The notes under the pieces: model-generated
Database searches by the model: none
The model's input: the letters and a program-made list of their open reading frames with translations, nothing else
Told to the model about the DNA's origin: nothing
Position numbers and translations under genes: made by a program
In this document: piece after piece, positions 1 through 64,000 of the stretch
How the letters are laid out: every line of letters starts with the position of its first letter
How positions within the stretch are numbered: the stretch's first letter is position 1
Assembly (NCBI GenBank): GCA_964450405.1
Contig: CAYVCQ010000015.1
Coordinates: 12,327 to 76,326 of the forward strand
DNA length: 64,000 bases
Source of the DNA: an uncultured Leptospirales bacterium
GTDB taxonomy: Bacteria; Spirochaetota; UBA4802; UBA5550
Direction of reading: 5' to 3'

Positions 1-1086
1 AGAGAGATCAGTGTCCACTTTATGGGTGATGATACAGAAACTTTGAAAAAGATAGCCCGTGAAGCGGCGTCCCGCATTAAATCAATTGAGGGTATGGGTG
101 AATGCTATCTCCGTTTTCGCGAAGGGAGACCTGAATATTGTCTTTCACTCGACAGAGATAAGAGCAGTATGAGCGGAGTGACTGCTTCGGCTGTTTCCGA
201 AAGAATCAGAGGCGGACTATTTGGACCTGTAGCGACAAAATTCATTGAAAAAGGACGGGAGATAGATGTACGGGTAAGACTTGCCGAGGGTGACCGTGAT
301 ACTATAAGTAATATAATGTCAGGTGTGGTAAAAAACCGGAAAAGTGAAGATGTTCCGCTCTCTGAAATTCTCACCTTATCCGAAGGAACAGCGCCCACCC
401 GTATTTACAGAATGAATGGCCGGAGATCTCTTTCAGTTACCGCTAAACCGGATACCATTTCTCTGGATGAAAGCGAGTACAGAATTAAACAGACTCTTGA
501 TGCAATGGGACTTCCGGAAGAATATTCATATGAGTTTGACGCTAAAATAAAAGAGTTTAAGAAGGAGAGAACCGAGCTTGCAATTGCTGCTTTCGTTTCA
601 ATTCTTGTTGTATATATGATACTTGCCTCACTCTTTGAGTCGCTGCTTCTTCCATTTCTTATAATGATATCCATACCGTTAGCCGCCGCCGGTGCTGTAC
701 CTGTATTATTCATCACGGGTGTGCCTGTCTCACCCCCGGTATTTATGGGTTTTATTATGCTGGCAGGGATTGTTGTAAATAATGGTATATTACTTATAGA
801 ACCGGTGAACATCGCTTTCCGGTCTGGTGAACTTACCAATGAAACTCTTGAGGAAAAAATAAGAAAAGTCGCTCTACGGAGGTTCAGACCGGTAATGCTT
901 ACGGTTATGTCAACGGTTTTCGGCATGGTTCCTCTTCTCTTTGGTGGAGGAGAGGGGAGTTCTCTTTGGGTCCCATTTGCTCTTACGGTAACATCAGGTC
1001 TTATGTTCTCAACATTACTTACACTGGCAGTACTGCCGCTGCTCAGTTTTAAATTTTATAGAAAGATGATGAGGAGAGAAGTGTGA
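1..1086 (+). CDS. RND (AcrB/AcrD/AcrF-type) efflux permease, C-terminal ~360 aa; 5' end is outside the window
   Basis: Frame 1 is open from nt 1 to the TGA at 1084-1086. The C-terminal TM bundle has RND-typical strings (LASLFESLLLPFLIM, GFIMLAGIVVNNGILLIE, RRFRPVMLTVMSTVFGMVPL). Confidence 0.85.
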   Translation, partial: REISVHFMGDDTETLKKIAREAASRIKSIEGMGECYLRFREGRPEYCLSLDRDKSSMSGVTASAVSERIRGGLFGPVATKFIEKGREIDVRVRLAEGDRDTISNIMSGVVKNRKSEDVPLSEILTLSEGTAPTRIYRMNGRRSLSVTAKPDTISLDESEYRIKQTLDAMGLPEEYSYEFDAKIKEFKKERTELAIAAFVSILVVYMILASLFESLLLPFLIMISIPLAAAGAVPVLFITGVPVSPPVFMGFIMLAGIVVNNGILLIEPVNIAFRSGELTNETLEEKIRKVALRRFRPVMLTVMSTVFGMVPLLFGGGEGSSLWVPFALTVTSGLMFSTLLTLAVLPLLSFKFYRKMMRREV

Positions 1087-1170
1087 AAAATCATGTTCAG
1101 AATCTATTAATTCTTTACAAGAACCGTTTTCTCCAACACTCATCACCCCCCATGCCTCCCGGAGGGTAAC

Positions 1171-1288
1171 CCCCCTATCCCCCGGAGGGGGCACCGAGTA
1201 TATCAGTTATTATTGTTATGATCCATAAATTCATTAATAATTTCCCTCTTGCGTGCCCCCTCCGGGGGATAGGGGGCAGGAAGGTTTG
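1171..1288. mobile_element. Miniature (MITE-like) derivative of the DUF559 element at 42281-42608, opposite orientation
   Basis: Terminal inverted repeats ccccctatcccccggagggggcac (1171-1194) and gtgccccctccgggggatagggggcagg (1253-1280). The subterminal sequences match both ends of the 42.3 kb element by eye. There is no ORF between them. Confidence 0.6.
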
Positions 1289-1435
1289 GTCAAGTATCGA
1301 ATTGCGATTTGAGATGTGGGTAGTTGTTAGCCTCCGGGGGTTAGGGGGCTATTGAGGCCGGGGATTTTCAGGTTTAGAATAGGAAAAAATATATCAGTTA
1401 ATGCATGTGTACAAATTAGTAAAAAGGAAAAAAAT

Positions 1436-2974
1436 ATGAAACGAAATCTCGTACTACTTTTATTAGCCGCATGTTCATTCTTTACTCTGACTTCATGTTC
1501 AAAGGATTTTGAAACACTGAGTATAACTTCATGCACACCTGTGAATAATACACAGGGTATTCTTCCTGAATTTTATGCAGAGATCGAGTTCAACAATGAA
1601 GTTAACCGTACTGACATCGAAGAGAACTTCAGCTTAAGCGGAAGCAGTGATGTTGCCGGGAGCTTCCAGTGGCTATCGGGAAGTAAATTCAGATTTGTTC
1701 CCTCTAATCCTGTGACAAAAACAGGGAGATACATCATTGAATTACCAAGAAGTGTCCGGGATAAAGATGGCAATACAATGGATACTGATTTTATATCCGA
1801 TTTTTATATAGGCAGCGATTTTACACCGCCGGCAGTAATTTCATCCGACCCCGCTTTTACAATCGGTGCAGATGATAACATTCCGGTTAATAGGAATATT
1901 ACCGTAAATTTCTCAAAGAGCATGAACCGTGAAAGTGTGGAAAAAGCCTTCAGTATAACACCCGATGTTTCGGGTTACTTTGTCTGGGGAGAAAATGTTC
2001 CCGGATTAACCGACAGCAGAGTTACATATACCCTGCTTTCGAATATGACATACGGAAAGTTATACTCATTTACTGTTTCGAAAAGTGCAAAAGATACCGC
2101 GGGTAATTCACTCAGCGGTGACTATAGGGTAAATTTTATCACTGGGGTGGACTTTACTCCTCCGCATGTTGATGGAATTTATGATTCAACTACTGCATCC
2201 GTTTATTGGACTCCCGGGATTGTTAATGATGCTGTGACAAGAAATGTAAAAATAGCTGTAGATTTCTCTGAGCCTATGGACAGGCCGAGTGTTGAAAGTG
2301 CGTTTTCAATAACACCATCAGTGCAGGGGAATTATCAGTGGGATAGTGACACAAAACTGATTTTTACTCCATCAGCTCCTCTTAATCCTGAAACAAATTA
2401 TCAGATCTATATAGATAAAACCGCAAAAGATATAAACGGGCTTAAGCTTAACTTTATTTTTAATGTAGAGATAAAAACATCCGGACTGAATTCCCAATAT
2501 GTTAAATGCGGTAATATTTCAGGTTCGGCAGATGGTGCTACATTTACTCTGTTTTCAACAGGTATACCAGCAGCGTCAGCATGGCCGTTAATTATAACAA
2601 TGGGGCCGTTGATTCCTGAACCGCTTCCACAGGGACCGGAGCAGGATTACTATATTATGATACAGTTTGTATCCGCGCTTGTGCCGTATACCCCGGTTAA
2701 TGTAAATAAATATTCAGTTATTGATAATGTACGGATTGAAACATTTAAGTCGGGACCTGTTGGTGTCAATGTTGCATCGGCAAGTATCGTCGGTATTACC
2801 TGGATTGATAACAGCACTGTCGTTTTTAAATTTAATCCGTTGACCAATAAACTTCTTCTGCATAGTCCGGCACTTTACAGACTTACTCTGGCGGGTGGGA
2901 GCAGTGGTATTAAAGATACTTTCGGAAATTATGCAGAAAAAGATATTGTATTTGAATTCAGGGAGGCACTATAA
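1436..2974 (+). CDS. Lipoprotein with repeated SbsA/Big_5-type Ig-like domains
   Basis: ATG at 1436 preceded by AAGGA. Signal peptide plus lipobox (FFTLTSC). Repeated motif FSKSMNRESVEKAFSITPDVSGYFVW / FSEPMDRPSVESAFSITPSVQGNYQW. Confidence 0.75.
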   Translation: MKRNLVLLLLAACSFFTLTSCSKDFETLSITSCTPVNNTQGILPEFYAEIEFNNEVNRTDIEENFSLSGSSDVAGSFQWLSGSKFRFVPSNPVTKTGRYIIELPRSVRDKDGNTMDTDFISDFYIGSDFTPPAVISSDPAFTIGADDNIPVNRNITVNFSKSMNRESVEKAFSITPDVSGYFVWGENVPGLTDSRVTYTLLSNMTYGKLYSFTVSKSAKDTAGNSLSGDYRVNFITGVDFTPPHVDGIYDSTTASVYWTPGIVNDAVTRNVKIAVDFSEPMDRPSVESAFSITPSVQGNYQWDSDTKLIFTPSAPLNPETNYQIYIDKTAKDINGLKLNFIFNVEIKTSGLNSQYVKCGNISGSADGATFTLFSTGIPAASAWPLIITMGPLIPEPLPQGPEQDYYIMIQFVSALVPYTPVNVNKYSVIDNVRIETFKSGPVGVNVASASIVGITWIDNSTVVFKFNPLTNKLLLHSPALYRLTLAGGSSGIKDTFGNYAEKDIVFEFREAL

Positions 2975-4431
2975 TGAAAAACTTTATTTTTCTGCCATTG
3001 TTTATTTTTCTCCTGGGATGTGAATCAAAACTGGATTTTGATTTTGAGAGACCGGAGGTTGTAGCGGTCTCTCCGGCGCATAACAGTACTCTTGTTCCAG
3101 CAGGATCCCGTGTTACTGTCGATTTCAGTAAACCGATGGATACCATAAAGACAAACAATGAGTTTTCATTAAACAGTGACTCTGGGAAAGTTGAAGGTGT
3201 ATTCGCCTGGGAGAACGGAGGAACAAAGCTTATTTTTACCCCGAGGGAGAATCTCTCAATGTCGGATAAATTTACTATACGCGTTAAAAAAGGTGCCGAG
3301 GATGCTGATGGGAATGATTTAAAAGAGGAGTTTGTTTCAATGTTCTTCATCAACGGTGAGAACGGCTCCCCTTATATAACCTCGTACACACCTCTTGCGG
3401 ATTCTATAGCAAATCTTCCAGGTTCACAGATAGTTATAACATTCACGGAGCCCGTGGATCTTAATTCAATATATAATTCTATCTCTATTTCGCCATCAAT
3501 ACAGGGGAGATTTACCTGGAACGCCGGGGTTGCAGATTCAACGGTAATTACATTTATACCTCTCTACGCATTTGATTACGGAACTACATATACTGTAACC
3601 GTAAGTGATTCAATACTGGATGTTAGCGGCAACAGGTTGAGGGAGCCTGTGACATTTAATTTTACAGTTGGAGATGATTTTATCAAACCGGAACTGGCTG
3701 TATCTCAGGATCTCGCGCAGGCTCCGCTGCTTAATTTTGCTGAAGCTTTAATTACTCATGGAGCGGAGAAGAATAACCGGTTAGTTCTTAGATTTACAGA
3801 AATTATAAGCACTGATAATTTAAGAAGCGCCATAAGCATTTCGCCATCTGCCGGTTTTTATGTGAGCAGCGAGGTTCTTGCAGGAGCAACCACTGCGTAT
3901 ATAAATTTTACTGATAAACTGGTATCTGAAGAGATCTATACACTCCGGGTAAATTCAAGCATAACCGATGTTCAAGGGAACCCTCTAGTAAGGGATTACA
4001 GATATGTTTTTGTAACCGATGGAGTTAACTCTATAGCGCCTGTTGTTAGCGGAATAGGGGATCTTCTCCCTTTTCTTTACTGGACTAAGGGGGACATACA
4101 GCCACTTGCTCAACAGATTGCCAATCCGCTTTCTTATCCGGATATAATTGTGGATTTTACATCGGGGAATATCGGTCCGTTAGTTGAGATTGATCCGTTA
4201 TCACTGTCAATGTATATCGAGCTTGTGGCAGGCACAGGGGCTGGCGGATCGATCATTAATATAGATTGGCCAAACGGACCGCCGGCAAAATTCACAAGAC
4301 TTAAATTCGGTTTATACGGTATTGGTGCGGGTAATATTTATAAGATAGTAATCAAGGGTGGAAAGAGCGGCTTAAAGGACATGAGGGGGAATTATATGAA
4401 ACAGGATTTTGTGCAGATGATTATGTTTTAA
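2974..4431 (+). CDS. Paralogous Ig-like (SbsA/Big_5-type) domain lipoprotein
   Basis: TAATG 1-nt overlap with the upstream gene. Lipobox FLLGC. Motifs FSKPMDTIKTNNEFSL..GVFAWENGGTKLIFTP and FTEPVDLNSIYNSISISPSIQGRFTW. Confidence 0.75.
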   Translation: MKNFIFLPLFIFLLGCESKLDFDFERPEVVAVSPAHNSTLVPAGSRVTVDFSKPMDTIKTNNEFSLNSDSGKVEGVFAWENGGTKLIFTPRENLSMSDKFTIRVKKGAEDADGNDLKEEFVSMFFINGENGSPYITSYTPLADSIANLPGSQIVITFTEPVDLNSIYNSISISPSIQGRFTWNAGVADSTVITFIPLYAFDYGTTYTVTVSDSILDVSGNRLREPVTFNFTVGDDFIKPELAVSQDLAQAPLLNFAEALITHGAEKNNRLVLRFTEIISTDNLRSAISISPSAGFYVSSEVLAGATTAYINFTDKLVSEEIYTLRVNSSITDVQGNPLVRDYRYVFVTDGVNSIAPVVSGIGDLLPFLYWTKGDIQPLAQQIANPLSYPDIIVDFTSGNIGPLVEIDPLSLSMYIELVAGTGAGGSIINIDWPNGPPAKFTRLKFGLYGIGAGNIYKIVIKGGKSGLKDMRGNYMKQDFVQMIMF

Positions 4432-4445
4432 TAATATCAGAGATG

Positions 4446-4583
4446 CACCGCCCCTCTGCCCGCCCCCTCTGCCCTGCGGGCATCTCCCTCATGAATGGGA
4501 GGAGAGGTGATAGAAAATATTTAGTATCATTCCTTGCCCCATTAATGGGGAAAGGTGGCCGTAGGACGGATAGGGGCGGGGAG
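4446..4583. repeat. GC-rich palindromic intergenic element (outer inverted repeat plus two internal hairpins)
   Basis: ccgcccct...aggggcgg outer inverted repeat. Internal hairpins ctccctcatgaatgggag and ccttgccccattaatggggaaagg. Strongly GC-rich against AT-rich flanks. Confidence 0.5.
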
Positions 4584-4691
4584 TTTTTAACATTATTACG
4601 TCCATAAAATGAATTTAGATTCAGGTTCGAGTTTCATATCAAAAAAAGAGTTGAAAAAATGATAGCATATATGCTATCATGGCGGAGATGA

Positions 4692-4928
4692 ATGCATAGA
4701 GATATTTTCAGCGATATAACAGATGTTAAGTTTATAGATCTTCTGAAAATCTGTAAAAACCATTTTGGATTTCCATTAATCATTGGGAGCCACTATATAT
4801 TTGAAACTCCATGGGTGAATGATCCGGTAATAAACATTCAGGAAGACGGAATCTTTGCAAAACCATATCAGGTTATAATTGTTAAAGAAGCATTAGATAA
4901 ACTGGAGGCGCAGAATGAAAGGCATTAA
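4692..4928 (+). CDS. hicA: HicA-like toxin (putative mRNA interferase)
   Basis: 78-aa ORF overlapping the hicB start by 14 nt. Conserved GSH string (IIGSHYIF) and AKPYQV motif, typical of HicA partners of HicB. Confidence 0.55.
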   Translation: MHRDIFSDITDVKFIDLLKICKNHFGFPLIIGSHYIFETPWVNDPVINIQEDGIFAKPYQVIIVKEALDKLEAQNERH

Positions 4929-5271
4929 AAAGGATAAGTCAATTGCTCAGAACTATGACATCGAAAAATATACATACCGGATTGAATGGTCCGAAGTTGA
5001 TCATGCTCATATAGGCAGATGTTTAGAGTTCCCATCATTGGCAGCACATGGAAAGAGTGCAGATAAGGCACTAAATGAGATAGAATTTTTAGTTGGTGAG
5101 ACAATTAGAATCATGGATTTGGAAAAACAACCAGTTCCTGAATCATTCGGTCTGAAAAAGTTTAAAGGTAATCTGACGCTGAGAATATCTTCTGAAATGC
5201 ACAGGTATCTCGCTATCCGTTCCGCCGAGGAAGGTGTATCTGTGAACCAGTATATCGTCTCGAAACTGTAA
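4915..5271 (+). CDS. hicB: HicB-family antitoxin with C-terminal ribbon-helix-helix
   Basis: YRIEWSEVDHAHIGRCLEFPSLAAHGKSADKALNEI (HicB RNase-H-like fold). The C-terminal part LRISSEMHRYLAIRSAEEGVSVNQYIV is a CopG/Arc-like RHH. Confidence 0.8.
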   Translation: MKGIKKDKSIAQNYDIEKYTYRIEWSEVDHAHIGRCLEFPSLAAHGKSADKALNEIEFLVGETIRIMDLEKQPVPESFGLKKFKGNLTLRISSEMHRYLAIRSAEEGVSVNQYIVSKL

Positions 5272-5315
5272 TTCATAAAATTATAAAGACATAATAATTG
5301 ATATAAATAAAATAA

Positions 5316-6149
5316 ATGAAAAACTTAATCTACATAGTAATAATTCTATTACAGGGTGTTTCGCTATTCGCCTCTGCTGATAGAGCTATGTTATCTAAAA
5401 CTGAACTTAATGCCTTCGAATATAACCTGAAGACAGATACCGCGGAGGAGATAACCGCATCGTGGGAGAAAGACTCTGAAGCGAAACTTGTGGGTGAAAG
5501 GGTACTCTCTGATTTGAGAAATAACGTTGAGCATGGTTTAGCGATGAATGCCTTTTGTTCGTCTGAATCAATAGAAAAAATAATCGCTTTAAGAATACTC
5601 GCGGCTGATATAATTTCATCAGTCAACTCATCCAAAAAGATATCTAATCACAATACCAGAGGACGCATAGAATCAATAGTAGCGGCGGAGATACTTGCTA
5701 AGACAGGGAGAATTTCAATCACTCCTCTAACTCAGCGTGAGCTAAAACTGATTGACTCTGCGGAAAATATAAATCTTTCAAATGATATTTTCTCAGCCAG
5801 AGTTCTGACCTCCGGGAATATCCCAATTCCTGAATATGCATCATCTGTACCGTGTGTTACAATACCCGCGCAAACTTTTAATAAACTTAAATCGCATCCT
5901 GAAAAGAAGAATACGTTAGTATATAACTCAACCTATATAGAGTGCAGAAAAAATCTCTATGACAATGAATTTGCCGATCTTTACAAGCTGTTTCTATACG
6001 TCCGTGATAACAGCGCAAACGGTAAAACGTTTTTTTTAAAATATAATAAGTTTCCCTTCATCACCATTCAACCACTATTCAATTTAACTCGATATAAAAA
6101 CACCTCAACAACAAACAACGAAATTATACAACCAGGAGCACCCTCATGA
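5316..6149 (+). CDS. Hypothetical secreted protein, translationally coupled to the giant gene
   Basis: N-terminal signal peptide (IVIILLQGVSLFASAD). Its stop TGA (6147-6149) overlaps the ATG (6146-6148) of the giant gene. No recognisable domain. Confidence 0.65.
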   Translation: MKNLIYIVIILLQGVSLFASADRAMLSKTELNAFEYNLKTDTAEEITASWEKDSEAKLVGERVLSDLRNNVEHGLAMNAFCSSESIEKIIALRILAADIISSVNSSKKISNHNTRGRIESIVAAEILAKTGRISITPLTQRELKLIDSAENINLSNDIFSARVLTSGNIPIPEYASSVPCVTIPAQTFNKLKSHPEKKNTLVYNSTYIECRKNLYDNEFADLYKLFLYVRDNSANGKTFFLKYNKFPFITIQPLFNLTRYKNTSTTNNEIIQPGAPS

Positions 6150-9100
6150 AAAAAAGGATAACCTTATTATCTGCTATATTCCTATGCTTTTTTACCGCGC
6201 CATTTTTGATTTTTGGAACTTCTCTTTCGGCTGAATTTAAATTTAAAGAGTTTAAAAGCGACCGTGAGAAATTTGAGAGATATACAAGCGAAGCTGAGAA
6301 GAGTGTAAATGAACAGCAGTGGCAGAATATACTAGATTCCGGAAAGCAGGAGATGCTTGCAGACTGGGAGAGGAGTGCGGATTCCGAAAGGGAGAGGTAT
6401 ATCCGGGAGGGAGCTGCTGATAATGAAGTTCGTGTGAGTTTGGAGGAGTCCCGTGCAGCATGGGAGAATGACTACGAAAAGGCCGAGTCCGGAGCAAAGG
6501 GTTCATGGTATATAAAAAGGGAGAAACTTGTATTTGAGGATATAGATTTTTCGCTGTTAAGAGAGATCGTTGAAAACGCAGGGAAAGACAGTAATGTAAC
6601 TAATGTAACTAATGTGGCTCAGTGGGACAGTTTTGTAAGCAGTTCACTTGCCGGAGTAAATTCTGCATGGGATTTAAAGTTTCTTCCGCCGCTGAGCAAT
6701 CTGAGGAGCAAAGGTGATATTTTAACCGGTGAAGAAAAGGCAGGCTTTGAAGCGGAGCTTGCCGCATTTGAAAATGATCTAAGGAAAAAATTCGAGGTAG
6801 AACGCAATACTATTCTCTATAGCGGACGTAATATTTTTATTACAGAGCTTATGGTGGATACTACTTCTCTCCGATACCAGAGTGATAAAGAGAGTGCCGA
6901 TGCCGCTACAGACAATCTGATAAAGGATGTAAAGAGTGATTTAAAAACCGAAGAAGATAAAATACTAAATAGAAGCTATAACAGCGAGGGGCAGAGTCCG
7001 GTAGATTTTTCCAGCATGGGGGATAACTGGGAGGAGGAGCTGAAACAGCTTGTCAACACCGGTATGGAGAAGTGGAACGCCACCCTTGATAGATTATATC
7101 AGCAGATGCTTAACTGGAAACAGAGCGCCGAGGATGCCTATAACAGCGCCGAGGCGATATGGTTAAAATCGGCCGAGAAACTTGGACTTGCGCGGCTTGA
7201 GTGGGAGGCTAAACTAAGTAAAGAGATAAATGAATCACTTGATAAATGGAAGAGTGAAGAGTCTGAACTTACGGTTAACATAGAGCGCTCGAGAGAGGAT
7301 TTCAGCAGTTACATGAACAACCTCTCCAGTCAGTGGGATGACCACAGCAGCGGACTGATTGATATGGCTGTAAACGGTTCGAAGGTATATGCCGAGTCTC
7401 TTGATAATATAAAATGGCTTCAGGAGATGGCTCTTAAGTGCACCAATCAGGGGGCCTTTAACAGTGAAAGCGATATAACGCCATATTTATCTCCGGAGAT
7501 TTTAGCAGATATTTCAAGTGTGATGGAACAGTATCCATGGATTGGTAATAATTATAAATATAGAGCAAAATTTAACGGCAGTACATTAAACAGTGACGGC
7601 ACAATACTTACGGAGAATTACACTGTTGATATGTTATTCTCATTTCCAAAATCTGATTATTTTCCAGCTGGATTTGAGTTTACTATGAAAAGCTATTCCT
7701 GGGATAATGTGGTCACTGACGGATCAGATGCAGTGAGGAAATCGACCTATTTCTACTATAAGACCGAGCTTGAGAGATGGAAAAAAATAGAGACTTCTTT
7801 TTCAGGAATTGCACATGACGCAGAATTATACATGCATGAAAAGAATATGCTTGGACAGGGGGGGCCGGGCTATTTGAATAACGCAGGTGGTAGTGATCCA
7901 TATCTGATGACGGATGCCGAGTTTGCACTGGAGGTTTCATCAAGAGATAGAGATTTCTGGCAGAGGAGACTTGATATAGCGAGGGCAGTTCTTGATTACG
8001 CCGGAGCGACTAAGCGTGAGGGTGCTGCAGCAACCGAGGCAAATAAAGTAAATGCCAAAACCGCAATGGATAGCGCAAAGGCACTGTACGAAACAACACT
8101 TAATGAAGTACAGGACATTGTCGTAAGGCTGAATGCGCTGCAGGGTAAAAAACCCGCCGAGGCAAGAAATGCATTAAACGCCGCAGAGTGGGACGCCTAT
8201 CTGACCAGCATAGAATATCTTACACAAAATTTCACTGAAGCGAATCAGGCGTTAAAAATTGCAGATGAGGATTATACTCTGCGCAAGAGAGCGCTAATAT
8301 ATTTAGAAAATGGCGAGGATAGCAGTATTATCAAAAAAGAGATTGAGGGGCTTGAGCGGAACATCCTTCAATCTGATAGGGCACTATATGTGAAACAGGT
8401 TGAGCTGTATAAAACAGAAATGAATAACGAATTTTCCAGAAGGAGTGCCGGATTTGCTCAGAATTATGAAACTGCCGTAAAGAATTTTGAAGAATCTAAA
8501 CTAAGATTTAATAATCTCAAAAATATTCTCACCGGCGATGAGAGTGATGCAGCCCTTGTATCCTGGGGTGAAAACATTGTATCGGCTAAAGAAAATATAT
8601 GGGAAAAAGAAGCAGCCGTTTATTACGGGAATATTATTCAGAATCTGATTTCCGGTTTTAACGGAGCCGCCGGTAATGATAAGATTTTAAAAGGGGAACA
8701 ACTATCGGCATTTATAAGAAATATCTATTTTGATCTACAGGGTAATGTGAAGAGCAGTGAGATGATAGTATCGACTCTGCACGATAATAATTTTGATCCT
8801 GATTTATTTCTTAAAAGCAGCTACAGCGATGATCAGGCAGCATATGAAAATTATGCTGAAACATCTGTAAAGGCACTTGAGATTGTGGATAGCGCCTTTG
8901 AGTTATTTAAAAATGACAGCAGTAAACAGAATTATAACTCAATATTAGACTGGCTTAAAACTGAACTTGCAAAAGAAAAGTATACATACAACGCTCCTAA
9001 TTCTTCGTATATGGAACACTACACAGCCCTTAAATATTTTGAAGAAAACTTCCACGGACTTACACCTGAAGCATGGGAGAGCAGCCGCGACAGGCTCGAC

Positions 9101-12100
9101 AGTGATATAAACTTTTCAGAAAAAGCGGCTGATCTGCACCGGGATTTTAAAAAGCTCAATGCCGTTGACCTTGCTGAACTTATATCTGAAAATGAAGCCA
9201 TTGCATCGGGCAGATATGATGCTGATGCAATAGCCCTGCTTCGTGAATACTATATGACAGGGAGCGGAATAGCGGGACTTAAATTTATTGAGGAGTTTGA
9301 TAGAAGTGCCGAACTTGGACGTAAATCATACGAGAATTTAAAAAACTATGTATCTCTCAATTATAACTACCTTCAGAAGGGGCAGAACCTGCTTACTGAA
9401 TATACATATCTTAATGATATGCTTGGATATATAAACAGCAAAGTATCGACTCTGCTTCTTGACATATCCGAATCAAACCCATTATCAGTTGAAGCATTTA
9501 AAAATCTTACACCGGAAAGCCTCAGCGAGGCGGCAGGTGCGCTTGCATCATATATGGATGATCTTGAGCAGCGGAATATGCCGGTGCCCGATTTTTTGAG
9601 AAGTGCCGCTGAAACAGTAGCGCAATTAAAAGTTAATCTCGATTCGGGTCTTTTTATTCTGCGGTATATGAATAATGACACATCTGCTGAAATGGCGGGC
9701 ACAGTTGATGATATTTATGCCAGAAAGCTTGCCGAAGCGGGTGAGAGTTCAGTCGTAATGGAATTCATTCAGGGCTGTGAGGAAATAATTGAAACGGGGA
9801 AGGATGATTACGCCTCGGGAATGAATATTCTCTCGCTTTACGAAAAACTGACTGAAACTCAGAAGAGCTATATTGCGCAGCATAAAGATGCGAATGTTAA
9901 AGAGGTTAGTTCGTTTATTGAAAATTTATATCTTTATAGATATACGATTAATCTGAACAGCTTAGCCGCACAATACAGCGGGACCGAATTATCGGTTACA
10001 CCGGAACAGTATGTTTCGACCATGCAGCTTCGGGACGAGGATAAAACGAAACTGATTGCGGCAATAAAACCTGTTTATGAAAGAAGAAATTATGATAAAG
10101 ATTTTGCCGATGGAAAGATATTAAATATTGAAGATTATATAACATCAAGAGATCTTGATGGAGATACAGAAAAATCGCTTCGAGCTTATGCAATGATAAC
10201 TGAGTATAATAAAATTGCATCAACTGGAAATTATACAAGCACAGACCCGGCATTTACTACCTACATGCAGTCAAAGGATTTAAAAGATCTCCCCGATGAT
10301 GCGAAGATATTTGCCGCGTCTAAGTATTATTATGACGAGATGTTTTCAAAAAACAAGGTTCCGGCAGATGTAGAACAGTTTCTTGAAGATAAGTTTGGTT
10401 CAGCTGGAGTTAGCGGATCGCTTGTAGACGCGGTTAAGAAGTATGCCGGGATGCTCAGTACCGTTTCATTCTTCTACGGGAACGATCTGGAGAAGTACAC
10501 AAAGGATATGGATGCCGATGCGATGAAGTATTTTCTTATGTATATAAACGGTGACGGTGACGCGATACTCCCCGGCTTTGAATACGGAATATATGGAAGC
10601 AACATAGCAACAGCTCAAGTACTGGTTGAACAGGGTAAAATCACCGCTGAACTTGACAAGTATGCATCAGGCTTTAGTGAACTTGTGAGAAGACAGGGAA
10701 AAAACCTTGATGCAGCAAATGCCGGACTTAAAAATGCCTCGGCACTGCAGGCTTTTTATAAGAATGGAAACTCCGAAAAAAACTGGAGAGACAGCCTTCT
10801 CCCGGTAATTGAAAAAACAGAAAAAACTGATACTGCCCCTGCGAGTGAGAAAAATATAATTACACTTCAGATCCTTGATGATCTGTCCGGATGGTTTGAC
10901 ACATTGGACAGTGTGACGGGAGAGCGAAGCACACTCATTTACAGTAAAACTCCAGCGCCTCGGGATGGAAAAACATTTTCGATAAACGGTATAATTGATA
11001 ATATGAATAAAATCGTAAGTGTGTTTACAGCACTTGGTGAATCAATGAAGCCTGAATTTAAACCGGACAGCCAGGGGAGTATAGCAGGTTTTCTTGAAAA
11101 GGTCGATGCCGACTCCGTCTATAAACTGGGAGAAAATTATGCATTTGAAAACGGTGCATTCACATATGAAACCGGACTTATTGGTATAGTGTCGGGATAT
11201 AAGACGTCAAGCGACGGCTATACGGCAACAGTTGCCGCGATCAAAGGTGAGCTGAACGGGATAGATTCAGGAATGGAGAATAATCAAAGCACACTCCAGT
11301 CAAAAAAGATGAGTTATGATCTTATGACCGGCGGGAAAGATAAAGAAACCCTATTGAAAGAACTTGAAGTATCAAGAAGAACACATGACCTGGCAACACA
11401 GGATGTGGAGAGGTTACGCACATCACTTATTGCGGCACGGGGAATTTACGAGGCCGCCAATACCAGCTACATAAACAAGATGAATGAAGTCAGCACCGCA
11501 TACAGCAGCTACAAGGGACTTGAATTTAATTACGAGAGGGCATATTCTGTATGGGAGTACGCCAACACTCCATATCTTAAAGAGGATAAAACCGACGCCG
11601 GTGATATTGTATCGGGTGAGACTCCGGCTGGTGAAGCTGCGGATTACGGAACTATACCTGTACCTGATGCGAGGGATAACTATGCAAGGATCCTTGCGAA
11701 ATTTAATGAGGTGAACACGCAATATATTGCCAAAGCGGCGGCAGTAACTAATCAGGATACGGTTGAAAAACTGAACTCCGACCCTGAATATATTAAAATG
11801 AAAGCGGATTTTGAAAGGAAGAGCCAGTCGTACATAAGAACTTCGCAGGTGAATGTAGAGGTGAGCGAGGATCTTGAGGAGTATAAACAGCAGTATAATA
11901 TCTCAAAACAGATATATGAAACATCAAAAGATTCTGTAAGCTTTTACTCCGGCAAATATACTGCAGCAACGGATGCAGAGAAGGCAACACTGAAAAAACT
12001 GAGAGACACGATTCTGAACCATATGCTGAAAACCGGCAGCGAAGGGGAGAGTAAAGCGGTAATGGAAACCTATCTTTCTGCAATAACATGGTACAGCAGT

Positions 12101-15100
12101 GTTACCTCAACAGCCGGTTTAGAGGGGGCGATTCAAGATGCGCAGAAGCAACTTGCCGGTGGAAACCTGAATCTGGGAGAAATCTATGGGATAAATAATA
12201 ACATTTCCACATGGAGAGATATAATCGCAAGCAACGCGCCATATGTGACTGCCTATAATAACCTATCGGAGCAGATCAGAGATGATGTAAAAAATATTTA
12301 TGACAGTTTTAAAACAAATAATGATTCATTAAGCAATATATTGAGCAGCTTTTACGCCGCAATATACTGGAGAGGTGAATATGAGTACGCAAATCATAGA
12401 TATAACAGTACTCCAAAGATAAAGGTATCAACAAGAAGAATATGGCGGGACAGACGGGACAGCAGGTGGGGGAAATATGCCAATCTGCAGTATCAGTATG
12501 ACGGAGCAATAGCTCCGATAAGAACAAGCCTCGATAATGCAAGGAAGGATAAAATTGATTATGCTGCAAAGGAAGCGGCATATACAGGAATATCCTCTGT
12601 AAGATATATAGATGAAATAAAATCATACCTGAAGCAGGGAAAATACGGACTGACCGATGAAGATCTGAAACATTTGTATGACAGCACCAGCACAGGATAC
12701 CCGATAGATGGAGAAAGTATAAATCTTGATGATCTTAGAAATCAGAATGAAAAGCAAAGAAAGGATCTTGACGGAGAAACGGTATACGCAGATGTAAATG
12801 ATACAACAATAACCGTACTTGATAAAGATGGAAAAGCTCAATTCGATAAAGACGGGAAAGCCATAGAAGTATATAATATTAATGATGCCAGTATAAGGGT
12901 TGAGAAGATAGATGGAAAGTATGTGGTATATGACCGTACTTATAATATAGCGGCAGTGGCGGGTATACTCAAAACACGCGCAGAGAGTATAAGACAGAGC
13001 TACTATACAGCACTGTTAAACTACAGCTCAAAGCCGGTCGAGGAAGGTGGGCATGACAGCACAGTGGTTTTGCGTGACCTTGAAACAACATACCATGGGT
13101 TGCAGGAATTTGCCGAAACATTTAATCTAAATAATGCAGCCGTAACAACACCGGCAGATAAAGAGATACGCCAGAGAGGATTAGAGGGCTACGGAACAAT
13201 AACAAGGGAGTATGTAAATAACGGAAACGAAACATCACTGCAGGGATTGATAATGAATGCTCTTATATCTCAGAGCACTCGTTTACAGGAACAGCTTTGG
13301 GCACAACAGTCGGATAAATTTCAGGAGAGAAAAAACCGCTGGAGTGAAGTAACGGGATATATAGTAAACCGCGGGATGAAGGAGTGGAGAGAAAATTACG
13401 GCGAATTCAAAAATCTCTGGACAAAATGGAGATTTGATGCTAAAAAGATGATAACTGAAGGGGAGGAGTTCTGGACAAGTGTAAACAACGGAATGAAAAC
13501 CGAAATGAACAGCTGGACAGCAGAAACATCCAAAGCCTCGTCAAAAGAAGCAGCCGAAAGGATCTACGGAGACCTTGAGGGCCGGATAAGCAGGTATGAA
13601 GCGGATCTGAAGAATAAAATTCCCGGCAATGTAAAAACGGATTTAAACATAGATAAAATTCTAAGCCAGTCTATGAAAAGCAACCCCATAGACAGCCTGG
13701 GAATACTGACACAAAGCATGCAGAACACAGACACAACGGCAGGCTTTACAAATATGCTTAACCTTGGCTTAAACGGAAGCCTGTTTAAGTACAACGAAAA
13801 ACAGATGGAAGAATACACAAACGCCATGGGGTTAATGAAAAACCTCCAGGTGATAGACATACTGAACAATATAATAGACAGTTTTAACAAACAGCTTGAA
13901 GAATCGAACAAAAGTGTATACGACGGGATAGACTTTAATATAAGAGGAAACCCGAGCTTTGGAGATGCACCATACCAGAGAAAAAAAGCAGAAAACAGAT
14001 GGGATATAAGAGTATGCGTAGCAAGTAACCTGACAGGGGACAAATTTAAAACCAGACAGTTTGCAGATTACAACAGCTACATAAACAGCACAGTATACTT
14101 CCAGCCGATAAAAGGACTGGGAGGAACAACAATAGATTTTACAGAGGTAAATACATACAACAAACTGGATGGAGAAGAATTAGATACATACGTAGGCCTG
14201 GAATCGGAATGGCTAAGCAGAAAGATAGAAGATGTATTTAAAGAGGGCGGAACATTCTCGGGCCACCAGGAGAAGGAATACAACAGGCTATACGCACAAT
14301 TTGGAGAAACCTACGGTGAATGGATGGCAGGAGAAGCCCTGCAGAACGCCGGTTTCTATGCCAAACCAATAGGACCCGGAGCACCGAGCATCATGACAGG
14401 AACAGTAATGATAGCCCAGGTAGTAGGTACATGTACCGGAATGGTCTGGATAGGAGCAGCAGCCAATGCGCTGGCACTTACAGTACAGATAGCAGACGGA
14501 ACAGCCGAGGCAAAACATGTAGGAACACAGGTAGCCGTGGGAGCAGCAAGCGCCATGACAAAGGGGGCATCGGATATATTCACATCAGGAATAACCTATG
14601 ACCAGGACGGCGGAGTAGGCTGGGATAAGAAGCAGTTCAAAAAAGGCGCAAAAAAGAATGTGGTAAAACTGGGATTAAAAATGGGCGGAATGGATACCTT
14701 TTCAACCGAGGCAATAGTAGATGGCCTGAAGACAGATGGAGGCTGGAATGAGTTTGGATTTGACACAAAGAACTGGCGACAGCATCTGCTTGTTGGGGCA
14801 TCGGCAGCATTGAGTGAAGGAGCAGGACAAGCCTCGGGAAGCAATTTACTTGGGCAATTTCTGAGTCAGAGTATGCAGTGTATGGCGTATGATACCATGG
14901 GCGGAAAGGGATTTTCGGAAGAGTATGGAAAACAATACGGCAAGTTTAACTGGGATAACTTTGGAGCAAGCACATCAAGATTAGGTGGGGATCTCGGCGG
15001 AATGGCCATGAAGAAGTTAGATTTAATGGCAACAGAACGTGAAGAAAATAGAAGTAAAGGATTTCCTGAAGGAAAAGGATTGCTTGATTACGCCGACGAT

Positions 15101-16285
15101 ATGTTAGGTGGAATATGGCAGAGTCTGAAGGGCGCAAAAAAATCTATGGGTGAAATCACAGATGGAATAATAAAAGCAGTAGGGCTTACCGATGTGGTAA
15201 ATACTGTAGCAAGCGGTTATAATAAAGCTGTAGAATTTATGAATGGAGATGGGAATATATTTGGAAATATTGGAAAGATTATCGGAGGTGGAGTCGCTGA
15301 TGGAGCAAGATCTGGTTGGAATGGAGTAACGAATTTTGCACAGAGCGTAAAGAACAAAGTTTCTTATAGTGAATTTGGAACAAATTCAAACCCTCTTGTT
15401 GAAAAAGCTAAATTAAATTATCAGTTTGAAAGTGCTGGATTAACAAATCAAAACCTTGAAGCGAACTATCAGCCAGGCGCAGTAATAGAAGCTGATGATG
15501 GAACAATTTTTCAGATTAATCTTGATGAAGATGGTAACAGGATATTGTTTAATACAGGTGAAAATAGTAAATATTACGTACAGATGGCGGGATTATTTTC
15601 TGAAGGGAAACCAATAGATAAATTTGTAGATCAAACACTGGATATAAGTTCAAGGTACCAGGCAATTCATAATTATGATGATGGTAAAACGGAAATAAAT
15701 GGCATTAAAATTTCATTCAGTAACAATGATTACAATACAAAAGATAAAATAAGCAAAGTTTCTGGGAGATTGTGGAATAATTTAACAGATGCGGCCGATG
15801 ATACCGATGTGAATGTTACAGGAATAAAAGTATATTCAGTTGATTATGGAACAAGTGATCCACATGCTGCAGGTGTAGGGATTGACATTATAGGTTTGTA
15901 TGTTAATGGAAGTAAGGATATGACTGATTATCGACGAGACTATAAGGATGGTCAATTTAATCCTACGACACAGAATTCTGTAATAACAAATTTTGAAAAT
16001 GCATTCTTTTCTAAAGATGGAAGTACGCATGTGTGGGGGCCATGGCAAATGAAGGATAATGTAAATAATTGGGATTTTAAAAATATGGTGAGTGATTACC
16101 CTGGTGTGGTTAATACTGGTATAGCAGGAACAAAGGCATCAGAGTTATTAAAAGATTATGCTGATAAATATAAAGTTGATCAGACAAAACTATTCAGGAG
16201 TTATCAGCATACAAATCACGGTCACTATCAGGTGGATTTTAAGTATAGTACTGTTGACAAATACAAAGTTTATAAATTAATATAG
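6146..16285 (+). CDS. Giant 3379-aa secreted protein: helical body, Gly/Ala-rich hydrophobic module, C-terminal LAS-type (M15/VanY-like) metallopeptidase-like domain; candidate polymorphic toxin
   Basis: Single uninterrupted ORF with AGGAG 8 nt upstream of the ATG and a Sec-type signal peptide (LLSAIFLCFFTAPFLIFGTSLSA). Hydrophobic stretch IMTGTVMIAQVVGTCTGMVWIGAAANALALTV at about nt 14390-14490. SDPHAAGVGID at nt 15854-15886 and NHGHYQ at nt 16214-16231. Confidence 0.9.
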   Translation: MKKRITLLSAIFLCFFTAPFLIFGTSLSAEFKFKEFKSDREKFERYTSEAEKSVNEQQWQNILDSGKQEMLADWERSADSERERYIREGAADNEVRVSLEESRAAWENDYEKAESGAKGSWYIKREKLVFEDIDFSLLREIVENAGKDSNVTNVTNVAQWDSFVSSSLAGVNSAWDLKFLPPLSNLRSKGDILTGEEKAGFEAELAAFENDLRKKFEVERNTILYSGRNIFITELMVDTTSLRYQSDKESADAATDNLIKDVKSDLKTEEDKILNRSYNSEGQSPVDFSSMGDNWEEELKQLVNTGMEKWNATLDRLYQQMLNWKQSAEDAYNSAEAIWLKSAEKLGLARLEWEAKLSKEINESLDKWKSEESELTVNIERSREDFSSYMNNLSSQWDDHSSGLIDMAVNGSKVYAESLDNIKWLQEMALKCTNQGAFNSESDITPYLSPEILADISSVMEQYPWIGNNYKYRAKFNGSTLNSDGTILTENYTVDMLFSFPKSDYFPAGFEFTMKSYSWDNVVTDGSDAVRKSTYFYYKTELERWKKIETSFSGIAHDAELYMHEKNMLGQGGPGYLNNAGGSDPYLMTDAEFALEVSSRDRDFWQRRLDIARAVLDYAGATKREGAAATEANKVNAKTAMDSAKALYETTLNEVQDIVVRLNALQGKKPAEARNALNAAEWDAYLTSIEYLTQNFTEANQALKIADEDYTLRKRALIYLENGEDSSIIKKEIEGLERNILQSDRALYVKQVELYKTEMNNEFSRRSAGFAQNYETAVKNFEESKLRFNNLKNILTGDESDAALVSWGENIVSAKENIWEKEAAVYYGNIIQNLISGFNGAAGNDKILKGEQLSAFIRNIYFDLQGNVKSSEMIVSTLHDNNFDPDLFLKSSYSDDQAAYENYAETSVKALEIVDSAFELFKNDSSKQNYNSILDWLKTELAKEKYTYNAPNSSYMEHYTALKYFEENFHGLTPEAWESSRDRLDSDINFSEKAADLHRDFKKLNAVDLAELISENEAIASGRYDADAIALLREYYMTGSGIAGLKFIEEFDRSAELGRKSYENLKNYVSLNYNYLQKGQNLLTEYTYLNDMLGYINSKVSTLLLDISESNPLSVEAFKNLTPESLSEAAGALASYMDDLEQRNMPVPDFLRSAAETVAQLKVNLDSGLFILRYMNNDTSAEMAGTVDDIYARKLAEAGESSVVMEFIQGCEEIIETGKDDYASGMNILSLYEKLTETQKSYIAQHKDANVKEVSSFIENLYLYRYTINLNSLAAQYSGTELSVTPEQYVSTMQLRDEDKTKLIAAIKPVYERRNYDKDFADGKILNIEDYITSRDLDGDTEKSLRAYAMITEYNKIASTGNYTSTDPAFTTYMQSKDLKDLPDDAKIFAASKYYYDEMFSKNKVPADVEQFLEDKFGSAGVSGSLVDAVKKYAGMLSTVSFFYGNDLEKYTKDMDADAMKYFLMYINGDGDAILPGFEYGIYGSNIATAQVLVEQGKITAELDKYASGFSELVRRQGKNLDAANAGLKNASALQAFYKNGNSEKNWRDSLLPVIEKTEKTDTAPASEKNIITLQILDDLSGWFDTLDSVTGERSTLIYSKTPAPRDGKTFSINGIIDNMNKIVSVFTALGESMKPEFKPDSQGSIAGFLEKVDADSVYKLGENYAFENGAFTYETGLIGIVSGYKTSSDGYTATVAAIKGELNGIDSGMENNQSTLQSKKMSYDLMTGGKDKETLLKELEVSRRTHDLATQDVERLRTSLIAARGIYEAANTSYINKMNEVSTAYSSYKGLEFNYERAYSVWEYANTPYLKEDKTDAGDIVSGETPAGEAADYGTIPVPDARDNYARILAKFNEVNTQYIAKAAAVTNQDTVEKLNSDPEYIKMKADFERKSQSYIRTSQVNVEVSEDLEEYKQQYNISKQIYETSKDSVSFYSGKYTAATDAEKATLKKLRDTILNHMLKTGSEGESKAVMETYLSAITWYSSVTSTAGLEGAIQDAQKQLAGGNLNLGEIYGINNNISTWRDIIASNAPYVTAYNNLSEQIRDDVKNIYDSFKTNNDSLSNILSSFYAAIYWRGEYEYANHRYNSTPKIKVSTRRIWRDRRDSRWGKYANLQYQYDGAIAPIRTSLDNARKDKIDYAAKEAAYTGISSVRYIDEIKSYLKQGKYGLTDEDLKHLYDSTSTGYPIDGESINLDDLRNQNEKQRKDLDGETVYADVNDTTITVLDKDGKAQFDKDGKAIEVYNINDASIRVEKIDGKYVVYDRTYNIAAVAGILKTRAESIRQSYYTALLNYSSKPVEEGGHDSTVVLRDLETTYHGLQEFAETFNLNNAAVTTPADKEIRQRGLEGYGTITREYVNNGNETSLQGLIMNALISQSTRLQEQLWAQQSDKFQERKNRWSEVTGYIVNRGMKEWRENYGEFKNLWTKWRFDAKKMITEGEEFWTSVNNGMKTEMNSWTAETSKASSKEAAERIYGDLEGRISRYEADLKNKIPGNVKTDLNIDKILSQSMKSNPIDSLGILTQSMQNTDTTAGFTNMLNLGLNGSLFKYNEKQMEEYTNAMGLMKNLQVIDILNNIIDSFNKQLEESNKSVYDGIDFNIRGNPSFGDAPYQRKKAENRWDIRVCVASNLTGDKFKTRQFADYNSYINSTVYFQPIKGLGGTTIDFTEVNTYNKLDGEELDTYVGLESEWLSRKIEDVFKEGGTFSGHQEKEYNRLYAQFGETYGEWMAGEALQNAGFYAKPIGPGAPSIMTGTVMIAQVVGTCTGMVWIGAAANALALTVQIADGTAEAKHVGTQVAVGAASAMTKGASDIFTSGITYDQDGGVGWDKKQFKKGAKKNVVKLGLKMGGMDTFSTEAIVDGLKTDGGWNEFGFDTKNWRQHLLVGASAALSEGAGQASGSNLLGQFLSQSMQCMAYDTMGGKGFSEEYGKQYGKFNWDNFGASTSRLGGDLGGMAMKKLDLMATEREENRSKGFPEGKGLLDYADDMLGGIWQSLKGAKKSMGEITDGIIKAVGLTDVVNTVASGYNKAVEFMNGDGNIFGNIGKIIGGGVADGARSGWNGVTNFAQSVKNKVSYSEFGTNSNPLVEKAKLNYQFESAGLTNQNLEANYQPGAVIEADDGTIFQINLDEDGNRILFNTGENSKYYVQMAGLFSEGKPIDKFVDQTLDISSRYQAIHNYDDGKTEINGIKISFSNNDYNTKDKISKVSGRLWNNLTDAADDTDVNVTGIKVYSVDYGTSDPHAAGVGIDIIGLYVNGSKDMTDYRRDYKDGQFNPTTQNSVITNFENAFFSKDGSTHVWGPWQMKDNVNNWDFKNMVSDYPGVVNTGIAGTKASELLKDYADKYKVDQTKLFRSYQHTNHGHYQVDFKYSTVDKYKVYKLI

Positions 16286-16305
16286 TTTTATAAGGAATTT
16301 ATTAT

Positions 16306-16863
16306 ATGAAATCTAAACAAATAAGATTAATAATATTTACCATTACGTTAATTGTAGTTTTTTTAATAAATGGAATTGCTGAAAATATAATTCCGAAAAA
16401 ACCAAGTAATGTTTTAAAAGAAGCTAAATGGGAAAGTATTTTATCTTTATGGTCATTTGGCGATAGATTAGAAGGTAATAAAACTTTATGGTACAAAGAT
16501 GGGACATATTTATATAGAGAGATTTTAGTTAAATCAAATTTTAAAAAATCGATTCGATATCATGAGAATGGAAAAATACAGAGAGTAGGACAATTGCAAT
16601 ATTTCAAAGATAAGTATTGTGATAATGACGGCAATCTTATCGGTTGGATAGAAATAGGTAAATGGAAAGAATATGATAAAGAAGGAAGTTTAATTCATGA
16701 ATGGTGTCTTACACCGAATCCAAACAGAGGTGGAGAAGAACCTCAAAAATGTGGCGAAGAAAATTTTTACAACAAAGATGGTTCATTAAAAGAAAAAAAT
16801 AATCATAAATTAGAATGTAAATACGGTTGTGAAGAACTTGAGTATAAAGATTCAACCAAATAA
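16306..16863 (+). CDS. Signal-anchored MORN-variant/YwqK-like protein; candidate immunity protein for the giant protein C-terminal domain
   Basis: Starts 20 nt after the giant-gene stop, with AAGGA as RBS. N-terminal hydrophobic anchor. Repeats RYHENGKIQRVGQ and GKWKEYDKEGSLIHEW resemble YwqK-family antitoxin/immunity repeats. Confidence 0.65.
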   Translation: MKSKQIRLIIFTITLIVVFLINGIAENIIPKKPSNVLKEAKWESILSLWSFGDRLEGNKTLWYKDGTYLYREILVKSNFKKSIRYHENGKIQRVGQLQYFKDKYCDNDGNLIGWIEIGKWKEYDKEGSLIHEWCLTPNPNRGGEEPQKCGEENFYNKDGSLKEKNNHKLECKYGCEELEYKDSTK

Positions 16864-16910
16864 TGTTTATTGTACTGCAAGTTCTTTAGAATAGTATTCA
16901 ACAAACAAAC

Positions 16911-17290
16911 CAAGCCTCACTCCGGCCTCTCCTCAAAGAGAGGGGGTTCGTAATACAATTTCACGGAAAGTATCGCCGCAGCCGTGCGATTCTGCACTCT
17001 GCGGCGTTACGACAGGTTTTGATATAACTATGAGCTAAGCCCCTCCGGCTTCGGAGGAGACGCGGGGTTCGCGAAGGGGTGCGCGGCTGCACCCCTTGCA
17101 CGTTGAATGTACAAATACACACAATTAACAGTATCAAAAAAGATAAACACCCTCACCGCGTGAAGGATTGCAGTGGAAATCCCGCCCCGAAATTTGGCGG
17201 GATCAAATAATTTTATAACAGAATAAATTTAATGAGGAATAAAAATATAAAACAACCCGGGGCGGGATTGGAACGCAAAGCCTGACCCGG
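16911..17290. repeat. Cluster of GC-rich hairpin/inverted-repeat fragments (degenerate selfish-element remnants)
   Basis: Hairpins cgccgcag..ctgcggcg, ggggtgcgcggctgcacccc and atcccgcc..ggcgggat. Inverted pair gaaatcccgccccg / cggggcgggattgg about 70 nt apart. No ORF. Confidence 0.4.
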
Positions 17291-17372
17291 ATGCAGTAAA
17301 ACTGAAAATATGTAGATAATTAAGAAATTCGCATCACTAAAAAAATGCAGCAGGGGCACGCCCGACCGTTGT

Positions 17373-17411
17373 TACATAAACAGCACAGTACACTTCCAGC
17401 CGATAAAAGGA
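17373..17411 (+). repeat. 39-nt direct duplicate of giant-gene nt 14078-14116
   Basis: tacataaacagcacagtacacttccagccgataaaagga versus tacataaacagcacagtatacttccagccgataaaagga: 38/39 identical, same orientation. Confidence 0.85.
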
Positions 17412-17442
17412 GGGTGTGATTTACACAAAAAATCAGACACCC
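17412..17442 (-). terminator. Possible rho-independent terminator of the 17492-18853 gene
   Basis: On the minus strand: gggtgt-ct-gattt / aaatc-acaccc stem (11 bp with a 2-nt bulge) followed by tcctttt. Confidence 0.35.
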
Positions 17443-17491
17443 TTTGTATGATAGGCTTTATAAATTACAATATCCGGCACCCCGGATTGGA

Positions 17492-18853
17492 TCACACTTT
17501 ACGGATTCCCTTTTTCTTTAAGGGTTCCGAAATACTGACAGAACCTTCGCCGGCTAGATCAGTAAGACTGAGTTCACCTTCGGTACCGCTAAGTTCAGAC
17601 ACCGAAAGCCATCCCTTTTCAACAGAACCAAACCTTGACTGTATCTTCAGAACTGACTCGTTAACTCTGCTTCTGAAAAATGGATTAATACTCTTTCCGC
17701 CACGGTGCAGGAGTTTTTCAACAGACTGTATATTTCCGCATGTTGCAAGAGCCTCAACTGCGCCGTCTACAATATCGTCATCTGTATGATCCAGAAGAGG
17801 TTCAAGAAATGATCTTAAGTTTTCATTTTCGAATTTCTTAAATGTTTTAAGAATCTCCAGCTTTAATTTTTTTTTGTTATAATTAGTAAAAACATCGACA
17901 AGGGCCGTTGAAGATTTTTTAAACAGAGCATCACCAAAAGCCGTAACAGCAAGTAGAACAAGCTTGTCATCAGCAATTTTTTCTTTACTGATAATTTTCA
18001 GAATATGATTCAATCCCGCGGCACCGAGATTTAATCCAGCTTCAAACTGAATCGGAAGATAAACATCATCAAGGCAGGTTTTTAACAGTGTATCAATTTC
18101 CTTGTCACGGGGATAATTTTCCATAAGAACTTTCAGGCAATTCAATCGGACTTTGCTGATAGGATCGTGAGTGACATTTTTAATATGAAGTTTTCTTAAA
18201 TCGGAATATGACATTATCATTTTGGTTAATGTAAAAATAGTATTAATATTTTTAAGAACCATTTCAGTCGAATTGTTATCCAGTTCTTTATAATAGATAT
18301 GAATTTTATCATTGGAGATGCGAACATAATCGGAACTCTGCGCCAGTAATAAAACTTCTTTCCTCAAATTATAAGTAAGTATGGCAACAACTGTATTCAG
18401 ACTGTTTTTATAACTTGTTTCCATTTTAAGATCAAACTCAACATCACCTGATTCAACAGACTCATACCACCAGTCAGACTCAGATACCGGCTGCTTTGAA
18501 TCTACTTTTGTAATGTGGAATTTTTCTTCAAAAGGAGTATTAAATCTGACACCGAATTCGAACACCTGGAGGTATTTATCATCGATATGTATTTTATTTA
18601 TCTGCGCAAAGAAATCATAATCATCCATTTTGCCATATAAAACCGGGAATGAGAACATACCTACATTGGCAAGTTTGAAACCCAATTTTTTGGCTATTGC
18701 AGAGAAAATAAAATTACCGGTTTTTGATATGCTTCTATTACTTTGAAAATTTTGAGCGGGTGTAGATAAATATAAAATATAAATACCTATCAAAACAGCA
18801 GAAATAGCTTTCAGTACGTAAAAAAAAGTTTCCATCGAGGAATTACCATCCAT
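17492..18853 (-). CDS. Membrane-anchored hypothetical protein with C-terminal HEAT-like repeats
   Basis: N-terminal TM (FFYVLKAISAVLIGIYILYL). The C-terminal half has HEAT/PBS-lyase-like helices (DDDIVDGAVEALATCGNIQSVEKLL). Confidence 0.6.
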   Translation of the reverse strand: MDGNSSMETFFYVLKAISAVLIGIYILYLSTPAQNFQSNRSISKTGNFIFSAIAKKLGFKLANVGMFSFPVLYGKMDDYDFFAQINKIHIDDKYLQVFEFGVRFNTPFEEKFHITKVDSKQPVSESDWWYESVESGDVEFDLKMETSYKNSLNTVVAILTYNLRKEVLLLAQSSDYVRISNDKIHIYYKELDNNSTEMVLKNINTIFTLTKMIMSYSDLRKLHIKNVTHDPISKVRLNCLKVLMENYPRDKEIDTLLKTCLDDVYLPIQFEAGLNLGAAGLNHILKIISKEKIADDKLVLLAVTAFGDALFKKSSTALVDVFTNYNKKKLKLEILKTFKKFENENLRSFLEPLLDHTDDDIVDGAVEALATCGNIQSVEKLLHRGGKSINPFFRSRVNESVLKIQSRFGSVEKGWLSVSELSGTEGELSLTDLAGEGSVSISEPLKKKGIRKV

Positions 18854-18894
18854 TCAAAGCTGGTGAAGCATTTTCACTTTTAAATATATATCTT

Positions 18895-20163
18895 TTAATC
18901 GAGTGTCAAATTGTTATTGATAAAGTCTATATATGTTTTAACAGACTTTTTGTAAATACTCTCGGGAGATTGAAGTAGAATAAAGTATATTATTTTTCCG
19001 CTGAATCTGGTATAGAAATTCTCATACTTAAGGATGAAGTTGCCTTTCAATTCACCGAGCATGGGATACTCGATAATCACACCTGGATTAACCGGTTCCT
19101 CCCGTTCTATAAACATCATCGTGGTTCTTATGCCCCCCTCATCCTTTGAAGTTTCAGAATCAGAAACTTCATATATTTCATCAGAATTGAATTTGTTTTT
19201 TATACTGATTTTTTTAGCATTCGGGAATGCGGAGGTAATTCTTTTTATAAACAGGCTCTTGTCTTCACCTTTATCCGGTATATATGAGATTATACTGATT
19301 CTTGAATTTACATCAGATTTATTTTTTCCTTTAATTTTTTCGGTTTCAATCATAGCTATGTTCTTTTTTTCATTGAATCCTGTGAATTTAGAGGTCCAGT
19401 TTTTGCTGCTTTTAATTCTTATCCCAAGCGGAACAGACAGGTATATCTCTTCATCAGAAGCTTTTTTCCAGAATTGTTTATTTTCATATTTTTCCCCCGG
19501 ATCCGAGATTAAAGCCAGTTTTTTTATTTTAGTATAAGAATCATAAAAAGGTTCTTCTTCAATTTTTTTGTATTCAGCTTTATTCTTTGACATATTTTCA
19601 AATGCCATAAGATAGTTTAAATGCATCATGCATATCAGTGAACTGTCGGCATAATCTCCCCAGAATGCCCAGTGCAGTGAGGAAGGTTCAGCTTCATTAA
19701 TAATTTCTCTATAACTTTCAATACCAGGCTTGTCGTGTCCGGAAAGGCATTGATGCTGTCCGATGAACCAGTTTGCCCTGTAATCTCTTTTGTCTATTTT
19801 TTTTGCTGTCTCGTAAAAATTAAGGGCAGGATTGTAATATTTGATAGCATCCAGATTATAGAGATAATGAGCAATGTCCCCTTTTAAAAGATAGTAATCA
19901 ATATTCTTTTTATTCTTAGATTCGAGATTGTTAAGTTTTTTAAGCAGATCTTCAAGTCTATCTATTACGCTTTCTCTTGTAACCGGGAAAGTCCATGTTA
20001 TCTGGAAATGCCGATACATCCCCTGGTTCTCCCAGAGATAATCTATTTCTTTTTCAAGCGATTTCCAATCGTTGATAGCTCCAATGTTGATCGCCTGCAG
20101 GTTCGCCATTAAATTACCGGCAGTAAAAAATAAAAAAAACAGAATAATAACAAATCTTTTCAT
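18895..20163 (-). CDS. Hypothetical secreted protein
   Basis: Signal peptide MKRFVIILFFLFFTAGNLMA. Lies 41 nt upstream of the next gene on the same strand. No recognisable domain. Confidence 0.6.
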   Translation of the reverse strand: MKRFVIILFFLFFTAGNLMANLQAINIGAINDWKSLEKEIDYLWENQGMYRHFQITWTFPVTRESVIDRLEDLLKKLNNLESKNKKNIDYYLLKGDIAHYLYNLDAIKYYNPALNFYETAKKIDKRDYRANWFIGQHQCLSGHDKPGIESYREIINEAEPSSLHWAFWGDYADSSLICMMHLNYLMAFENMSKNKAEYKKIEEEPFYDSYTKIKKLALISDPGEKYENKQFWKKASDEEIYLSVPLGIRIKSSKNWTSKFTGFNEKKNIAMIETEKIKGKNKSDVNSRISIISYIPDKGEDKSLFIKRITSAFPNAKKISIKNKFNSDEIYEVSDSETSKDEGGIRTTMMFIEREEPVNPGVIIEYPMLGELKGNFILKYENFYTRFSGKIIYFILLQSPESIYKKSVKTYIDFINNNLTLD

Positions 20164-20597
20164 AATAAATTGTTTCCTCCAATTTCTCTAGGGATAAGAA
20201 TTATCTTTATTATTGCATTAAGTTTAGGATTTTCTATAAATAAACTGAATTAAACAACGAGAGATTTTAAAACCCATTGGATATAAATAGACAGATTAAA
20301 TATTACCCGCATAACCTGAATCAGTTATCTTGTTTTTATTCAAATAATTATTAAACATAAAAGTCAATAATAACACTAAAACATAGACTATGGCAAATAG
20401 TAAAAAAATGAATTAAAAAAAAACTAATGGTTCAATATATAAATTTTTTTTCAATATTATTTCCATTGATAATAATATGTTTTATTTTATCCTGTTCGTT
20501 ACTATTTAAATATAAGCTGAAGATTAAACCTGCTATTAGGACAATCCCGTATTGCAGCACAAAGCAGATACAAAATTCAGATGGGCAGGAGCTGCTA

Positions 20598-20825
20598 TTA
20601 ATCCTTAAAGTAGGCAATAGCTGGTCTAATTGAAAATATCACTGCCAGAATAAGGATTACCGGAATATATTGAATGATATATTCATGGAAGTAAGCACCA
20701 CCTGCAATACCAAATAGGAAAGCGCAAACCTTCAACAGCCAGGCATCCCACCAATTCCATATTTTAGTTCTGAAGAGTTTCATAATAATTTCCATCAATA
20801 AGTACTGAGTAATAAGTACCTTCAA
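20598..20825 (-). CDS. Small two-TM membrane protein (hypothetical; start uncertain, alternative ATG at 20783)
   Basis: Two hydrophobic segments (LLKVCAFLFGIAGGAYF, YIPVILILAVIFSI). Supported by the ORF only. Confidence 0.35.
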   Translation of the reverse strand: MKVLITQYLLMEIIMKLFRTKIWNWWDAWLLKVCAFLFGIAGGAYFHEYIIQYIPVILILAVIFSIRPAIAYFKD

Positions 20826-21002
20826 TTGACTATTGGTTAAAAATAAATCATAGTATAGGTTGCTTTTTAAATGCAGGAAAAGCGATAAATTTCAGAGAGT
20901 TTTATCGTAACTCTCAAAAGTTAAATGATCTGAATTTAAGTTTATCTGTAGTATTATTTAATATGCTAAAAATATGAAAATTCAAAATCACAATCGGCTT
21001 TA

Positions 21003-21242
21003 TCAATCGGGGATTGAGGGACCTTGTCGATTACAATGATTGGTGCATTCTTTGAACTGTTCTGTGCATTTTTGTTTTTCTTTCTTTGCTTTTTCATTAT
21101 TCCGTTTGTCTATAGACTTTAAGCATGCTGTATACCTGTTATTGCAGGCCGGAGTACATTCTGATCTATTATCATAAGCGATCAGATCACCGCAAATAAA
21201 AAGAGATAAAATAAATATAGTTGTTAAAAATATTTTAATCAT
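21003..21242 (-). CDS. Small secreted Cys-rich protein with mirror-symmetric CX3C-X6-C...C-X6-CX3C pattern
   Basis: Signal peptide, then C29-x3-C33-x6-C40-x18-C59-x6-C66-x3-C70. Lies 18 nt downstream of the 260-aa membrane protein gene. Confidence 0.5.
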   Translation of the reverse strand: MIKIFLTTIFILSLFICGDLIAYDNRSECTPACNNRYTACLKSIDKRNNEKAKKEKQKCTEQFKECTNHCNRQGPSIPD

Positions 21243-21260
21243 ATGTTTTATTTACAAATT

Positions 21261-22043
21261 TCATTTTAGTAGAATTTTAACGATTTCGGATATCTTTGAT
21301 GCTTCAGGGAAAAATGCGTGCATTGCAAGTCCGGCAATTAATGCCAGTAAAATAATTAAAGAGAACTGTTTCCATGTTGCTTTAAAAACACTGCCGAGCC
21401 AATCAGGGTCGTGCATTGCTTTTGTTTTTCTGATTAAACTCATGGCAAGCACAGAGTCAAATGCAGCTTCAGAAAGAATTGCCGGTGCCTGATAAATGAT
21501 GTACGCACCCGCTCCAAAAATCACCACCAGTAAGAGTGCAAATAATGCCAGAACAATAACAACACCGATCCCTTCATCGATATCAATATCCATAGAACCA
21601 AGAATTCCGCTTCCGGGCGATGAGCCGGATGACGATCCGGAGGCTGCACCGGATACAGTTTCACCAAAGGTGCCGCTTGCACCGCCGCCGCCGAATTGCC
21701 CGCCGCCGGGTTTAAATGCTTCAACACCCGAAGAACCCGGGAAGTCCGGTGATCCGGCAGAAAAGGAATCTATAACTATATCAGAAGCCGTGTCGGATCT
21801 TTTTGAGTTCAGTGCAATAGAAGGTGTGATAATCCACAGCCATATCTTAATTGCAATAAAAAACACACAATATGAAAACACAACCGTGACGGGATATCGG
21901 ATTGCAGGATTATGAAGCCCTGCTAAAAGCATTATCTTTGATCCGATAAGCCCGGCAGTTGCCGCCGACATAAGGATAAGCGTCATATGTATTCTTAAAG
22001 AAAAACGCCTGCTTAATTTTGTTAGAAATTTTGTATTGTTCAT
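21261..22043 (-). CDS. Polytopic membrane protein with central Gly/Ser-rich linker (hypothetical)
   Basis: Three N-terminal TM segments, linker GGGQFGGGGASGTFGETVSGAASGSSSGSSPGSG, then two or more C-terminal TM segments. Confidence 0.6.
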   Translation of the reverse strand: MNNTKFLTKLSRRFSLRIHMTLILMSAATAGLIGSKIMLLAGLHNPAIRYPVTVVFSYCVFFIAIKIWLWIITPSIALNSKRSDTASDIVIDSFSAGSPDFPGSSGVEAFKPGGGQFGGGGASGTFGETVSGAASGSSSGSSPGSGILGSMDIDIDEGIGVVIVLALFALLLVVIFGAGAYIIYQAPAILSEAAFDSVLAMSLIRKTKAMHDPDWLGSVFKATWKQFSLIILLALIAGLAMHAFFPEASKISEIVKILLK

Positions 22044-22182
22044 ATTAATAATTATAGTTCAGATAATAAAAAAATCAATAAAAATATTGTATAATTTATA
22101 TTTCTTAAAGTAACTGCTCAAAAAACTCCGTTATTCTTTCTACTCCGCGGTGAAGAACGATTTAATACCAGTTTAAAAGTAT

Positions 22183-22806
22183 TTACTTATAAAATACCAT
22201 AACACTCGTTCCGCTTATTTCCAGTTCCTTGAAAGATTCAGCACCAATAGTCTTTGCGATTTCATCAAATGGAAGTTTAATAAATACATCATAATGACTC
22301 CCTTCAAGCCATTCGACAAAAGCAGCAGCGGGATGCCACTTTTTACTGTGGTCGAGTATCATCACGCCTTCGCGTGCTACATTCAAAAGACTCTTCAGAA
22401 TCTCATGTTCATGATCTTCAGAAAAAAGATGGAGAGCAAAAGACACAAAGGCCCAATCATAGGAGTCTGCATTTTTATTGATGGAGAGAATATCTCCTTC
22501 GGAAAAAGAGATATTCTGCACAACATCTTGAGCTCTATCACCGGCCCGTTTCAGCATGCCTGCTGATCTATCGATACCCTCAACATGCGAAAATAATTCC
22601 GCAAGCTTGAGCGTTAATAAGCCCGATCCGCAGGCATATTCAATAGCCGTCTTTGATTCTATATCCGGAATATGCGCAATGACTCTGTTGACAACTTTCG
22701 AAACAGAGTCATTCAGGGATTTTTCAATCATTCCATATAATAGGCAAAACCAGTTATAAAAATTTCTCATAGAACTTTGCGAACGTCGTCGTGTTATAAA
22801 TGACAT
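22183..22806 (-). CDS. Class I SAM-dependent methyltransferase
   Basis: Motif I EYACGSGLLTLKLA, followed by GIDRSAGML and FSEGDIL. Confidence 0.8.
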   Translation of the reverse strand: MSFITRRRSQSSMRNFYNWFCLLYGMIEKSLNDSVSKVVNRVIAHIPDIESKTAIEYACGSGLLTLKLAELFSHVEGIDRSAGMLKRAGDRAQDVVQNISFSEGDILSINKNADSYDWAFVSFALHLFSEDHEHEILKSLLNVAREGVMILDHSKKWHPAAAFVEWLEGSHYDVFIKLPFDEIAKTIGAESFKELEISGTSVMVFYK

Positions 22807-23210
22807 AGGCCCTCAATTAGAAAAATTATTTCTTATACAATAGATATTGAACTGAAAATATAGAGATACTTAAATTTAAACAAATTAAACCAGATATAAA
22901 AACAAAATATATTTTCATAAAGTAATATTTAATAAAATATATTGTTTAATCTAAAAAGATTTAAATTAGCCACTCTGTCAAACATAATCAATGCAAAATA
23001 ATTTATTAAAATAAAAATTAAAAATATTTTAAGATGCACCATCGAAAAATAATAGGGAAGTGCAGAAATTATCTACTGCAGTGCAAAGATTAAAATACCA
23101 GAATAAATTCATATTTCAATAAGTCCTTTAAATTTTACTTGCGAAAGTTAATTTATATTTATAAGAGGATAACATTTTATAAAATTTAATTTTACACACG
23201 AGAGGTTTTT

Positions 23211-23792
23211 ATGTCAGAACATTCAGTTCCAGTAGGTATATCCAGCCGTCATGTTCATCTATGTCAGGCTGATCTTGAAACTCTTTTTGGATCGGGTCAT
23301 ACGCTAACTTCGATGAAACCGCTTTCTCAGCCGGGACAATATGCGGCGGAAGAGCTTGTAAATTTAATCGGTCCTAAAAACTCTATAAATAATGTACGTA
23401 TACTCGGTCCGGTAAGACCAGCGACACAGGTGGAAATTTCACGCACCGATGGTTTCCTCCTTGGTGTTTCAGCTCCGGTTCGTGATTCGGGAGATTTAAA
23501 GGGCTCTGCGGGTATTATAATCGAAGGTCCTAAGGGAAAAATTGAATTAAAAGAGGGAGTTATTCAGGCTCAGCGTCATGTCCACCTGCATACAACAGAA
23601 GCGGCAGAGATGGGTGTTGCAGATAAACAGTGGGCATCTGTTAAAGTCGGAGGTGAACGGTCACTGACATTTGAAAAAGTTCTTCTTAGAGTAAATGCAA
23701 ATTACGCCAGAGATTTTCACATCGATACCGATGAAGGAAATGCCGCGGGATTAAAAACCGGCGAACAGGCTGTTATGATTATTGATAAATAA
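23211..23792 (+). CDS. pduL: Phosphate propanoyltransferase / PduL-type phosphotransacylase
   Basis: PVGISSRHVHL and AQRHVHL duplicated motifs, ILGPVRPATQVEISRTD and HIDTDEGNAA are diagnostic PduL strings. Confidence 0.9.
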   Translation: MSEHSVPVGISSRHVHLCQADLETLFGSGHTLTSMKPLSQPGQYAAEELVNLIGPKNSINNVRILGPVRPATQVEISRTDGFLLGVSAPVRDSGDLKGSAGIIIEGPKGKIELKEGVIQAQRHVHLHTTEAAEMGVADKQWASVKVGGERSLTFEKVLLRVNANYARDFHIDTDEGNAAGLKTGEQAVMIIDK

Positions 23793-23822
23793 AGCTTACT
23801 ATGGTATAGCTAAATCTTTACA

Positions 23823-23893
23823 GGGTCTAAGGGGCGGTAGCCCCTTTAATAAGCCCCGCAGGGCTCCCTGCGGTTCCCAAAACGGAGTTTTGG
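23823..23893. repeat. Multi-hairpin intergenic repeat, copy 1 (second copy at 54296-54358)
   Basis: gggtctaagggg..cccctt, ccgcagggctccctgcgg and cccaaaacggagttttggg hairpins. About 80 percent identical by eye to the 54.3 kb copy. Both lie just 3' of plus-strand genes. Confidence 0.5.
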
Positions 23894-23930
23894 GGACTGC
23901 CATATTGTACACCAACATAAGAAGGTTAAA

Positions 23931-24497
23931 ATGAAATCAAAACTATCATTAATGATTCGTCTTTTTTTTCTATTTCTGTTCATGCTGACTGCAGGTTATT
24001 CATATTCGCAATCGATGACAGATGAAGAAACAAAACTTTATAATATTATGATGGAATATAGAAAAGATAAAGGTTTACCTGTCATTCCTGTTTCAAAATC
24101 ACTTACAATGGTTGCTCAGACACATGTAAAGGATCTGCAGAACAATAAACCTGATCAGGGGAGATGTAATGCTCACAGCTGGTCGTCCAAAGGTAAATGG
24201 AGTTCCTGCTGTTATACTCCGGACCATGCACAGGCAAAATGCATGTGGAGTAAACCGGGTGAGCTGACTTCATACAGCGGCAATGGTTATGAAATTGCCT
24301 TCGGGTCAAGCAATGCGCGATATAATGGCTATGTTCTCACTGCTGAAGATGCGCTTAAGGGGTGGCAGGGAAGTCCGGGTCACAATGCAGTAATTGTTAA
24401 CAGCGGTATCTGGAAAGATTTACACTGGAATGCAATTGGAGTCGGCATCTATGGCGGTTTTGCGGTAGTATGGTTCGGGGCAGAAGAAGATAAATAA
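23931..24497 (+). CDS. Secreted CAP/SCP/PR1-like domain protein
   Basis: Signal peptide. YRKDKGLPVIPVSKSLTMVAQTHVKDL and GWQGSPGHNAVIVN are typical of the CAP (cysteine-rich secretory protein) family. Confidence 0.8.
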   Translation: MKSKLSLMIRLFFLFLFMLTAGYSYSQSMTDEETKLYNIMMEYRKDKGLPVIPVSKSLTMVAQTHVKDLQNNKPDQGRCNAHSWSSKGKWSSCCYTPDHAQAKCMWSKPGELTSYSGNGYEIAFGSSNARYNGYVLTAEDALKGWQGSPGHNAVIVNSGIWKDLHWNAIGVGIYGGFAVVWFGAEEDK

Positions 24498-24770
24498 TTT
24501 ACCGGAAGAATCCGTTGTAGAATCGGCATTGCATTCTGACTTTAGTATATCTGATATTGAACCGTTTTACAACATGTACTAAAAATCAGAAAGGCTGCAA
24601 TGCATAGAACCAGCAATCCGACCGTATGAGTTTTAATCAAACTTGCGGCAGTGGGTAATTTATAAAATCTTAAAATATTATCCCGTATTAAATCTCTGTG
24701 CCTCTGTGTCTCTGTGGCTAATTTATTTAATTTGAGCATAAATCATCATGTCGAAGCACTGGATATTTAA

Positions 24771-26513
24771 TTATAAACCGCTCAGGTTTAAATTTTTTAT
24801 TATAATCTCAAGTAGAAGATTTATATCAAGCGGCTTGGTAATAAAAGATGTGCATCCCGCTTCTATACACTTTAATCTGTCCTCCTCAAAGGCATTGCCG
24901 GTCTGCGCAATAATAGGTATAGATAAATTAAATTCCCGTATTTTTTTTGTTGCCTCATATCCGCTCATAACAGGGAGCTGGATATCCATCAGGATAAGAA
25001 GAATATCAGTGTTTTCTCTTGCAAACTCTACAGCATCATGTCCGTTAGCTGCTCTGATTATTGTAAAACCCTGTTTAAGAAGAACCCGCTCCAGATACCT
25101 GAAGCTGTCATCATTATCTTCAACAATGAGAATAAGAGCTTTATCAAAATCAGGCATTACAGCGTGAGTAACTGCTTCATTTATAGTCTCGGGAATCGGG
25201 GATGAGGCTCTGTATGGAATGGTAAAGTAAAAAGTTGAGCCGGTATTTATCCCTGACTCCACCCATATTTTTCCACCCATAAGCTCTATAAGACGGCGGG
25301 TTATGCTTAATCCAAGGCCGGTTCCGCCATATTTTCTTGTGTGTGAATCGTCCACCTGTTTGAATATATCAAATATCATTTTCTGATCGGAATCTCCAAT
25401 TCCTATTCCGGTATCTTTTACATAAAAAAGAAGATTCTGATTTTTTGTTTTACCGATTTTCTGAAGTGAGTACCCGAATTCAATACTCCCTGTATTTGTG
25501 AATTTGCATGCGTTACCCAGCAGATTTAAAAAAGTCTGCCTTATCCGTATATCATCAGCTAAGATAAAGGCTGACTGATTATCAAAGTGCAGAAAACATT
25601 TTAACTCGATTGCCTTATTGCCGGTACTGATGTGAATTTTAAAGAAATCCAGAAGGTCGAGCATTAATGTATTAAGATTAAATGAACTGTCGTTAATCGT
25701 GGTATGACCGGCTTCAATACGTGAGATATTTATTACATCATTTATAAGTTTCAGGAGATGATTTCCGCTGTTTTTAATTATATTTAAATAGTGGTCTTTT
25801 TCGTGTTCAGTTAAATCCTTTTCCCGTAACAATTCCGAAAAACCGAGTATCCCGTTCATGGGAGTACGTATCTCGTGGGAGATGTTGGCTAAAAAATATG
25901 TTTTTAAGAGATTGTTCTCCTCGGCTTTAAATCTTTCCACATCAATATTTTTCTTAATAAAGATTATAACAACAGTCAGGATAATCAGTGAAAACCCGAG
26001 AGTCATTGAAATATCGGCAAACTGCTGCTCCCGATTCAGGTATGGCGTTACTAAGTCGGGTCTCTTATACTCGACTATAATCACAGTAAAAATTTCAGTA
26101 ATAAACAGCATTGATGTATAAATCTTCCCGATCCCTCTTGTAATAATAATAAAGAGAACAAGAACAATAATACCAACGTAGAGGGTTGATCCCATAAGAC
26201 CTGAATTCAGAAACCATGAAAACGGAAAAGCAGTCATAATAAAAATAACAAATGTCAGTAAAACAGGTTTATAATATTTTTTAAAACGGGATAAATAGTA
26301 AAGTACTGTAAAAATTACGCATCCCGTAGTCATTATGAATGTTAGCAGTATATTCAAATTAATTATAATATTTACAATTGTGGCAAGCAGTCCGATTATC
26401 ATTGAATAAAAGAGGGTGCCGTTTAAAAAACGGTGTTCAAGAAAAAATATATCGGCATCTCCTATAATGATAGAGAAAATTCTCTTTCTGAGTTTTTTTA
26501 AATCGATCTTCAT
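24771..26513 (-). CDS. Hybrid sensor histidine kinase / response regulator with multi-TM N-terminus
   Basis: About six TM segments. H-box ANISHEIRTPMNGILGFSELL, G-boxes DTGIGI and GGTGLGLSI, and a C-terminal receiver ILIVEDNDD...LILMDIQLPVMSG. Confidence 0.9.
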   Translation of the reverse strand: MKIDLKKLRKRIFSIIIGDADIFFLEHRFLNGTLFYSMIIGLLATIVNIIINLNILLTFIMTTGCVIFTVLYYLSRFKKYYKPVLLTFVIFIMTAFPFSWFLNSGLMGSTLYVGIIVLVLFIIITRGIGKIYTSMLFITEIFTVIIVEYKRPDLVTPYLNREQQFADISMTLGFSLIILTVVIIFIKKNIDVERFKAEENNLLKTYFLANISHEIRTPMNGILGFSELLREKDLTEHEKDHYLNIIKNSGNHLLKLINDVINISRIEAGHTTINDSSFNLNTLMLDLLDFFKIHISTGNKAIELKCFLHFDNQSAFILADDIRIRQTFLNLLGNACKFTNTGSIEFGYSLQKIGKTKNQNLLFYVKDTGIGIGDSDQKMIFDIFKQVDDSHTRKYGGTGLGLSITRRLIELMGGKIWVESGINTGSTFYFTIPYRASSPIPETINEAVTHAVMPDFDKALILIVEDNDDSFRYLERVLLKQGFTIIRAANGHDAVEFARENTDILLILMDIQLPVMSGYEATKKIREFNLSIPIIAQTGNAFEEDRLKCIEAGCTSFITKPLDINLLLEIIIKNLNLSGL

Positions 26514-26900
26514 AGGTTACTAATATCATCCCGGTCATTCTATCAAAATAAGAACCAAGAGGTGTAAAAGACCTCTTTAATAGAATTCATTATTATTGTG
26601 TAATAAAAAAAATCAACGAATTATTATACAGTTATTACTTAATGAACAATATAATACAACTTTCTGTTTTTTTTATTTTAAATATTACACAGATTAATCC
26701 GTCCTAGATTTGCATTTGTGAATGTAAATACTTGAAATGTTATACAGTCAAAACTTCTTATTTCCAGCTAGTCTTAAATAAAGACATCTGCTATTGAGAT
26801 GACGATTTTAATATAATGTGTATATATGTTGCAGACCGTCCGGACTGTATATTTTTTCAGCGGTTTGATTTTATGATGTTTTATTCTTCCAGGAGGGAGT

Positions 26901-28559
26901 ATGAAAAAGGGAACTCTTCTTTTAAATCTGATACTGGCTTTTGTTACTGTTGTATTCGTTTCGTGCGAAAATGCAGGTGATTCACCAAAAAGCTTCAGTA
27001 ATTTTGATCAGGCTGCCCAGGAGCTGGATTCCCCCGCAACAGGCCCGGAAAATGCTGTTGATATTACTCAATTCAGCGATGCTTCAGTGAATGCAGCAAT
27101 CAGCTCAAACTCAGTTGCCGCTACGGCTTTCCAGAGTTCCATTGCCAACGGTGCTGTTAATGTAGAGGTTAACACTCCGGTTACTATAACTTTTAATTCT
27201 GACATTAATGCAAACTCTGTAAATGTTAATAAAGTATATTTAAAGGATTCTGCCGGTAAAATCCTTTATGATCGTATTGTTCTCGATGGAAATATAATAA
27301 CCATTATTCCTCAGATAAGACTGCAGCCTAATGCAACATATACTGCTGTTTTCAGCGGACTTACTGATATCAGCGGAAATGCCATAGATACAATAAGCAT
27401 AAGTTTTACAAATAGAGATCTTGATTACGGACTGTATTTTTTCGGAAAATTCGGCTTGTCTGAAAAATATTTTCCCGGCGTAGAGAACGCATTTTATAAT
27501 CCGGATATACAGACAGTTATTTTTTCTCACGGATGGCAGGCTGATTCAGTTGGAAAGGTTGACCCATATGGAAGACCAGGGTATAGTCATGAAATTTTCT
27601 ACTGGACCGAAGATAGTTTTGACGGTCAGAAAGCATATAATGGTCTTAAGAAGTGGACCAATCACAGCTGGATAGATAAAGGATGGAATACAGGAATAGT
27701 TTACTGGAACCAGTTTGCCGATGAACCGGCATTATCAACGGGGAATATTCTCGGTGTTCCGGCAGCTGAAGAAAAAATCTGGAGCTTTAACGGTACAAGA
27801 GGAAACAGATACAGAATTCTTGATGCTCAGGGTAACAAAGTATATAAAAATTTCAACGGTATTGTTCAGTTTAATGGAAGTCAGGTAACAGTGAAGAGTG
27901 TTGGTGAAATTCTGAGATTATATGTGCTTGATGCTCTTTCTCAAAATACATCAGGTAATATCCGCCTTGTGGGTCATTCTCTTGGAAATCAGGTTGTAAA
28001 TTATCTTGCAAAGGAATGTAAAACTAAAGGTATTAAAATTAACCGTATTGCTCTTCTTGATCCTGCATGGATGAGCGGTGCAAAGTTTTTTTTCCCCAAC
28101 GACGGTTATGGGACATGGACCGGTGAAAGATGCCGTAATTATCTGAAAGAGATGATAAGTGCATGGCCGGATTTTTCACTTGAATTATATCATACAACAT
28201 TGATTAATGAATCAATTGCAACACTTGCCGACAGTAACGACGAACTTCAGAGAATCGGTTGTAATGTTAATAACGCACCATGGTATTACTCTGCTGTGCA
28301 GCTTGCAGGTAAACATATCTCAATCCGTCATTCATATTTCTGGAGTATGGAATCCAATCCTCCGATAGAATGCACAATCAAATGGGTATGGTTTCAGTTA
28401 AAACGTTTTGCAACAGGTTACGACGGTCCGGCTGCTTCTACCTCAACTTCACGTATTCATGGCATGATGGGTGCTACATATGAATGGACACAGGTAGAGG
28501 GACGTTATACTCCGGATCCATCCGATGACTGGTTTGAAAGAAAAGCTAATTCGCATTGA
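26901..28559 (+). CDS. Lipoprotein: N-terminal Ig-like (SbsA-type) domain fused to lipase-like alpha/beta hydrolase
   Basis: Lipobox VVFVSC. VNTPVTITFNSDINANSVNVNKVYL Ig-like motif. Nucleophile elbow VGHSLGNQV. Confidence 0.7.
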   Translation: MKKGTLLLNLILAFVTVVFVSCENAGDSPKSFSNFDQAAQELDSPATGPENAVDITQFSDASVNAAISSNSVAATAFQSSIANGAVNVEVNTPVTITFNSDINANSVNVNKVYLKDSAGKILYDRIVLDGNIITIIPQIRLQPNATYTAVFSGLTDISGNAIDTISISFTNRDLDYGLYFFGKFGLSEKYFPGVENAFYNPDIQTVIFSHGWQADSVGKVDPYGRPGYSHEIFYWTEDSFDGQKAYNGLKKWTNHSWIDKGWNTGIVYWNQFADEPALSTGNILGVPAAEEKIWSFNGTRGNRYRILDAQGNKVYKNFNGIVQFNGSQVTVKSVGEILRLYVLDALSQNTSGNIRLVGHSLGNQVVNYLAKECKTKGIKINRIALLDPAWMSGAKFFFPNDGYGTWTGERCRNYLKEMISAWPDFSLELYHTTLINESIATLADSNDELQRIGCNVNNAPWYYSAVQLAGKHISIRHSYFWSMESNPPIECTIKWVWFQLKRFATGYDGPAASTSTSRIHGMMGATYEWTQVEGRYTPDPSDDWFERKANSH

Positions 28560-28587
28560 AATAAGATGATAGCTGCAATATACAGGA

Positions 28588-28614
28588 GGCCGGTTTTTAA
28601 ACCGGCCTTTTTTG
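28588..28614 (+). terminator. Rho-independent terminator
   Basis: ggccgg-tttttaaa-ccggcc followed by tttttt, 29 nt after the stop of 26901-28559. Confidence 0.7.
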
Positions 28615-28870
28615 CGTTACTGGAGCTTTTGATGAAATCTACAGTACCGGCGCGGGGAGCTGCAAAGTTACGGATATGAGCAAAATTTTGTAGAATCAGT
28701 TCAAAAAGGTGAAACTGCAGGTTAAGTCTATTATTTATGAGATAGATCATTGAGCCCATCGTGAGGCGGGACCCTGAGCAAGTTTAAAAATAAGAGAGTT
28801 TATCGTATAATGTTATTGACTTCCTTTTTTTTAATTATATTTATATTTTAAAAATACAGGCTGATATCAA

Positions 28871-29299
28871 ATGGAAACTGAAAAAATAATTAAAATACTT
28901 TCTAAAAATAGCAGAATATTGAATAACCTTGATGAACATGAAATTCTTGATGTTTTAAAATTCTGTGTCACAAAAACCTGTATTGATAAAGAAGTTGTCT
29001 TCAAAGAAGGTTCCAGGGGTAATGAACTTTTTATAATAGTCTCCGGATCGGTAATTATTAAAAAATCAGGGAAAGTCATAGACGTAATCAGGTCAGGGGA
29101 GTGCTTCGGGGAAATGGCTGCATGGAGTGATGAATTGCGCTCTGCGACAGCTGAATCAGACGGAAATTTACTGCTGCTTGCAGTGGTATTGGATAAATTT
29201 GACTTTGTTTCAAAGGAGCTTCAGATTAAACTTCTTAAAAATATTTTAGCAGTTGTCTCGGCAAGGCTCACAAGGCGGATTGAAGATCTTGCGCATTAA
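28871..29299 (+). CDS. Stand-alone cyclic-nucleotide-binding (cNMP) domain protein
   Basis: FKEGSRGNELFIIVSGSV and GECFGEMA...RSATAES are typical of CAP/Crp-type cNMP-binding domains. No DNA-binding domain. Confidence 0.75.
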   Translation: METEKIIKILSKNSRILNNLDEHEILDVLKFCVTKTCIDKEVVFKEGSRGNELFIIVSGSVIIKKSGKVIDVIRSGECFGEMAAWSDELRSATAESDGNLLLLAVVLDKFDFVSKELQIKLLKNILAVVSARLTRRIEDLAH

Positions 29300-29465
29300 A
29301 AAGCGGTTCGCTATATTAAATCGGTGCAGTTTCCCCGATGTCTGTCGTAATAGCCTTCTCTGACCAATTGTTTCGTTACATAGCTGTGGTTTTTTTTTGA
29401 TTCATTTATGGAGCGAGAATAGTTTTCCGGTAGTTCTTTATAGTTGTTTTCGAGAAAGCCCTGAT

Positions 29466-29524
29466 ATAATCAGAGCTAAATTTGCGCCTGGCGGGAGTCG
29501 AACCTGAGACGCACGGATTCGAAG
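29466..29524 (-). repeat. Partial duplicate of the tRNA-Arg 3' portion plus 18 nt of 3' flank (att-like repeat)
   Basis: ataatcagagctaaatttgcgcctggcGggagtcgaacctgAgacgcacggattcgaag matches 31003-31061 at 57/59 positions, in direct orientation. Confidence 0.85.
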
Positions 29525-29939
29525 ATTGATCTATAAAAAATACTACTGTTTATCTACGTTTATTGCTGTGTATATACGTGTTTATATTATAGAAGAAAGT
29601 CAAGATTTTGTTGCTTGTTGTATCTTATTGTTTACCTGTGTTTATTCAAATTTCTCACTTTTTTCTCACCTCTAAAAACAAACAGTGTGTTATGCGATTC
29701 GTGGATTGGATGGATAAAACAAGGTTATTTCAGTTATTTGCTAATAAAGAATTATGTATTTTTTATGAGCTAATTATTATAACTTTATTGATGCAAACCT
29801 GATTATATGAGTCATAGTAAAATAAAATTAGCTGTTATATAAAGTTTCTAATTCCGCCAATTTAAATATGTAAAAGCTTGACAGTTCGGTTTCTAAGTGC
29901 TAATTATTAAACAGTATATAGATTCATGAGGCATATAGT

Positions 29940-30245
29940 ATGAATAATAAAACATTGACCCTTAATTCAGCTCTCGAAATACTCCGTAAGAATAAGACTG
30001 GATTTGAAGAAAAATATGGTATCACTGAAATCGGTATATTCGGTTCAGTAGCCCGGGGAGAAGCCGGAGAAGGAAGTGATGTTGACATAGTGGTCAAGAT
30101 GAAAAAACCTGATCTTTTTTTTATGGTACATATCAAAGAAGAATTGGAAGAAGAATATGAAACCAGCGTTGATGTTATTCATTATAGAGAGAAGATGAAC
30201 TCATTTCTAAAGAATCGGATCGATAGGGATGCTGTTTATGTATGA
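29940..30245 (+). CDS. mntA: MntA-type nucleotidyltransferase antitoxin
   Basis: GIFGSVARGEAGEGSDVDIVV (GSxxRG...SDxD minimal nucleotidyltransferase motif). Overlaps the hepT-like frame by 8 nt. Confidence 0.85.
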   Translation: MNNKTLTLNSALEILRKNKTGFEEKYGITEIGIFGSVARGEAGEGSDVDIVVKMKKPDLFFMVHIKEELEEEYETSVDVIHYREKMNSFLKNRIDRDAVYV

Positions 30246-30606
30246 TAAGGATCTTATCAAAGAGGTTCTTTCGCAAATACTTACTGCAACCAGACGGATA
30301 GAGAGAAGGTCATCATCAATCAGCAAGCCTGATGATTTTATTTCTTCAGATGAAGGGATAGATAAACTCGATGCGATAAGTATGATGCTGATTGCCATCG
30401 GTTAAAGCCTGAAGTATATTGATAAACTTACAAATAAATCATTACTTATTTTATAACCTGATATAGATTGGACCGGAGCTAAAGGAGTGCGTGATATTTT
30501 AAGTCATCATTATTTTGATATTAATGCAGATGTGGTATTCACAATTTGTAAAGAACATATTCCTAAGCTTTCAGGTGTAATAAAACAGATGATAAATGAT
30601 GTGTGA
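30238..30606 (+). pseudogene. hepT: HepT/DUF86 HEPN toxin gene inactivated by two in-frame TAA codons
   Basis: The frame from ATG 30238 to TGA 30604-30606 reads MYDKDLIKEVL...IAIG*SLKYIDKLTNKSLLIL*PDIDWTGAKGVRDILSHHYFDI... The HEPN R-x4-H motif (RDILSH) is present. Stops are at 30403-30405 and 30454-30456. Confidence 0.8.
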
Positions 30607-30727
30607 GGATAGAATAAGAGATTGGGTGGTTATTGCAGACTTTAATTCTGAATACATGAAATTCTATTTTCGCTATTTATTGAATTCATGCTCAGGATGA
30701 TACTGGATGCAATAGATATTTTTTTTT

Positions 30728-30840
30728 ACCCCCGAAGATGCCCCCTATGCTACCCCCGAAGTCAGAAAATTGCTTCGTGTATTGAGTGGAGAAATGACAA
30801 GAAAACAGATCCAGGAAAAACCCGTATTAAAGAGAATATA
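30728..30840 (+). pseudogene. Short C-terminal remnant resembling AlbA_2/RecG-like transcriptional-regulator proteins
   Basis: Translates to TPEDAPYATPEVRKLLRVLSGEMTRKQIQEKPVLKRI*, with no upstream ORF body. The recognition of the family is from memory only. Confidence 0.3.
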
Positions 30841-31019
30841 ATTTACAATAATTAGTAAATTATATTATTTAAACCACAACACTGATTACTATCTGCATGT
30901 ATTAATTAAATATTTATCCTTTGTTTTATGCATATAATTTAAAAACAATACGGATTATATCTAAGTCAACGAGTAATACTAATAGTTTCAAAATAATCAG
31001 AGCTAAATTTGCGCCTGGC

Positions 31020-31092
31020 AGGAGTCGAACCTGCGACGCACGGATTCGAAGTCCGACGCTCTATCCACTGAGCTACAGGCGCATATATAAAC
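31020..31092 (-). tRNA. tRNA-Arg (anticodon TCG)
   Basis: The reverse complement folds as a cloverleaf: acceptor GCGCCTG/CAGGCGC, D-arm GCTC/GAGC, anticodon loop CTTCGAA, T-arm GCAGG-TTCGACT-CCTGC, discriminator A. CCA is not encoded. Confidence 0.9.
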
Positions 31093-31143
31093 TTTTTATT
31101 TTTGAACTGGAAAGTTGTCAACACAATAAATATAAACAGATAA

Positions 31144-31161
31144 GGACAATCCCGGGATTGT
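31144..31161 (-). terminator. Possible terminator hairpin after the MBL-hydrolase gene
   Basis: Perfect 18-nt palindrome gacaatcccgggattgtc directly after the stop codon. The T-tract is weak. Confidence 0.3.
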
Positions 31162-31162
31162 C

Positions 31163-31954
31163 TTACTCTGCAGGGAAAACTTTTATAAATCTATCCTTCA
31201 TGTCTGCATACTTGTTATCATGAAGGGTAAACAGCTTATGGTTACCTTTTGTCACAAGATTAATAAATCTCATATTATTACTGTGATTTACTCCTGAACC
31301 GTTTCCGATATTCCTGGTAATATTATCTACTAGATAAATCTCGTCCCCGGTAAAACAGTACCTGTCTTCGCCTTGGTTGAAAAACACAACAGATGAGCCC
31401 TTCGTATGTCCTCCGAATTTCTGCACAGTGAATATATCGTAAAGAACCATACTTTCATCAAAGACTGTTACTTTCAGATTGCCATTTAAAAACTTCTTCA
31501 CATCACTAAGACTGTTGCCTTTACGGAGTGTATCAAGCTCATCTTTATTGATGATAAATCTGGCATTTTTAAAACGATGAGCATTGCCGATATGATCGAA
31601 ATGAGAATGAGTTATAATTACATCAGTGATCTGTTCGGCATCGATTCCATTATCTTTAAGTATGGAAAGCGGATCTTTGAAATCTCTTATCCCGAAAGAT
31701 TTTGCTATTTGCGTATCGTTAAATCCTGTATCTATAAGTATTTTCCTGTCGCCATACTCTATATAGTAGAACATCCAGCTGAATGGAACCGTTCCGCCGG
31801 ATTTGTCTCCATAGAAAACAAATTTTTTCTGAAAGAGCGAGCTTCCGTAGCGGACAGCATAAATCTTTAAATTAACACCGCCGCTGGTACATTCAGTACT
31901 CACGGCGGTCATAATTGCAAAAGAGAATAGCAGCTTAACGAATCTGTTAATCAT
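31163..31954 (-). CDS. Secreted MBL-fold metallo-hydrolase (lactonase-like)
   Basis: Signal peptide. ITHSHFDHIGNAH (HxHxDH) motif and a later GGHTKGS. Confidence 0.8.
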   Translation of the reverse strand: MINRFVKLLFSFAIMTAVSTECTSGGVNLKIYAVRYGSSLFQKKFVFYGDKSGGTVPFSWMFYYIEYGDRKILIDTGFNDTQIAKSFGIRDFKDPLSILKDNGIDAEQITDVIITHSHFDHIGNAHRFKNARFIINKDELDTLRKGNSLSDVKKFLNGNLKVTVFDESMVLYDIFTVQKFGGHTKGSSVVFFNQGEDRYCFTGDEIYLVDNITRNIGNGSGVNHSNNMRFINLVTKGNHKLFTLHDNKYADMKDRFIKVFPAE

Positions 31955-34716
31955 TATGCTGCTTTTTTAATTACTATGAATAGTAGAATCGCTGCAACAT
32001 ATGTAATGAATCCCAGCATAAGCGTGTAGCCCATTCCGTAGGATACGTTCAGGAATATCGAGAGAGAAACACCGACAGTTGCAAGCACTCCGTTTACTCC
32101 GAACATCAATGTTGCGTACTCGTTAGATACATCCTGCTTAACCTGCTCCATCGCGTGAGGGAAGGGCATACCCATTAGAAATGCAAGAGGGAATATCAGT
32201 CCCGATGCTATAAAAAGTTTGGAGGTAAAACTGAATTTTGCAAACAACTGGAATACATCTCCGATAAAGAAAGACTGGAAAAGGATCAGCAGAGGTATAA
32301 TACATATGCATATAACAAGTGTTCTTTTGCTGAAGTTTCTGCTGAAAAAACTTCCAAGACCGCTGAACAGAAGCAATCCTCCGAATATTACGATTGTGGA
32401 GTAAATTGGAGATCCGATAAAATTCTGGTATTTCTGCATAAGAACAATCTCGACAAGCATAAAACCAAAACCGAGAAGACCGAAAAAGACTGTATGTCCC
32501 ACAAGTCTGAATCTCTGTGATCCGTATTTGAAGACTGCAAGGAGGAGTACAGGTATCAACATTACTGCAGCTATTTTTAAAATGATGTCGAGGAAGTCGC
32601 GAACCTCTTTTTTGTTTTTATAGATATTAAATGGGTACGGATTGTTATCTGTTACAGGAGATAGGTCCAGTTCGTATGGGAAGTTCACCTTATCGAGTAT
32701 AGATTCTAAGCGCACATTATCAGCATTTGTCATTGTTTTGCTGAGAATATAATATTTGCTGTAAGTTGTGCTGTATCTGTATTTATTTTCAAAAAACTTT
32801 TTATCTTCAGGATTTTCAATTTTTGCAAGAATATCTGATTCATACTCCTGCTTTGAGATTCCATCGGGATAATCTTTCTGATAGTAGATAGCCGGCTCAG
32901 CTCTGAAATATCTTTCAAATGCATGTCCCGTCTTCATTCTCGGATGGAGGAATATTTCAGATCCGTATTTCGGTGCTATTACACTGTGATAAGCCGCAAA
33001 TTTAGAGAGCTCCTTATCTGTAAATGGAACTTTTTTAATAAGTATGGTTTGAAACTGTTTCGATGTTCCCCAGAAGTCCCATGCATATATGATAATATTT
33101 TCATCGGGATTCTTAATGCCGACTTCTTTCATAGACTGCTTCAGAGTGTTAAGGAATTTATAGAATGACAATCTTGCTCTCTTGGTTTCAATAATCTCTT
33201 CGTAAACAACCATACCTTTGTCTGTAAGTTTGTTCAGCATCATCTTTGTCGCTTCAACTGTGTGAAGATACTCAGGAGCAAGGGTCGCGATTGACGGATA
33301 CTCGTAATGAAGGTTCATCAGAGTTATCATGTCGTATGTTTCATTGTTGCTTGAGAGGAAATATCTTCCCTCTGCATGATAAGCGTCAAGTCCCTTGTAG
33401 GGATAGTTTCCGAAAACAGAGAAATATCCCTCCTTGTTATTCTCCATCATGATGTTCATAATAACCGGAGAAAACTCAACTCCGCTGACTTTTGCATTCT
33501 CCTGTCTTTTGGCAGACTTCACAATGCCGTCGTATGAGAGACCTATAATAAATATTTTCGGATTATCAATTTGCGGAACACGCGGATCGTATATGGTACC
33601 GTTTCCTTTGTCTACAGTATCCAGAGGGATACCATTTGTGCAGAAAAATATATTATTGTTATCCACTGCAAAAAGATCAATCTTACCCATTAAATCGTCA
33701 CCTGAAAAAATGAGTTTCCAGTTGGCATATTTCATATGGCTTGCCCATGTTTTTCTGCCGTCTATCTTATTCTTCTCATCAGGTTTTATGTTGTAGTTAA
33801 TATCAATTGCATTTGTCAGCCCGTATTTTGCAAATCCGGTGTTTTTAAGTAAGCTGCATTTTTCAGCATCTATGATGTGTGTGTATCCTATGTCGTTGAG
33901 TATGTATTTGGCTCTCATCTTATCATAGTATGCGTCACTGACTACATACTTGTCGCCGGTGAGGGTAAATTTGGATATCATAAAGTCTTTATCAAATTTG
34001 CTTTTAATAGTGGGGAGTATCTTCTGTTCGAATTCTGTTTTTGTAAATTCTGACGGGAGCTTCAGGTTTTCTTTAAGAATAAATCCCACTCCGAAAATCA
34101 GCGGTATAGATATCGCTGCAGCAAGGATTTTCAGGAAAATATTTCTATATCCTATTACCAGCGTGAGGATAAATACAGCAGGTATAAACATAAGAACAAT
34201 AAGTGAATTTTCTGATTTAATTGTGCTGACGCTAATGATCGGGAATATTACCCCGGCTGCAGATGCTGCAAGGTTGGTGAAATATATCTTGTTGGAATTT
34301 CCTCTTGTAAAGAGAAGGGACACTATAACTGCTCCGAAGAAAAAAGGAAGTACTAGGAAATACGGATATCCGTATTCGCCAATCCGGATGATGTTATAAT
34401 ACGATAGAGGAATAGATGCAATGAACAGCAGTGCAGCGATCATCATTACCGCATATCCGCGGATTCTGGCCAGATAAAAGCTTAAAAAGCCGCCGGCTGC
34501 AATACCGATCATTGCAATTGAGATTACAAATGTAGCTGTTATATAATTTGTGATAATAAGCAGCTGATGCATGAAAATTGTTTCAAGCGCCATTATTGAG
34601 AATGAGAATAAAAACATGGCAATGTTATTAATTATACTGTCTCTGAGACTTTTGTTTTCTGTCATAATACTCTCTTTGTTTTCTTTGAATTCGGTGTATT
34701 TAAATTTATGTTTCAT
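31954..34716 (-). CDS. Large polytopic membrane protein with central spermidine-synthase-like domain
   Basis: N-terminal block of about 7 TM segments typical of fused spermidine-synthase-like proteins (FSFSIMALETIFMHQLL...IAMIGIAAGG). Soluble central region. C-terminal block of about 5 TM segments. 1-nt overlap with the downstream MBL gene. Confidence 0.55.
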   Translation of the reverse strand: MKHKFKYTEFKENKESIMTENKSLRDSIINNIAMFLFSFSIMALETIFMHQLLIITNYITATFVISIAMIGIAAGGFLSFYLARIRGYAVMMIAALLFIASIPLSYYNIIRIGEYGYPYFLVLPFFFGAVIVSLLFTRGNSNKIYFTNLAASAAGVIFPIISVSTIKSENSLIVLMFIPAVFILTLVIGYRNIFLKILAAAISIPLIFGVGFILKENLKLPSEFTKTEFEQKILPTIKSKFDKDFMISKFTLTGDKYVVSDAYYDKMRAKYILNDIGYTHIIDAEKCSLLKNTGFAKYGLTNAIDINYNIKPDEKNKIDGRKTWASHMKYANWKLIFSGDDLMGKIDLFAVDNNNIFFCTNGIPLDTVDKGNGTIYDPRVPQIDNPKIFIIGLSYDGIVKSAKRQENAKVSGVEFSPVIMNIMMENNKEGYFSVFGNYPYKGLDAYHAEGRYFLSSNNETYDMITLMNLHYEYPSIATLAPEYLHTVEATKMMLNKLTDKGMVVYEEIIETKRARLSFYKFLNTLKQSMKEVGIKNPDENIIIYAWDFWGTSKQFQTILIKKVPFTDKELSKFAAYHSVIAPKYGSEIFLHPRMKTGHAFERYFRAEPAIYYQKDYPDGISKQEYESDILAKIENPEDKKFFENKYRYSTTYSKYYILSKTMTNADNVRLESILDKVNFPYELDLSPVTDNNPYPFNIYKNKKEVRDFLDIILKIAAVMLIPVLLLAVFKYGSQRFRLVGHTVFFGLLGFGFMLVEIVLMQKYQNFIGSPIYSTIVIFGGLLLFSGLGSFFSRNFSKRTLVICICIIPLLILFQSFFIGDVFQLFAKFSFTSKLFIASGLIFPLAFLMGMPFPHAMEQVKQDVSNEYATLMFGVNGVLATVGVSLSIFLNVSYGMGYTLMLGFITYVAAILLFIVIKKAA

Positions 34717-35361
34717 TTAGTTTACTTCTTGTGGGCATGAAATCGTGCAAAAGTATAAGCCACTATTTTCAAAGTCAATTCTTATCACAATAAAAAAATG
34801 ATATTTAATTAAAAATAATGTTATATAAAGAAGAGGAATGTTTTTTTCAAACCCTGCTATTTTTAATTGACTTTAACCCTGTGAAGGTTATATATAAAAT
34901 TGAGCGTTAATAATAGAGTCAAATAAGTGAAATTATTGTTTTTTCAAATTTAATCTCTCATTTAGAGGAATCGTTAATAGAGACGCTAAATCCCCGTAAG
35001 TCAGCTGCGTCTCTTAAATCATGCAATTAACAGGTTTTTAATGATTTTTTATCCTTATCGAAATAATTTACAGATTAAATCGTTACAATAGAGTAATTTC
35101 ACTTGTAGATGTTTTAAAATGAACAGTTTTAGATAGAAAAAGCGGCATATTCTCTATCTGGTTCGTTGAATCCGGCGATTAAGGTTTAACGCTGCAGGTC
35201 TGATTATAACAGTACTGAAAGTACTGATGTAATAATATAGTAACTGCTTTGAAGCAGGTGGTAATTCTTTTCTCCGTTGTGATGCTGGCTGCGGTGAAGA
35301 GAGTTGCCATGGTTTTACAAGCGGCTGCATATAAAACTTTAAAAAATGTAAGGAGTATTGC

Positions 35362-36513
35362 ATGAAAAAGTTAATTCTTCTACTTACAGCATTTCTGGTT
35401 TTCGCTGTAATGGTCACAGGCTGCAAAAAGAAAGCCCCTGAGCTTTCAGAAGTAAGTGTTATTAAAATCGGTGTATTTGAGCCTCTTACCGGTGCAAATG
35501 CAAGTGGTGGAGAACTTGAAGTACGCGGTATGAAGCTTGCCAACGAAATGTTTCCCACAGTACTGGGGAAAAAAATTGATCTCATTATTGTTGATAACAA
35601 GAGTGACAAAGTTGAAGCTGCCAACGCTGCAGAAAGACTTGTAAACAAAGATCAGGTTGCTGCAATTATCGGAAGCTGGGGAAGTTCACTTTCCATGGCG
35701 GCTGGCCAGGTTACAAAAGGGAAAGTTCCAGTTGTGGCATGTTCGGCAACAAATCCTCTTGTAACTAAAGGTAATGGCTGGTATTTCAGAGTATGTTTCC
35801 TTGATCCTTTCCAGGGTAAAGTTATGGCTAACTATGCGGTAACTAAAGTTAATGCAAAAACTGCCTGCGTTATTCAGGAGATCTCAAACGACTATTCTGT
35901 TGGTCTTGCTAAGTTTTTCATCGATTCATTTACTCAGCTTACAAAGAATGACAAATCAATTCTTGCAAAACCTTTCAGCTATAATACTGGTGATAATGAT
36001 TTCACAGCTCAGCTTACAGCTATTGCTCAGCTTAAGCCTGATGTAATCTTTGCACCGGGTAACTACACTGAGTCTGCTCTTATTATCAAACAGGCGAGAG
36101 ATCAGGGAATCAAGATTCCTTTCCTCGGCGGAGATACATGGGAAACAGGTCCTTTCCTTGAAGTTGGAAAAAAATCTGTTGAGGGAGCTACATTCTCAAC
36201 ATTCTTTACATCTGAAGTTCCTATTACAAAAATGTCAGAAAAATTCCTGAAGGCTTACAGAGAGAAATATAAAGAAGAGCCTGCAGCTGTTACAGCGCTT
36301 GGTTTCGATGCTTATATCGTTATAAGAGCAGCTATTGAAAAAGCAAACTCTATTGATCCTGAAAAAATCAAAAATGAAATTGCAAAAACAAAAGATTTTG
36401 AAGGTTCAGCCGGTATGATCACACTCGATGAAAACGGCGATGCTGTTAAAGATGCAGTTATTAAAGTTGTTAAAGATGGTAAATTCAAATATCTTACAAC
36501 TGTTAAACCATAA
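35362..36513 (+). CDS. livK: Branched-chain amino-acid ABC transporter substrate-binding lipoprotein
   Basis: Lipobox VMVTGC. IKIGVFEPLTGANASGG, IIGSWGSSLS and FLGGDTWE are typical of the Peripla_BP_6/LivK family. Confidence 0.85.
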   Translation: MKKLILLLTAFLVFAVMVTGCKKKAPELSEVSVIKIGVFEPLTGANASGGELEVRGMKLANEMFPTVLGKKIDLIIVDNKSDKVEAANAAERLVNKDQVAAIIGSWGSSLSMAAGQVTKGKVPVVACSATNPLVTKGNGWYFRVCFLDPFQGKVMANYAVTKVNAKTACVIQEISNDYSVGLAKFFIDSFTQLTKNDKSILAKPFSYNTGDNDFTAQLTAIAQLKPDVIFAPGNYTESALIIKQARDQGIKIPFLGGDTWETGPFLEVGKKSVEGATFSTFFTSEVPITKMSEKFLKAYREKYKEEPAAVTALGFDAYIVIRAAIEKANSIDPEKIKNEIAKTKDFEGSAGMITLDENGDAVKDAVIKVVKDGKFKYLTTVKP

Positions 36514-36567
36514 CATACTGCGGGGCTTTTTAAAAGGGCTATTGCCCTCTTGATCCCGTTTTAAAAA

Positions 36568-36596
36568 AGAGGAAGTTTAAAAGCTTCCTCTTTTTA
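36568..36596. terminator. Bidirectional terminator between convergent livK and vapC
   Basis: agaggaag-tttaaaag-cttcctct flanked by an A-run 5' and a T-run 3'. Confidence 0.55.
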
Positions 36597-37013
36597 TTTA
36601 GCCCATGGATTGAAAATCGGGATATCTGCATATTTGAAATCACTCTCATTTCTGGTTACCAGGGTCATGTTATTTGTATAGGTAATAGCGGCTATTAAAC
36701 TGTCAATGGAAGGCATTGTTGATCCGGCTTTTTCAGCTTTTCCCTGCATCTCTCCCCAGTTCTCGGCAACAGTTAAATCAATAGTAAGAATTCTTTCTTT
36801 ATATTCTTCTAAAAGCATATTCAGCCAGTTTGTGAGTTTTTCTTTTTTTCTGGAGGATGGCATCCTTGATAATCCCTTTCTTATTTCACCAATTGTAATG
36901 ACGCTTAAAAATAGCGATTGGGAGGGTTCATTCTCTATCCATTGTATTACTTTTTTTTCAGGTGCGGGTTTAATTATTTCCGATATAACACAGGTATCAA
37001 GCAGATATTTCAA
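36594..37013 (-). CDS. vapC: VapC/FitB-type PIN-domain toxin
   Basis: MKYLLDTCVISE...ITIGEIRKGL...SIDSLIAAITYTNNMTLVTRNESDF carries the PIN acidic residues. 4-nt overlap with the antitoxin gene. Confidence 0.85.
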   Translation of the reverse strand: MKYLLDTCVISEIIKPAPEKKVIQWIENEPSQSLFLSVITIGEIRKGLSRMPSSRKKEKLTNWLNMLLEEYKERILTIDLTVAENWGEMQGKAEKAGSTMPSIDSLIAAITYTNNMTLVTRNESDFKYADIPIFNPWAK

Positions 37014-37261
37014 AATTCAATTCTCCTTGAGTTGTCCTTCTGTCTTTCAAGTTTAAAATCTTTATCCATTTTCGGACAGCTGAGAAGAAACTCTTTAAAG
37101 CCGGGTTTATTTGAGGTCAGTTTTTCATATTCTTCGACAGATATAACCACCACGGTCTCATCACCCCTTCTGGTTATAAACTGAGGTCCCCCGGTTAATG
37201 CATCTTTTACCAATTTGCTGAACTGGCTTTTTGCATCCTGAAGTTTCCATATAGTTTTCAT
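37010..37261 (-). CDS. Phd/YefM-type antitoxin
   Basis: Start chosen at the internal ATG (MKTIWKLQDAKSQFSKLVKDAL..GPQFITRRGDETVVVISVEEYEKL), the typical Phd/YefM N-terminus. Confidence 0.8.
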   Translation of the reverse strand: MKTIWKLQDAKSQFSKLVKDALTGGPQFITRRGDETVVVISVEEYEKLTSNKPGFKEFLLSCPKMDKDFKLERQKDNSRRIEF

Positions 37262-37327
37262 AATATATCCCATGTGTTTTGATCTAGTCAGACTAGTCAG
37301 ATTGATGGTGCATGTCAATTAAATTTT

Positions 37328-37602
37328 TGAAAATAAGTATACCGGAAACCATAGAAGCAAATTATTTTTTAGGGTATAAATCCTCACTGTCATTCCGGCT
37401 GGAGCGAGAGCGGAATGCCGGAATCTCATAGGCAGTATTTTATTACAAGGAATGAGTGTTCTGTACATAAAATTACTGTATGAGATTCCGGTATTCGCAA
37501 AAACTGAAGCTGCGAAACCGGAATGACAACATTGAAGTTAAATATTAAACAATAAAAAAGTATATCCCCCCTGAAAATAAGTATACCGAAAACCATGGAA
37601 GC
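37328..37602. mobile_element. Palindromic cattccgg-type element (37389-37527) flanked by 31-nt direct repeats
   Basis: Arms gtcattccggctggagcgagagcggaatgccggaatctcata and tatgagattccggtattcgc...gaaaccggaatgac. Direct repeats tgaaaataagtataccgGaaaccatAgaagc (37328-37358) and 37572-37602 match at 29/31. Confidence 0.55.
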
Positions 37603-37727
37603 TGTAGTCGGTGTTAATTGATTTAGATGTGATAACTGTTCATTAATAATATTCTTGACAGATGCCGTATTGAATGAAGAATTTAATGGTACATGATTTT
37701 AAGATTAAAGTATCTCTGGAGTTTTCC

Positions 37728-38621
37728 ATGACTTTTGAAATTTTTCTACAGCACCTGTCAAACGCGGTTTCACTAGGAAGTCTCTATGCATTGATTGCAA
37801 TAGGCTACACAATGGTGTATGGTATACTTAGACTTATAAATTTTGCACATGGCGATATCTTTATGCTTGGCGGATATTTTGCCTTTTACGCACTGACTAC
37901 TTTTCTGATGCCATGGTGGGTCGGATTTATTGTTGCAATAGGTTTAACCGCAATTTTCGGTATGTCAATCGAAAAGGTTGCCTATAGGCCGCTCCGCGAT
38001 TCCCCGAAGGTATCTGTTCTTATATCAGCAATCGGAGTTTCTTTTCTTATAGAGAGTCTCGGTGTAGTGCTCTTCGGCGGCATTCAGAAGGCATTCCCTA
38101 TTCCGGAACTCTTCGGAAAAGTTATGAAGATCGGAAATATTTTTATTGTCAGTGTTAACTTTTTTATCCCGGTAATTGCCTTTGTTTTTCTTGTGGGGCT
38201 TATGTATCTGATAAACAAAACAAAAACCGGTATGGCTATGCGTGCTCTTTCCCGTGATCATGAAACTGCAAGACTTATGGGGATAGATGTTGATAAAGTA
38301 ATCTCGTATACATTCGGACTCGGGTCTCTCCTCGCTGCAGTAGGCGGAATTATGTGGGGAATGAAGTATCCGCAGCTCTATCCGCTTATGGGAGTTATGC
38401 CCGGATTAAAATGCTTTATAGCTGCAGTAGTTGGAGGTATCGGAAATATTACCGGTGCTGTTCTCGGCGGACTGATAATCGGTATTCTTGAAATCATGAC
38501 AGTTGCATTTCTTCCGGATCTCACGGGGTATAGAGATGCATTTGCATTTATTCTGCTTATAATTATACTCCTCGTTAAGCCCACCGGTTTAATGGGTGAA
38601 AACCTTGCTGAGAAGGTTTGA
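37728..38621 (+). CDS. livH: Branched-chain amino-acid ABC transporter permease
   Basis: Start at the ATG with GGAG 8 nt upstream. LGSLYALIAIGYTMVYGILRLINFAHGD is a LivH signature. Confidence 0.9.
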   Translation: MTFEIFLQHLSNAVSLGSLYALIAIGYTMVYGILRLINFAHGDIFMLGGYFAFYALTTFLMPWWVGFIVAIGLTAIFGMSIEKVAYRPLRDSPKVSVLISAIGVSFLIESLGVVLFGGIQKAFPIPELFGKVMKIGNIFIVSVNFFIPVIAFVFLVGLMYLINKTKTGMAMRALSRDHETARLMGIDVDKVISYTFGLGSLLAAVGGIMWGMKYPQLYPLMGVMPGLKCFIAAVVGGIGNITGAVLGGLIIGILEIMTVAFLPDLTGYRDAFAFILLIIILLVKPTGLMGENLAEKV

Positions 38622-38622
38622 T

Positions 38623-39681
38623 ATGGAAAGAGAAAAGTTTATTAAAAGAATTCTTACTGTTTCGGCAGTTTCAATTGCAGTTGGTCTTCTTGTACTGTTT
38701 AACTTTATTTTTGATTCATATATGCTGCGGATAATAAATCTTGCGGGAATATATATCACTCTTGCACTCAGCCTTAATCTTATATATGGATTTACAGGTC
38801 TCTTCTCTCTTGGCCACGCCGGATTCATGGCGGTGGGTGCGTATACGACTGCGCTGCTCACAATGTCCCCTGCGCAGAAGGAGATGAACTTTTTCCTTCA
38901 GCCTATTGTTCCATGGCTTGCCAACGTTGAGTGGAGTTTTTTTCCTGCGCTGATGATGGGGGGAGTTATGGCCGCGCTGTTCGGTTTTTTAATTGGAGCA
39001 CCGGCTTTGAAACTGAAGGATGATTATCTTGCAATTGCTACACTCGGTTTTGCGGAGATTATAAGAATATTTTTTACAAATATGCAGAGTGTAACAAACG
39101 GACCTCTCGGCCTTAAGGGGCTTCCTCCATACACCAATATCTGGTGGACATGGGGTATTGCCTTTGTTTCAATTTTATTCATGGTGTATCTTTTTAAAGG
39201 GAGTTACGGGAGAGCCTTTAAGGCTATCAGAGAAGATGAAGTTGCTGCGGAGGCCATGGGGATAAATCTTTTCAGGCACAAAATGCTTTCATTTACAATC
39301 GGTTCCTTTATGGCTGGAGTTGGCGGTGGTTTACTTGGTAATCTTATGGGGACTATTGATCCGTTGATGTTCCGCTTTCTTCTTGCATTCAATATCCTTC
39401 TAATAGTTGTACTTGGCGGGATGGGAAGTATTACCGGTACTGTTATCTCAGGTATAGTGATTACCGTTCTCATGGAATACCTCAGATTTCTTGACGGTCC
39501 CATTGACATGTTTATTTTTAAAACAAATGGAATTCCGGGACTCCGGATGGTTATTTTTTCAATCATGCTTATGGTTTGTATTCTCTTTTTTCAGAAGGGG
39601 ATTATGGGAAACAGAGAGTTCTCGTGGGATTTTCTTTTTAAACCGGGCAGATTCAGAAAGAACAGTGTTGAGGGTGAATAA
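38623..39681 (+). CDS. livM: Branched-chain amino-acid ABC transporter permease
   Basis: ATG 1 nt after the livH stop. LSLNLIYGFTGLFSLGHAGFMAVGAY is a LivM signature. Confidence 0.9.
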   Translation: MEREKFIKRILTVSAVSIAVGLLVLFNFIFDSYMLRIINLAGIYITLALSLNLIYGFTGLFSLGHAGFMAVGAYTTALLTMSPAQKEMNFFLQPIVPWLANVEWSFFPALMMGGVMAALFGFLIGAPALKLKDDYLAIATLGFAEIIRIFFTNMQSVTNGPLGLKGLPPYTNIWWTWGIAFVSILFMVYLFKGSYGRAFKAIREDEVAAEAMGINLFRHKMLSFTIGSFMAGVGGGLLGNLMGTIDPLMFRFLLAFNILLIVVLGGMGSITGTVISGIVITVLMEYLRFLDGPIDMFIFKTNGIPGLRMVIFSIMLMVCILFFQKGIMGNREFSWDFLFKPGRFRKNSVEGE

Positions 39682-39683
39682 TT

Positions 39684-40445
39684 ATGTATATGCTGCGTAC
39701 TGATAATATAACAATGAAGTTCGGCGGACTTACCGCTGTTTCAAAACTAAATCTTGAAATTAAACAGAACGAAATAGTGGGCCTTATCGGACCTAATGGT
39801 GCTGGTAAAACCACTGCCTTTAATATGATAACAAGTCAGTATACCCCCACAGAGGGATCAATCTACTTTAACAATGAAGATATTACCTCCCATAGACCCT
39901 ATGAAATAACAAGGCTTGGAATAGCCCGTACATTTCAGAACATAAAACTGTTCAAAGAGATGACTGTACTGGAAAATGTTCTGGTGGGGAATCATCTCCG
40001 TGTAAGGTCGCCGCTTATAATGTCTGTTCTGCGATCTCCGCGATACAGACGGGAAGAGAAGCATATGATTGAAAAATCTATGAATCTTCTTGTTGACCTG
40101 GGACTGGATGATAGCATTAACGAAAAAGCCTTTTCCCTTCCATACGGAAAACAGAGAAGACTTGAAATTGCAAGAGCACTCGCTACAGATCCGAAACTCC
40201 TGCTGCTTGATGAACCGGCGGCCGGTATGAATCCCCAGGAATCTATTGAGCTTATGAATTTTATTCATGAAATAAGGGATAAATTTGATCTTACGATTTT
40301 CCTCATCGAACATACCATGCAGGTTGTCATGGGGGTTTGTGAGAGGATATATGTTCTTGATTATGGCGTTACAATAGCCGAAGGTAATCCCTATGATATA
40401 CAGAATAATCCTAAAGTTATCGAAGCGTACCTGGGGGTTAACTAA
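39684..40445 (+). CDS. livG: Branched-chain amino-acid ABC transporter ATP-binding protein
   Basis: Walker A GPNGAGKTT, signature YGKQRRLEIARAL, Walker B LLLDEPAAG. Confidence 0.9.
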   Translation: MYMLRTDNITMKFGGLTAVSKLNLEIKQNEIVGLIGPNGAGKTTAFNMITSQYTPTEGSIYFNNEDITSHRPYEITRLGIARTFQNIKLFKEMTVLENVLVGNHLRVRSPLIMSVLRSPRYRREEKHMIEKSMNLLVDLGLDDSINEKAFSLPYGKQRRLEIARALATDPKLLLLDEPAAGMNPQESIELMNFIHEIRDKFDLTIFLIEHTMQVVMGVCERIYVLDYGVTIAEGNPYDIQNNPKVIEAYLGVN

Positions 40446-41153
40446 ATGCTGAAAATTAAAGATCTCTATGTAAATTACGGCGGAATCAAAGCTCTTAAGG
40501 GAATTACAATAAGTGTTCCAGATGGAAAAATTATCACCCTCATCGGCGGCAATGGAGCAGGTAAAAGTACAACACTCCGTGCATCTATCGGACTTGTAAA
40601 ACCTGCAGGAGGATCGATACTATATAATGATCAGGACCTCACAGGGGTTAAAACAAAAGATATCGTAACCAAAGGACTGGTGCTTGTACCTGAGGGACGC
40701 AAGGTATTCTCCAATCTTACAATACATGAAAATCTTGTTCTTGGGTCGTATGCAAGAAAAGATAAACTTGAAATAGAGAAAGACAGAGAGAAGGTGCTCA
40801 CCCTTTTCCCTAGACTTGCTGAAAGACTTAAACAGAAAGCGGGAACTCTTTCCGGCGGAGAGCAGCAGATGCTTGCCGTGGGACGTGCAATTATGACTAA
40901 ACCGAAACTTCTGATGATGGACGAACCGTCACTGGGTCTTGCCCCGCTGATAGTAAAAAACATTTTTGAGATAATAAAGGATATCAATAAACTCGGTGTA
41001 ACAATTCTTCTTATTGAACAGAATGCTAAAGCCGCACTTGAAATTGCAGATTACGGATACGTAATGGAAACCGGAAATATCGTAATGGAAGGCCCGGGAA
41101 ATGATCTGCTGAATAATGAAGATATTAAAAAGGCCTATTTGGGAATTGCTTAA
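40446..41153 (+). CDS. livF: Branched-chain amino-acid ABC transporter ATP-binding protein
   Basis: Walker A GGNGAGKST, signature LSGGEQQMLAVGRA, Walker B LMMDEPSLGL. Confidence 0.9.
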   Translation: MLKIKDLYVNYGGIKALKGITISVPDGKIITLIGGNGAGKSTTLRASIGLVKPAGGSILYNDQDLTGVKTKDIVTKGLVLVPEGRKVFSNLTIHENLVLGSYARKDKLEIEKDREKVLTLFPRLAERLKQKAGTLSGGEQQMLAVGRAIMTKPKLLMMDEPSLGLAPLIVKNIFEIIKDINKLGVTILLIEQNAKAALEIADYGYVMETGNIVMEGPGNDLLNNEDIKKAYLGIA

Positions 41154-41182
41154 GCAGAATATCCGATAAATAAAAAAATGAA

Positions 41183-42229
41183 ATGATTAAAAAAAATGAA
41201 AGATCAATACTCATAATTTATACTGGCGGAACTATAGGGATGATTCAGGACCCGGCAACAGGTTTATATAATCCCTATAGTTTTCAGAACATAATAGATG
41301 AAGTTCCCGAGATTAAAAGATTCGGCTACAATTTTTCCTCAGTCGAATTTGATACGCCTATAGATTCGTCCAGCATAACTCCATCAGCATGGATAAAGCT
41401 TGCAGAGATAATTAAAGAAAACTACAAAAAGTTTGATGGATTTGTAATACTTCACGGCACCGATACCATGGCTTTTACAGCATCGGCTCTAAGTTTTATG
41501 CTGGAAAATCTTTCAAAACCGGTAATACTCACCGGGTCTCAGCTTCCGATAAATATTCTCCGGACCGATGGAAAAGAAAATCTTATTTCATCAATTGAAA
41601 TTGCCGCTGCGGAAATTAATGGCATGGCGGCCGTTCCCGAGGTCTGCATCTATTTTGAGTTTAAACTCTACAGAGGGAACCGGACAAAAAAGCGCAGTGC
41701 GGAAAATTTTAATGCATTTGAATCTCCCAATATAACACCTCTGGCTGAAGCGGGAATTCATATCAGCTACAATCATCAGTTGATAAGAAAAAAATCACTA
41801 CACGTTAAAGATTTAAAACTTAATCTCTCCATCGATTCAAATATTGCAATATTGAAAATTTTTCCGGGAATTCATCCCGAGATTGTCCGTGCAATGGTAA
41901 ACATTCCAGGTCTTCGTGCTTTGATTATGGAAACATATGGTTCAGGTAATGCACCGGCCGATAGCGAGTTTCTGGAAATTATTTCTTCGGGTGCAAAACG
42001 CGGCCTGGTTATCGTTAATGTAACACAGTGCAGCTCAGGCAGTGTTGAGATGGAGAGATACAGTACAGGGAGTAATCTTAAAAAAATAGGTGTTATCAGC
42101 GGTTACGATATCACGACTGAGGCAGCTGTGACGAAAATGATGGTGCTGCTGGGTAAATATACAGATAAAGAAAAAGTAAAAAAATACTTTCAGACAGATC
42201 TTGCCGGAGAGATGTCTACTTCGATTTGA
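41183..42229 (+). CDS. ansA: Type I (cytoplasmic) L-asparaginase
   Basis: ILIIYTGGTIGM and HGTDTMAFTASALSF catalytic motifs. Confidence 0.9.
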   Translation: MIKKNERSILIIYTGGTIGMIQDPATGLYNPYSFQNIIDEVPEIKRFGYNFSSVEFDTPIDSSSITPSAWIKLAEIIKENYKKFDGFVILHGTDTMAFTASALSFMLENLSKPVILTGSQLPINILRTDGKENLISSIEIAAAEINGMAAVPEVCIYFEFKLYRGNRTKKRSAENFNAFESPNITPLAEAGIHISYNHQLIRKKSLHVKDLKLNLSIDSNIAILKIFPGIHPEIVRAMVNIPGLRALIMETYGSGNAPADSEFLEIISSGAKRGLVIVNVTQCSSGSVEMERYSTGSNLKKIGVISGYDITTEAAVTKMMVLLGKYTDKEKVKKYFQTDLAGEMSTSI

Positions 42230-42280
42230 ATAAAACATTTCAGCTCATTCCGGAATGTTGGTATAATTAACATTCCTATA

Positions 42281-42608
42281 TCCCCCTGTCCCCCAGAGGG
42301 GGCACGCATGAGGGGAATTATTAGTGAATTTATGAATCATAGCAATATTAAAACACCTGCTTATATCGTTGAGCTTGCAAAAGATTTTCGAAACAACATG
42401 ACCGTGTCAGAAGAAATATTATGGTCAGTACTTCGAATGAACCAGGGATGAATTCCTGATGAGTATTGGAATCGATACATTGCTGATTAAAGATGAAGAT
42501 GGATTGAATAATATTGGAATTGTAAAAGAAATGATAAGAATAAAACTAACAGCGATATAACTGATAGACTTGGTGCCCCCTCCGGGGGATAGGGGGCAGG
42601 AAGGTTTG
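42281..42608 (+). mobile_element. DUF559-endonuclease element bounded by GC-rich terminal inverted repeats
   Basis: Left end tccccctgtcccccagagggggcac. Right end gtgccccctccgggggatagggggcaggaaggtttg, identical to 1253-1288. Sits inside an outer 12+ bp inverted repeat (42250-42270 / 42616-42639). Confidence 0.6.
42308..42560 (+). pseudogene. Internally deleted DUF559 (Vsr/PD-(D/E)XK-like) endonuclease gene
   Basis: N-terminal piece MRGIISEFMNHSNIKTPAYIVELAKDFRNNMTVSEEILWSVLRMNQG* (42308-42451). Out-of-frame C-terminal piece SIGIDTLLIKDEDGLNNIGIVKEMIRIKLTAI* ending at 42560. The catalytic core is missing. Confidence 0.6.
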
Positions 42609-42660
42609 AATTAAATTAATTATTATCCCAACATTCCGGTAAGAGCCATATAATTCAATC

Positions 42661-43356
42661 TTAAAACTTTTTCCTCAAATCTGCTATCAGATCTTCCGTA
42701 GTTTTGAACCTGTTTAAAAACTCCAGTGTTTTTATCGTAGGCATTACCAGTTTGATTTTACCGGTTCTGTAACTCTGCAGCGCATCTTCAGGTGTCATCC
42801 ACTGAAAATCTACAAGCTCATCTCCATCATGAGAAATCTCCTGATTCTCCGGTGCGGCTGCAGCAAAGAATCTGGCATCATAGCGTATCGGGAAAAGTAC
42901 CGGAGTAATCCATCTGCTTATATAAAAGAATTTATCTACAGCTGGTAAAAGGTTTTCCTTCATCAGCATATCACGGAATGATATCTTCTTTTCAAAAACA
43001 TCTCTCCGGTATAGAGCAAATTTCTTAATAGATTTTTCATTATTGATTTGCGGATAGTTTCCATTACGGTCAACTGCAAATAGTAGTCCCGATTCTTCAA
43101 ATGTTTCCCGGATTCCGCAGAGTATATATCCATAGTAATCTTTTAAATTACCGTCAAAATCTTTAAGATAATTAGTGCTTTGATTTTCGGGGAATTCAAA
43201 ATCATAATCCTGGTCATCAAATGCACCACCGGGGAAAACATGATAATCAGGGAGGAATCTGTCTTCAAGATGTCTCAGCATTAGAAGAACTTCAATTGTT
43301 CCGTGGTTGTTTTTAACTATGGAAACGGTTGCGGCTTTTCTTGGTTTAATAAACAT
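42661..43356 (-). CDS. NUDIX hydrolase
   Basis: NUDIX box GGAFDD...CGIRETFEESGLLF. Confidence 0.8.
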   Translation of the reverse strand: MFIKPRKAATVSIVKNNHGTIEVLLMLRHLEDRFLPDYHVFPGGAFDDQDYDFEFPENQSTNYLKDFDGNLKDYYGYILCGIRETFEESGLLFAVDRNGNYPQINNEKSIKKFALYRRDVFEKKISFRDMLMKENLLPAVDKFFYISRWITPVLFPIRYDARFFAAAAPENQEISHDGDELVDFQWMTPEDALQSYRTGKIKLVMPTIKTLEFLNRFKTTEDLIADLRKKF

Positions 43357-44247
43357 TTATATTATTCTTAGTTCATCAAGTATTGTGACAAAATCATAAC
43401 CGAAATTTTTCTTAACATGTTTTTCTAAAGCAGTCACGTTATTTAATCTTTTTGATGCGTTATGCGCGTTGTAAATAATTTTTTTTATACTATGAATTGA
43501 ACAGATATCTCCATATGCCATATATAGTTTAAATGCATGATCAAATACCGAGATAACTTTTTTATAATTTTTTTGCGCTGTATATATTTCACTAATTTCG
43601 GTGCAGGCTTCAAGAATTGTTTTCACATTGGTTGTTTCAGATTCAATATTATCTTCATATGGATGAATCTTTATAACTTTAAGATATAAGCTCAAAGCTG
43701 CTTCTTTATCGTTTAAATTATACTGATAGATATATCCAAGCCTGTAAAGAGCTGATATATATTTGTCATTAAGCATGATTGCGTTATTATAGGCATTGAT
43801 TACAAAAAGCGGATCTTTTCTTACTGAAAAATTTGCACCCAGCATAAACCATGCTTTAGGTGAGAGTGTTTTGCTGTTCTTCAGCTCCTCAGCTTTAGTT
43901 TGTGCTTTATACTCGCTTTCATTCATAGCAGATAGACGTTCAACAAAAAGATTCTGCAGTTTTATTGCTTTTTTTATATATTTTTTATTACCGGAGTATT
44001 TTATTATTTCGTTAAATGTCTCCATGGTGAGTTCTTCATATTCAGCTTCAGATGTGAGAAAAGCAAGTCTTTCATATACCTGTGCGGTAATTAGAATAAG
44101 CTCAGGGGCATCATATCCATGATGTCTGAGTCTGGTAAGAATCGTGAGAGCTTCATGAAGACGGTTTTTTTTGTAGAAGCTTTTTGCCTGTCTAAAGCTT
44201 CTATTGAAATTCAGCCCGATTTTATTGTAGCTTTTTATAGAGTTCAT
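43357..44247 (-). CDS. TPR-repeat protein
   Basis: Helical repeat pattern (AWFMLGANFSVRKDPLFVINAYNNAIMLNDKYISALYRLGYIYQ). Directly abuts the NUDIX gene. Confidence 0.6.
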   Translation of the reverse strand: MNSIKSYNKIGLNFNRSFRQAKSFYKKNRLHEALTILTRLRHHGYDAPELILITAQVYERLAFLTSEAEYEELTMETFNEIIKYSGNKKYIKKAIKLQNLFVERLSAMNESEYKAQTKAEELKNSKTLSPKAWFMLGANFSVRKDPLFVINAYNNAIMLNDKYISALYRLGYIYQYNLNDKEAALSLYLKVIKIHPYEDNIESETTNVKTILEACTEISEIYTAQKNYKKVISVFDHAFKLYMAYGDICSIHSIKKIIYNAHNASKRLNNVTALEKHVKKNFGYDFVTILDELRII

Positions 44248-44434
44248 TTTTCTCTTGCTGTCTGATTCTGTTTTTATTTATACAATCGGATAATATAAAC
44301 TATTACTTAAAAATATCAATGAGAAATATCAATTAAATGTATTTTTAATGTAAAAGCTGAAAAAGAGCCCAAACTCAGTGGACTGACTTGCACCCACATT
44401 TTAAATAGCAATTAAATATTTGACTAAACCTCTT

Positions 44435-44546
44435 GGCCCCCGCACCCCCGGAGGGGGCAAGGCAATATTGATAAAAAACAAAGAATTTTATTTATTAAGA
44501 TGACGAATTCTACATTCAAGTCCCCCTCCGGGGGATTTAGGGGGCC
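44435..44546. repeat. Miniature GC-rich TIR element related to the DUF559-element ends
   Basis: ggcccccgcacccccggagggggcaagg and agtccccctccgggggatttagggggcc are inverted repeats around a 57-nt AT-rich core. Confidence 0.5.
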
Positions 44547-44669
44547 GTTGAAATATAATTAAAATCAGCCTGGTGGGTCAAATATGAATGACTGCTTTTT
44601 GATATTTACCTAAACATTTTGAAATCCAGACTATCTTGTATATATTGATACAAAAGAGCGAATTATAAT

Positions 44670-45077
44670 ATGGATATCATACCTGAAATATATGCCAGAC
44701 CTGATAAAACCGGATCTGAATTTTTCGGTACGGATTTTACTGCCGAGTCATATGCCGGGGAGGAGATTGACGGAAAATGGGTCAGATGCCGGGTGTGTAA
44801 CTATAAAATTGCGCTCCTTTCTGACAAAATAGTCATTAATAAATCTGATAATCATATATTTAAAAATCCATCGGGAATTTATTATAGATTAATATGCTTT
44901 TCTGCTGCTCCGGGATCTATAAATATTTCAGAATATACTTCAGAATATTCCTGGTTTTCAGGATACTCATGGAGTATTTCACTTTGCCGTTCATGTAATA
45001 GCCATCTTGGATGGCATTATGATTCCGGATCAGCAGAATTTTATGGTTTAATCGCCGACAGACTCACCGGAATATAA
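44670..45077 (+). CDS. Bacterial cereblon-isoform / CULT-domain protein
   Basis: CxxC pairs (CRVC, CRSC). FKNPSGIYYRLICFSAAPG, EYSWFSGYSWSISLCRSCNSHLGWHY and FYGLIADRL match my recollection of the Magnetospirillum MsCI4 CULT domain, including the three pocket Trp. Confidence 0.8.
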   Translation: MDIIPEIYARPDKTGSEFFGTDFTAESYAGEEIDGKWVRCRVCNYKIALLSDKIVINKSDNHIFKNPSGIYYRLICFSAAPGSINISEYTSEYSWFSGYSWSISLCRSCNSHLGWHYDSGSAEFYGLIADRLTGI

Positions 45078-45243
45078 AAAATACTTTACTCAATAGAACA
45101 GGGGAGTCATAATAACATATAACCAGTAATTGTTCATAAGATGGTGTTTAATTTGTTTCGCCTGCGGTTTTTGAGCAGTGGCTATAACTTCACTTGAAGG
45201 TTTTGCAGCAAATTTTAACAGGATTTAATAAATAGAAATAATA

Positions 45244-46410
45244 ATGATAACAAACGATAAAAAATTAAAAATTCTAATAATAAATTACGAGTTCCCTCCG
45301 CTCGGCGGCGGAGGAGGTGTTGCAACTTATGATCTTGCCGTAGAATGGGAAAAACATGCCCAGGTGGATGTTTTAACTTCAAATTTCCATGGATTGAGTT
45401 CATATGAAAATGTAAAAGGAATCAATGTTCACAGATCAAGGATTTTCTTCAGGAAATCCCGTGATGCAGCAACGTTTATATCAATGCTTTCATTTTTAAT
45501 CACCGGTTTTAGTATTGGATTAAATCTCTGCAGAAAAAACAGATATGATGTAATCAATACTCACTTTGCTGTCCCCTCGGGACCGCTTGGATATATTCTG
45601 GGTAAGATGTTCAGGATCCCCAATGTACTTTCGCTTCATGGCGGAGATATTTACGATCCGAGTAAAAAGATGTCCCCTCATAAAAGTATAATTTTCAGCC
45701 GTGTTGTAAAATTCATACTTAACAAAGCTGACAGAATAGTTGCACAGTCCAGTAACACAAGAGATAACACAATTACATATTATAAACCTGATAAAGAGGT
45801 GGAAATAATTCCTCTTGCATTTCATCCTCCAGTAATAGTAAAAAGCAGCAGAGACAAACTGGGGCTTGATAAAGATTCTTTTTATTTTATAACAATCGGG
45901 CGATTGATTAAAAGAAAATCAATAGATACAATGATCAGGGCTATGTCCGGTGTGAATAATAAAAAGATTAAACTTCTGATTGTCGGAGACGGACCGGAAA
46001 TGGATTATCTCCGGGATCTGACTCTAGGTCTTAATCTTGATGAAAGAATAAAATTTCCGGGATATATTGCGGATGATGAAAAATACAGCTATCTTGTAAA
46101 TTCAGATGCATTTATATTAACCTCTCTCCACGAAGGATTCGGTATTGTGTTCATGGAGGCAATGTTTATCGGGCTTCCGATAGTCTGTACCAATCATGGC
46201 GGGCAGGTTGATTTTCTGAAACAGAATCAGAATGCTCTTTTTATAAATGTGGGAGATGTTGAGTCCTGTTCAAAAAGCATGATGAAAATTTATAAAGACA
46301 GTGAATTGTATAAATTGATGTCAAAGAATAATAAGAAAAAGGTGAAAGACTTCTATGCTGAAAATGTTGCGGCAAAGTATCTTAAAATTTTTTATGAGAT
46401 TAAGAAATAA
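45244..46410 (+). CDS. Family 4 (GT-B) glycosyltransferase
   Basis: EFPPLGGGGGV N-terminal motif and EGFGIVFMEAMFIGLPIVCTNHGG (E-x7-E region). Confidence 0.85.
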   Translation: MITNDKKLKILIINYEFPPLGGGGGVATYDLAVEWEKHAQVDVLTSNFHGLSSYENVKGINVHRSRIFFRKSRDAATFISMLSFLITGFSIGLNLCRKNRYDVINTHFAVPSGPLGYILGKMFRIPNVLSLHGGDIYDPSKKMSPHKSIIFSRVVKFILNKADRIVAQSSNTRDNTITYYKPDKEVEIIPLAFHPPVIVKSSRDKLGLDKDSFYFITIGRLIKRKSIDTMIRAMSGVNNKKIKLLIVGDGPEMDYLRDLTLGLNLDERIKFPGYIADDEKYSYLVNSDAFILTSLHEGFGIVFMEAMFIGLPIVCTNHGGQVDFLKQNQNALFINVGDVESCSKSMMKIYKDSELYKLMSKNNKKKVKDFYAENVAAKYLKIFYEIKK

Positions 46411-46413
46411 ATT

Positions 46414-47064
46414 ATGAAAATAAATGTCGGCCTGATAACAAGAAATAGTGAAATTGTAGAAGATCTGAAAACCAATATTCCAGAAATTGAGTTATCAATT
46501 TTCAAAAATATAGAGTCTCTCTCTAAAGAGTCCTGCTCATTATTTATTATAGACTACGAGGAGATGGGATCATCAGATTCAACTCAGTTTTATCTTTCGC
46601 GCTTAAGAAAAAAAATACTGGATATTCCTGTTCTACTTGTACTCAGGGTCAATGCATTGCCGGAACTGGATGCCACATGGTTTTTTAACGATTTCATTCT
46701 CTTTCCGTTCAGAAAGGGAGAGGTGAATGCCAGATTAAGCCGCATACTTACAGGTGTTCCCGAAGATAACGAAGAAATCTCAATCGGCAATCTCATAATA
46801 AATACAAAAGAGTATGCTGTTTATCTGAATCAGGAAAAGCTTGATCTCACATACAAGGAGTTTGAACTTCTGAGATTATTTCTTGAAAACAGGGGAGTGG
46901 TATTTTCAAGAAAGGATGTTCTCGGCAGAATCTGGGGGATGGAGTATATCGGAGGCACAAGAACCGTTGATGTCCATATCAGAAGGCTGAGGAGCAAAAT
47001 CGGGGATGACTTCAACTCAATTATTGAAACAGTAAGGAATGTGGGATATAAGTGTAAAGAGTAG
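46414..47064 (+). CDS. OmpR/PhoB-type winged-helix regulator with degenerate (atypical) receiver domain
   Basis: C-terminal Trans_reg_C (YKEFELLRLFLENRG..TVDVHIRRLRSKIG..VRNVGYK). The receiver lacks the N-terminal acidic pair (ITRNSE), the Thr/Ser (LVLRV) and the Lys (ILFPF). Confidence 0.75.
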   Translation: MKINVGLITRNSEIVEDLKTNIPEIELSIFKNIESLSKESCSLFIIDYEEMGSSDSTQFYLSRLRKKILDIPVLLVLRVNALPELDATWFFNDFILFPFRKGEVNARLSRILTGVPEDNEEISIGNLIINTKEYAVYLNQEKLDLTYKEFELLRLFLENRGVVFSRKDVLGRIWGMEYIGGTRTVDVHIRRLRSKIGDDFNSIIETVRNVGYKCKE

Positions 47065-47085
47065 ATTTATGTTTATTTCAATGCT

Positions 47086-47222
47086 GTCATTCCTGTTTCG
47101 CATCTACAGTTTCTGCGAATGCCGGAATCTCGTACAATGAATTTTTGTGAATAATATTTTTTTTTAAATAAAATGTTTAGCATGAGATTCCGGCATTCCG
47201 CTATCGCTCCAGCAGGAATGAC
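47086..47222. repeat. Second copy of the palindromic cattccgg-type element, inverted relative to 37389-37527
   Basis: gtcattcctgtttcgcatctacagtttctgcgaatgccggaatctc ... gagattccggcattccgctatcgctccagcaggaatgac. The arms correspond to the opposite arms of the 37.4 kb copy. Confidence 0.6.
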
Positions 47223-47377
47223 AATCAATTTGTAGTATGATTTATCCCAGATAATAAATATTTTAGCATGTGTATGGTAAGAATATAAAAATATTTGTAT
47301 TTGACAAAGATTAAACATCCCTATTATGTCGTATCATAAACTTAAAAATAGTAAATTAAAATGGTAAATAAAAGATA

Positions 47378-48391
47378 ATGTCTACATATATAATCAGAAG
47401 ACTGCTCTTAATAATTCCTACTTTTTTAGGGATAACATTGATGGTCTTTGCCATAACCAGATTTGTTCCCGGCGGACCTATTGAAAAAATGGTGGCAGAA
47501 GCCCAGCAGTCGACCATCGGGAAAGGATACAATAGAATGAATGCCTCTCCTCTTTCGGCCTCACAGCTTGAGGAGCTGAAGAAATATTACGGTTTTGATA
47601 AACCTGTCATAGTGAGCTATTTCAACTGGCTGAAAAATGTCGTTGTTTTTGATCTGGGTAAATCCACAAGATATTACGAGCCGGTCTGGACGATAATTAA
47701 AAGCAAACTTCCCGTGTCGCTTTTCTATGGCTTAATGGCAATGATAATTACATATTCGGTCTGTATTCCTCTTGGTATATTAAAAGCTGTCAAACATAGA
47801 ACTGCTGTGGATAATACAACCTCCGTGCTGATATTTATAGGTTATGCAATTCCAAATTATGTTGTTGCAATAATTCTACTGATGGTCTTTTCATCATGGC
47901 TGGATGTATTTCCTCTTGGCGGATTTACAGGGGATAATTTTCATGAATTGTCAGCAATCGGAAAAGTTTTTGATGTTCTATATCATTCAGTTCTTCCGCT
48001 GATTGCTTATATGGCAGGGAGTTTCGCCGTCATGACTTTTATGATGAAAAATTCCCTTCTTGATCATATGGCATCTGATTATATCCGTACTGCAATTGCC
48101 AAAGGTCAGAGTTACCGCGGTGCAATTTTACACCATGCGTTCCGTAACAGTCTTATACCGATGGCTACACATTTTGGTAATAATATTTCTTTGATTCTTA
48201 CAGGCTCTTATCTGATCGAAAAAATTTTTAATATAGATGGAATGGGTCTGCTGGGGCTTGAGTCAATAACAGAGAGAGATTATCCCGTTGTAATGGGTAT
48301 TCTTGTTATATCATCTTTACTTTTTATGATAGGGAATATTCTTTCCGATATCTGTGTTGCACTTGTTGATCCCAGAGTTAAATTCGAATAG
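47378..48391 (+). CDS. Peptide ABC transporter permease (OppB/YejB-like)
   Basis: IIRRLLLIIPTFLGITLMVFAITRFVPGGP N-terminus and the conserved permease core. Confidence 0.9.
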   Translation: MSTYIIRRLLLIIPTFLGITLMVFAITRFVPGGPIEKMVAEAQQSTIGKGYNRMNASPLSASQLEELKKYYGFDKPVIVSYFNWLKNVVVFDLGKSTRYYEPVWTIIKSKLPVSLFYGLMAMIITYSVCIPLGILKAVKHRTAVDNTTSVLIFIGYAIPNYVVAIILLMVFSSWLDVFPLGGFTGDNFHELSAIGKVFDVLYHSVLPLIAYMAGSFAVMTFMMKNSLLDHMASDYIRTAIAKGQSYRGAILHHAFRNSLIPMATHFGNNISLILTGSYLIEKIFNIDGMGLLGLESITERDYPVVMGILVISSLLFMIGNILSDICVALVDPRVKFE

Positions 48392-48397
48392 GGTGTT

Positions 48398-49447
48398 ATG
48401 ATCAGATTTAATCCGCTTACAATTGAAAAGTTTAAAAGATTCAAACGGATCAGGAGAGGATATTATTCTTTCCTGCTGCTTGTGATATTAATTATTCTCT
48501 CCCTTGCGTCTGAACTCCTTGTGAACAGCAGGGCACTGGTGGTAAAATACAACGGCAGTTATTATTTCCCGACCTACGGTTCTATTATCCCGGGAACAAA
48601 ATTGGGATTAGATTATGAATATGAAACAAATTATAGAGAGTTGAAAAATAAATTTAAAAGCAGCTCCAGTGACAATTTTGTTATACTCCCATTAATACCA
48701 TTTAATCCTCTGGAAACGGAATTGAAAGAGGGTGAATATCCGCCGACTGCTCCATCATTTACAAGTATGCATTATCTCGGAACGGATAAGACAGGACGAG
48801 ATGTGGCTTCGCGGCTTATCTACGGCTTTAGAATTGCAATTTTATTTTCGTTAATACTCCTGTTTTTTAATTATCTCATTGGTATCTCCATAGGATGTAT
48901 GATGGGGTACATCGGCGGAAAGTTTGATCTTTTTTTTCAGAGGATAATTGAAATCTGGAATAATATTCCTTATCTCTATGCAATAATAATTATATCATCG
49001 CTGCTGATACCGAACTTTTTTTCACTTCTTGGAATTATGATTTTTTTCGGATGGATAGGGATTACATGGTATATGAGAACTGCAACATATAAAGAACGTG
49101 AAAGAGAATATGTGCTGGCAGCCAGAGCTCTCGGTGCAGGTACTTCAAGAATTATTATCAGACATATTTTACCTAATACAGTTTCAGTGATAATCACTTT
49201 TATCCCATTCTCTGTCGCAGGTGGTATTACATCTCTAACTGCTCTTGATTATCTCGGTTTCGGTATGCCTGCTCCAACTCCAAGTTGGGGTCAGCTCCTT
49301 GCTGAGGCATCCGAATATAATATAACCGCTCCATGGATCGGTATATCTGTAATAAGTGCCTTAATTATTGTTCTCACTATGGTAACTTTTATTGGAGAAG
49401 CTATACGTGAAACTTTTGATCCTAAACTCTATTCAACATACGAATAA
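48398..49447 (+). CDS. Peptide ABC transporter permease (OppC/YejE-like)
   Basis: HYLGTDKTGRDVASRLIYGFRIA and EREYVLAARALGAGTSRIIIRHILPN motifs. Confidence 0.9.
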   Translation: MIRFNPLTIEKFKRFKRIRRGYYSFLLLVILIILSLASELLVNSRALVVKYNGSYYFPTYGSIIPGTKLGLDYEYETNYRELKNKFKSSSSDNFVILPLIPFNPLETELKEGEYPPTAPSFTSMHYLGTDKTGRDVASRLIYGFRIAILFSLILLFFNYLIGISIGCMMGYIGGKFDLFFQRIIEIWNNIPYLYAIIIISSLLIPNFFSLLGIMIFFGWIGITWYMRTATYKEREREYVLAARALGAGTSRIIIRHILPNTVSVIITFIPFSVAGGITSLTALDYLGFGMPAPTPSWGQLLAEASEYNITAPWIGISVISALIIVLTMVTFIGEAIRETFDPKLYSTYE

Positions 49448-49463
49448 AACGGAGGCTCAACAA

Positions 49464-51323
49464 ATGCATCTGTCAAAACTAAAATATAATTTAATAATTA
49501 CACTGATCTCTGCTGCTCTGCTTATCTCCTGCGGGAAAGGGGGCGATTCCAGCAGTTCGGGGACATCAGACGAAAATCTGAACATCGACTACTCTGTGCA
49601 TCAGCTTGAAGAGGATCTTACCTGGCTCACTAACGATAATGAACCTCTCATTGCTTCACCTAATGCAAAGAAAGGGGGGACATTTAATCAGTTTATAATA
49701 TCATTCCCTCTTACATTTAGAACGGTAGGTCCTGATTCGAACAATTCTACCAGATCATTTTTTACAGATAATCAGATGTCTCTCATAAATTATCATGAAG
49801 ATACTGATAAAATTCTTCCTTCGCTGGCAACTCACTGGGCATATGGAAAAGACGGGAAAACAATGTATTTCAAGATAAACCCGGATGCAAAATGGTCCGA
49901 TGGAGTTCCGGTTACCGCCGATGATTTTATTTATACCATTGAATTTATGAGATCAAAATATATTCAGGCTCCATGGTACAATGATTACTATACCAAAGAT
50001 GTTGTAAAAGTAACAAAGTATGGAGATCATCTTATCTCAGTTACCGCATCAAAAAAGATTCCTGATTTATGGCTCACTGTAGGAATTAATCCTACTCCAA
50101 AACATTTTTATGGAAAACTCAATAGCGATTTTATCAGTGACTATAACTGGAAAACAGAACCCAATACCGGGCCATATATTCTTAAAGATTATTCAAATGG
50201 TAAATATCTTCTTTTTGAAAGAAAGAAAGACTGGTGGGCAAAAGATTTACGATATAACAAAAACCGTTTCAATGTCGATTATTTCAAATTAACAGTAATA
50301 AGAGATGTAGAGGTTGCCTATGAATATTTTAAAAAAGGTAAGCTTGATTTTTACAATGCCACTAGAGCTGCCATATGGTATGAAAAAGGGAACGGTGAAA
50401 TATTCGATAACGGGTATGTCAATAAAATATGGTTCTACAACCAGGCTAGAAGATCTCCATACGGATTATATTTAAATCTTGATAAAGATATATTTAAAGA
50501 TAAAAATCTGCGCTATGCTCTTGCGCATTCAATCAATTTTGATAAAATCAACAAGCAGATTCTGCGGAATGAGGCATCCCGTCTGCAGACATTTTTTGCA
50601 GGTTATGGAGAATATACAAACCCAAATGTTAAAGCCAGAGAGTTTAATATTGCAAAGGTTGAAACATTGATGAAGTCATCCGGCTGGAAAAGAGGTGATG
50701 ACGGTATATGGATTAAAGATGGCAGAAGGTTTTCAGTAACACTAACTTACGGGCAGGCTCTGCTTACTCCACGCGTTGTAGTTATGAAGGAAGAAGCGAA
50801 AAAGGCGGGGATAGAACTTAATCTCGAACTTCTTGATTCAGGCACACATTATAAGAAAGTTATGGAGAAAAAGCATGATATTGCTTATATGGGATGGGGA
50901 ACAGGCTTCAGGCCTCAACCATGGGAGCATTTTCATTCTGAAAATGCACACAAACCTCAAACTAACAATGTTAACAATCTTGATGATCCCGAAATGGATA
51001 AGCTGATTAATCAGTACAGAGAATCAATAGACAAAAAAGAACTTATTATGCTTTCATTTAAGATTCAGGAAAAGATTAGTGAATCAGGCGGATGGATACC
51101 TCTGGATATGCTTCCATTTATGAGAGCATTTTACTGGAGATGGATTCAGGTTCCGGAAGTTCCGGGATATAAAACATCAACGGAAATATTTGATGACCCG
51201 TCATCCGGCGGCTATTTCTGGATTGATGAGAATATTAAAAACGAAACGCTGGAGGCCATGAAATCGAACAAAACATTTCCGCCGGTAACAAAGATTATAA
51301 CTAAATACAAGCAGGGGAATTAG
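49464..51323 (+). CDS. Family 5 extracellular solute-binding lipoprotein (OppA/YejA-like)
   Basis: Start at the ATG with GGAGG 8 nt upstream. Lipobox ALLISC. Length and composition typical of SBP_bac_5. Confidence 0.85.
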   Translation: MHLSKLKYNLIITLISAALLISCGKGGDSSSSGTSDENLNIDYSVHQLEEDLTWLTNDNEPLIASPNAKKGGTFNQFIISFPLTFRTVGPDSNNSTRSFFTDNQMSLINYHEDTDKILPSLATHWAYGKDGKTMYFKINPDAKWSDGVPVTADDFIYTIEFMRSKYIQAPWYNDYYTKDVVKVTKYGDHLISVTASKKIPDLWLTVGINPTPKHFYGKLNSDFISDYNWKTEPNTGPYILKDYSNGKYLLFERKKDWWAKDLRYNKNRFNVDYFKLTVIRDVEVAYEYFKKGKLDFYNATRAAIWYEKGNGEIFDNGYVNKIWFYNQARRSPYGLYLNLDKDIFKDKNLRYALAHSINFDKINKQILRNEASRLQTFFAGYGEYTNPNVKAREFNIAKVETLMKSSGWKRGDDGIWIKDGRRFSVTLTYGQALLTPRVVVMKEEAKKAGIELNLELLDSGTHYKKVMEKKHDIAYMGWGTGFRPQPWEHFHSENAHKPQTNNVNNLDDPEMDKLINQYRESIDKKELIMLSFKIQEKISESGGWIPLDMLPFMRAFYWRWIQVPEVPGYKTSTEIFDDPSSGGYFWIDENIKNETLEAMKSNKTFPPVTKIITKYKQGN

Positions 51324-51329
51324 TGTTTA

Positions 51330-52316
51330 ATGAATTCCGGAGCCGATATAATTTTAAGTGTTAAAGATTTTTCAGCCGGTTTCCTGAAGGATGGGGAAGT
51401 GTATTCCGCCGTAGATGGAGTCAGTTTTGATTTGAGAAAAGGTGAGACCCTTGGAATTGTAGGTGAGTCGGGATGCGGTAAGAGCGTAACTGCTTTATCT
51501 ATCATGAGGCTTCTACCTGTACCTTCGGGAAAATATATCGGCGGTGAAATACTATTCAGAGATAAAAATCTTCTGTCTCTTAAGCCGGAGGATATGCGTG
51601 TAATCAGAGGAAATTCCATAGCAATGATTTTTCAGGAGCCTATGACCGCACTCAATCCTGTACAGAAAATCGGAAAACAGATCAGCGAAGTATTTGAACT
51701 TCACAGAAAAGATATAAAAAAAAGTGAAATGATTAGTGAAACCTTATCTCTTCTTGAAAAAGTCGGAATTTCAGATCCGCAGCAGAGGATGAACGAATAC
51801 CCTCATCAGCTTTCAGGCGGGATGAGGCAACGGGTAATGATAGCAATTGCTCTTGCGTGTAAACCCGATATTTTAATAGCCGATGAACCTACAACAGCAC
51901 TGGACGTCACAATCCAGGCCCAGATACTCGAACTCATAAAAGAACTTCAGCGTGAAAATGGAATGGCTGTAATTTTTATTACTCATGATCTGGGAGTTAT
52001 TGCAGAGCTTTGCGATAACGTTGTTGTGATGTATGCGGGGAGAGTTTCCGAGAAGGCTCCGGTTTCTAAAATCTTTCAAAATCCTAAACATCCATATACC
52101 GCCGGCCTTCTTGAATCGATCCCTAAATTTGAATATATACGTAAATCCAGATTAAAATCTATAGAAGGTATGGTTCCGTCAATTACAGATTATCAGGCTG
52201 ATTGCAGATTCAGGAACCGCTGTAAATTTGCCTTTGAGCCATGTTCAATAAAACATCCCGATGAATTTGAAATAGAAAAAGACCATCTGGTAAACTGTTA
52301 TAAGTATGGCGGATAA
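51330..52316 (+). CDS. Peptide ABC transporter ATP-binding protein (OppD/DppD-like)
   Basis: Walker A GESGCGKS, signature LSGGMRQRV, Walker [13 protein letters not shown]-terminal oligopeptide-type extension with Cys. Confidence 0.9.
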
Positions 52317-53295
52317 AATGGAAACTATACTTAAAGTAGATAATTTAAAAAAATATTTCCCCATAAAGAAAGGGGTCTTTAAAACAACAACTGGTAGAGT
52401 TCATGCAGTTGATGGTGTGAGTATATCTGCCGTAAAAGGTGAGACTCTCGGTATTGTAGGTGAAACAGGCTGCGGGAAAACAACTCTCGGAAGAACTATA
52501 CTTCAGCTGTATAAGCCCACTGGTGGAGATGTATTTTTTGAAAACCGGTTGATTTCCGGTATGACACAGCGTGATCTTCTGCCATACAGAAGAAATCTGC
52601 AGATGATCTTTCAGGATCCCTTTGAATCTTTGAATTCACGCCACACGGTGGGCTACATCCTGGAGGAACCTTTTGTTATACACAAACTGGGGAATAAACA
52701 GCAGAGAATAGCAAGTGTTAAGAAACTGCTTGAGAAAGTCGGTCTGCAGAATAATTCACTGGATAAATTTCCCCATGAATTCTCGGGTGGGCAGAGGCAG
52801 AGAATAGGAATTGCCCGTTCAATTGCTCTTAATCCGAAATTGATTGTATGCGATGAACCGGTGTCGGCGCTGGATGTTTCAATTCAGTCGCAGATATTAA
52901 ATCTCCTTATGGATCTTCAGAACGATCTGGATTTGACATATGTTTTTATATCCCACGATCTCACAGTTGTCCGCCATATCTCCGATCGTGTTGCAGTTAT
53001 GTATCTTGGAAGGATTGTTGAAATTGCCGGAGCTGACGAAATTTACTCAGCTCCACGACACCCCTATACAAAGGCGCTTATTTCTGCCATACCGGGGCAG
53101 TTGTCAATGAATTCAGGTGAAAGAATAATATTAAAGGGGAATGTACCCTCACCGGTAAACCCTCCATCCGGTTGTTATTTTCATCCGCGGTGTCCCGTTG
53201 CTCAGGAAATATGCCGTGAAAAATATCCGGAGTTGAAAAATTATAGTTTAAATGATTCAGAACATATGGCATCATGCCATTTTGCGGGAAAATAG
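52306..53295 (+). CDS. Peptide ABC transporter ATP-binding protein (OppF/DppF-like)
   Basis: Walker A GETGCGKTT, signature FSGGQRQRIGIARS, Walker B IVCDEPVSALD. Confidence 0.9.
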   Translation: MADKMETILKVDNLKKYFPIKKGVFKTTTGRVHAVDGVSISAVKGETLGIVGETGCGKTTLGRTILQLYKPTGGDVFFENRLISGMTQRDLLPYRRNLQMIFQDPFESLNSRHTVGYILEEPFVIHKLGNKQQRIASVKKLLEKVGLQNNSLDKFPHEFSGGQRQRIGIARSIALNPKLIVCDEPVSALDVSIQSQILNLLMDLQNDLDLTYVFISHDLTVVRHISDRVAVMYLGRIVEIAGADEIYSAPRHPYTKALISAIPGQLSMNSGERIILKGNVPSPVNPPSGCYFHPRCPVAQEICREKYPELKNYSLNDSEHMASCHFAGK

Positions 53296-53296
53296 T

Positions 53297-54196
53297 ATGA
53301 AAAGAATAGTTATATTAACATTAATATCTGCTTTTGCAATTTTACTTACTTCGTGTTCTCTTTTTCAAAGCGAAGTTGACAGTGTTGTTGATCTTCTCCC
53401 AAGAGATTCAGATGTTCCTGGATGGACAAGAATTGATTCTGTGCAATATTATAAAGGGAAAGCTGTAAAAAAATACAATCGTGAATATAGCGGACTGGGA
53501 ATTGAAAAATTTGCCGCTGCTGCTTATCAATCAATAGACGATCCGGGAGTTCAGATCAAACTTGAAGTGATAAAGTTCAATTCAGTTCTGGATGCATACG
53601 GATTTTTTTCCACCAGAAGGGGGCCCGGTATTTTCGAAACCGGCGAGATGAATGAATTTTACAGTAATGCCATTTCCGTAATACAGGTGGGGGAATATGC
53701 AATTTATTCAACAACTGAAAAAAGTGAATTATTGCTGAAAAAGGAGCTTAAAGCCTTTGTAAATACTCCGCTTCTATATATAGGTCAGAACTACATGCAT
53801 GATAAGCTGCCTTACAGTTTAACAGTATTAAAGGGAGGGGACGGATATGGTGTTTTGTACAGCCGTAAACCATATCAGGCACAGTTTTTAAAGAATATTA
53901 ATTTTACACAATGGACCTGGAATAAAGATTTAATTGAAGTTTTTTTTACCGAGAATGAATCTTTTTATGATGCATATGAGATATTTAAAAAGATTATTTC
54001 CAGCAACTACATTATGATTTCTTCAGATAATACATATACAGCATTCAAAAAAGAACAGGATGATAAGTACAGTTTTATATCAGTTACAGATAAGTGGATA
54101 TTCGGCTGCTGGTCTGTCAGTGATTTGAATGAAGGAAAAAAAGTACTGAATGAAATACGTTCCAGAATTGAAGATTACAAAAGAAAAGGGAATTGA
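53297..54196 (+). CDS. Hypothetical lipoprotein, last gene of the peptide-transporter operon
   Basis: ATG 1 nt after the upstream stop. Lipobox LLTSC. No recognisable domain. Confidence 0.6.
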   Translation: MKRIVILTLISAFAILLTSCSLFQSEVDSVVDLLPRDSDVPGWTRIDSVQYYKGKAVKKYNREYSGLGIEKFAAAAYQSIDDPGVQIKLEVIKFNSVLDAYGFFSTRRGPGIFETGEMNEFYSNAISVIQVGEYAIYSTTEKSELLLKKELKAFVNTPLLYIGQNYMHDKLPYSLTVLKGGDGYGVLYSRKPYQAQFLKNINFTQWTWNKDLIEVFFTENESFYDAYEIFKKIISSNYIMISSDNTYTAFKKEQDDKYSFISVTDKWIFGCWSVSDLNEGKKVLNEIRSRIEDYKRKGN

Positions 54197-54295
54197 TAAC
54201 TCCCGATTATTCTCTTCGTGAAGAGTGTGTCACCGGGCGATGTCAGGGATACAATTTTATTTCTTTATAGGAGTTTAAAAAACTCATTCTTTCTG

Positions 54296-54358
54296 GGGTC
54301 TAAGGGGCTTTGCTCCTTTACAAGCCCCGCAGGGCTCCTGGTGTTTTAAAACGGATTT
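54296..54358. repeat. Multi-hairpin intergenic repeat, copy 2 (see 23823-23893)
   Basis: gggtctaaggggctttgctcctttacaagccccgcagggctcctggtgttttaaaacggattt. Confidence 0.5.
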
Positions 54359-54398
54359 ATTGGAAACGTGCTTTTATAAATACAGGATTTATGAAGAA

Positions 54399-55064
54399 AT
54401 GAAAAAAAGATATTATATAATAGGGGATATACACGGTCATCTCTCTAAGCTGAAAAAAATAATTTCATCTGTGCGGGATGATATAAAACCAGAGGATGCA
54501 TTTATTTTCTTAGGAGATTATATTGATAGAGGACCTTCTTCTTTTGAAGTTATAGAGTATCTGATAGAATTATCATCTGAATATAATACTATTTTTTTAA
54601 CAGGCAACCACGAAGATATGTTTATAAAGTTTGCAGCTGATGGCGAAAATTATAGTAACTATATAAGAAATGGCGGCGGCTTCACCATTAAAAGTTATAA
54701 AAAGCATTTAAATGAATTTGTAATACCGGAAAATCATAGATTGTTTTTCAGCAGCTTGAAATTATATTACGAAGGGGAGGATTTTATTGCTGTACATGCC
54801 GGGCTCAATCCGGGTATAATTCATCTTGATGAACAGAGAAAAAATGACTTAATCTGGATTCGTGAAGATTTTTATAGGTATCCTAAAAAATGGGGAAAAA
54901 CTATTATCTTCGGTCATACTCCGACTCCATATATTCATAATTCTGATGCTGTTTATATTGATGAGAACAGAAATATCATCGGTCTCGATACAAATGCCAT
55001 GTCTGATGGATATCCTCTTTCATGTATGAGATGGCCCGACAGGAAGATTTATCAGTCCTATTGA
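54399..55064 (+). CDS. PPP-family metallophosphoesterase (Ser/Thr phosphatase / ApaH-like)
   Basis: IIGDIHGH, GDYIDRGP, GNHE and GHTP motifs. Start moved to the ATG at 54399. Confidence 0.85.
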   Translation: MKKRYYIIGDIHGHLSKLKKIISSVRDDIKPEDAFIFLGDYIDRGPSSFEVIEYLIELSSEYNTIFLTGNHEDMFIKFAADGENYSNYIRNGGGFTIKSYKKHLNEFVIPENHRLFFSSLKLYYEGEDFIAVHAGLNPGIIHLDEQRKNDLIWIREDFYRYPKKWGKTIIFGHTPTPYIHNSDAVYIDENRNIIGLDTNAMSDGYPLSCMRWPDRKIYQSY

Positions 55065-55081
55065 GTTTAATGAGAGGTTTA

Positions 55082-56269
55082 ATGATTTCAAAACTGAATA
55101 TTTTTATGTTGTTCTTTATGGTTTCTGCCTCGTCGTTATATGCGGAGTATACAAAAACCGGAGAGATTGAAACATTACGTGAAGACGGATATATAACTGT
55201 TATATTTAATAAGGTTCCCGATAGAGATCATTATTTTATTCTATCCGAGGAAAAAGCTATCGGTAAGATTTCATTTCTAAAGCAGATTCCTGATGTCTAT
55301 GGGAAAAAAAGGTATCTCTGCAGATATTTCCTTTTAAATCCGGGATATAAGCAGATTTTAAGAGCAGGATTAGAGATCGCTATTCCTGATTCTGATAAAG
55401 AAATTGACAAAAGACTGCAGAATAATCCATATATAGAATCGGTAGTTTATAAATCTCAAATAATATCAATTATTGATAACAGGGAAATGATTCTTATACC
55501 GGCAGGGAAATTTCTCATGGGCTGTTCTCTTGGCGATGAGGATGAGTTTCCTGAACATGTTGAGTTTATTGGAGATTTCTATATTGATAAGTTTGAAACA
55601 TCAAATAGTGATTATAAAAAATATGCTGATATAAAGGGACTTGGTTATCCTGAATATTGGATGGATAAACTGGACAGCACCGGAAGATTTATCAGCCCTT
55701 ATTTCGGATCTCTCCCTGTTATTGTAACATACTACGAAGCGGCAGATTATGCTAAATGGGCGGGAAAAAGACTCCCTTCGGAAAATGAATGGGAAAAAGC
55801 TTCCAGACCTCCGCTTTCTATGGATACGGCAGGTAAAGGAGCATCATATATTCGTGGCGGGGTTTTCATCGAGGGTATTTCGAATACTGAAGAGTTATGG
55901 TTATCCGAAAAAACCGGTGAAAATTTGAAAAAAAAGATAATTGAAAAATATGGACCGGCAATACCTGAAAAGGGATATATACCGGTTGACATATATGAAA
56001 ATGATTCTCTTTCATATTATGGTGTAGCACAACTCGATGGAAATGCACTTGAATGGACTGACAGCTGGTATCAGCCGTATGCCGGAAATACTAAGAGTAA
56101 TAAAAAGTATGGTACCCAGTATAAGGTGATAAGAGGAGGAGCATATTTCTTATCTGCAGTTGATTCAAGGGTAACCGACAGAAAAACAGGCGGAATGCCG
56201 GATTTATATAAAGATAGAATGGCCGGTTTCAGATGTGTTAAGAATATTGCTGAAGGCGACAAAAAATAA
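55082..56269 (+). CDS. Secreted formylglycine-generating-enzyme (SUMF1/FGE-sulfatase) domain protein
   Basis: Start at the ATG preceded by GAGAGG, followed by a signal peptide. WAGKRLPSENEWEKA, RGGAYF and GFRCV motifs. Confidence 0.8.
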   Translation: MISKLNIFMLFFMVSASSLYAEYTKTGEIETLREDGYITVIFNKVPDRDHYFILSEEKAIGKISFLKQIPDVYGKKRYLCRYFLLNPGYKQILRAGLEIAIPDSDKEIDKRLQNNPYIESVVYKSQIISIIDNREMILIPAGKFLMGCSLGDEDEFPEHVEFIGDFYIDKFETSNSDYKKYADIKGLGYPEYWMDKLDSTGRFISPYFGSLPVIVTYYEAADYAKWAGKRLPSENEWEKASRPPLSMDTAGKGASYIRGGVFIEGISNTEELWLSEKTGENLKKKIIEKYGPAIPEKGYIPVDIYENDSLSYYGVAQLDGNALEWTDSWYQPYAGNTKSNKKYGTQYKVIRGGAYFLSAVDSRVTDRKTGGMPDLYKDRMAGFRCVKNIAEGDKK

Positions 56270-56290
56270 AGGTAATTTCAGGGTGTCAGG

Positions 56291-58513
56291 ATGAGGAGTT
56301 TTTATTTTCTAGCTAAAAATATCAGTTACACATTTGCTGTTACTTTTTTTATAAGTATACTTGGTCTTGTAGAGGGCTTGTTTTCATTTATAATTGCAAG
56401 TTCATTTGTACTCACATCGTATACAAAAATTGTAAAAATCTTTATACAGTGGCTTCCCCCTATTTTTATAGTAATGATATTTTTATTCTTTATCGCTTCA
56501 GGATTTCTAATGCCGATTAAAATTCCGGCTTTATTAAAGCGTCATAGACGGATTAATGATATTTTTAAAAATGATTTAAAAACTGAACCGGACTCACTTA
56601 AAGAAGCATATTGGGATTTCTCTGATATTGTAATGAATAATACTACTGCTGCAGTATTATTCGTTTTATTAACCAGTTCTGCAATGACTGCGGTCTGCGG
56701 ATGGAAGTTTTATCTGACAGGTGAAATCAATTTATCCGAAACTGAAATTATTCTTAGAATGATATTACTCGCAACGGTTATATCTACAATCGTTTTTCCT
56801 ATGACCACTTATCTTATATCTGAATATTTTACAAACAACGAAAGAGCCGAGCTTTATAATGAGATATTGAAGAAAGGTGAATTAATTAAGCCTCACGTAC
56901 TTTACAGTCTTAGAGTGCATTTTAATTTTTTCATTGTTATAATGATTATAATTCTTTTTACCTTCGCAGCTCTGTTTGAAAAGATACAATCCTTTGGAAG
57001 TAATAACCTGGTAATTCTTCTATTTATGCTCTTTGCGGTTTTTTCTGCATCTTTACTCGCCAGGATTAATGCTAATTCAATTCTTAGAATTCTTAATGAC
57101 ATGGCAAGGGTAACCAGGGAAATTGCCGCAGGTAAAAGATCCGGTTTTAAGGTTTTGTCCCTTGGGAGGGAGTTCTCAAAAATTGAGTATGCCCTGATGG
57201 AAATGGCATGGGAAATCGATGAGCATAGAAAAAATCTGGAACTGAAAGTTCAGGAAAGAACTGAGGAACTTGAAAGAGTATTGAACGATTTAAAGATAAA
57301 AGATGATCAGATTCAGAAACAGCTTGATATGGCAAGTGTTATCCAGAGGAGTATTCTTCTCACGAAAATTGATGATTGGAATGAATTGAAGTTCTCGGTT
57401 AAATATAATGCTATGGAAAAGATCGGCGGGGATTTTTATGACGTCTTTCAGCTTAAAGATAATAAAATAGGGGTACTGATTGCCGACGTTTCGGGTCATG
57501 GAATTCCAGCTGCTCTTGTAACTGCCATGGCAAAAATTTCCTTTGGTAATGCCGGATATCTCTATGATTCACCTAAACGAATTTTTCAGGAAGTAAACAA
57601 GAACATCATTGATCACATGAAAACACAGGATTACATGACGTGCTTCATGGTTGTTATAGATGATGATTACAATATAACATATTCAAATGCCAGCCATCAG
57701 AAGGCTATTGTATTCAGAAAGGAAACCGGTAAGATTGAACTTCTGGATACAAACGGACTTTTTATAGGTGCTCTTGAGGAAGCTAGAGATACTTATGAAG
57801 AAAAAACCACAAAGCTTAATTATGGCGACAGGCTGATTTTATATACTGATGGTATTCCTGAATCTCAGAACAAAGACCGGCAGGAATATTCAAATGAAAG
57901 ATTTGAAAAATCAATCATAGATAATAAAGATCTTCATATTGATGAATTTACAGAATCAATTCTTCGCGATGTTCATAACCACATCGGAGAGATGGGAGCA
58001 ATTGATGATATCACCCTTCTTATTGTGGAACTTGTTGCGGATGAAGCAATAGATATTATTAAGAATTCAAAGAGACTTATTAATAATCATAAATATCTTG
58101 ATGCCATAGAGCTTCTTGAAAATGGTCTGGAAAAGTATCCGGATAATCAGAAGATTCTTTATAATCTTGGTAAGAATTATTTCAGAGTAAACAATTACAA
58201 CAAAGCTGTACAGCTTCTTGACAGATATATTAAAAAAGATAAAAAGAATAAATTCGCCTTTTATGTAAACGGGGCATCTCATTACCAGATGATGGACTTT
58301 AAAAGCGCAATAGAAAATTTTATTTCTGCCATTCAGATCGATCCGAATATGAACAATGCTCTTTTTGCTCTGGGTATGTCATATAAGAATCTTGGGGACT
58401 ATGATACAGCTATACAGACATTTGAGAGAGTTATAAATATTGATGCGGATAACAAAATGGCTCTGTTCGAAATAAAACAGATTGAAAAACTTAAGCAGGG
58501 ATCACTAGCTTGA
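56291..58513 (+). CDS. Membrane-bound HAMP - coiled coil - SpoIIE/PP2C phosphatase - TPR protein
   Basis: Multi-TM N-terminus. HAMP-like LNDMARVTREIAAGK. PP2C strings GGDFYDV, ADVSGHGIPAAL and LILYTDGI. C-terminal TPR repeats. Confidence 0.85.
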   Translation: MRSFYFLAKNISYTFAVTFFISILGLVEGLFSFIIASSFVLTSYTKIVKIFIQWLPPIFIVMIFLFFIASGFLMPIKIPALLKRHRRINDIFKNDLKTEPDSLKEAYWDFSDIVMNNTTAAVLFVLLTSSAMTAVCGWKFYLTGEINLSETEIILRMILLATVISTIVFPMTTYLISEYFTNNERAELYNEILKKGELIKPHVLYSLRVHFNFFIVIMIIILFTFAALFEKIQSFGSNNLVILLFMLFAVFSASLLARINANSILRILNDMARVTREIAAGKRSGFKVLSLGREFSKIEYALMEMAWEIDEHRKNLELKVQERTEELERVLNDLKIKDDQIQKQLDMASVIQRSILLTKIDDWNELKFSVKYNAMEKIGGDFYDVFQLKDNKIGVLIADVSGHGIPAALVTAMAKISFGNAGYLYDSPKRIFQEVNKNIIDHMKTQDYMTCFMVVIDDDYNITYSNASHQKAIVFRKETGKIELLDTNGLFIGALEEARDTYEEKTTKLNYGDRLILYTDGIPESQNKDRQEYSNERFEKSIIDNKDLHIDEFTESILRDVHNHIGEMGAIDDITLLIVELVADEAIDIIKNSKRLINNHKYLDAIELLENGLEKYPDNQKILYNLGKNYFRVNNYNKAVQLLDRYIKKDKKNKFAFYVNGASHYQMMDFKSAIENFISAIQIDPNMNNALFALGMSYKNLGDYDTAIQTFERVINIDADNKMALFEIKQIEKLKQGSLA

Positions 58514-58615
58514 TTAATGCAGGTACAGACCACAGTTATACATCAGGGTATTCTCATTTGCATTTCAGAACGATGCAAACGATAAGTTGAATAAATTATA
58601 TAAATTATTGAAAAT

Positions 58616-59680
58616 ATGAAAAAATTTATAAAAGATTGTGATTACAATGAGGTTATTTCAATAATAACAGATCTCGGTGAAAAAGAGTATAGAGCCAAAC
58701 TGCTTTTTATCTGGCTTTATGAAAAGAATATCACTGATTTCAATGAAATGACTAATTTTTCAAAAGACCTGAGAAGTAAGTTCGATGAGAGATATATAGT
58801 TTCACCTCTTACATTGGAAGACCGGCAGATATCATCAATTGACGGAACAGAGAAGTTTCTTTTTAAAACCATTGATAATCATTTTATTGAAAGCGTCCTC
58901 ATTAAAAATGATATGAATGATGAAGGCAGCAGATTGACTATATGTATATCCTCTCAGGTGGGCTGTCCAATGGGATGCAAATTCTGCGAAACAGCTAAAA
59001 TAGGTTTTATAAGAAATCTTACAACTGGTGAAATACTTGATCAGGTTTGCCAGATTAGACGTATTACAGGTCTAAGCAATAACAACATAGTTTTTATGGG
59101 AATGGGCGAGCCGCTGCTGAACTATGATAATGTTATGAAAACCGCGGATATCATGAACTATACATTCGGTTTTCATCTCTCAGTCAGAAAGATTACAATT
59201 TCTACTTGCGGTATCCTGCCGGCAATTGAAAGATATATCGACGAGAAGAGACCATATAATATGGCTCTTTCACTTAATGATACTGATCCTGAAAAAAGAA
59301 TTATTAATATGCCTGTTGAAAAAAAGTATCCATTTAAAAAAATAGCTGAAATGCTTCACCGGAAGTTTCCTGTATCAAGAAACCGGCTTACTATTGAATA
59401 CATAATGAGGAAAGACAATATATCAGTCGATGATGCGGCAAGATTAAAAAAAATGTTTAAATATGCTAGGGTGAAGTTAAATCTTATTCCATTGAATCCC
59501 GGGAATCACACTCTCCCTATACCGAGCAAATCTGAAATAGAAGCATTTGTGAAAGAACTTGAAATTATGAATATACCTGTATCAATAAGAAAAAGTATGG
59601 GAAGCGATATTTCCGGTGCATGCGGCCAGCTCTCCGGTAAAAAATATAAGAGTAATTCGTCAGTGTCCGGTGAAAATTAG
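58616..59680 (+). CDS. rlmN: 23S rRNA/tRNA adenine-C2 methyltransferase (radical SAM)
   Basis: CISSQVGCPMGCKFCETA radical-SAM cluster motif, GMGEPLLN, C-terminal GACGQL. Confidence 0.9.
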   Translation: MKKFIKDCDYNEVISIITDLGEKEYRAKLLFIWLYEKNITDFNEMTNFSKDLRSKFDERYIVSPLTLEDRQISSIDGTEKFLFKTIDNHFIESVLIKNDMNDEGSRLTICISSQVGCPMGCKFCETAKIGFIRNLTTGEILDQVCQIRRITGLSNNNIVFMGMGEPLLNYDNVMKTADIMNYTFGFHLSVRKITISTCGILPAIERYIDEKRPYNMALSLNDTDPEKRIINMPVEKKYPFKKIAEMLHRKFPVSRNRLTIEYIMRKDNISVDDAARLKKMFKYARVKLNLIPLNPGNHTLPIPSKSEIEAFVKELEIMNIPVSIRKSMGSDISGACGQLSGKKYKSNSSVSGEN

Positions 59681-59916
59681 AACTCAGATCTGATATATTA
59701 TTCCAATGTCAATCCCGGTAAGACGTGCGACCGTAGGAAGTGCCCTTATGGTAAAATCACTTTTTTAAGTACAAAAGATTCCCGCATTTGCGGGGATGAC
59801 AATTTGATTCAAAATAACAAGGTCATAACACCGGTCTTTTGAATCCGTCGCAGGCTTAATGTATTAATTTAATATGTACCGTTTAGAAACTAAATATTCG
59901 TGAGAGATTACTAATT

Positions 59917-62154
59917 ATGCTGCTGCTAAAGTGGATATTGAATCATAAAAAAATCCTATTTGTATACACGCCATTAACAATCGGCATACTGATTATACTT
60001 TATTCCGGATATGTGTATACGCAATGGATTAATGATAAAGAAAAGGCGCTGGATAAACTTGCTAAATACAAAATTCTGATAGATAGAACTGAAGAGATTA
60101 AAAAAGGTTACCCTTATACAAGAAATGAAGTAGAAACCGGAGCTAAAGTTGTAGATATTCCCACTAGAATTTATGATAGAAATGGTGAAGTGATTGGTGA
60201 ATTCTTTGAGGAAAAAAGGGAGATAGTTCCGTTTGATTTTATTCCGAAATATCTGGTTAACGGAGTTACCGCAAGTGAAGACCGTGATTTCTATAATCAT
60301 AGAGGCATAAGTTATACAGGTATACTCAGAGCCTTTGTTAAAAATTTTATTCACCTCCGTGTTGTTCAGGGTGGAAGTACACTTACTCAACAGCTGGCAA
60401 AGGTTCTCTTTACCGATATGGAGAGGAATTTAAAACGTAAAATTTATGAAGCATACTGTGCTGTTGAGATTGAAAAACTTTACGACAAGGAAGATATATT
60501 ATCGATGTATCTTAACCTTATTTATTTCGGTAATGGATCTTACGGCGTTGAATCTACTGCAAAAATGTATTTCGGAAAATCAGTAAAAGATCTTGATCTT
60601 GCTGAATCTATGATGATTGTCGGAACAATATCAAATCCGGGAATATATTCTCCGCTCTCAAGTCTTGGAAACTCATTAAATAAAACAAAAAGAATTCTTG
60701 AATCATACAGCGATGCTGGCTACCTCAAAGAGGAACAGATAGATTTGATATTTAATGAATTCAAAAAAAAATGGGGAGTTGTTTATGAAAACAATATTCC
60801 CGTTAAGTCAAGAATCGGAAGTTTTATATACAGCTCATACAGGATAAACCGTTCTCCCTTCTTTAATGAAAAAATCAGAAGAGAGCTTGTTGAAAGATTC
60901 GGCGAGGAGAGTGTTAAGAGCGGCGGTCTTTCAGTGTATACTACAATAGATCTTCAGAAACAGAATGTTGCTTTGAATGCTCTCAGGAAAGGGGTATTAT
61001 CTCAGAGAGAATATCATGTAAGAGTTTCCAAATCCATTAAAAATGCGGCATCATCACAAAAGGAATTTGAAAAATCAAATAATATTGAAGGAGCAATGGT
61101 GTCGCTTGATCCATTCACCGGTGAAATATTATCATATGTCGGCGGGTACGATTTTACAAGTGAAAATCAGAATGACAGTGTGTCGCAAATAAGAAGACAG
61201 CCTGGTTCATCAATCAAGCCGGTAGTTTATGCCTCGGCAATAGAAGATAAAAGAATTACTCCATCGACAATATTTACAGATAAGCTGATTACATATAAGA
61301 ATAACTATACTCCGCAGAATTACAGCAATACTTTTTCGGGAGATATCATTGTACGTGAAGCACTTGTAAAATCTCTGAATACCATAGCGGTTCAGGTTCT
61401 GGACAAGGAGGGATACTCCAGGCCATTTTCTTTTATTCAGAATGCATTGTCAATACCTGATGGTGAAATGAGTAAGAGATTCGGTAAAACTCTTTCATTT
61501 GCACTTGGTGCTTACGAGATTTCACCCCTTGAAAATGCCGCACTTCAGTCAGCTCTGATAAATGGTGGTGAGCTGATAATTCCATATGGCATTAAAACAG
61601 TAAAAGATTATAACGGTAATATAATCTGGAACAACGAAAGTGAAATTACAGAAAAGCTTACCTCGTTGAGAGAAAGTACCGGGAAAATAATTGATCCGGC
61701 CGCAGCAAGAATTACAATATCCATGCTTGAGGGAATCAAAGAACCTGATTCATCAGTTTACTGGCTGATAAAAAAGTATGGAATAAATTTCCCTTGTGCA
61801 GGAAAAACCGGAACAAGTTCAAATTATGTTGATGCATGGTTTATCGGATATAATCAGAATATGGTAACAGCAATCTGGATTGGAAATAAAACAGGATCAG
61901 TCTCTCTTGGTTCAGGGAGATCGGCAAGCGGAGTTGCTGCACCAGTATGGGCGGAATATATATCCGAGGTTTACAGAGAGAATAAACCTGCAGATTTTAA
62001 ATCCGACATTGAAAATTTAACTTCGGAGACTATCTGTCTCGATAGCGGTGAAGTTGCAGGTCGTAATGGTGAATGTCAGAAAACAGCAGTTCAATTCTAT
62101 TACTCCGGATCTGAACCGGGGAAGTTCTGCAGATTACATGTTAAACAGAATTAA
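59917..62154 (+). CDS. mrcA: Class A penicillin-binding protein (PBP1A-type transglycosylase/transpeptidase)
   Basis: GT51 motifs EDRDFYNHRGI, GGSTLTQQLAK and RKIYE. Transpeptidase motifs SSIKP, SLN and KTGT. Confidence 0.9.
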   Translation: MLLLKWILNHKKILFVYTPLTIGILIILYSGYVYTQWINDKEKALDKLAKYKILIDRTEEIKKGYPYTRNEVETGAKVVDIPTRIYDRNGEVIGEFFEEKREIVPFDFIPKYLVNGVTASEDRDFYNHRGISYTGILRAFVKNFIHLRVVQGGSTLTQQLAKVLFTDMERNLKRKIYEAYCAVEIEKLYDKEDILSMYLNLIYFGNGSYGVESTAKMYFGKSVKDLDLAESMMIVGTISNPGIYSPLSSLGNSLNKTKRILESYSDAGYLKEEQIDLIFNEFKKKWGVVYENNIPVKSRIGSFIYSSYRINRSPFFNEKIRRELVERFGEESVKSGGLSVYTTIDLQKQNVALNALRKGVLSQREYHVRVSKSIKNAASSQKEFEKSNNIEGAMVSLDPFTGEILSYVGGYDFTSENQNDSVSQIRRQPGSSIKPVVYASAIEDKRITPSTIFTDKLITYKNNYTPQNYSNTFSGDIIVREALVKSLNTIAVQVLDKEGYSRPFSFIQNALSIPDGEMSKRFGKTLSFALGAYEISPLENAALQSALINGGELIIPYGIKTVKDYNGNIIWNNESEITEKLTSLRESTGKIIDPAAARITISMLEGIKEPDSSVYWLIKKYGINFPCAGKTGTSSNYVDAWFIGYNQNMVTAIWIGNKTGSVSLGSGRSASGVAAPVWAEYISEVYRENKPADFKSDIENLTSETICLDSGEVAGRNGECQKTAVQFYYSGSEPGKFCRLHVKQN

Positions 62155-62167
62155 TTACGGAGTAAAT

Positions 62168-63025
62168 ATGAACAATAAAATTATATTATTTTCAATACTG
62201 GTTCTGGCGTTATCAAATTTGTCTTTCAGATGGCCTGTTTCTGATGGAGTTTTTAAATCAACTTATGGAGAATCCCGTGGTGATCACTTCCATGATGGTG
62301 TTGATATGACAAGCGCAAGTGAAGATGTGCATCCCATCGAGCAGGGTAAATTATTATATGCATGGAATAAATCTTTTTTCCCGCTTGATAATTACTGGGG
62401 TGGAGGAAACTTTAAAGTATTAGCTCACAGTAATGGATCTTTATCGGTATATATGCATTTACAGGATATTGATAATTTAAAATCTGAATACAGTGAATCG
62501 GATATTATAGGACAAATGGGGAACACCGGTCATTCATATGGTAAACATATACATTTCTCAATGATGAATCCTGAGAAGAGGGAGTCCATTAATCCTCTAA
62601 AAGTACTCCCGGCTTATATAGATACAAAAGCACCGGAAATAATGAATTTTTATATCCGAATAGATAACAAGTACATAAGAATTAATGATAATTCTGACAT
62701 TAGATTGACGAAACATTATCCGCTACTTATAGAAATAAAAGATACAATAAAGGGGAACGAAAACCTTGGAATATACAGAATAAAAGCTGTATTTAATGGA
62801 AAAGAAGTTCTTAACTATGATTTTGGTAAAATAGATTATTCATCAAATGGATTAGTTGTTAACAATAAAATCTTTGGTGATCTTTTTGATGAAAAGGGAT
62901 ATTATAAACTAAATGGTCTGGTTTATATAGAGGGTATTAATACTTTTGCTGTTACAGTTTCTGATTTCAATGGTAATACTGCTGAAAAGAATTTTACTAT
63001 CAATGTAAATCTTGATATGCAGTAG
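62168..63025 (+). CDS. M23 family metallopeptidase
   Basis: Start at the ATG with GGAG upstream, followed by a signal peptide. GDHFHDGVDM (HxxxD) and GHSYGKHIHFS (HxH). Confidence 0.85.
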   Translation: MNNKIILFSILVLALSNLSFRWPVSDGVFKSTYGESRGDHFHDGVDMTSASEDVHPIEQGKLLYAWNKSFFPLDNYWGGGNFKVLAHSNGSLSVYMHLQDIDNLKSEYSESDIIGQMGNTGHSYGKHIHFSMMNPEKRESINPLKVLPAYIDTKAPEIMNFYIRIDNKYIRINDNSDIRLTKHYPLLIEIKDTIKGNENLGIYRIKAVFNGKEVLNYDFGKIDYSSNGLVVNNKIFGDLFDEKGYYKLNGLVYIEGINTFAVTVSDFNGNTAEKNFTINVNLDMQ

Positions 63026-63157
63026 TTATGATAATTTCCTCTGATGTTTTTTTTATCAATAAATCAGTTTAAGCTTGATCTCTTTAATATACCTGATTGT
63101 TCAGGAAAACTCTGGTGCTGAATTTTTCGCGTAAATCTTTAATGTTAATCACTGTAC

Positions 63158-63604
63158 ATGCTTTGCGGAGGTTGTAAATTGGGAAATAAATTGGCATTTT
63201 TAAGAAGAACAAAAGGTATAAAACAATGCGACCTGGCTGTTAAACTGGAAGTTTCGGCTTCATTTCTGTGTAAAATAGAGAAGGGATTACTTGAGCCCAC
63301 TGATTTATTTAAAAATAAATGCGCGGATATTTTTAATGAAAAAGTCGAATCAATCTTTTCACTTATAGAAGATAAAAAAGGGATTATTCTATCGGAGAGT
63401 AAATTAAATAATAATTTATGGACTGTCAGATTGAAAAAAAATATGAAACAGAATAAACTGGCAGAGCTTTTGGGATGTTCTCCGTCATACCTGTCAAAAA
63501 TTGAAAAAGGTTTTCAGGAACCTAACGTCATCTTTAAAAAGAAGTGTGCAAAAATTCTAAAGATCAAAGAAATTGAACTATTTCCTGAAAATAAACCAAT
63601 TTAA
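63158..63604 (+). CDS. Tandem double XRE-family helix-turn-helix protein
   Basis: Two HTH_3 units: LRRTKGIKQCDLAVKLEVSASFLCKIEKG and LKKNMKQNKLAELLGCSPSYLSKIEKG. The exact start is uncertain. Confidence 0.75.
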   Translation: MLCGGCKLGNKLAFLRRTKGIKQCDLAVKLEVSASFLCKIEKGLLEPTDLFKNKCADIFNEKVESIFSLIEDKKGIILSESKLNNNLWTVRLKKNMKQNKLAELLGCSPSYLSKIEKGFQEPNVIFKKKCAKILKIKEIELFPENKPI

Positions 63605-64000
63605 TGAACTATATCTTAATACATATTGTAGTTTTAATTATTCTTTTACTTCTGTCTGCTTTTTTTTCAGGAACTGAAACTGCCTTGTTCTCATTGAAAA
63701 AAGCAGATCTCCATAGATTTTCAGAATCAAAAAAAAATACTGAAAATTCAATTGCCCGTATAATGAAAGATCCCGAAAAAATTCTTATAACACTTTTGAT
63801 GGGAAACCTTTTTGTTAATCTCTCCTTAACGGCAATTGCTACAAATTTCATGCTGGGCTTTTTCGGTCATTATGGACATTTAATAACTATAGCTTTTGTA
63901 ACGCCTCTTATAATAATTCTTTCAGAGATAACTCCAAAAATTATTGCCGTCAATAATTATCATACAATAAGTAAAAACTTTTTTCCATATATAAATTTGT
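63604..64000 (+). CDS. CNNM/DUF21-domain (HlyC/CorC family) membrane protein, 3' end outside the window
   Basis: Not in the ORF track because there is no stop in the window. My translation from ATG 63604 is MNYILIHIVVLIILLLLSAFFSGTETALFSLKK...LLMGNLFVN..., the canonical DUF21 start. The frame is open to nt 64000. TAATG overlap with the upstream gene. Confidence 0.8.
   Translation, partial: MNYILIHIVVLIILLLLSAFFSGTETALFSLKKADLHRFSESKKNTENSIARIMKDPEKILITLLMGNLFVNLSLTAIATNFMLGFFGHYGHLITIAFVTPLIIILSEITPKIIAVNNYHTISKNFFPYINL

Follow-up and report, generated by a model that had tools for sequence, protein, structure and literature searches.

What is encoded by a gene for 3379 residues in an uncultured Spirochaetota bacterium, and what purpose might the last part of its product serve? 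The window (the whole stretch of DNA that was analysed, 64,000 nt) contains three co-directional genes, for a partner protein, a giant carrier and a small downstream protein, each at the coordinates given by the original prediction. The features are as follows, with residue numbers referring to the giant.

5316..6149, + strand: partner gene, 277 aa (from ORF and sequence), with a signal peptide at its N-terminus that lacks a lipobox Cys.
6146..16285, + strand: giant carrier-toxin gene, 3379 aa (from ORF), with orthologues of 3440 and 3512 aa.
6146..6232, + strand: predicted Sec signal peptide, aa 1-29, MKKRITLLSAIFLCFFTAPFLIFGTSLSA followed by EF, the cleavage site being assigned by eye without a dedicated prediction tool; the three full-length giants all peak in hydrophobicity at aa 3-31.
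6233..13969, + strand: long body, aa 30 to about 2608, 33-75% identity between orthologues.
6260..7450, + strand: best-conserved N-terminal domain, aa 39-435, orthologues 65-75% identical.
13970..14380, + strand: conserved pre-toxin domain, aa about 2609-2745, NRWxIxVC..NLTGDK[FY]KTR..TYVGLE, 55-75% identical in alignment A5.
14381..14560, + strand: hairpin-like module rich in Gly and Ala and of moderate hydrophobicity, aa about 2746-2805, with Kyte-Doolittle maxima over 19 residues of 1.4-1.6 (window and L003).
14561..15367, + strand: Gly-rich region up to the cassette junction, aa about 2806-3074, 12-17% Gly, 19-30% identity between orthologues.
15368..15592, + strand: start of the mobile cassette, with junction motif S-E-F-G-T-N-S-N-P (aa 3075-3083) and an N-terminal extension to aa 3149, which also stands before the toxin in P0004 and P0005 despite differing upstream regions.
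15593..16285, + strand: C-terminal toxin domain, aa 3150-3379, predicted to be a zinc peptidase of LAS/MepA type and one of a 21-member family, GC 32.6%, GC3 23%.
15863..15886, + strand: H3240-x2-G3243-x3-D3247, first half of the predicted metal site, invariant in alignment A3.
16208..16225, + strand: H3355-x2-H3358-x-H3360, second half of the predicted metal/catalytic site, invariant in alignment A3.
16306..16863, + strand: predicted cognate immunity gene, 185 aa, with an export signal, MORN-variant-like repeats and conserved Cys/His, GC 27.2%, GC3 17%.

The giant is encoded by one uninterrupted ORF with a good ribosome binding site, as predicted, with AGGAG 8 nt upstream of its ATG. Two other genomes have kept the frame, with lengths of 3440 and 3512 aa, and independent assemblies contain the identical 3379-aa protein, so a chance ORF could be ruled out. 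The stop of the partner gene and the start of the giant overlap (ATGA), an arrangement of translational coupling, and a 20-nt spacer separates the giant from the 185-aa gene. All three products have a basic and then hydrophobic N-terminus (maximum 12-residue Kyte-Doolittle means of 2.6 for the giant, 2.7 for the partner and 3.2 for the 185-aa protein), in agreement with the signals claimed for all three, and from this we infer export by Sec. Among the scanned ORFs of the window there were no T5, T6, T7, Rhs or CdiB genes, again as predicted, and the locus was linked to neither a transporter of the outer membrane nor a lysis gene nor any known secretion system.

The giant is indeed poor in cysteine (6 Cys in 3379 residues), and self-BLAST detected no internal repeats in its body. 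The long region that had been taken to be helical was modelled with AlphaFold over aa 1-900, and the model placed about 80% of these residues in helix and had a single beta insert, at aa 470-523, but it was of low confidence (pLDDT 54.7) and lends weak support to a mostly helical body. The expected Gly/Ala-rich hydrophobic module was present, and its small-residue pattern was kept across 8 carriers; it is a candidate membrane-insertion element. No Pfam or NCBIfam family matched the giant, and searches of family libraries, of solved structures and of the literature within reach matched nothing to the carrier family. Homologues of the partner (29-46% identity) lay directly upstream of the giant wherever the 5' end was visible (L002-L006), and by this comparison the partner is the sole gene constantly linked to the carrier; it had no relatives in Pfam, NCBIfam, PHROG or PDB.

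Exchange of the C-terminal cassette

The pre-toxin domain, used as query, recovered seven further loci from metagenomes, and homologous giants occurred in about 12 Spirochaetota genome or metagenome loci. The carrier-family sample comprised three full-length giants and about ten partial ones, all from uncultured organisms. While the carrier body was conserved (40-75% identity in this set of loci, 33-75% between orthologues), the last ~300 residues fell into at least four unrelated classes, and those of the window protein had no match in L003 or L004. The small downstream gene switched along with the tip class. A MORN-like protein comes next after the window tip, a secreted LRR protein after each of the Cys..His tips of L003, L004/L012 and L018, and two different candidate lipoproteins (an N-terminal hydrophobic stretch, then Cys) after tip classes 3 and 4; the likeness of classes 2-4 to peptidoglycan-targeting folds is one of motifs compared by eye, without Pfam or PDB support. 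Homologous bodies end in unlike tips that are accompanied downstream by unlike small genes, and the polymorphic-toxin reading passes the test that the original prediction had set for it.

Two of the loci, L013 and L014, had carriers 98.7% identical over 1677 nt that diverged abruptly ~300 codons before the stop, and identity returned past the tip-plus-small-gene cassette. In P0004 the tip was 53% identical to that of the window and the carrier region 46% identical to that of L018, with no BLASTP match (E <= 1e-5) to the carrier region of the window. The body had a GC content of 41.7-45%, against 32.6% for the tip and 27.2% for the immunity gene, and immediately beyond that gene the value was 45-57%. 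The fall from about 0.45-0.48 to 0.33 took place over nt 15000-15400, where the cassette starts. The tip and immunity cassette of the window is compositionally foreign. Judged from these alignments, the 3379-aa protein is a conserved carrier, and its last ~300 residues are an exchangeable predicted toxin cassette that travels with the small downstream gene.

Homologues of the 185-aa protein come after the same toxin family in L007, L008 and L009, and in L012/L004 a 5'-truncated orphan remnant of the LAS tip is followed by four copies of the family. Wherever downstream DNA could be inspected, this putative immunity family accompanies the window-type toxin. The 185-aa protein has conserved C134, C149, H167, C171 and C175, and it and four homologues contain sub-threshold MORN_2 repeats. 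The immunity role proposed for it was supported by relatives trailing this tip family in four other contexts, including unrelated carriers. Its MORN_2 similarity is below the Pfam gathering score (21 bits vs 29.6), and it differs from YwqK/MORN_2 proteins in its export signal and conserved Cys/His, YwqK being cytoplasmic. In L012 the domain is fused to an FGE-sulfatase domain, a type documented as a Tsi3-like T6SS immunity scaffold (bioRxiv 10.1101/2021.05.21.445229), and this fusion and the repeats are its likenesses to known YwqK/MORN_2 and FGE immunity proteins.

Export signals (an N-terminal hydrophobic stretch) were found in 9 of 9 candidate immunity proteins inspected, from four downstream-gene families. 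Because all of them appear to be exported, the toxins probably act in the periplasm, and we propose that the carrier serves periplasm-acting toxins only and never has to cross an inner membrane.

Resemblance of the tip to MepA

The tip family had 21 detected members, 8 of them with the Rhs-associated core TIGR03696 directly upstream; by these matches the window's tip falls in a toxin-domain family that had no name before and that is found at the ends of Rhs proteins as well. S3237, H3240 and D3247 at nt 15854-15886 and N-H-G-H-Y-Q at nt 16214-16231, from which the original prediction had proposed a LAS-type peptidase, map as claimed. For the LAS motif we used the definition in PMC3927764, which cites Bochtler 2004. 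Six residues were invariant in the family (H3240, G3243, D3247, H3355, H3358 and H3360), including the three singled out by the original prediction, H3240, D3247 and H3360. Their spacing is that of E. coli MepA (peptidase family M74), in which H113-x2-G116-x3-D120 corresponds to the first motif and H206-x2-H209-x-H211 to the second; H-x2-G-x3-D-I and H-x2-H-x-H stand in the same order in both proteins.

The AlphaFold model of the toxin domain was confident (pLDDT 90.3, pTM 0.87), and MepA supplied its top four PDB matches, which were weak and below conventional significance (E 0.12-0.83, TM 0.32-0.41). No match between the tip-family profile and MepA was obtained with hhalign, and no curated LAS, M15, M23 or M74 profile scored above threshold for the tip. 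The recurrent sub-threshold Pfam matches of the family were Extensin-like_C and VanY only, both of which we take to belong to the LAS-related clan; those to Extensin-like_C in three members fall on the H3240-D3247 stretch, and the weak VanY matches also fall on the H-x6-D stretch. The tip thus differs from MepA in having no significant sequence or profile similarity to it and a TM-score of about 0.4, and MepA, a housekeeping enzyme, has no partner for immunity, but the two share a periplasmic site of action, predicted in the case of the tip, and MepA is the best structural match. We retain a LAS-type peptidase as the predicted identity of the tip.

Known systems and competing explanations

The claim that the locus fits no known polymorphic-toxin class was overstated, since Sec-dependent Maf loci are known, but what matched nothing searchable is the carrier and partner families. 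MafB is far smaller (several hundred residues) with a DUF1020 N-terminal domain, MafA is a lipoprotein, and the immunity protein of the MafB EndoU tip is presumably cytoplasmic, whereas all those seen here carry export signals. A DUF1020-type N-terminus and MafA were unmatched in this locus (Pfam/NCBIfam), and the MafB tip that has been characterised is a ribonuclease of the EndoU type (PMC4287609), while the tip here resembles a wall peptidase. Signal-peptide-dependent export is a recognised trafficking category of polymorphic toxins (PMC3482391), and the MafA/MafB/MafI loci of pathogenic Neisseria (Jamet et al. 2015, PMC4287609) encode Sec-dependent toxins of this kind, with an accessory gene before the toxin gene and an immunity gene after it. 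Shared with Maf loci are the order of accessory gene, signal-peptide toxin and immunity gene, a conserved N-terminal region with variable C-terminal toxins, signal-peptide-dependent secretion with no dedicated secretion system among linked genes, and orphan cassettes (here in L012/L004).

The TANFOR-domain polymorphic toxins of Bacteroidetes, near whose genes T9SS-secreted proteins are over-represented (Jana et al. 2020, PMC7073777), are likewise large lineage-restricted proteins with a novel N-terminal domain, variable C-terminal toxins, downstream immunity genes and an export route inferred from context alone, but they belong to another phylum and their N-terminal domain is unrelated (no Pfam match here); the window has no secretion-system gene among its scanned ORFs. 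Rhs/YD-repeat toxins share the C-terminal toxin family (the 8 of 21 members after an Rhs core), and L007 shares the immunity family too. Unlike them, the giant lacks RHS/YD repeats, an Rhs core and the DPxG cleavage motif, and no repeats were detected in its body, of which aa 1-900 are predicted, at low confidence, to be mostly helical. As in CdiA/CdiB, a Sec-exported carrier of >3000 aa has a short conserved junction motif and then a C-terminal toxin that can be exchanged, with an immunity gene behind it, and cassettes are swapped between near-identical carriers (L013/L014), but the giant lacks a TPS domain, FHA repeat and VENN motif, no CdiB/Omp85 gene is nearby, and its body, where modelled, is predicted to be helical and not beta-helical.

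Colicin M and pesticin work as diffusible wall-cutting bacteriocins with periplasmic immunity proteins, and it is possible, though on balance unlikely, that the giant is a diffusible, colicin-like bacteriocin and not a contact-dependent weapon, released by lysis or outer-membrane vesicles, with a receptor-binding body and a tip imported into the target periplasm. The layout would suit, with a long body, a C-terminal killing domain and a gene for exported immunity directly downstream, and a dedicated secretion or contact apparatus is not linked to the locus. Colicins are not known to carry signal peptides, and their genes are accompanied by lysis genes, whereas the giant has a signal peptide and no lysis gene was seen, and a 375-kDa protein would be expected to diffuse poorly. 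MafB, which has the most similar architecture, appears in the culture supernatant and depends on its signal peptide for this (PMC4287609), which would suit release, but the present data fit surface display equally well.

That the tip is another metal-dependent envelope enzyme, acting on lipids, lipoproteins or some other periplasmic target, we consider improbable. The weak fold and profile support for LAS leaves room for it, as do His-rich motifs being common to many metalloenzymes, but the six invariant residues repeat the order and spacing of MepA, MepA is the top structural match, and the recurrent Pfam matches are limited to Extensin-like_C and VanY.

A housekeeping envelope protein, namely a periplasmic scaffold with its own autolysin for remodelling of the wall, in which the downstream protein is a regulator and not an antidote, would explain why the locus is chromosomal with conserved synteny to transporter and Big_5 genes in four genomes, why the tip resembles a housekeeping endopeptidase and why all products are predicted to be periplasmic. 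It is very unlikely given the replacement of the tip by unrelated domains between the 98.7%-identical L013 and L014, a tip family common to Rhs toxins, an orphan tip remnant with an array of inhibitor genes (L012/L004) and the foreign base composition of the cassette. We give almost no credence to a phage-derived tape-measure-like or injected protein (a long helical ruler whose muralytic C-terminus opens the wall in infection or tailocin action), for although the order of long body, hydrophobic module and C-terminal wall hydrolase recalls tape-measure proteins such as T5 Pb2 and the N-terminal domain (aa 39-435) matches PHROG phrog_22272 (function unknown) at E 2.6e-27, tail, capsid and terminase genes are absent on both sides, the Sec signal peptide is conserved, 50,697 phage records and IMG/VR gave no match, and neither tip polymorphism nor an immunity gene is characteristic of tape-measure proteins.

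Proposed mechanism

Taken together, these comparisons and models make it probable that the three genes of this uncultured Spirochaetota bacterium form a polymorphic toxin-immunity locus, for which we propose a wall-peptidase mechanism. Sec would export the partner, carrier and immunity protein alike. The partner may aid folding of the carrier or its exit from the cell, and the long body, predicted to be helical where modelled, might hold the toxin on the outside of the producing cell. The amphipathic module rich in Gly and Ala could then enter the target outer membrane and let the C-terminal cassette through, with cleavage perhaps near the conserved junction ..EFGT[ND]... In the periplasm of the competitor the tip, as a LAS-type zinc peptidase closest to MepA (a D-Ala-meso-DAP endopeptidase), would cut peptide links of the peptidoglycan, and in the producer and its kin the exported MORN-like protein would bind and block the toxin.

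The three genes and their neighborhood

The original prediction placed three ORFs at exactly the positions at which we found them:

5316-6149, + strand, ORF of the partner gene (277 aa)
6146-16285, + strand, ORF of the giant, or carrier, gene (3379 aa)
16306-16863, + strand, ORF of the gene for the 185-aa protein, the predicted immunity protein

The partner and giant ORFs overlap as ATGA, giving the stop/start coupling that had been claimed, and the other claimed details were just as accurate: a good ribosome-binding site, found as AGGAG 8 nt ahead of the giant's start, the 185-aa gene beginning 20 nt past the giant, and the tip motifs at S3237/H3240/D3247 (nt 15854-15886) and NHGHYQ (nt 16214-16231). 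As had also been proposed, each of the three proteins opens with a basic and then a hydrophobic stretch typical of Sec signals, and we have fair confidence that all three are exported by Sec. None of them matched a Pfam or NCBIfam family.

The remainder of the window is ordinary chromosomal sequence, with genes for RND pumps, Big_5 proteins, a HicB-like protein, ABC transporters, an asparaginase, a class A PBP and RlmN; the giant's own neighbors are the RND pumps, the Big_5 proteins, HicB and a HEAT-repeat protein. Just 5' of the partner gene (4692-5271), a 78-aa ORF overlaps a 118-aa HicB-like ORF (Pfam HicB, E 1e-10), and ORFs of 113-118 aa also occupy the HicB-like position in the related loci L002-L004; the two ORFs may be a toxin-antitoxin pair whose synteny with the locus is conserved. 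In the intergenic sequence of 52-57% GC that begins where the AT-rich immunity gene ends (GC-rich stretch 16900-17200), the Rfam Flavo-1 RNA model (RF01705) matched over its full length at 17150-17291 on the + strand, with a score of 36.2 bits (E 6.5e-6) against a gathering score of 42.

Tip exchange on a conserved carrier

A check proposed with the original prediction was to see whether homologues of the carrier bear different C-termini, and they do: homologues of the body (aa 30 to ~2608) end in at least four unrelated classes of tip, the last ~300 aa, paired with different small genes downstream. When three full-length giants were compared window by window, identity was 33-75% up to ~aa 2800 and then dropped to 10-20%. 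Over its final 450 aa, the window protein matched the orthologue in L004 only as far as ~aa 3107, and did not match that in L003.

Tip classes found on this carrier (L numbers are loci or contigs, P numbers proteins of the window's tip family)
Class 1: the window's tip; also P0004
Class 2: L003, L004=L012 and, more distantly, L018; conserved '..FASKACV..' Cys and a distal His
Class 3: L013=L016; ends '..FLHSGFQSEGCFVTGG'
Class 4: L014; '..TWCNYAANEF..GGGHVAAL'

By eye, class 3 recalls YkuD-type L,D-peptidases and class 4 recalls CHAP/NlpC amidases, resemblances that serve as leads only; Pfam and PDB gave no support for fold guesses for classes 2-4. About 40 residues in the N-terminal extension of the class 3 tip (L013, ~1770-1890) resemble a TAL-effector repeat, with a summed E of 8e-5 against PDB 3ugm and each single repeat insignificant; the stretch is probably just a helical hairpin.

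Two of the contigs, L013 and L014, share 98.7% identity along 1677 nt of their carrier genes. This identity ends ~300 codons before the stop codons, no similarity was found between the two across the tip plus downstream gene, and identity returns at 96% beyond the tip and downstream gene(s). These breakpoints mark the replacement of a cassette, the tip with its small downstream gene, between near-identical strains. The carrier region of P0004 is of the L018 type (46% identity) and gave no BLASTP match (E <= 1e-5) to that of the window, yet the tips of the two proteins are 53% identical. The window's cassette is also compositionally foreign, with a GC step at the cassette. The junction, which in the window protein begins at aa 3075, carries a short signature that reads ..EFGT[ND].. 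for the window, P0004, P0005 and P0011 and ..ERTG..EF[AG][TS]D for L004 and L014.

Base composition across the window's cassette
Body: GC 41.7% (45% just upstream of the junction), GC3 40%
Tip: GC 32.6%, GC3 23%
185-aa gene: GC 27.2%, GC3 17%
Intergenic stretch after the 185-aa gene: GC 45-57%

The downstream gene co-varies with the tip class. Class 2 tips (L003, L004/L012, L018) are followed by related secreted LRR proteins, the class 3 tip by a 177-aa protein, the class 4 tip by a 211-aa protein, and the window's LAS tip by the MORN-like 185-aa protein. The 177-aa and 211-aa proteins are unrelated to each other, and both have an N-terminal hydrophobic stretch followed by Cys, which makes them candidate lipoproteins. 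All nine candidate immunity proteins that we inspected have N-terminal hydrophobic export signals, and the system is apparently restricted to tips that act in the periplasm.

In L012 (5583-11676, equivalent to L004 from ~21280 onward), what comes after an active tip and its LRR gene is part of a window-type, LAS-type tip, truncated at the 5' end ('..VWGPW..YPD..HWEHRHHGHFSVKK'), and then a poly-immunity array. The array consists of four members of the 185-aa protein's family, of which two carry a fused FGE-sulfatase domain. Orphan modules of this kind are typical of polymorphic toxin loci (PMC3482391); this window holds no orphan toxin or immunity modules. Domains of the FGE-sulfatase type are documented as scaffolds of T6SS immunity proteins (bioRxiv 10.1101/2021.05.21.445229). 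The window itself has a complete FGE-sulfatase domain in a protein of 415 aa (55022-56269, E 6e-34), which has no similarity to the 185-aa protein, so any link between the two proteins is at most tentative.

Set against the definition of polymorphic toxin systems by Zhang et al. 2012 (PMC3482391), our comparison found variable C-termini, a sharp breakpoint, a co-varying downstream gene, the same toxin and immunity protein on unrelated carriers, and orphan modules (L012/L004). Judged by comparative genomics, these are the hallmarks of a polymorphic toxin-immunity system; they support the original interpretation, and the locus is very likely to be one.

The tip domain and its predicted immunity family

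A word-index search with the tip alone returned no matches, while an exhaustive HMMER search defined a family of 21 proteins, including the window's own. The domain is C-terminal in all 21, and in 8 of them the Rhs-associated core TIGR03696 stands immediately ahead of it (E 1e-14 to 1e-23). Other N-termini also precede the tip, that of P0005 resembling, by eye, a filamentous-haemagglutinin-type repeat region, and P0019 is a stand-alone tip. We looked up the genomic context of three members, P0015 (L007), P0019 (L008) and P0025 (L009), and in each a homologue of the 185-aa protein directly follows the tip (pairwise E 1e-9 to 1e-11). The pairing of this tip family with this immunity family is repeated on unrelated carriers. 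We regard the tips as a new family of LAS-like toxin domains and the 185-aa proteins as the corresponding immunity family, and both families also occur in Rhs systems.

Six residues are invariant in the 21-sequence alignment: H3240, G3243, D3247, H3355, H3358 and H3360. The same pattern is found in E. coli MepA, read from the mepA gene (..S-H113-Q-T-G116-L-D-V-D120-I.. and ..H206-R-A-H209-M-H211-V..), with the spacing of H3240-x6-D3247 equal to that of H113/D120, and H3358-G-H3360, with H3355 three residues earlier, matching the arrangement of H206/H209/H211. PMC3927764 (citing Bochtler et al. 2004 and Marcyjaniak et al. 2004) gives H-x(3-6)-D plus H-x-H as the signature of LAS metallopeptidases, MepA included, and D-Ala-meso-DAP bonds as the substrate of MepA.

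An AlphaFold model of the tip built on the 21-sequence alignment was confident (pLDDT 90.3, pTM 0.87), and its best four PDB matches were all MepA chains, although weak ones (E 0.12-0.83, probability up to 0.84, TM 0.32-0.41); a search of the model against a viral structure library gave nothing significant. Matches of the tip profile to PDB sequences proved to be His-tag artefacts and were discarded. The only recurrent sub-threshold Pfam matches in the family were to Extensin-like_C (four members, best E 0.003) and VanY (one member, 0.083), both of which we take to belong to an LAS-related clan; in the three members that we re-examined, the Extensin-like_C match spans the H-x6-D stretch. The H-x6-D and H-x-H motifs expected of an LAS peptidase are thus invariant in the MepA pattern. 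The window protein matched no curated LAS superfamily profile in Pfam or NCBIfam, and hhalign of the tip family profile against MepA was negative. With strong evidence from the motifs and fold evidence that is only suggestive, the tip is very probably an LAS-type metallopeptidase of a new family. That it cleaves peptidoglycan is a somewhat weaker claim, which we consider likely, and we have fair confidence that it would do so as a zinc-dependent peptidase in the periplasm.

The assignment of the 185-aa protein to the MORN/YwqK type held in part. The gene lies right behind the toxin and its family recurs with that toxin elsewhere, but its MORN_2 repeats are sub-threshold: the 185-aa protein scored 21 bits and its homologues 24-27 bits, recurrently below the Pfam cut-off of 29.6. 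Within the family, C134, C149, H167, C171 and C175 are conserved; they might pair in disulfide bonds or extend into the tip's metal site. We infer with fair confidence that the exported 185-aa protein neutralizes the tip.

Beside the stand-alone tip gene in L008 (648-2825), a gene encodes a 313-aa protein that ends '..SGHDDHLHVMIGE' and has '..HHASTNAGRVMDI' upstream, a combination that again resembles an LAS signature. The next two genes encode small candidate lipoproteins, with a Cys after the N-terminal hydrophobic stretch, so this may be a second toxin-immunity cassette.

The carrier, its possible delivery and its relation to known systems

When genomes were scanned with the first 900 aa of the giant, five loci came up, in three Spirochaetota/Spirochaetae/Leptospirales MAGs, one complete metagenome chromosome and one 'Patescibacteria' contig. 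The last, L001 (JBGSRK010000045.1), is a 6-kb contig with a 58%-identical fragment of the giant, binned in a 'Patescibacteria group' MAG; it most likely comes from a spirochaete and was mis-binned. The orthologues in L003 (3440 aa) and L004 (3512 aa) are full-length. A metagenome scan with short patterns found no true relatives; when the pre-toxin domain (aa ~2609-2745) was used instead, seven more contigs were recovered, five of them reaching the 3' end. The carrier and partner form a new family, seen so far mainly in assemblies titled Spirochaetota and in metagenome contigs that bear no title. For the carrier, nothing comparable was found in Pfam, NCBIfam, PDB or the literature searched.

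The window, L002, L003 and L004 share a gene order of tandem AcrB-type genes, two Big_5 genes, a HicB-like gene, partner, giant and small gene. Because L006 shares only the partner and giant, the partner, with 29-46% identity among loci, is the one universally linked gene. We considered whether the tandem RND pumps and the Big_5 proteins encoded upstream take part in export, and rejected this: they are syntenic in four genomes yet absent from L006. The upstream context of L006 is unlike that of the other loci, the partner gene excepted, and on this 53-kb contig the giant gene (10001-18965) is broken into at least four consecutive ORFs (1335, 1018, 78 and 509+ aa), reflecting either a pseudogene or assembly errors.

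We detected no internal repeats in the giant's body and no relatives of it among solved structures in the PDB. PDB sequence and profile searches with the whole giant, its N-terminus, pre-toxin region and tip, the immunity protein, the partner, and tip classes 3 and 4 yielded nothing real, and the partner had no relatives of known function in Pfam, NCBIfam, PHROG or PDB. An AlphaFold model of aa 1-900 from a shallow alignment was unreliable (pLDDT 54.7) and consisted mainly of long helices. The Gly/Ala-rich module (aa ~2746-2805) is only marginally hydrophobic (Kyte-Doolittle 1.4-1.6), which is compatible with Sec passage followed by membrane insertion. A lipoprotein signal at the invariant Cys14 was dismissed: the residue is too near the N-terminus and has Leu at -1, making signal peptidase I cleavage after SLSA more likely.

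The body's only library match was to PHROG 22272, a profile of 4080 positions and function unknown (giant aa 39-435, window 6260-7450, + strand, E 2.6e-27). This match is the sole link to a phage tape-measure protein, a reading that we rejected because no tail-gene module surrounds the giant and searches of phage records and IMG/VR found no relatives. Tblastn against phage records and plasmids, and IMG/VR scans, found no sequence corresponding to the match, so a mobile-element or phage origin is not supported.

Among known systems, MafA/MafB/MafI of Neisseria (PMC4287609) is nearest by gene order and Sec dependence, CdiA by length and junction logic, and Rhs by tip content. The giant belongs to none of the three, since it lacks DUF1020, TPS/FHA and RHS domains; Pfam and NCBIfam searches likewise found no YD repeats, PAAR/VgrG or LXG/WXG in it. 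In keeping with the claimed absence of secretion-system, Rhs and CdiB genes, no cognate Rhs, CDI, T6SS, T7SS or MafB apparatus was found among the scanned ORFs of the 64-kb window. There is precedent for lineage-specific carriers with a novel N-terminal domain in TANFOR (PMC7073777).

How the toxin would be delivered is far less certain, and any specific route must be regarded as doubtful. Speculatively, the partner would assist the carrier's folding or exit, the carrier would be displayed or released, the amphipathic Gly/Ala-rich module would breach the target outer membrane, and the cassette would be released at the junction. Killing could be contact-dependent or diffusible. Carrier and partner might be a self-contained new delivery device of diderm spirochaetes, in which Sec export is followed by passage from the producer's periplasm to the neighbor's without a known secretion system, with the Gly/Ala module as outer-membrane translocator, the junction as release point and envelope-targeting toxins only; we hold this proposal tentatively and think it rather unlikely as it stands.

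A search of an incomplete body of literature found no paper on this system, and no experimentally characterized interbacterial weapon in a spirochaete; the locus is a concrete candidate for one. Its tip classes form a small catalogue of candidate cell-wall-targeting enzymes. Since all the immunity proteins seen are exported, this locus may reveal how a very large Sec-exported protein, or its tip, crosses two outer membranes with no known secretion machinery, an export question that Neisseria MafB also poses.
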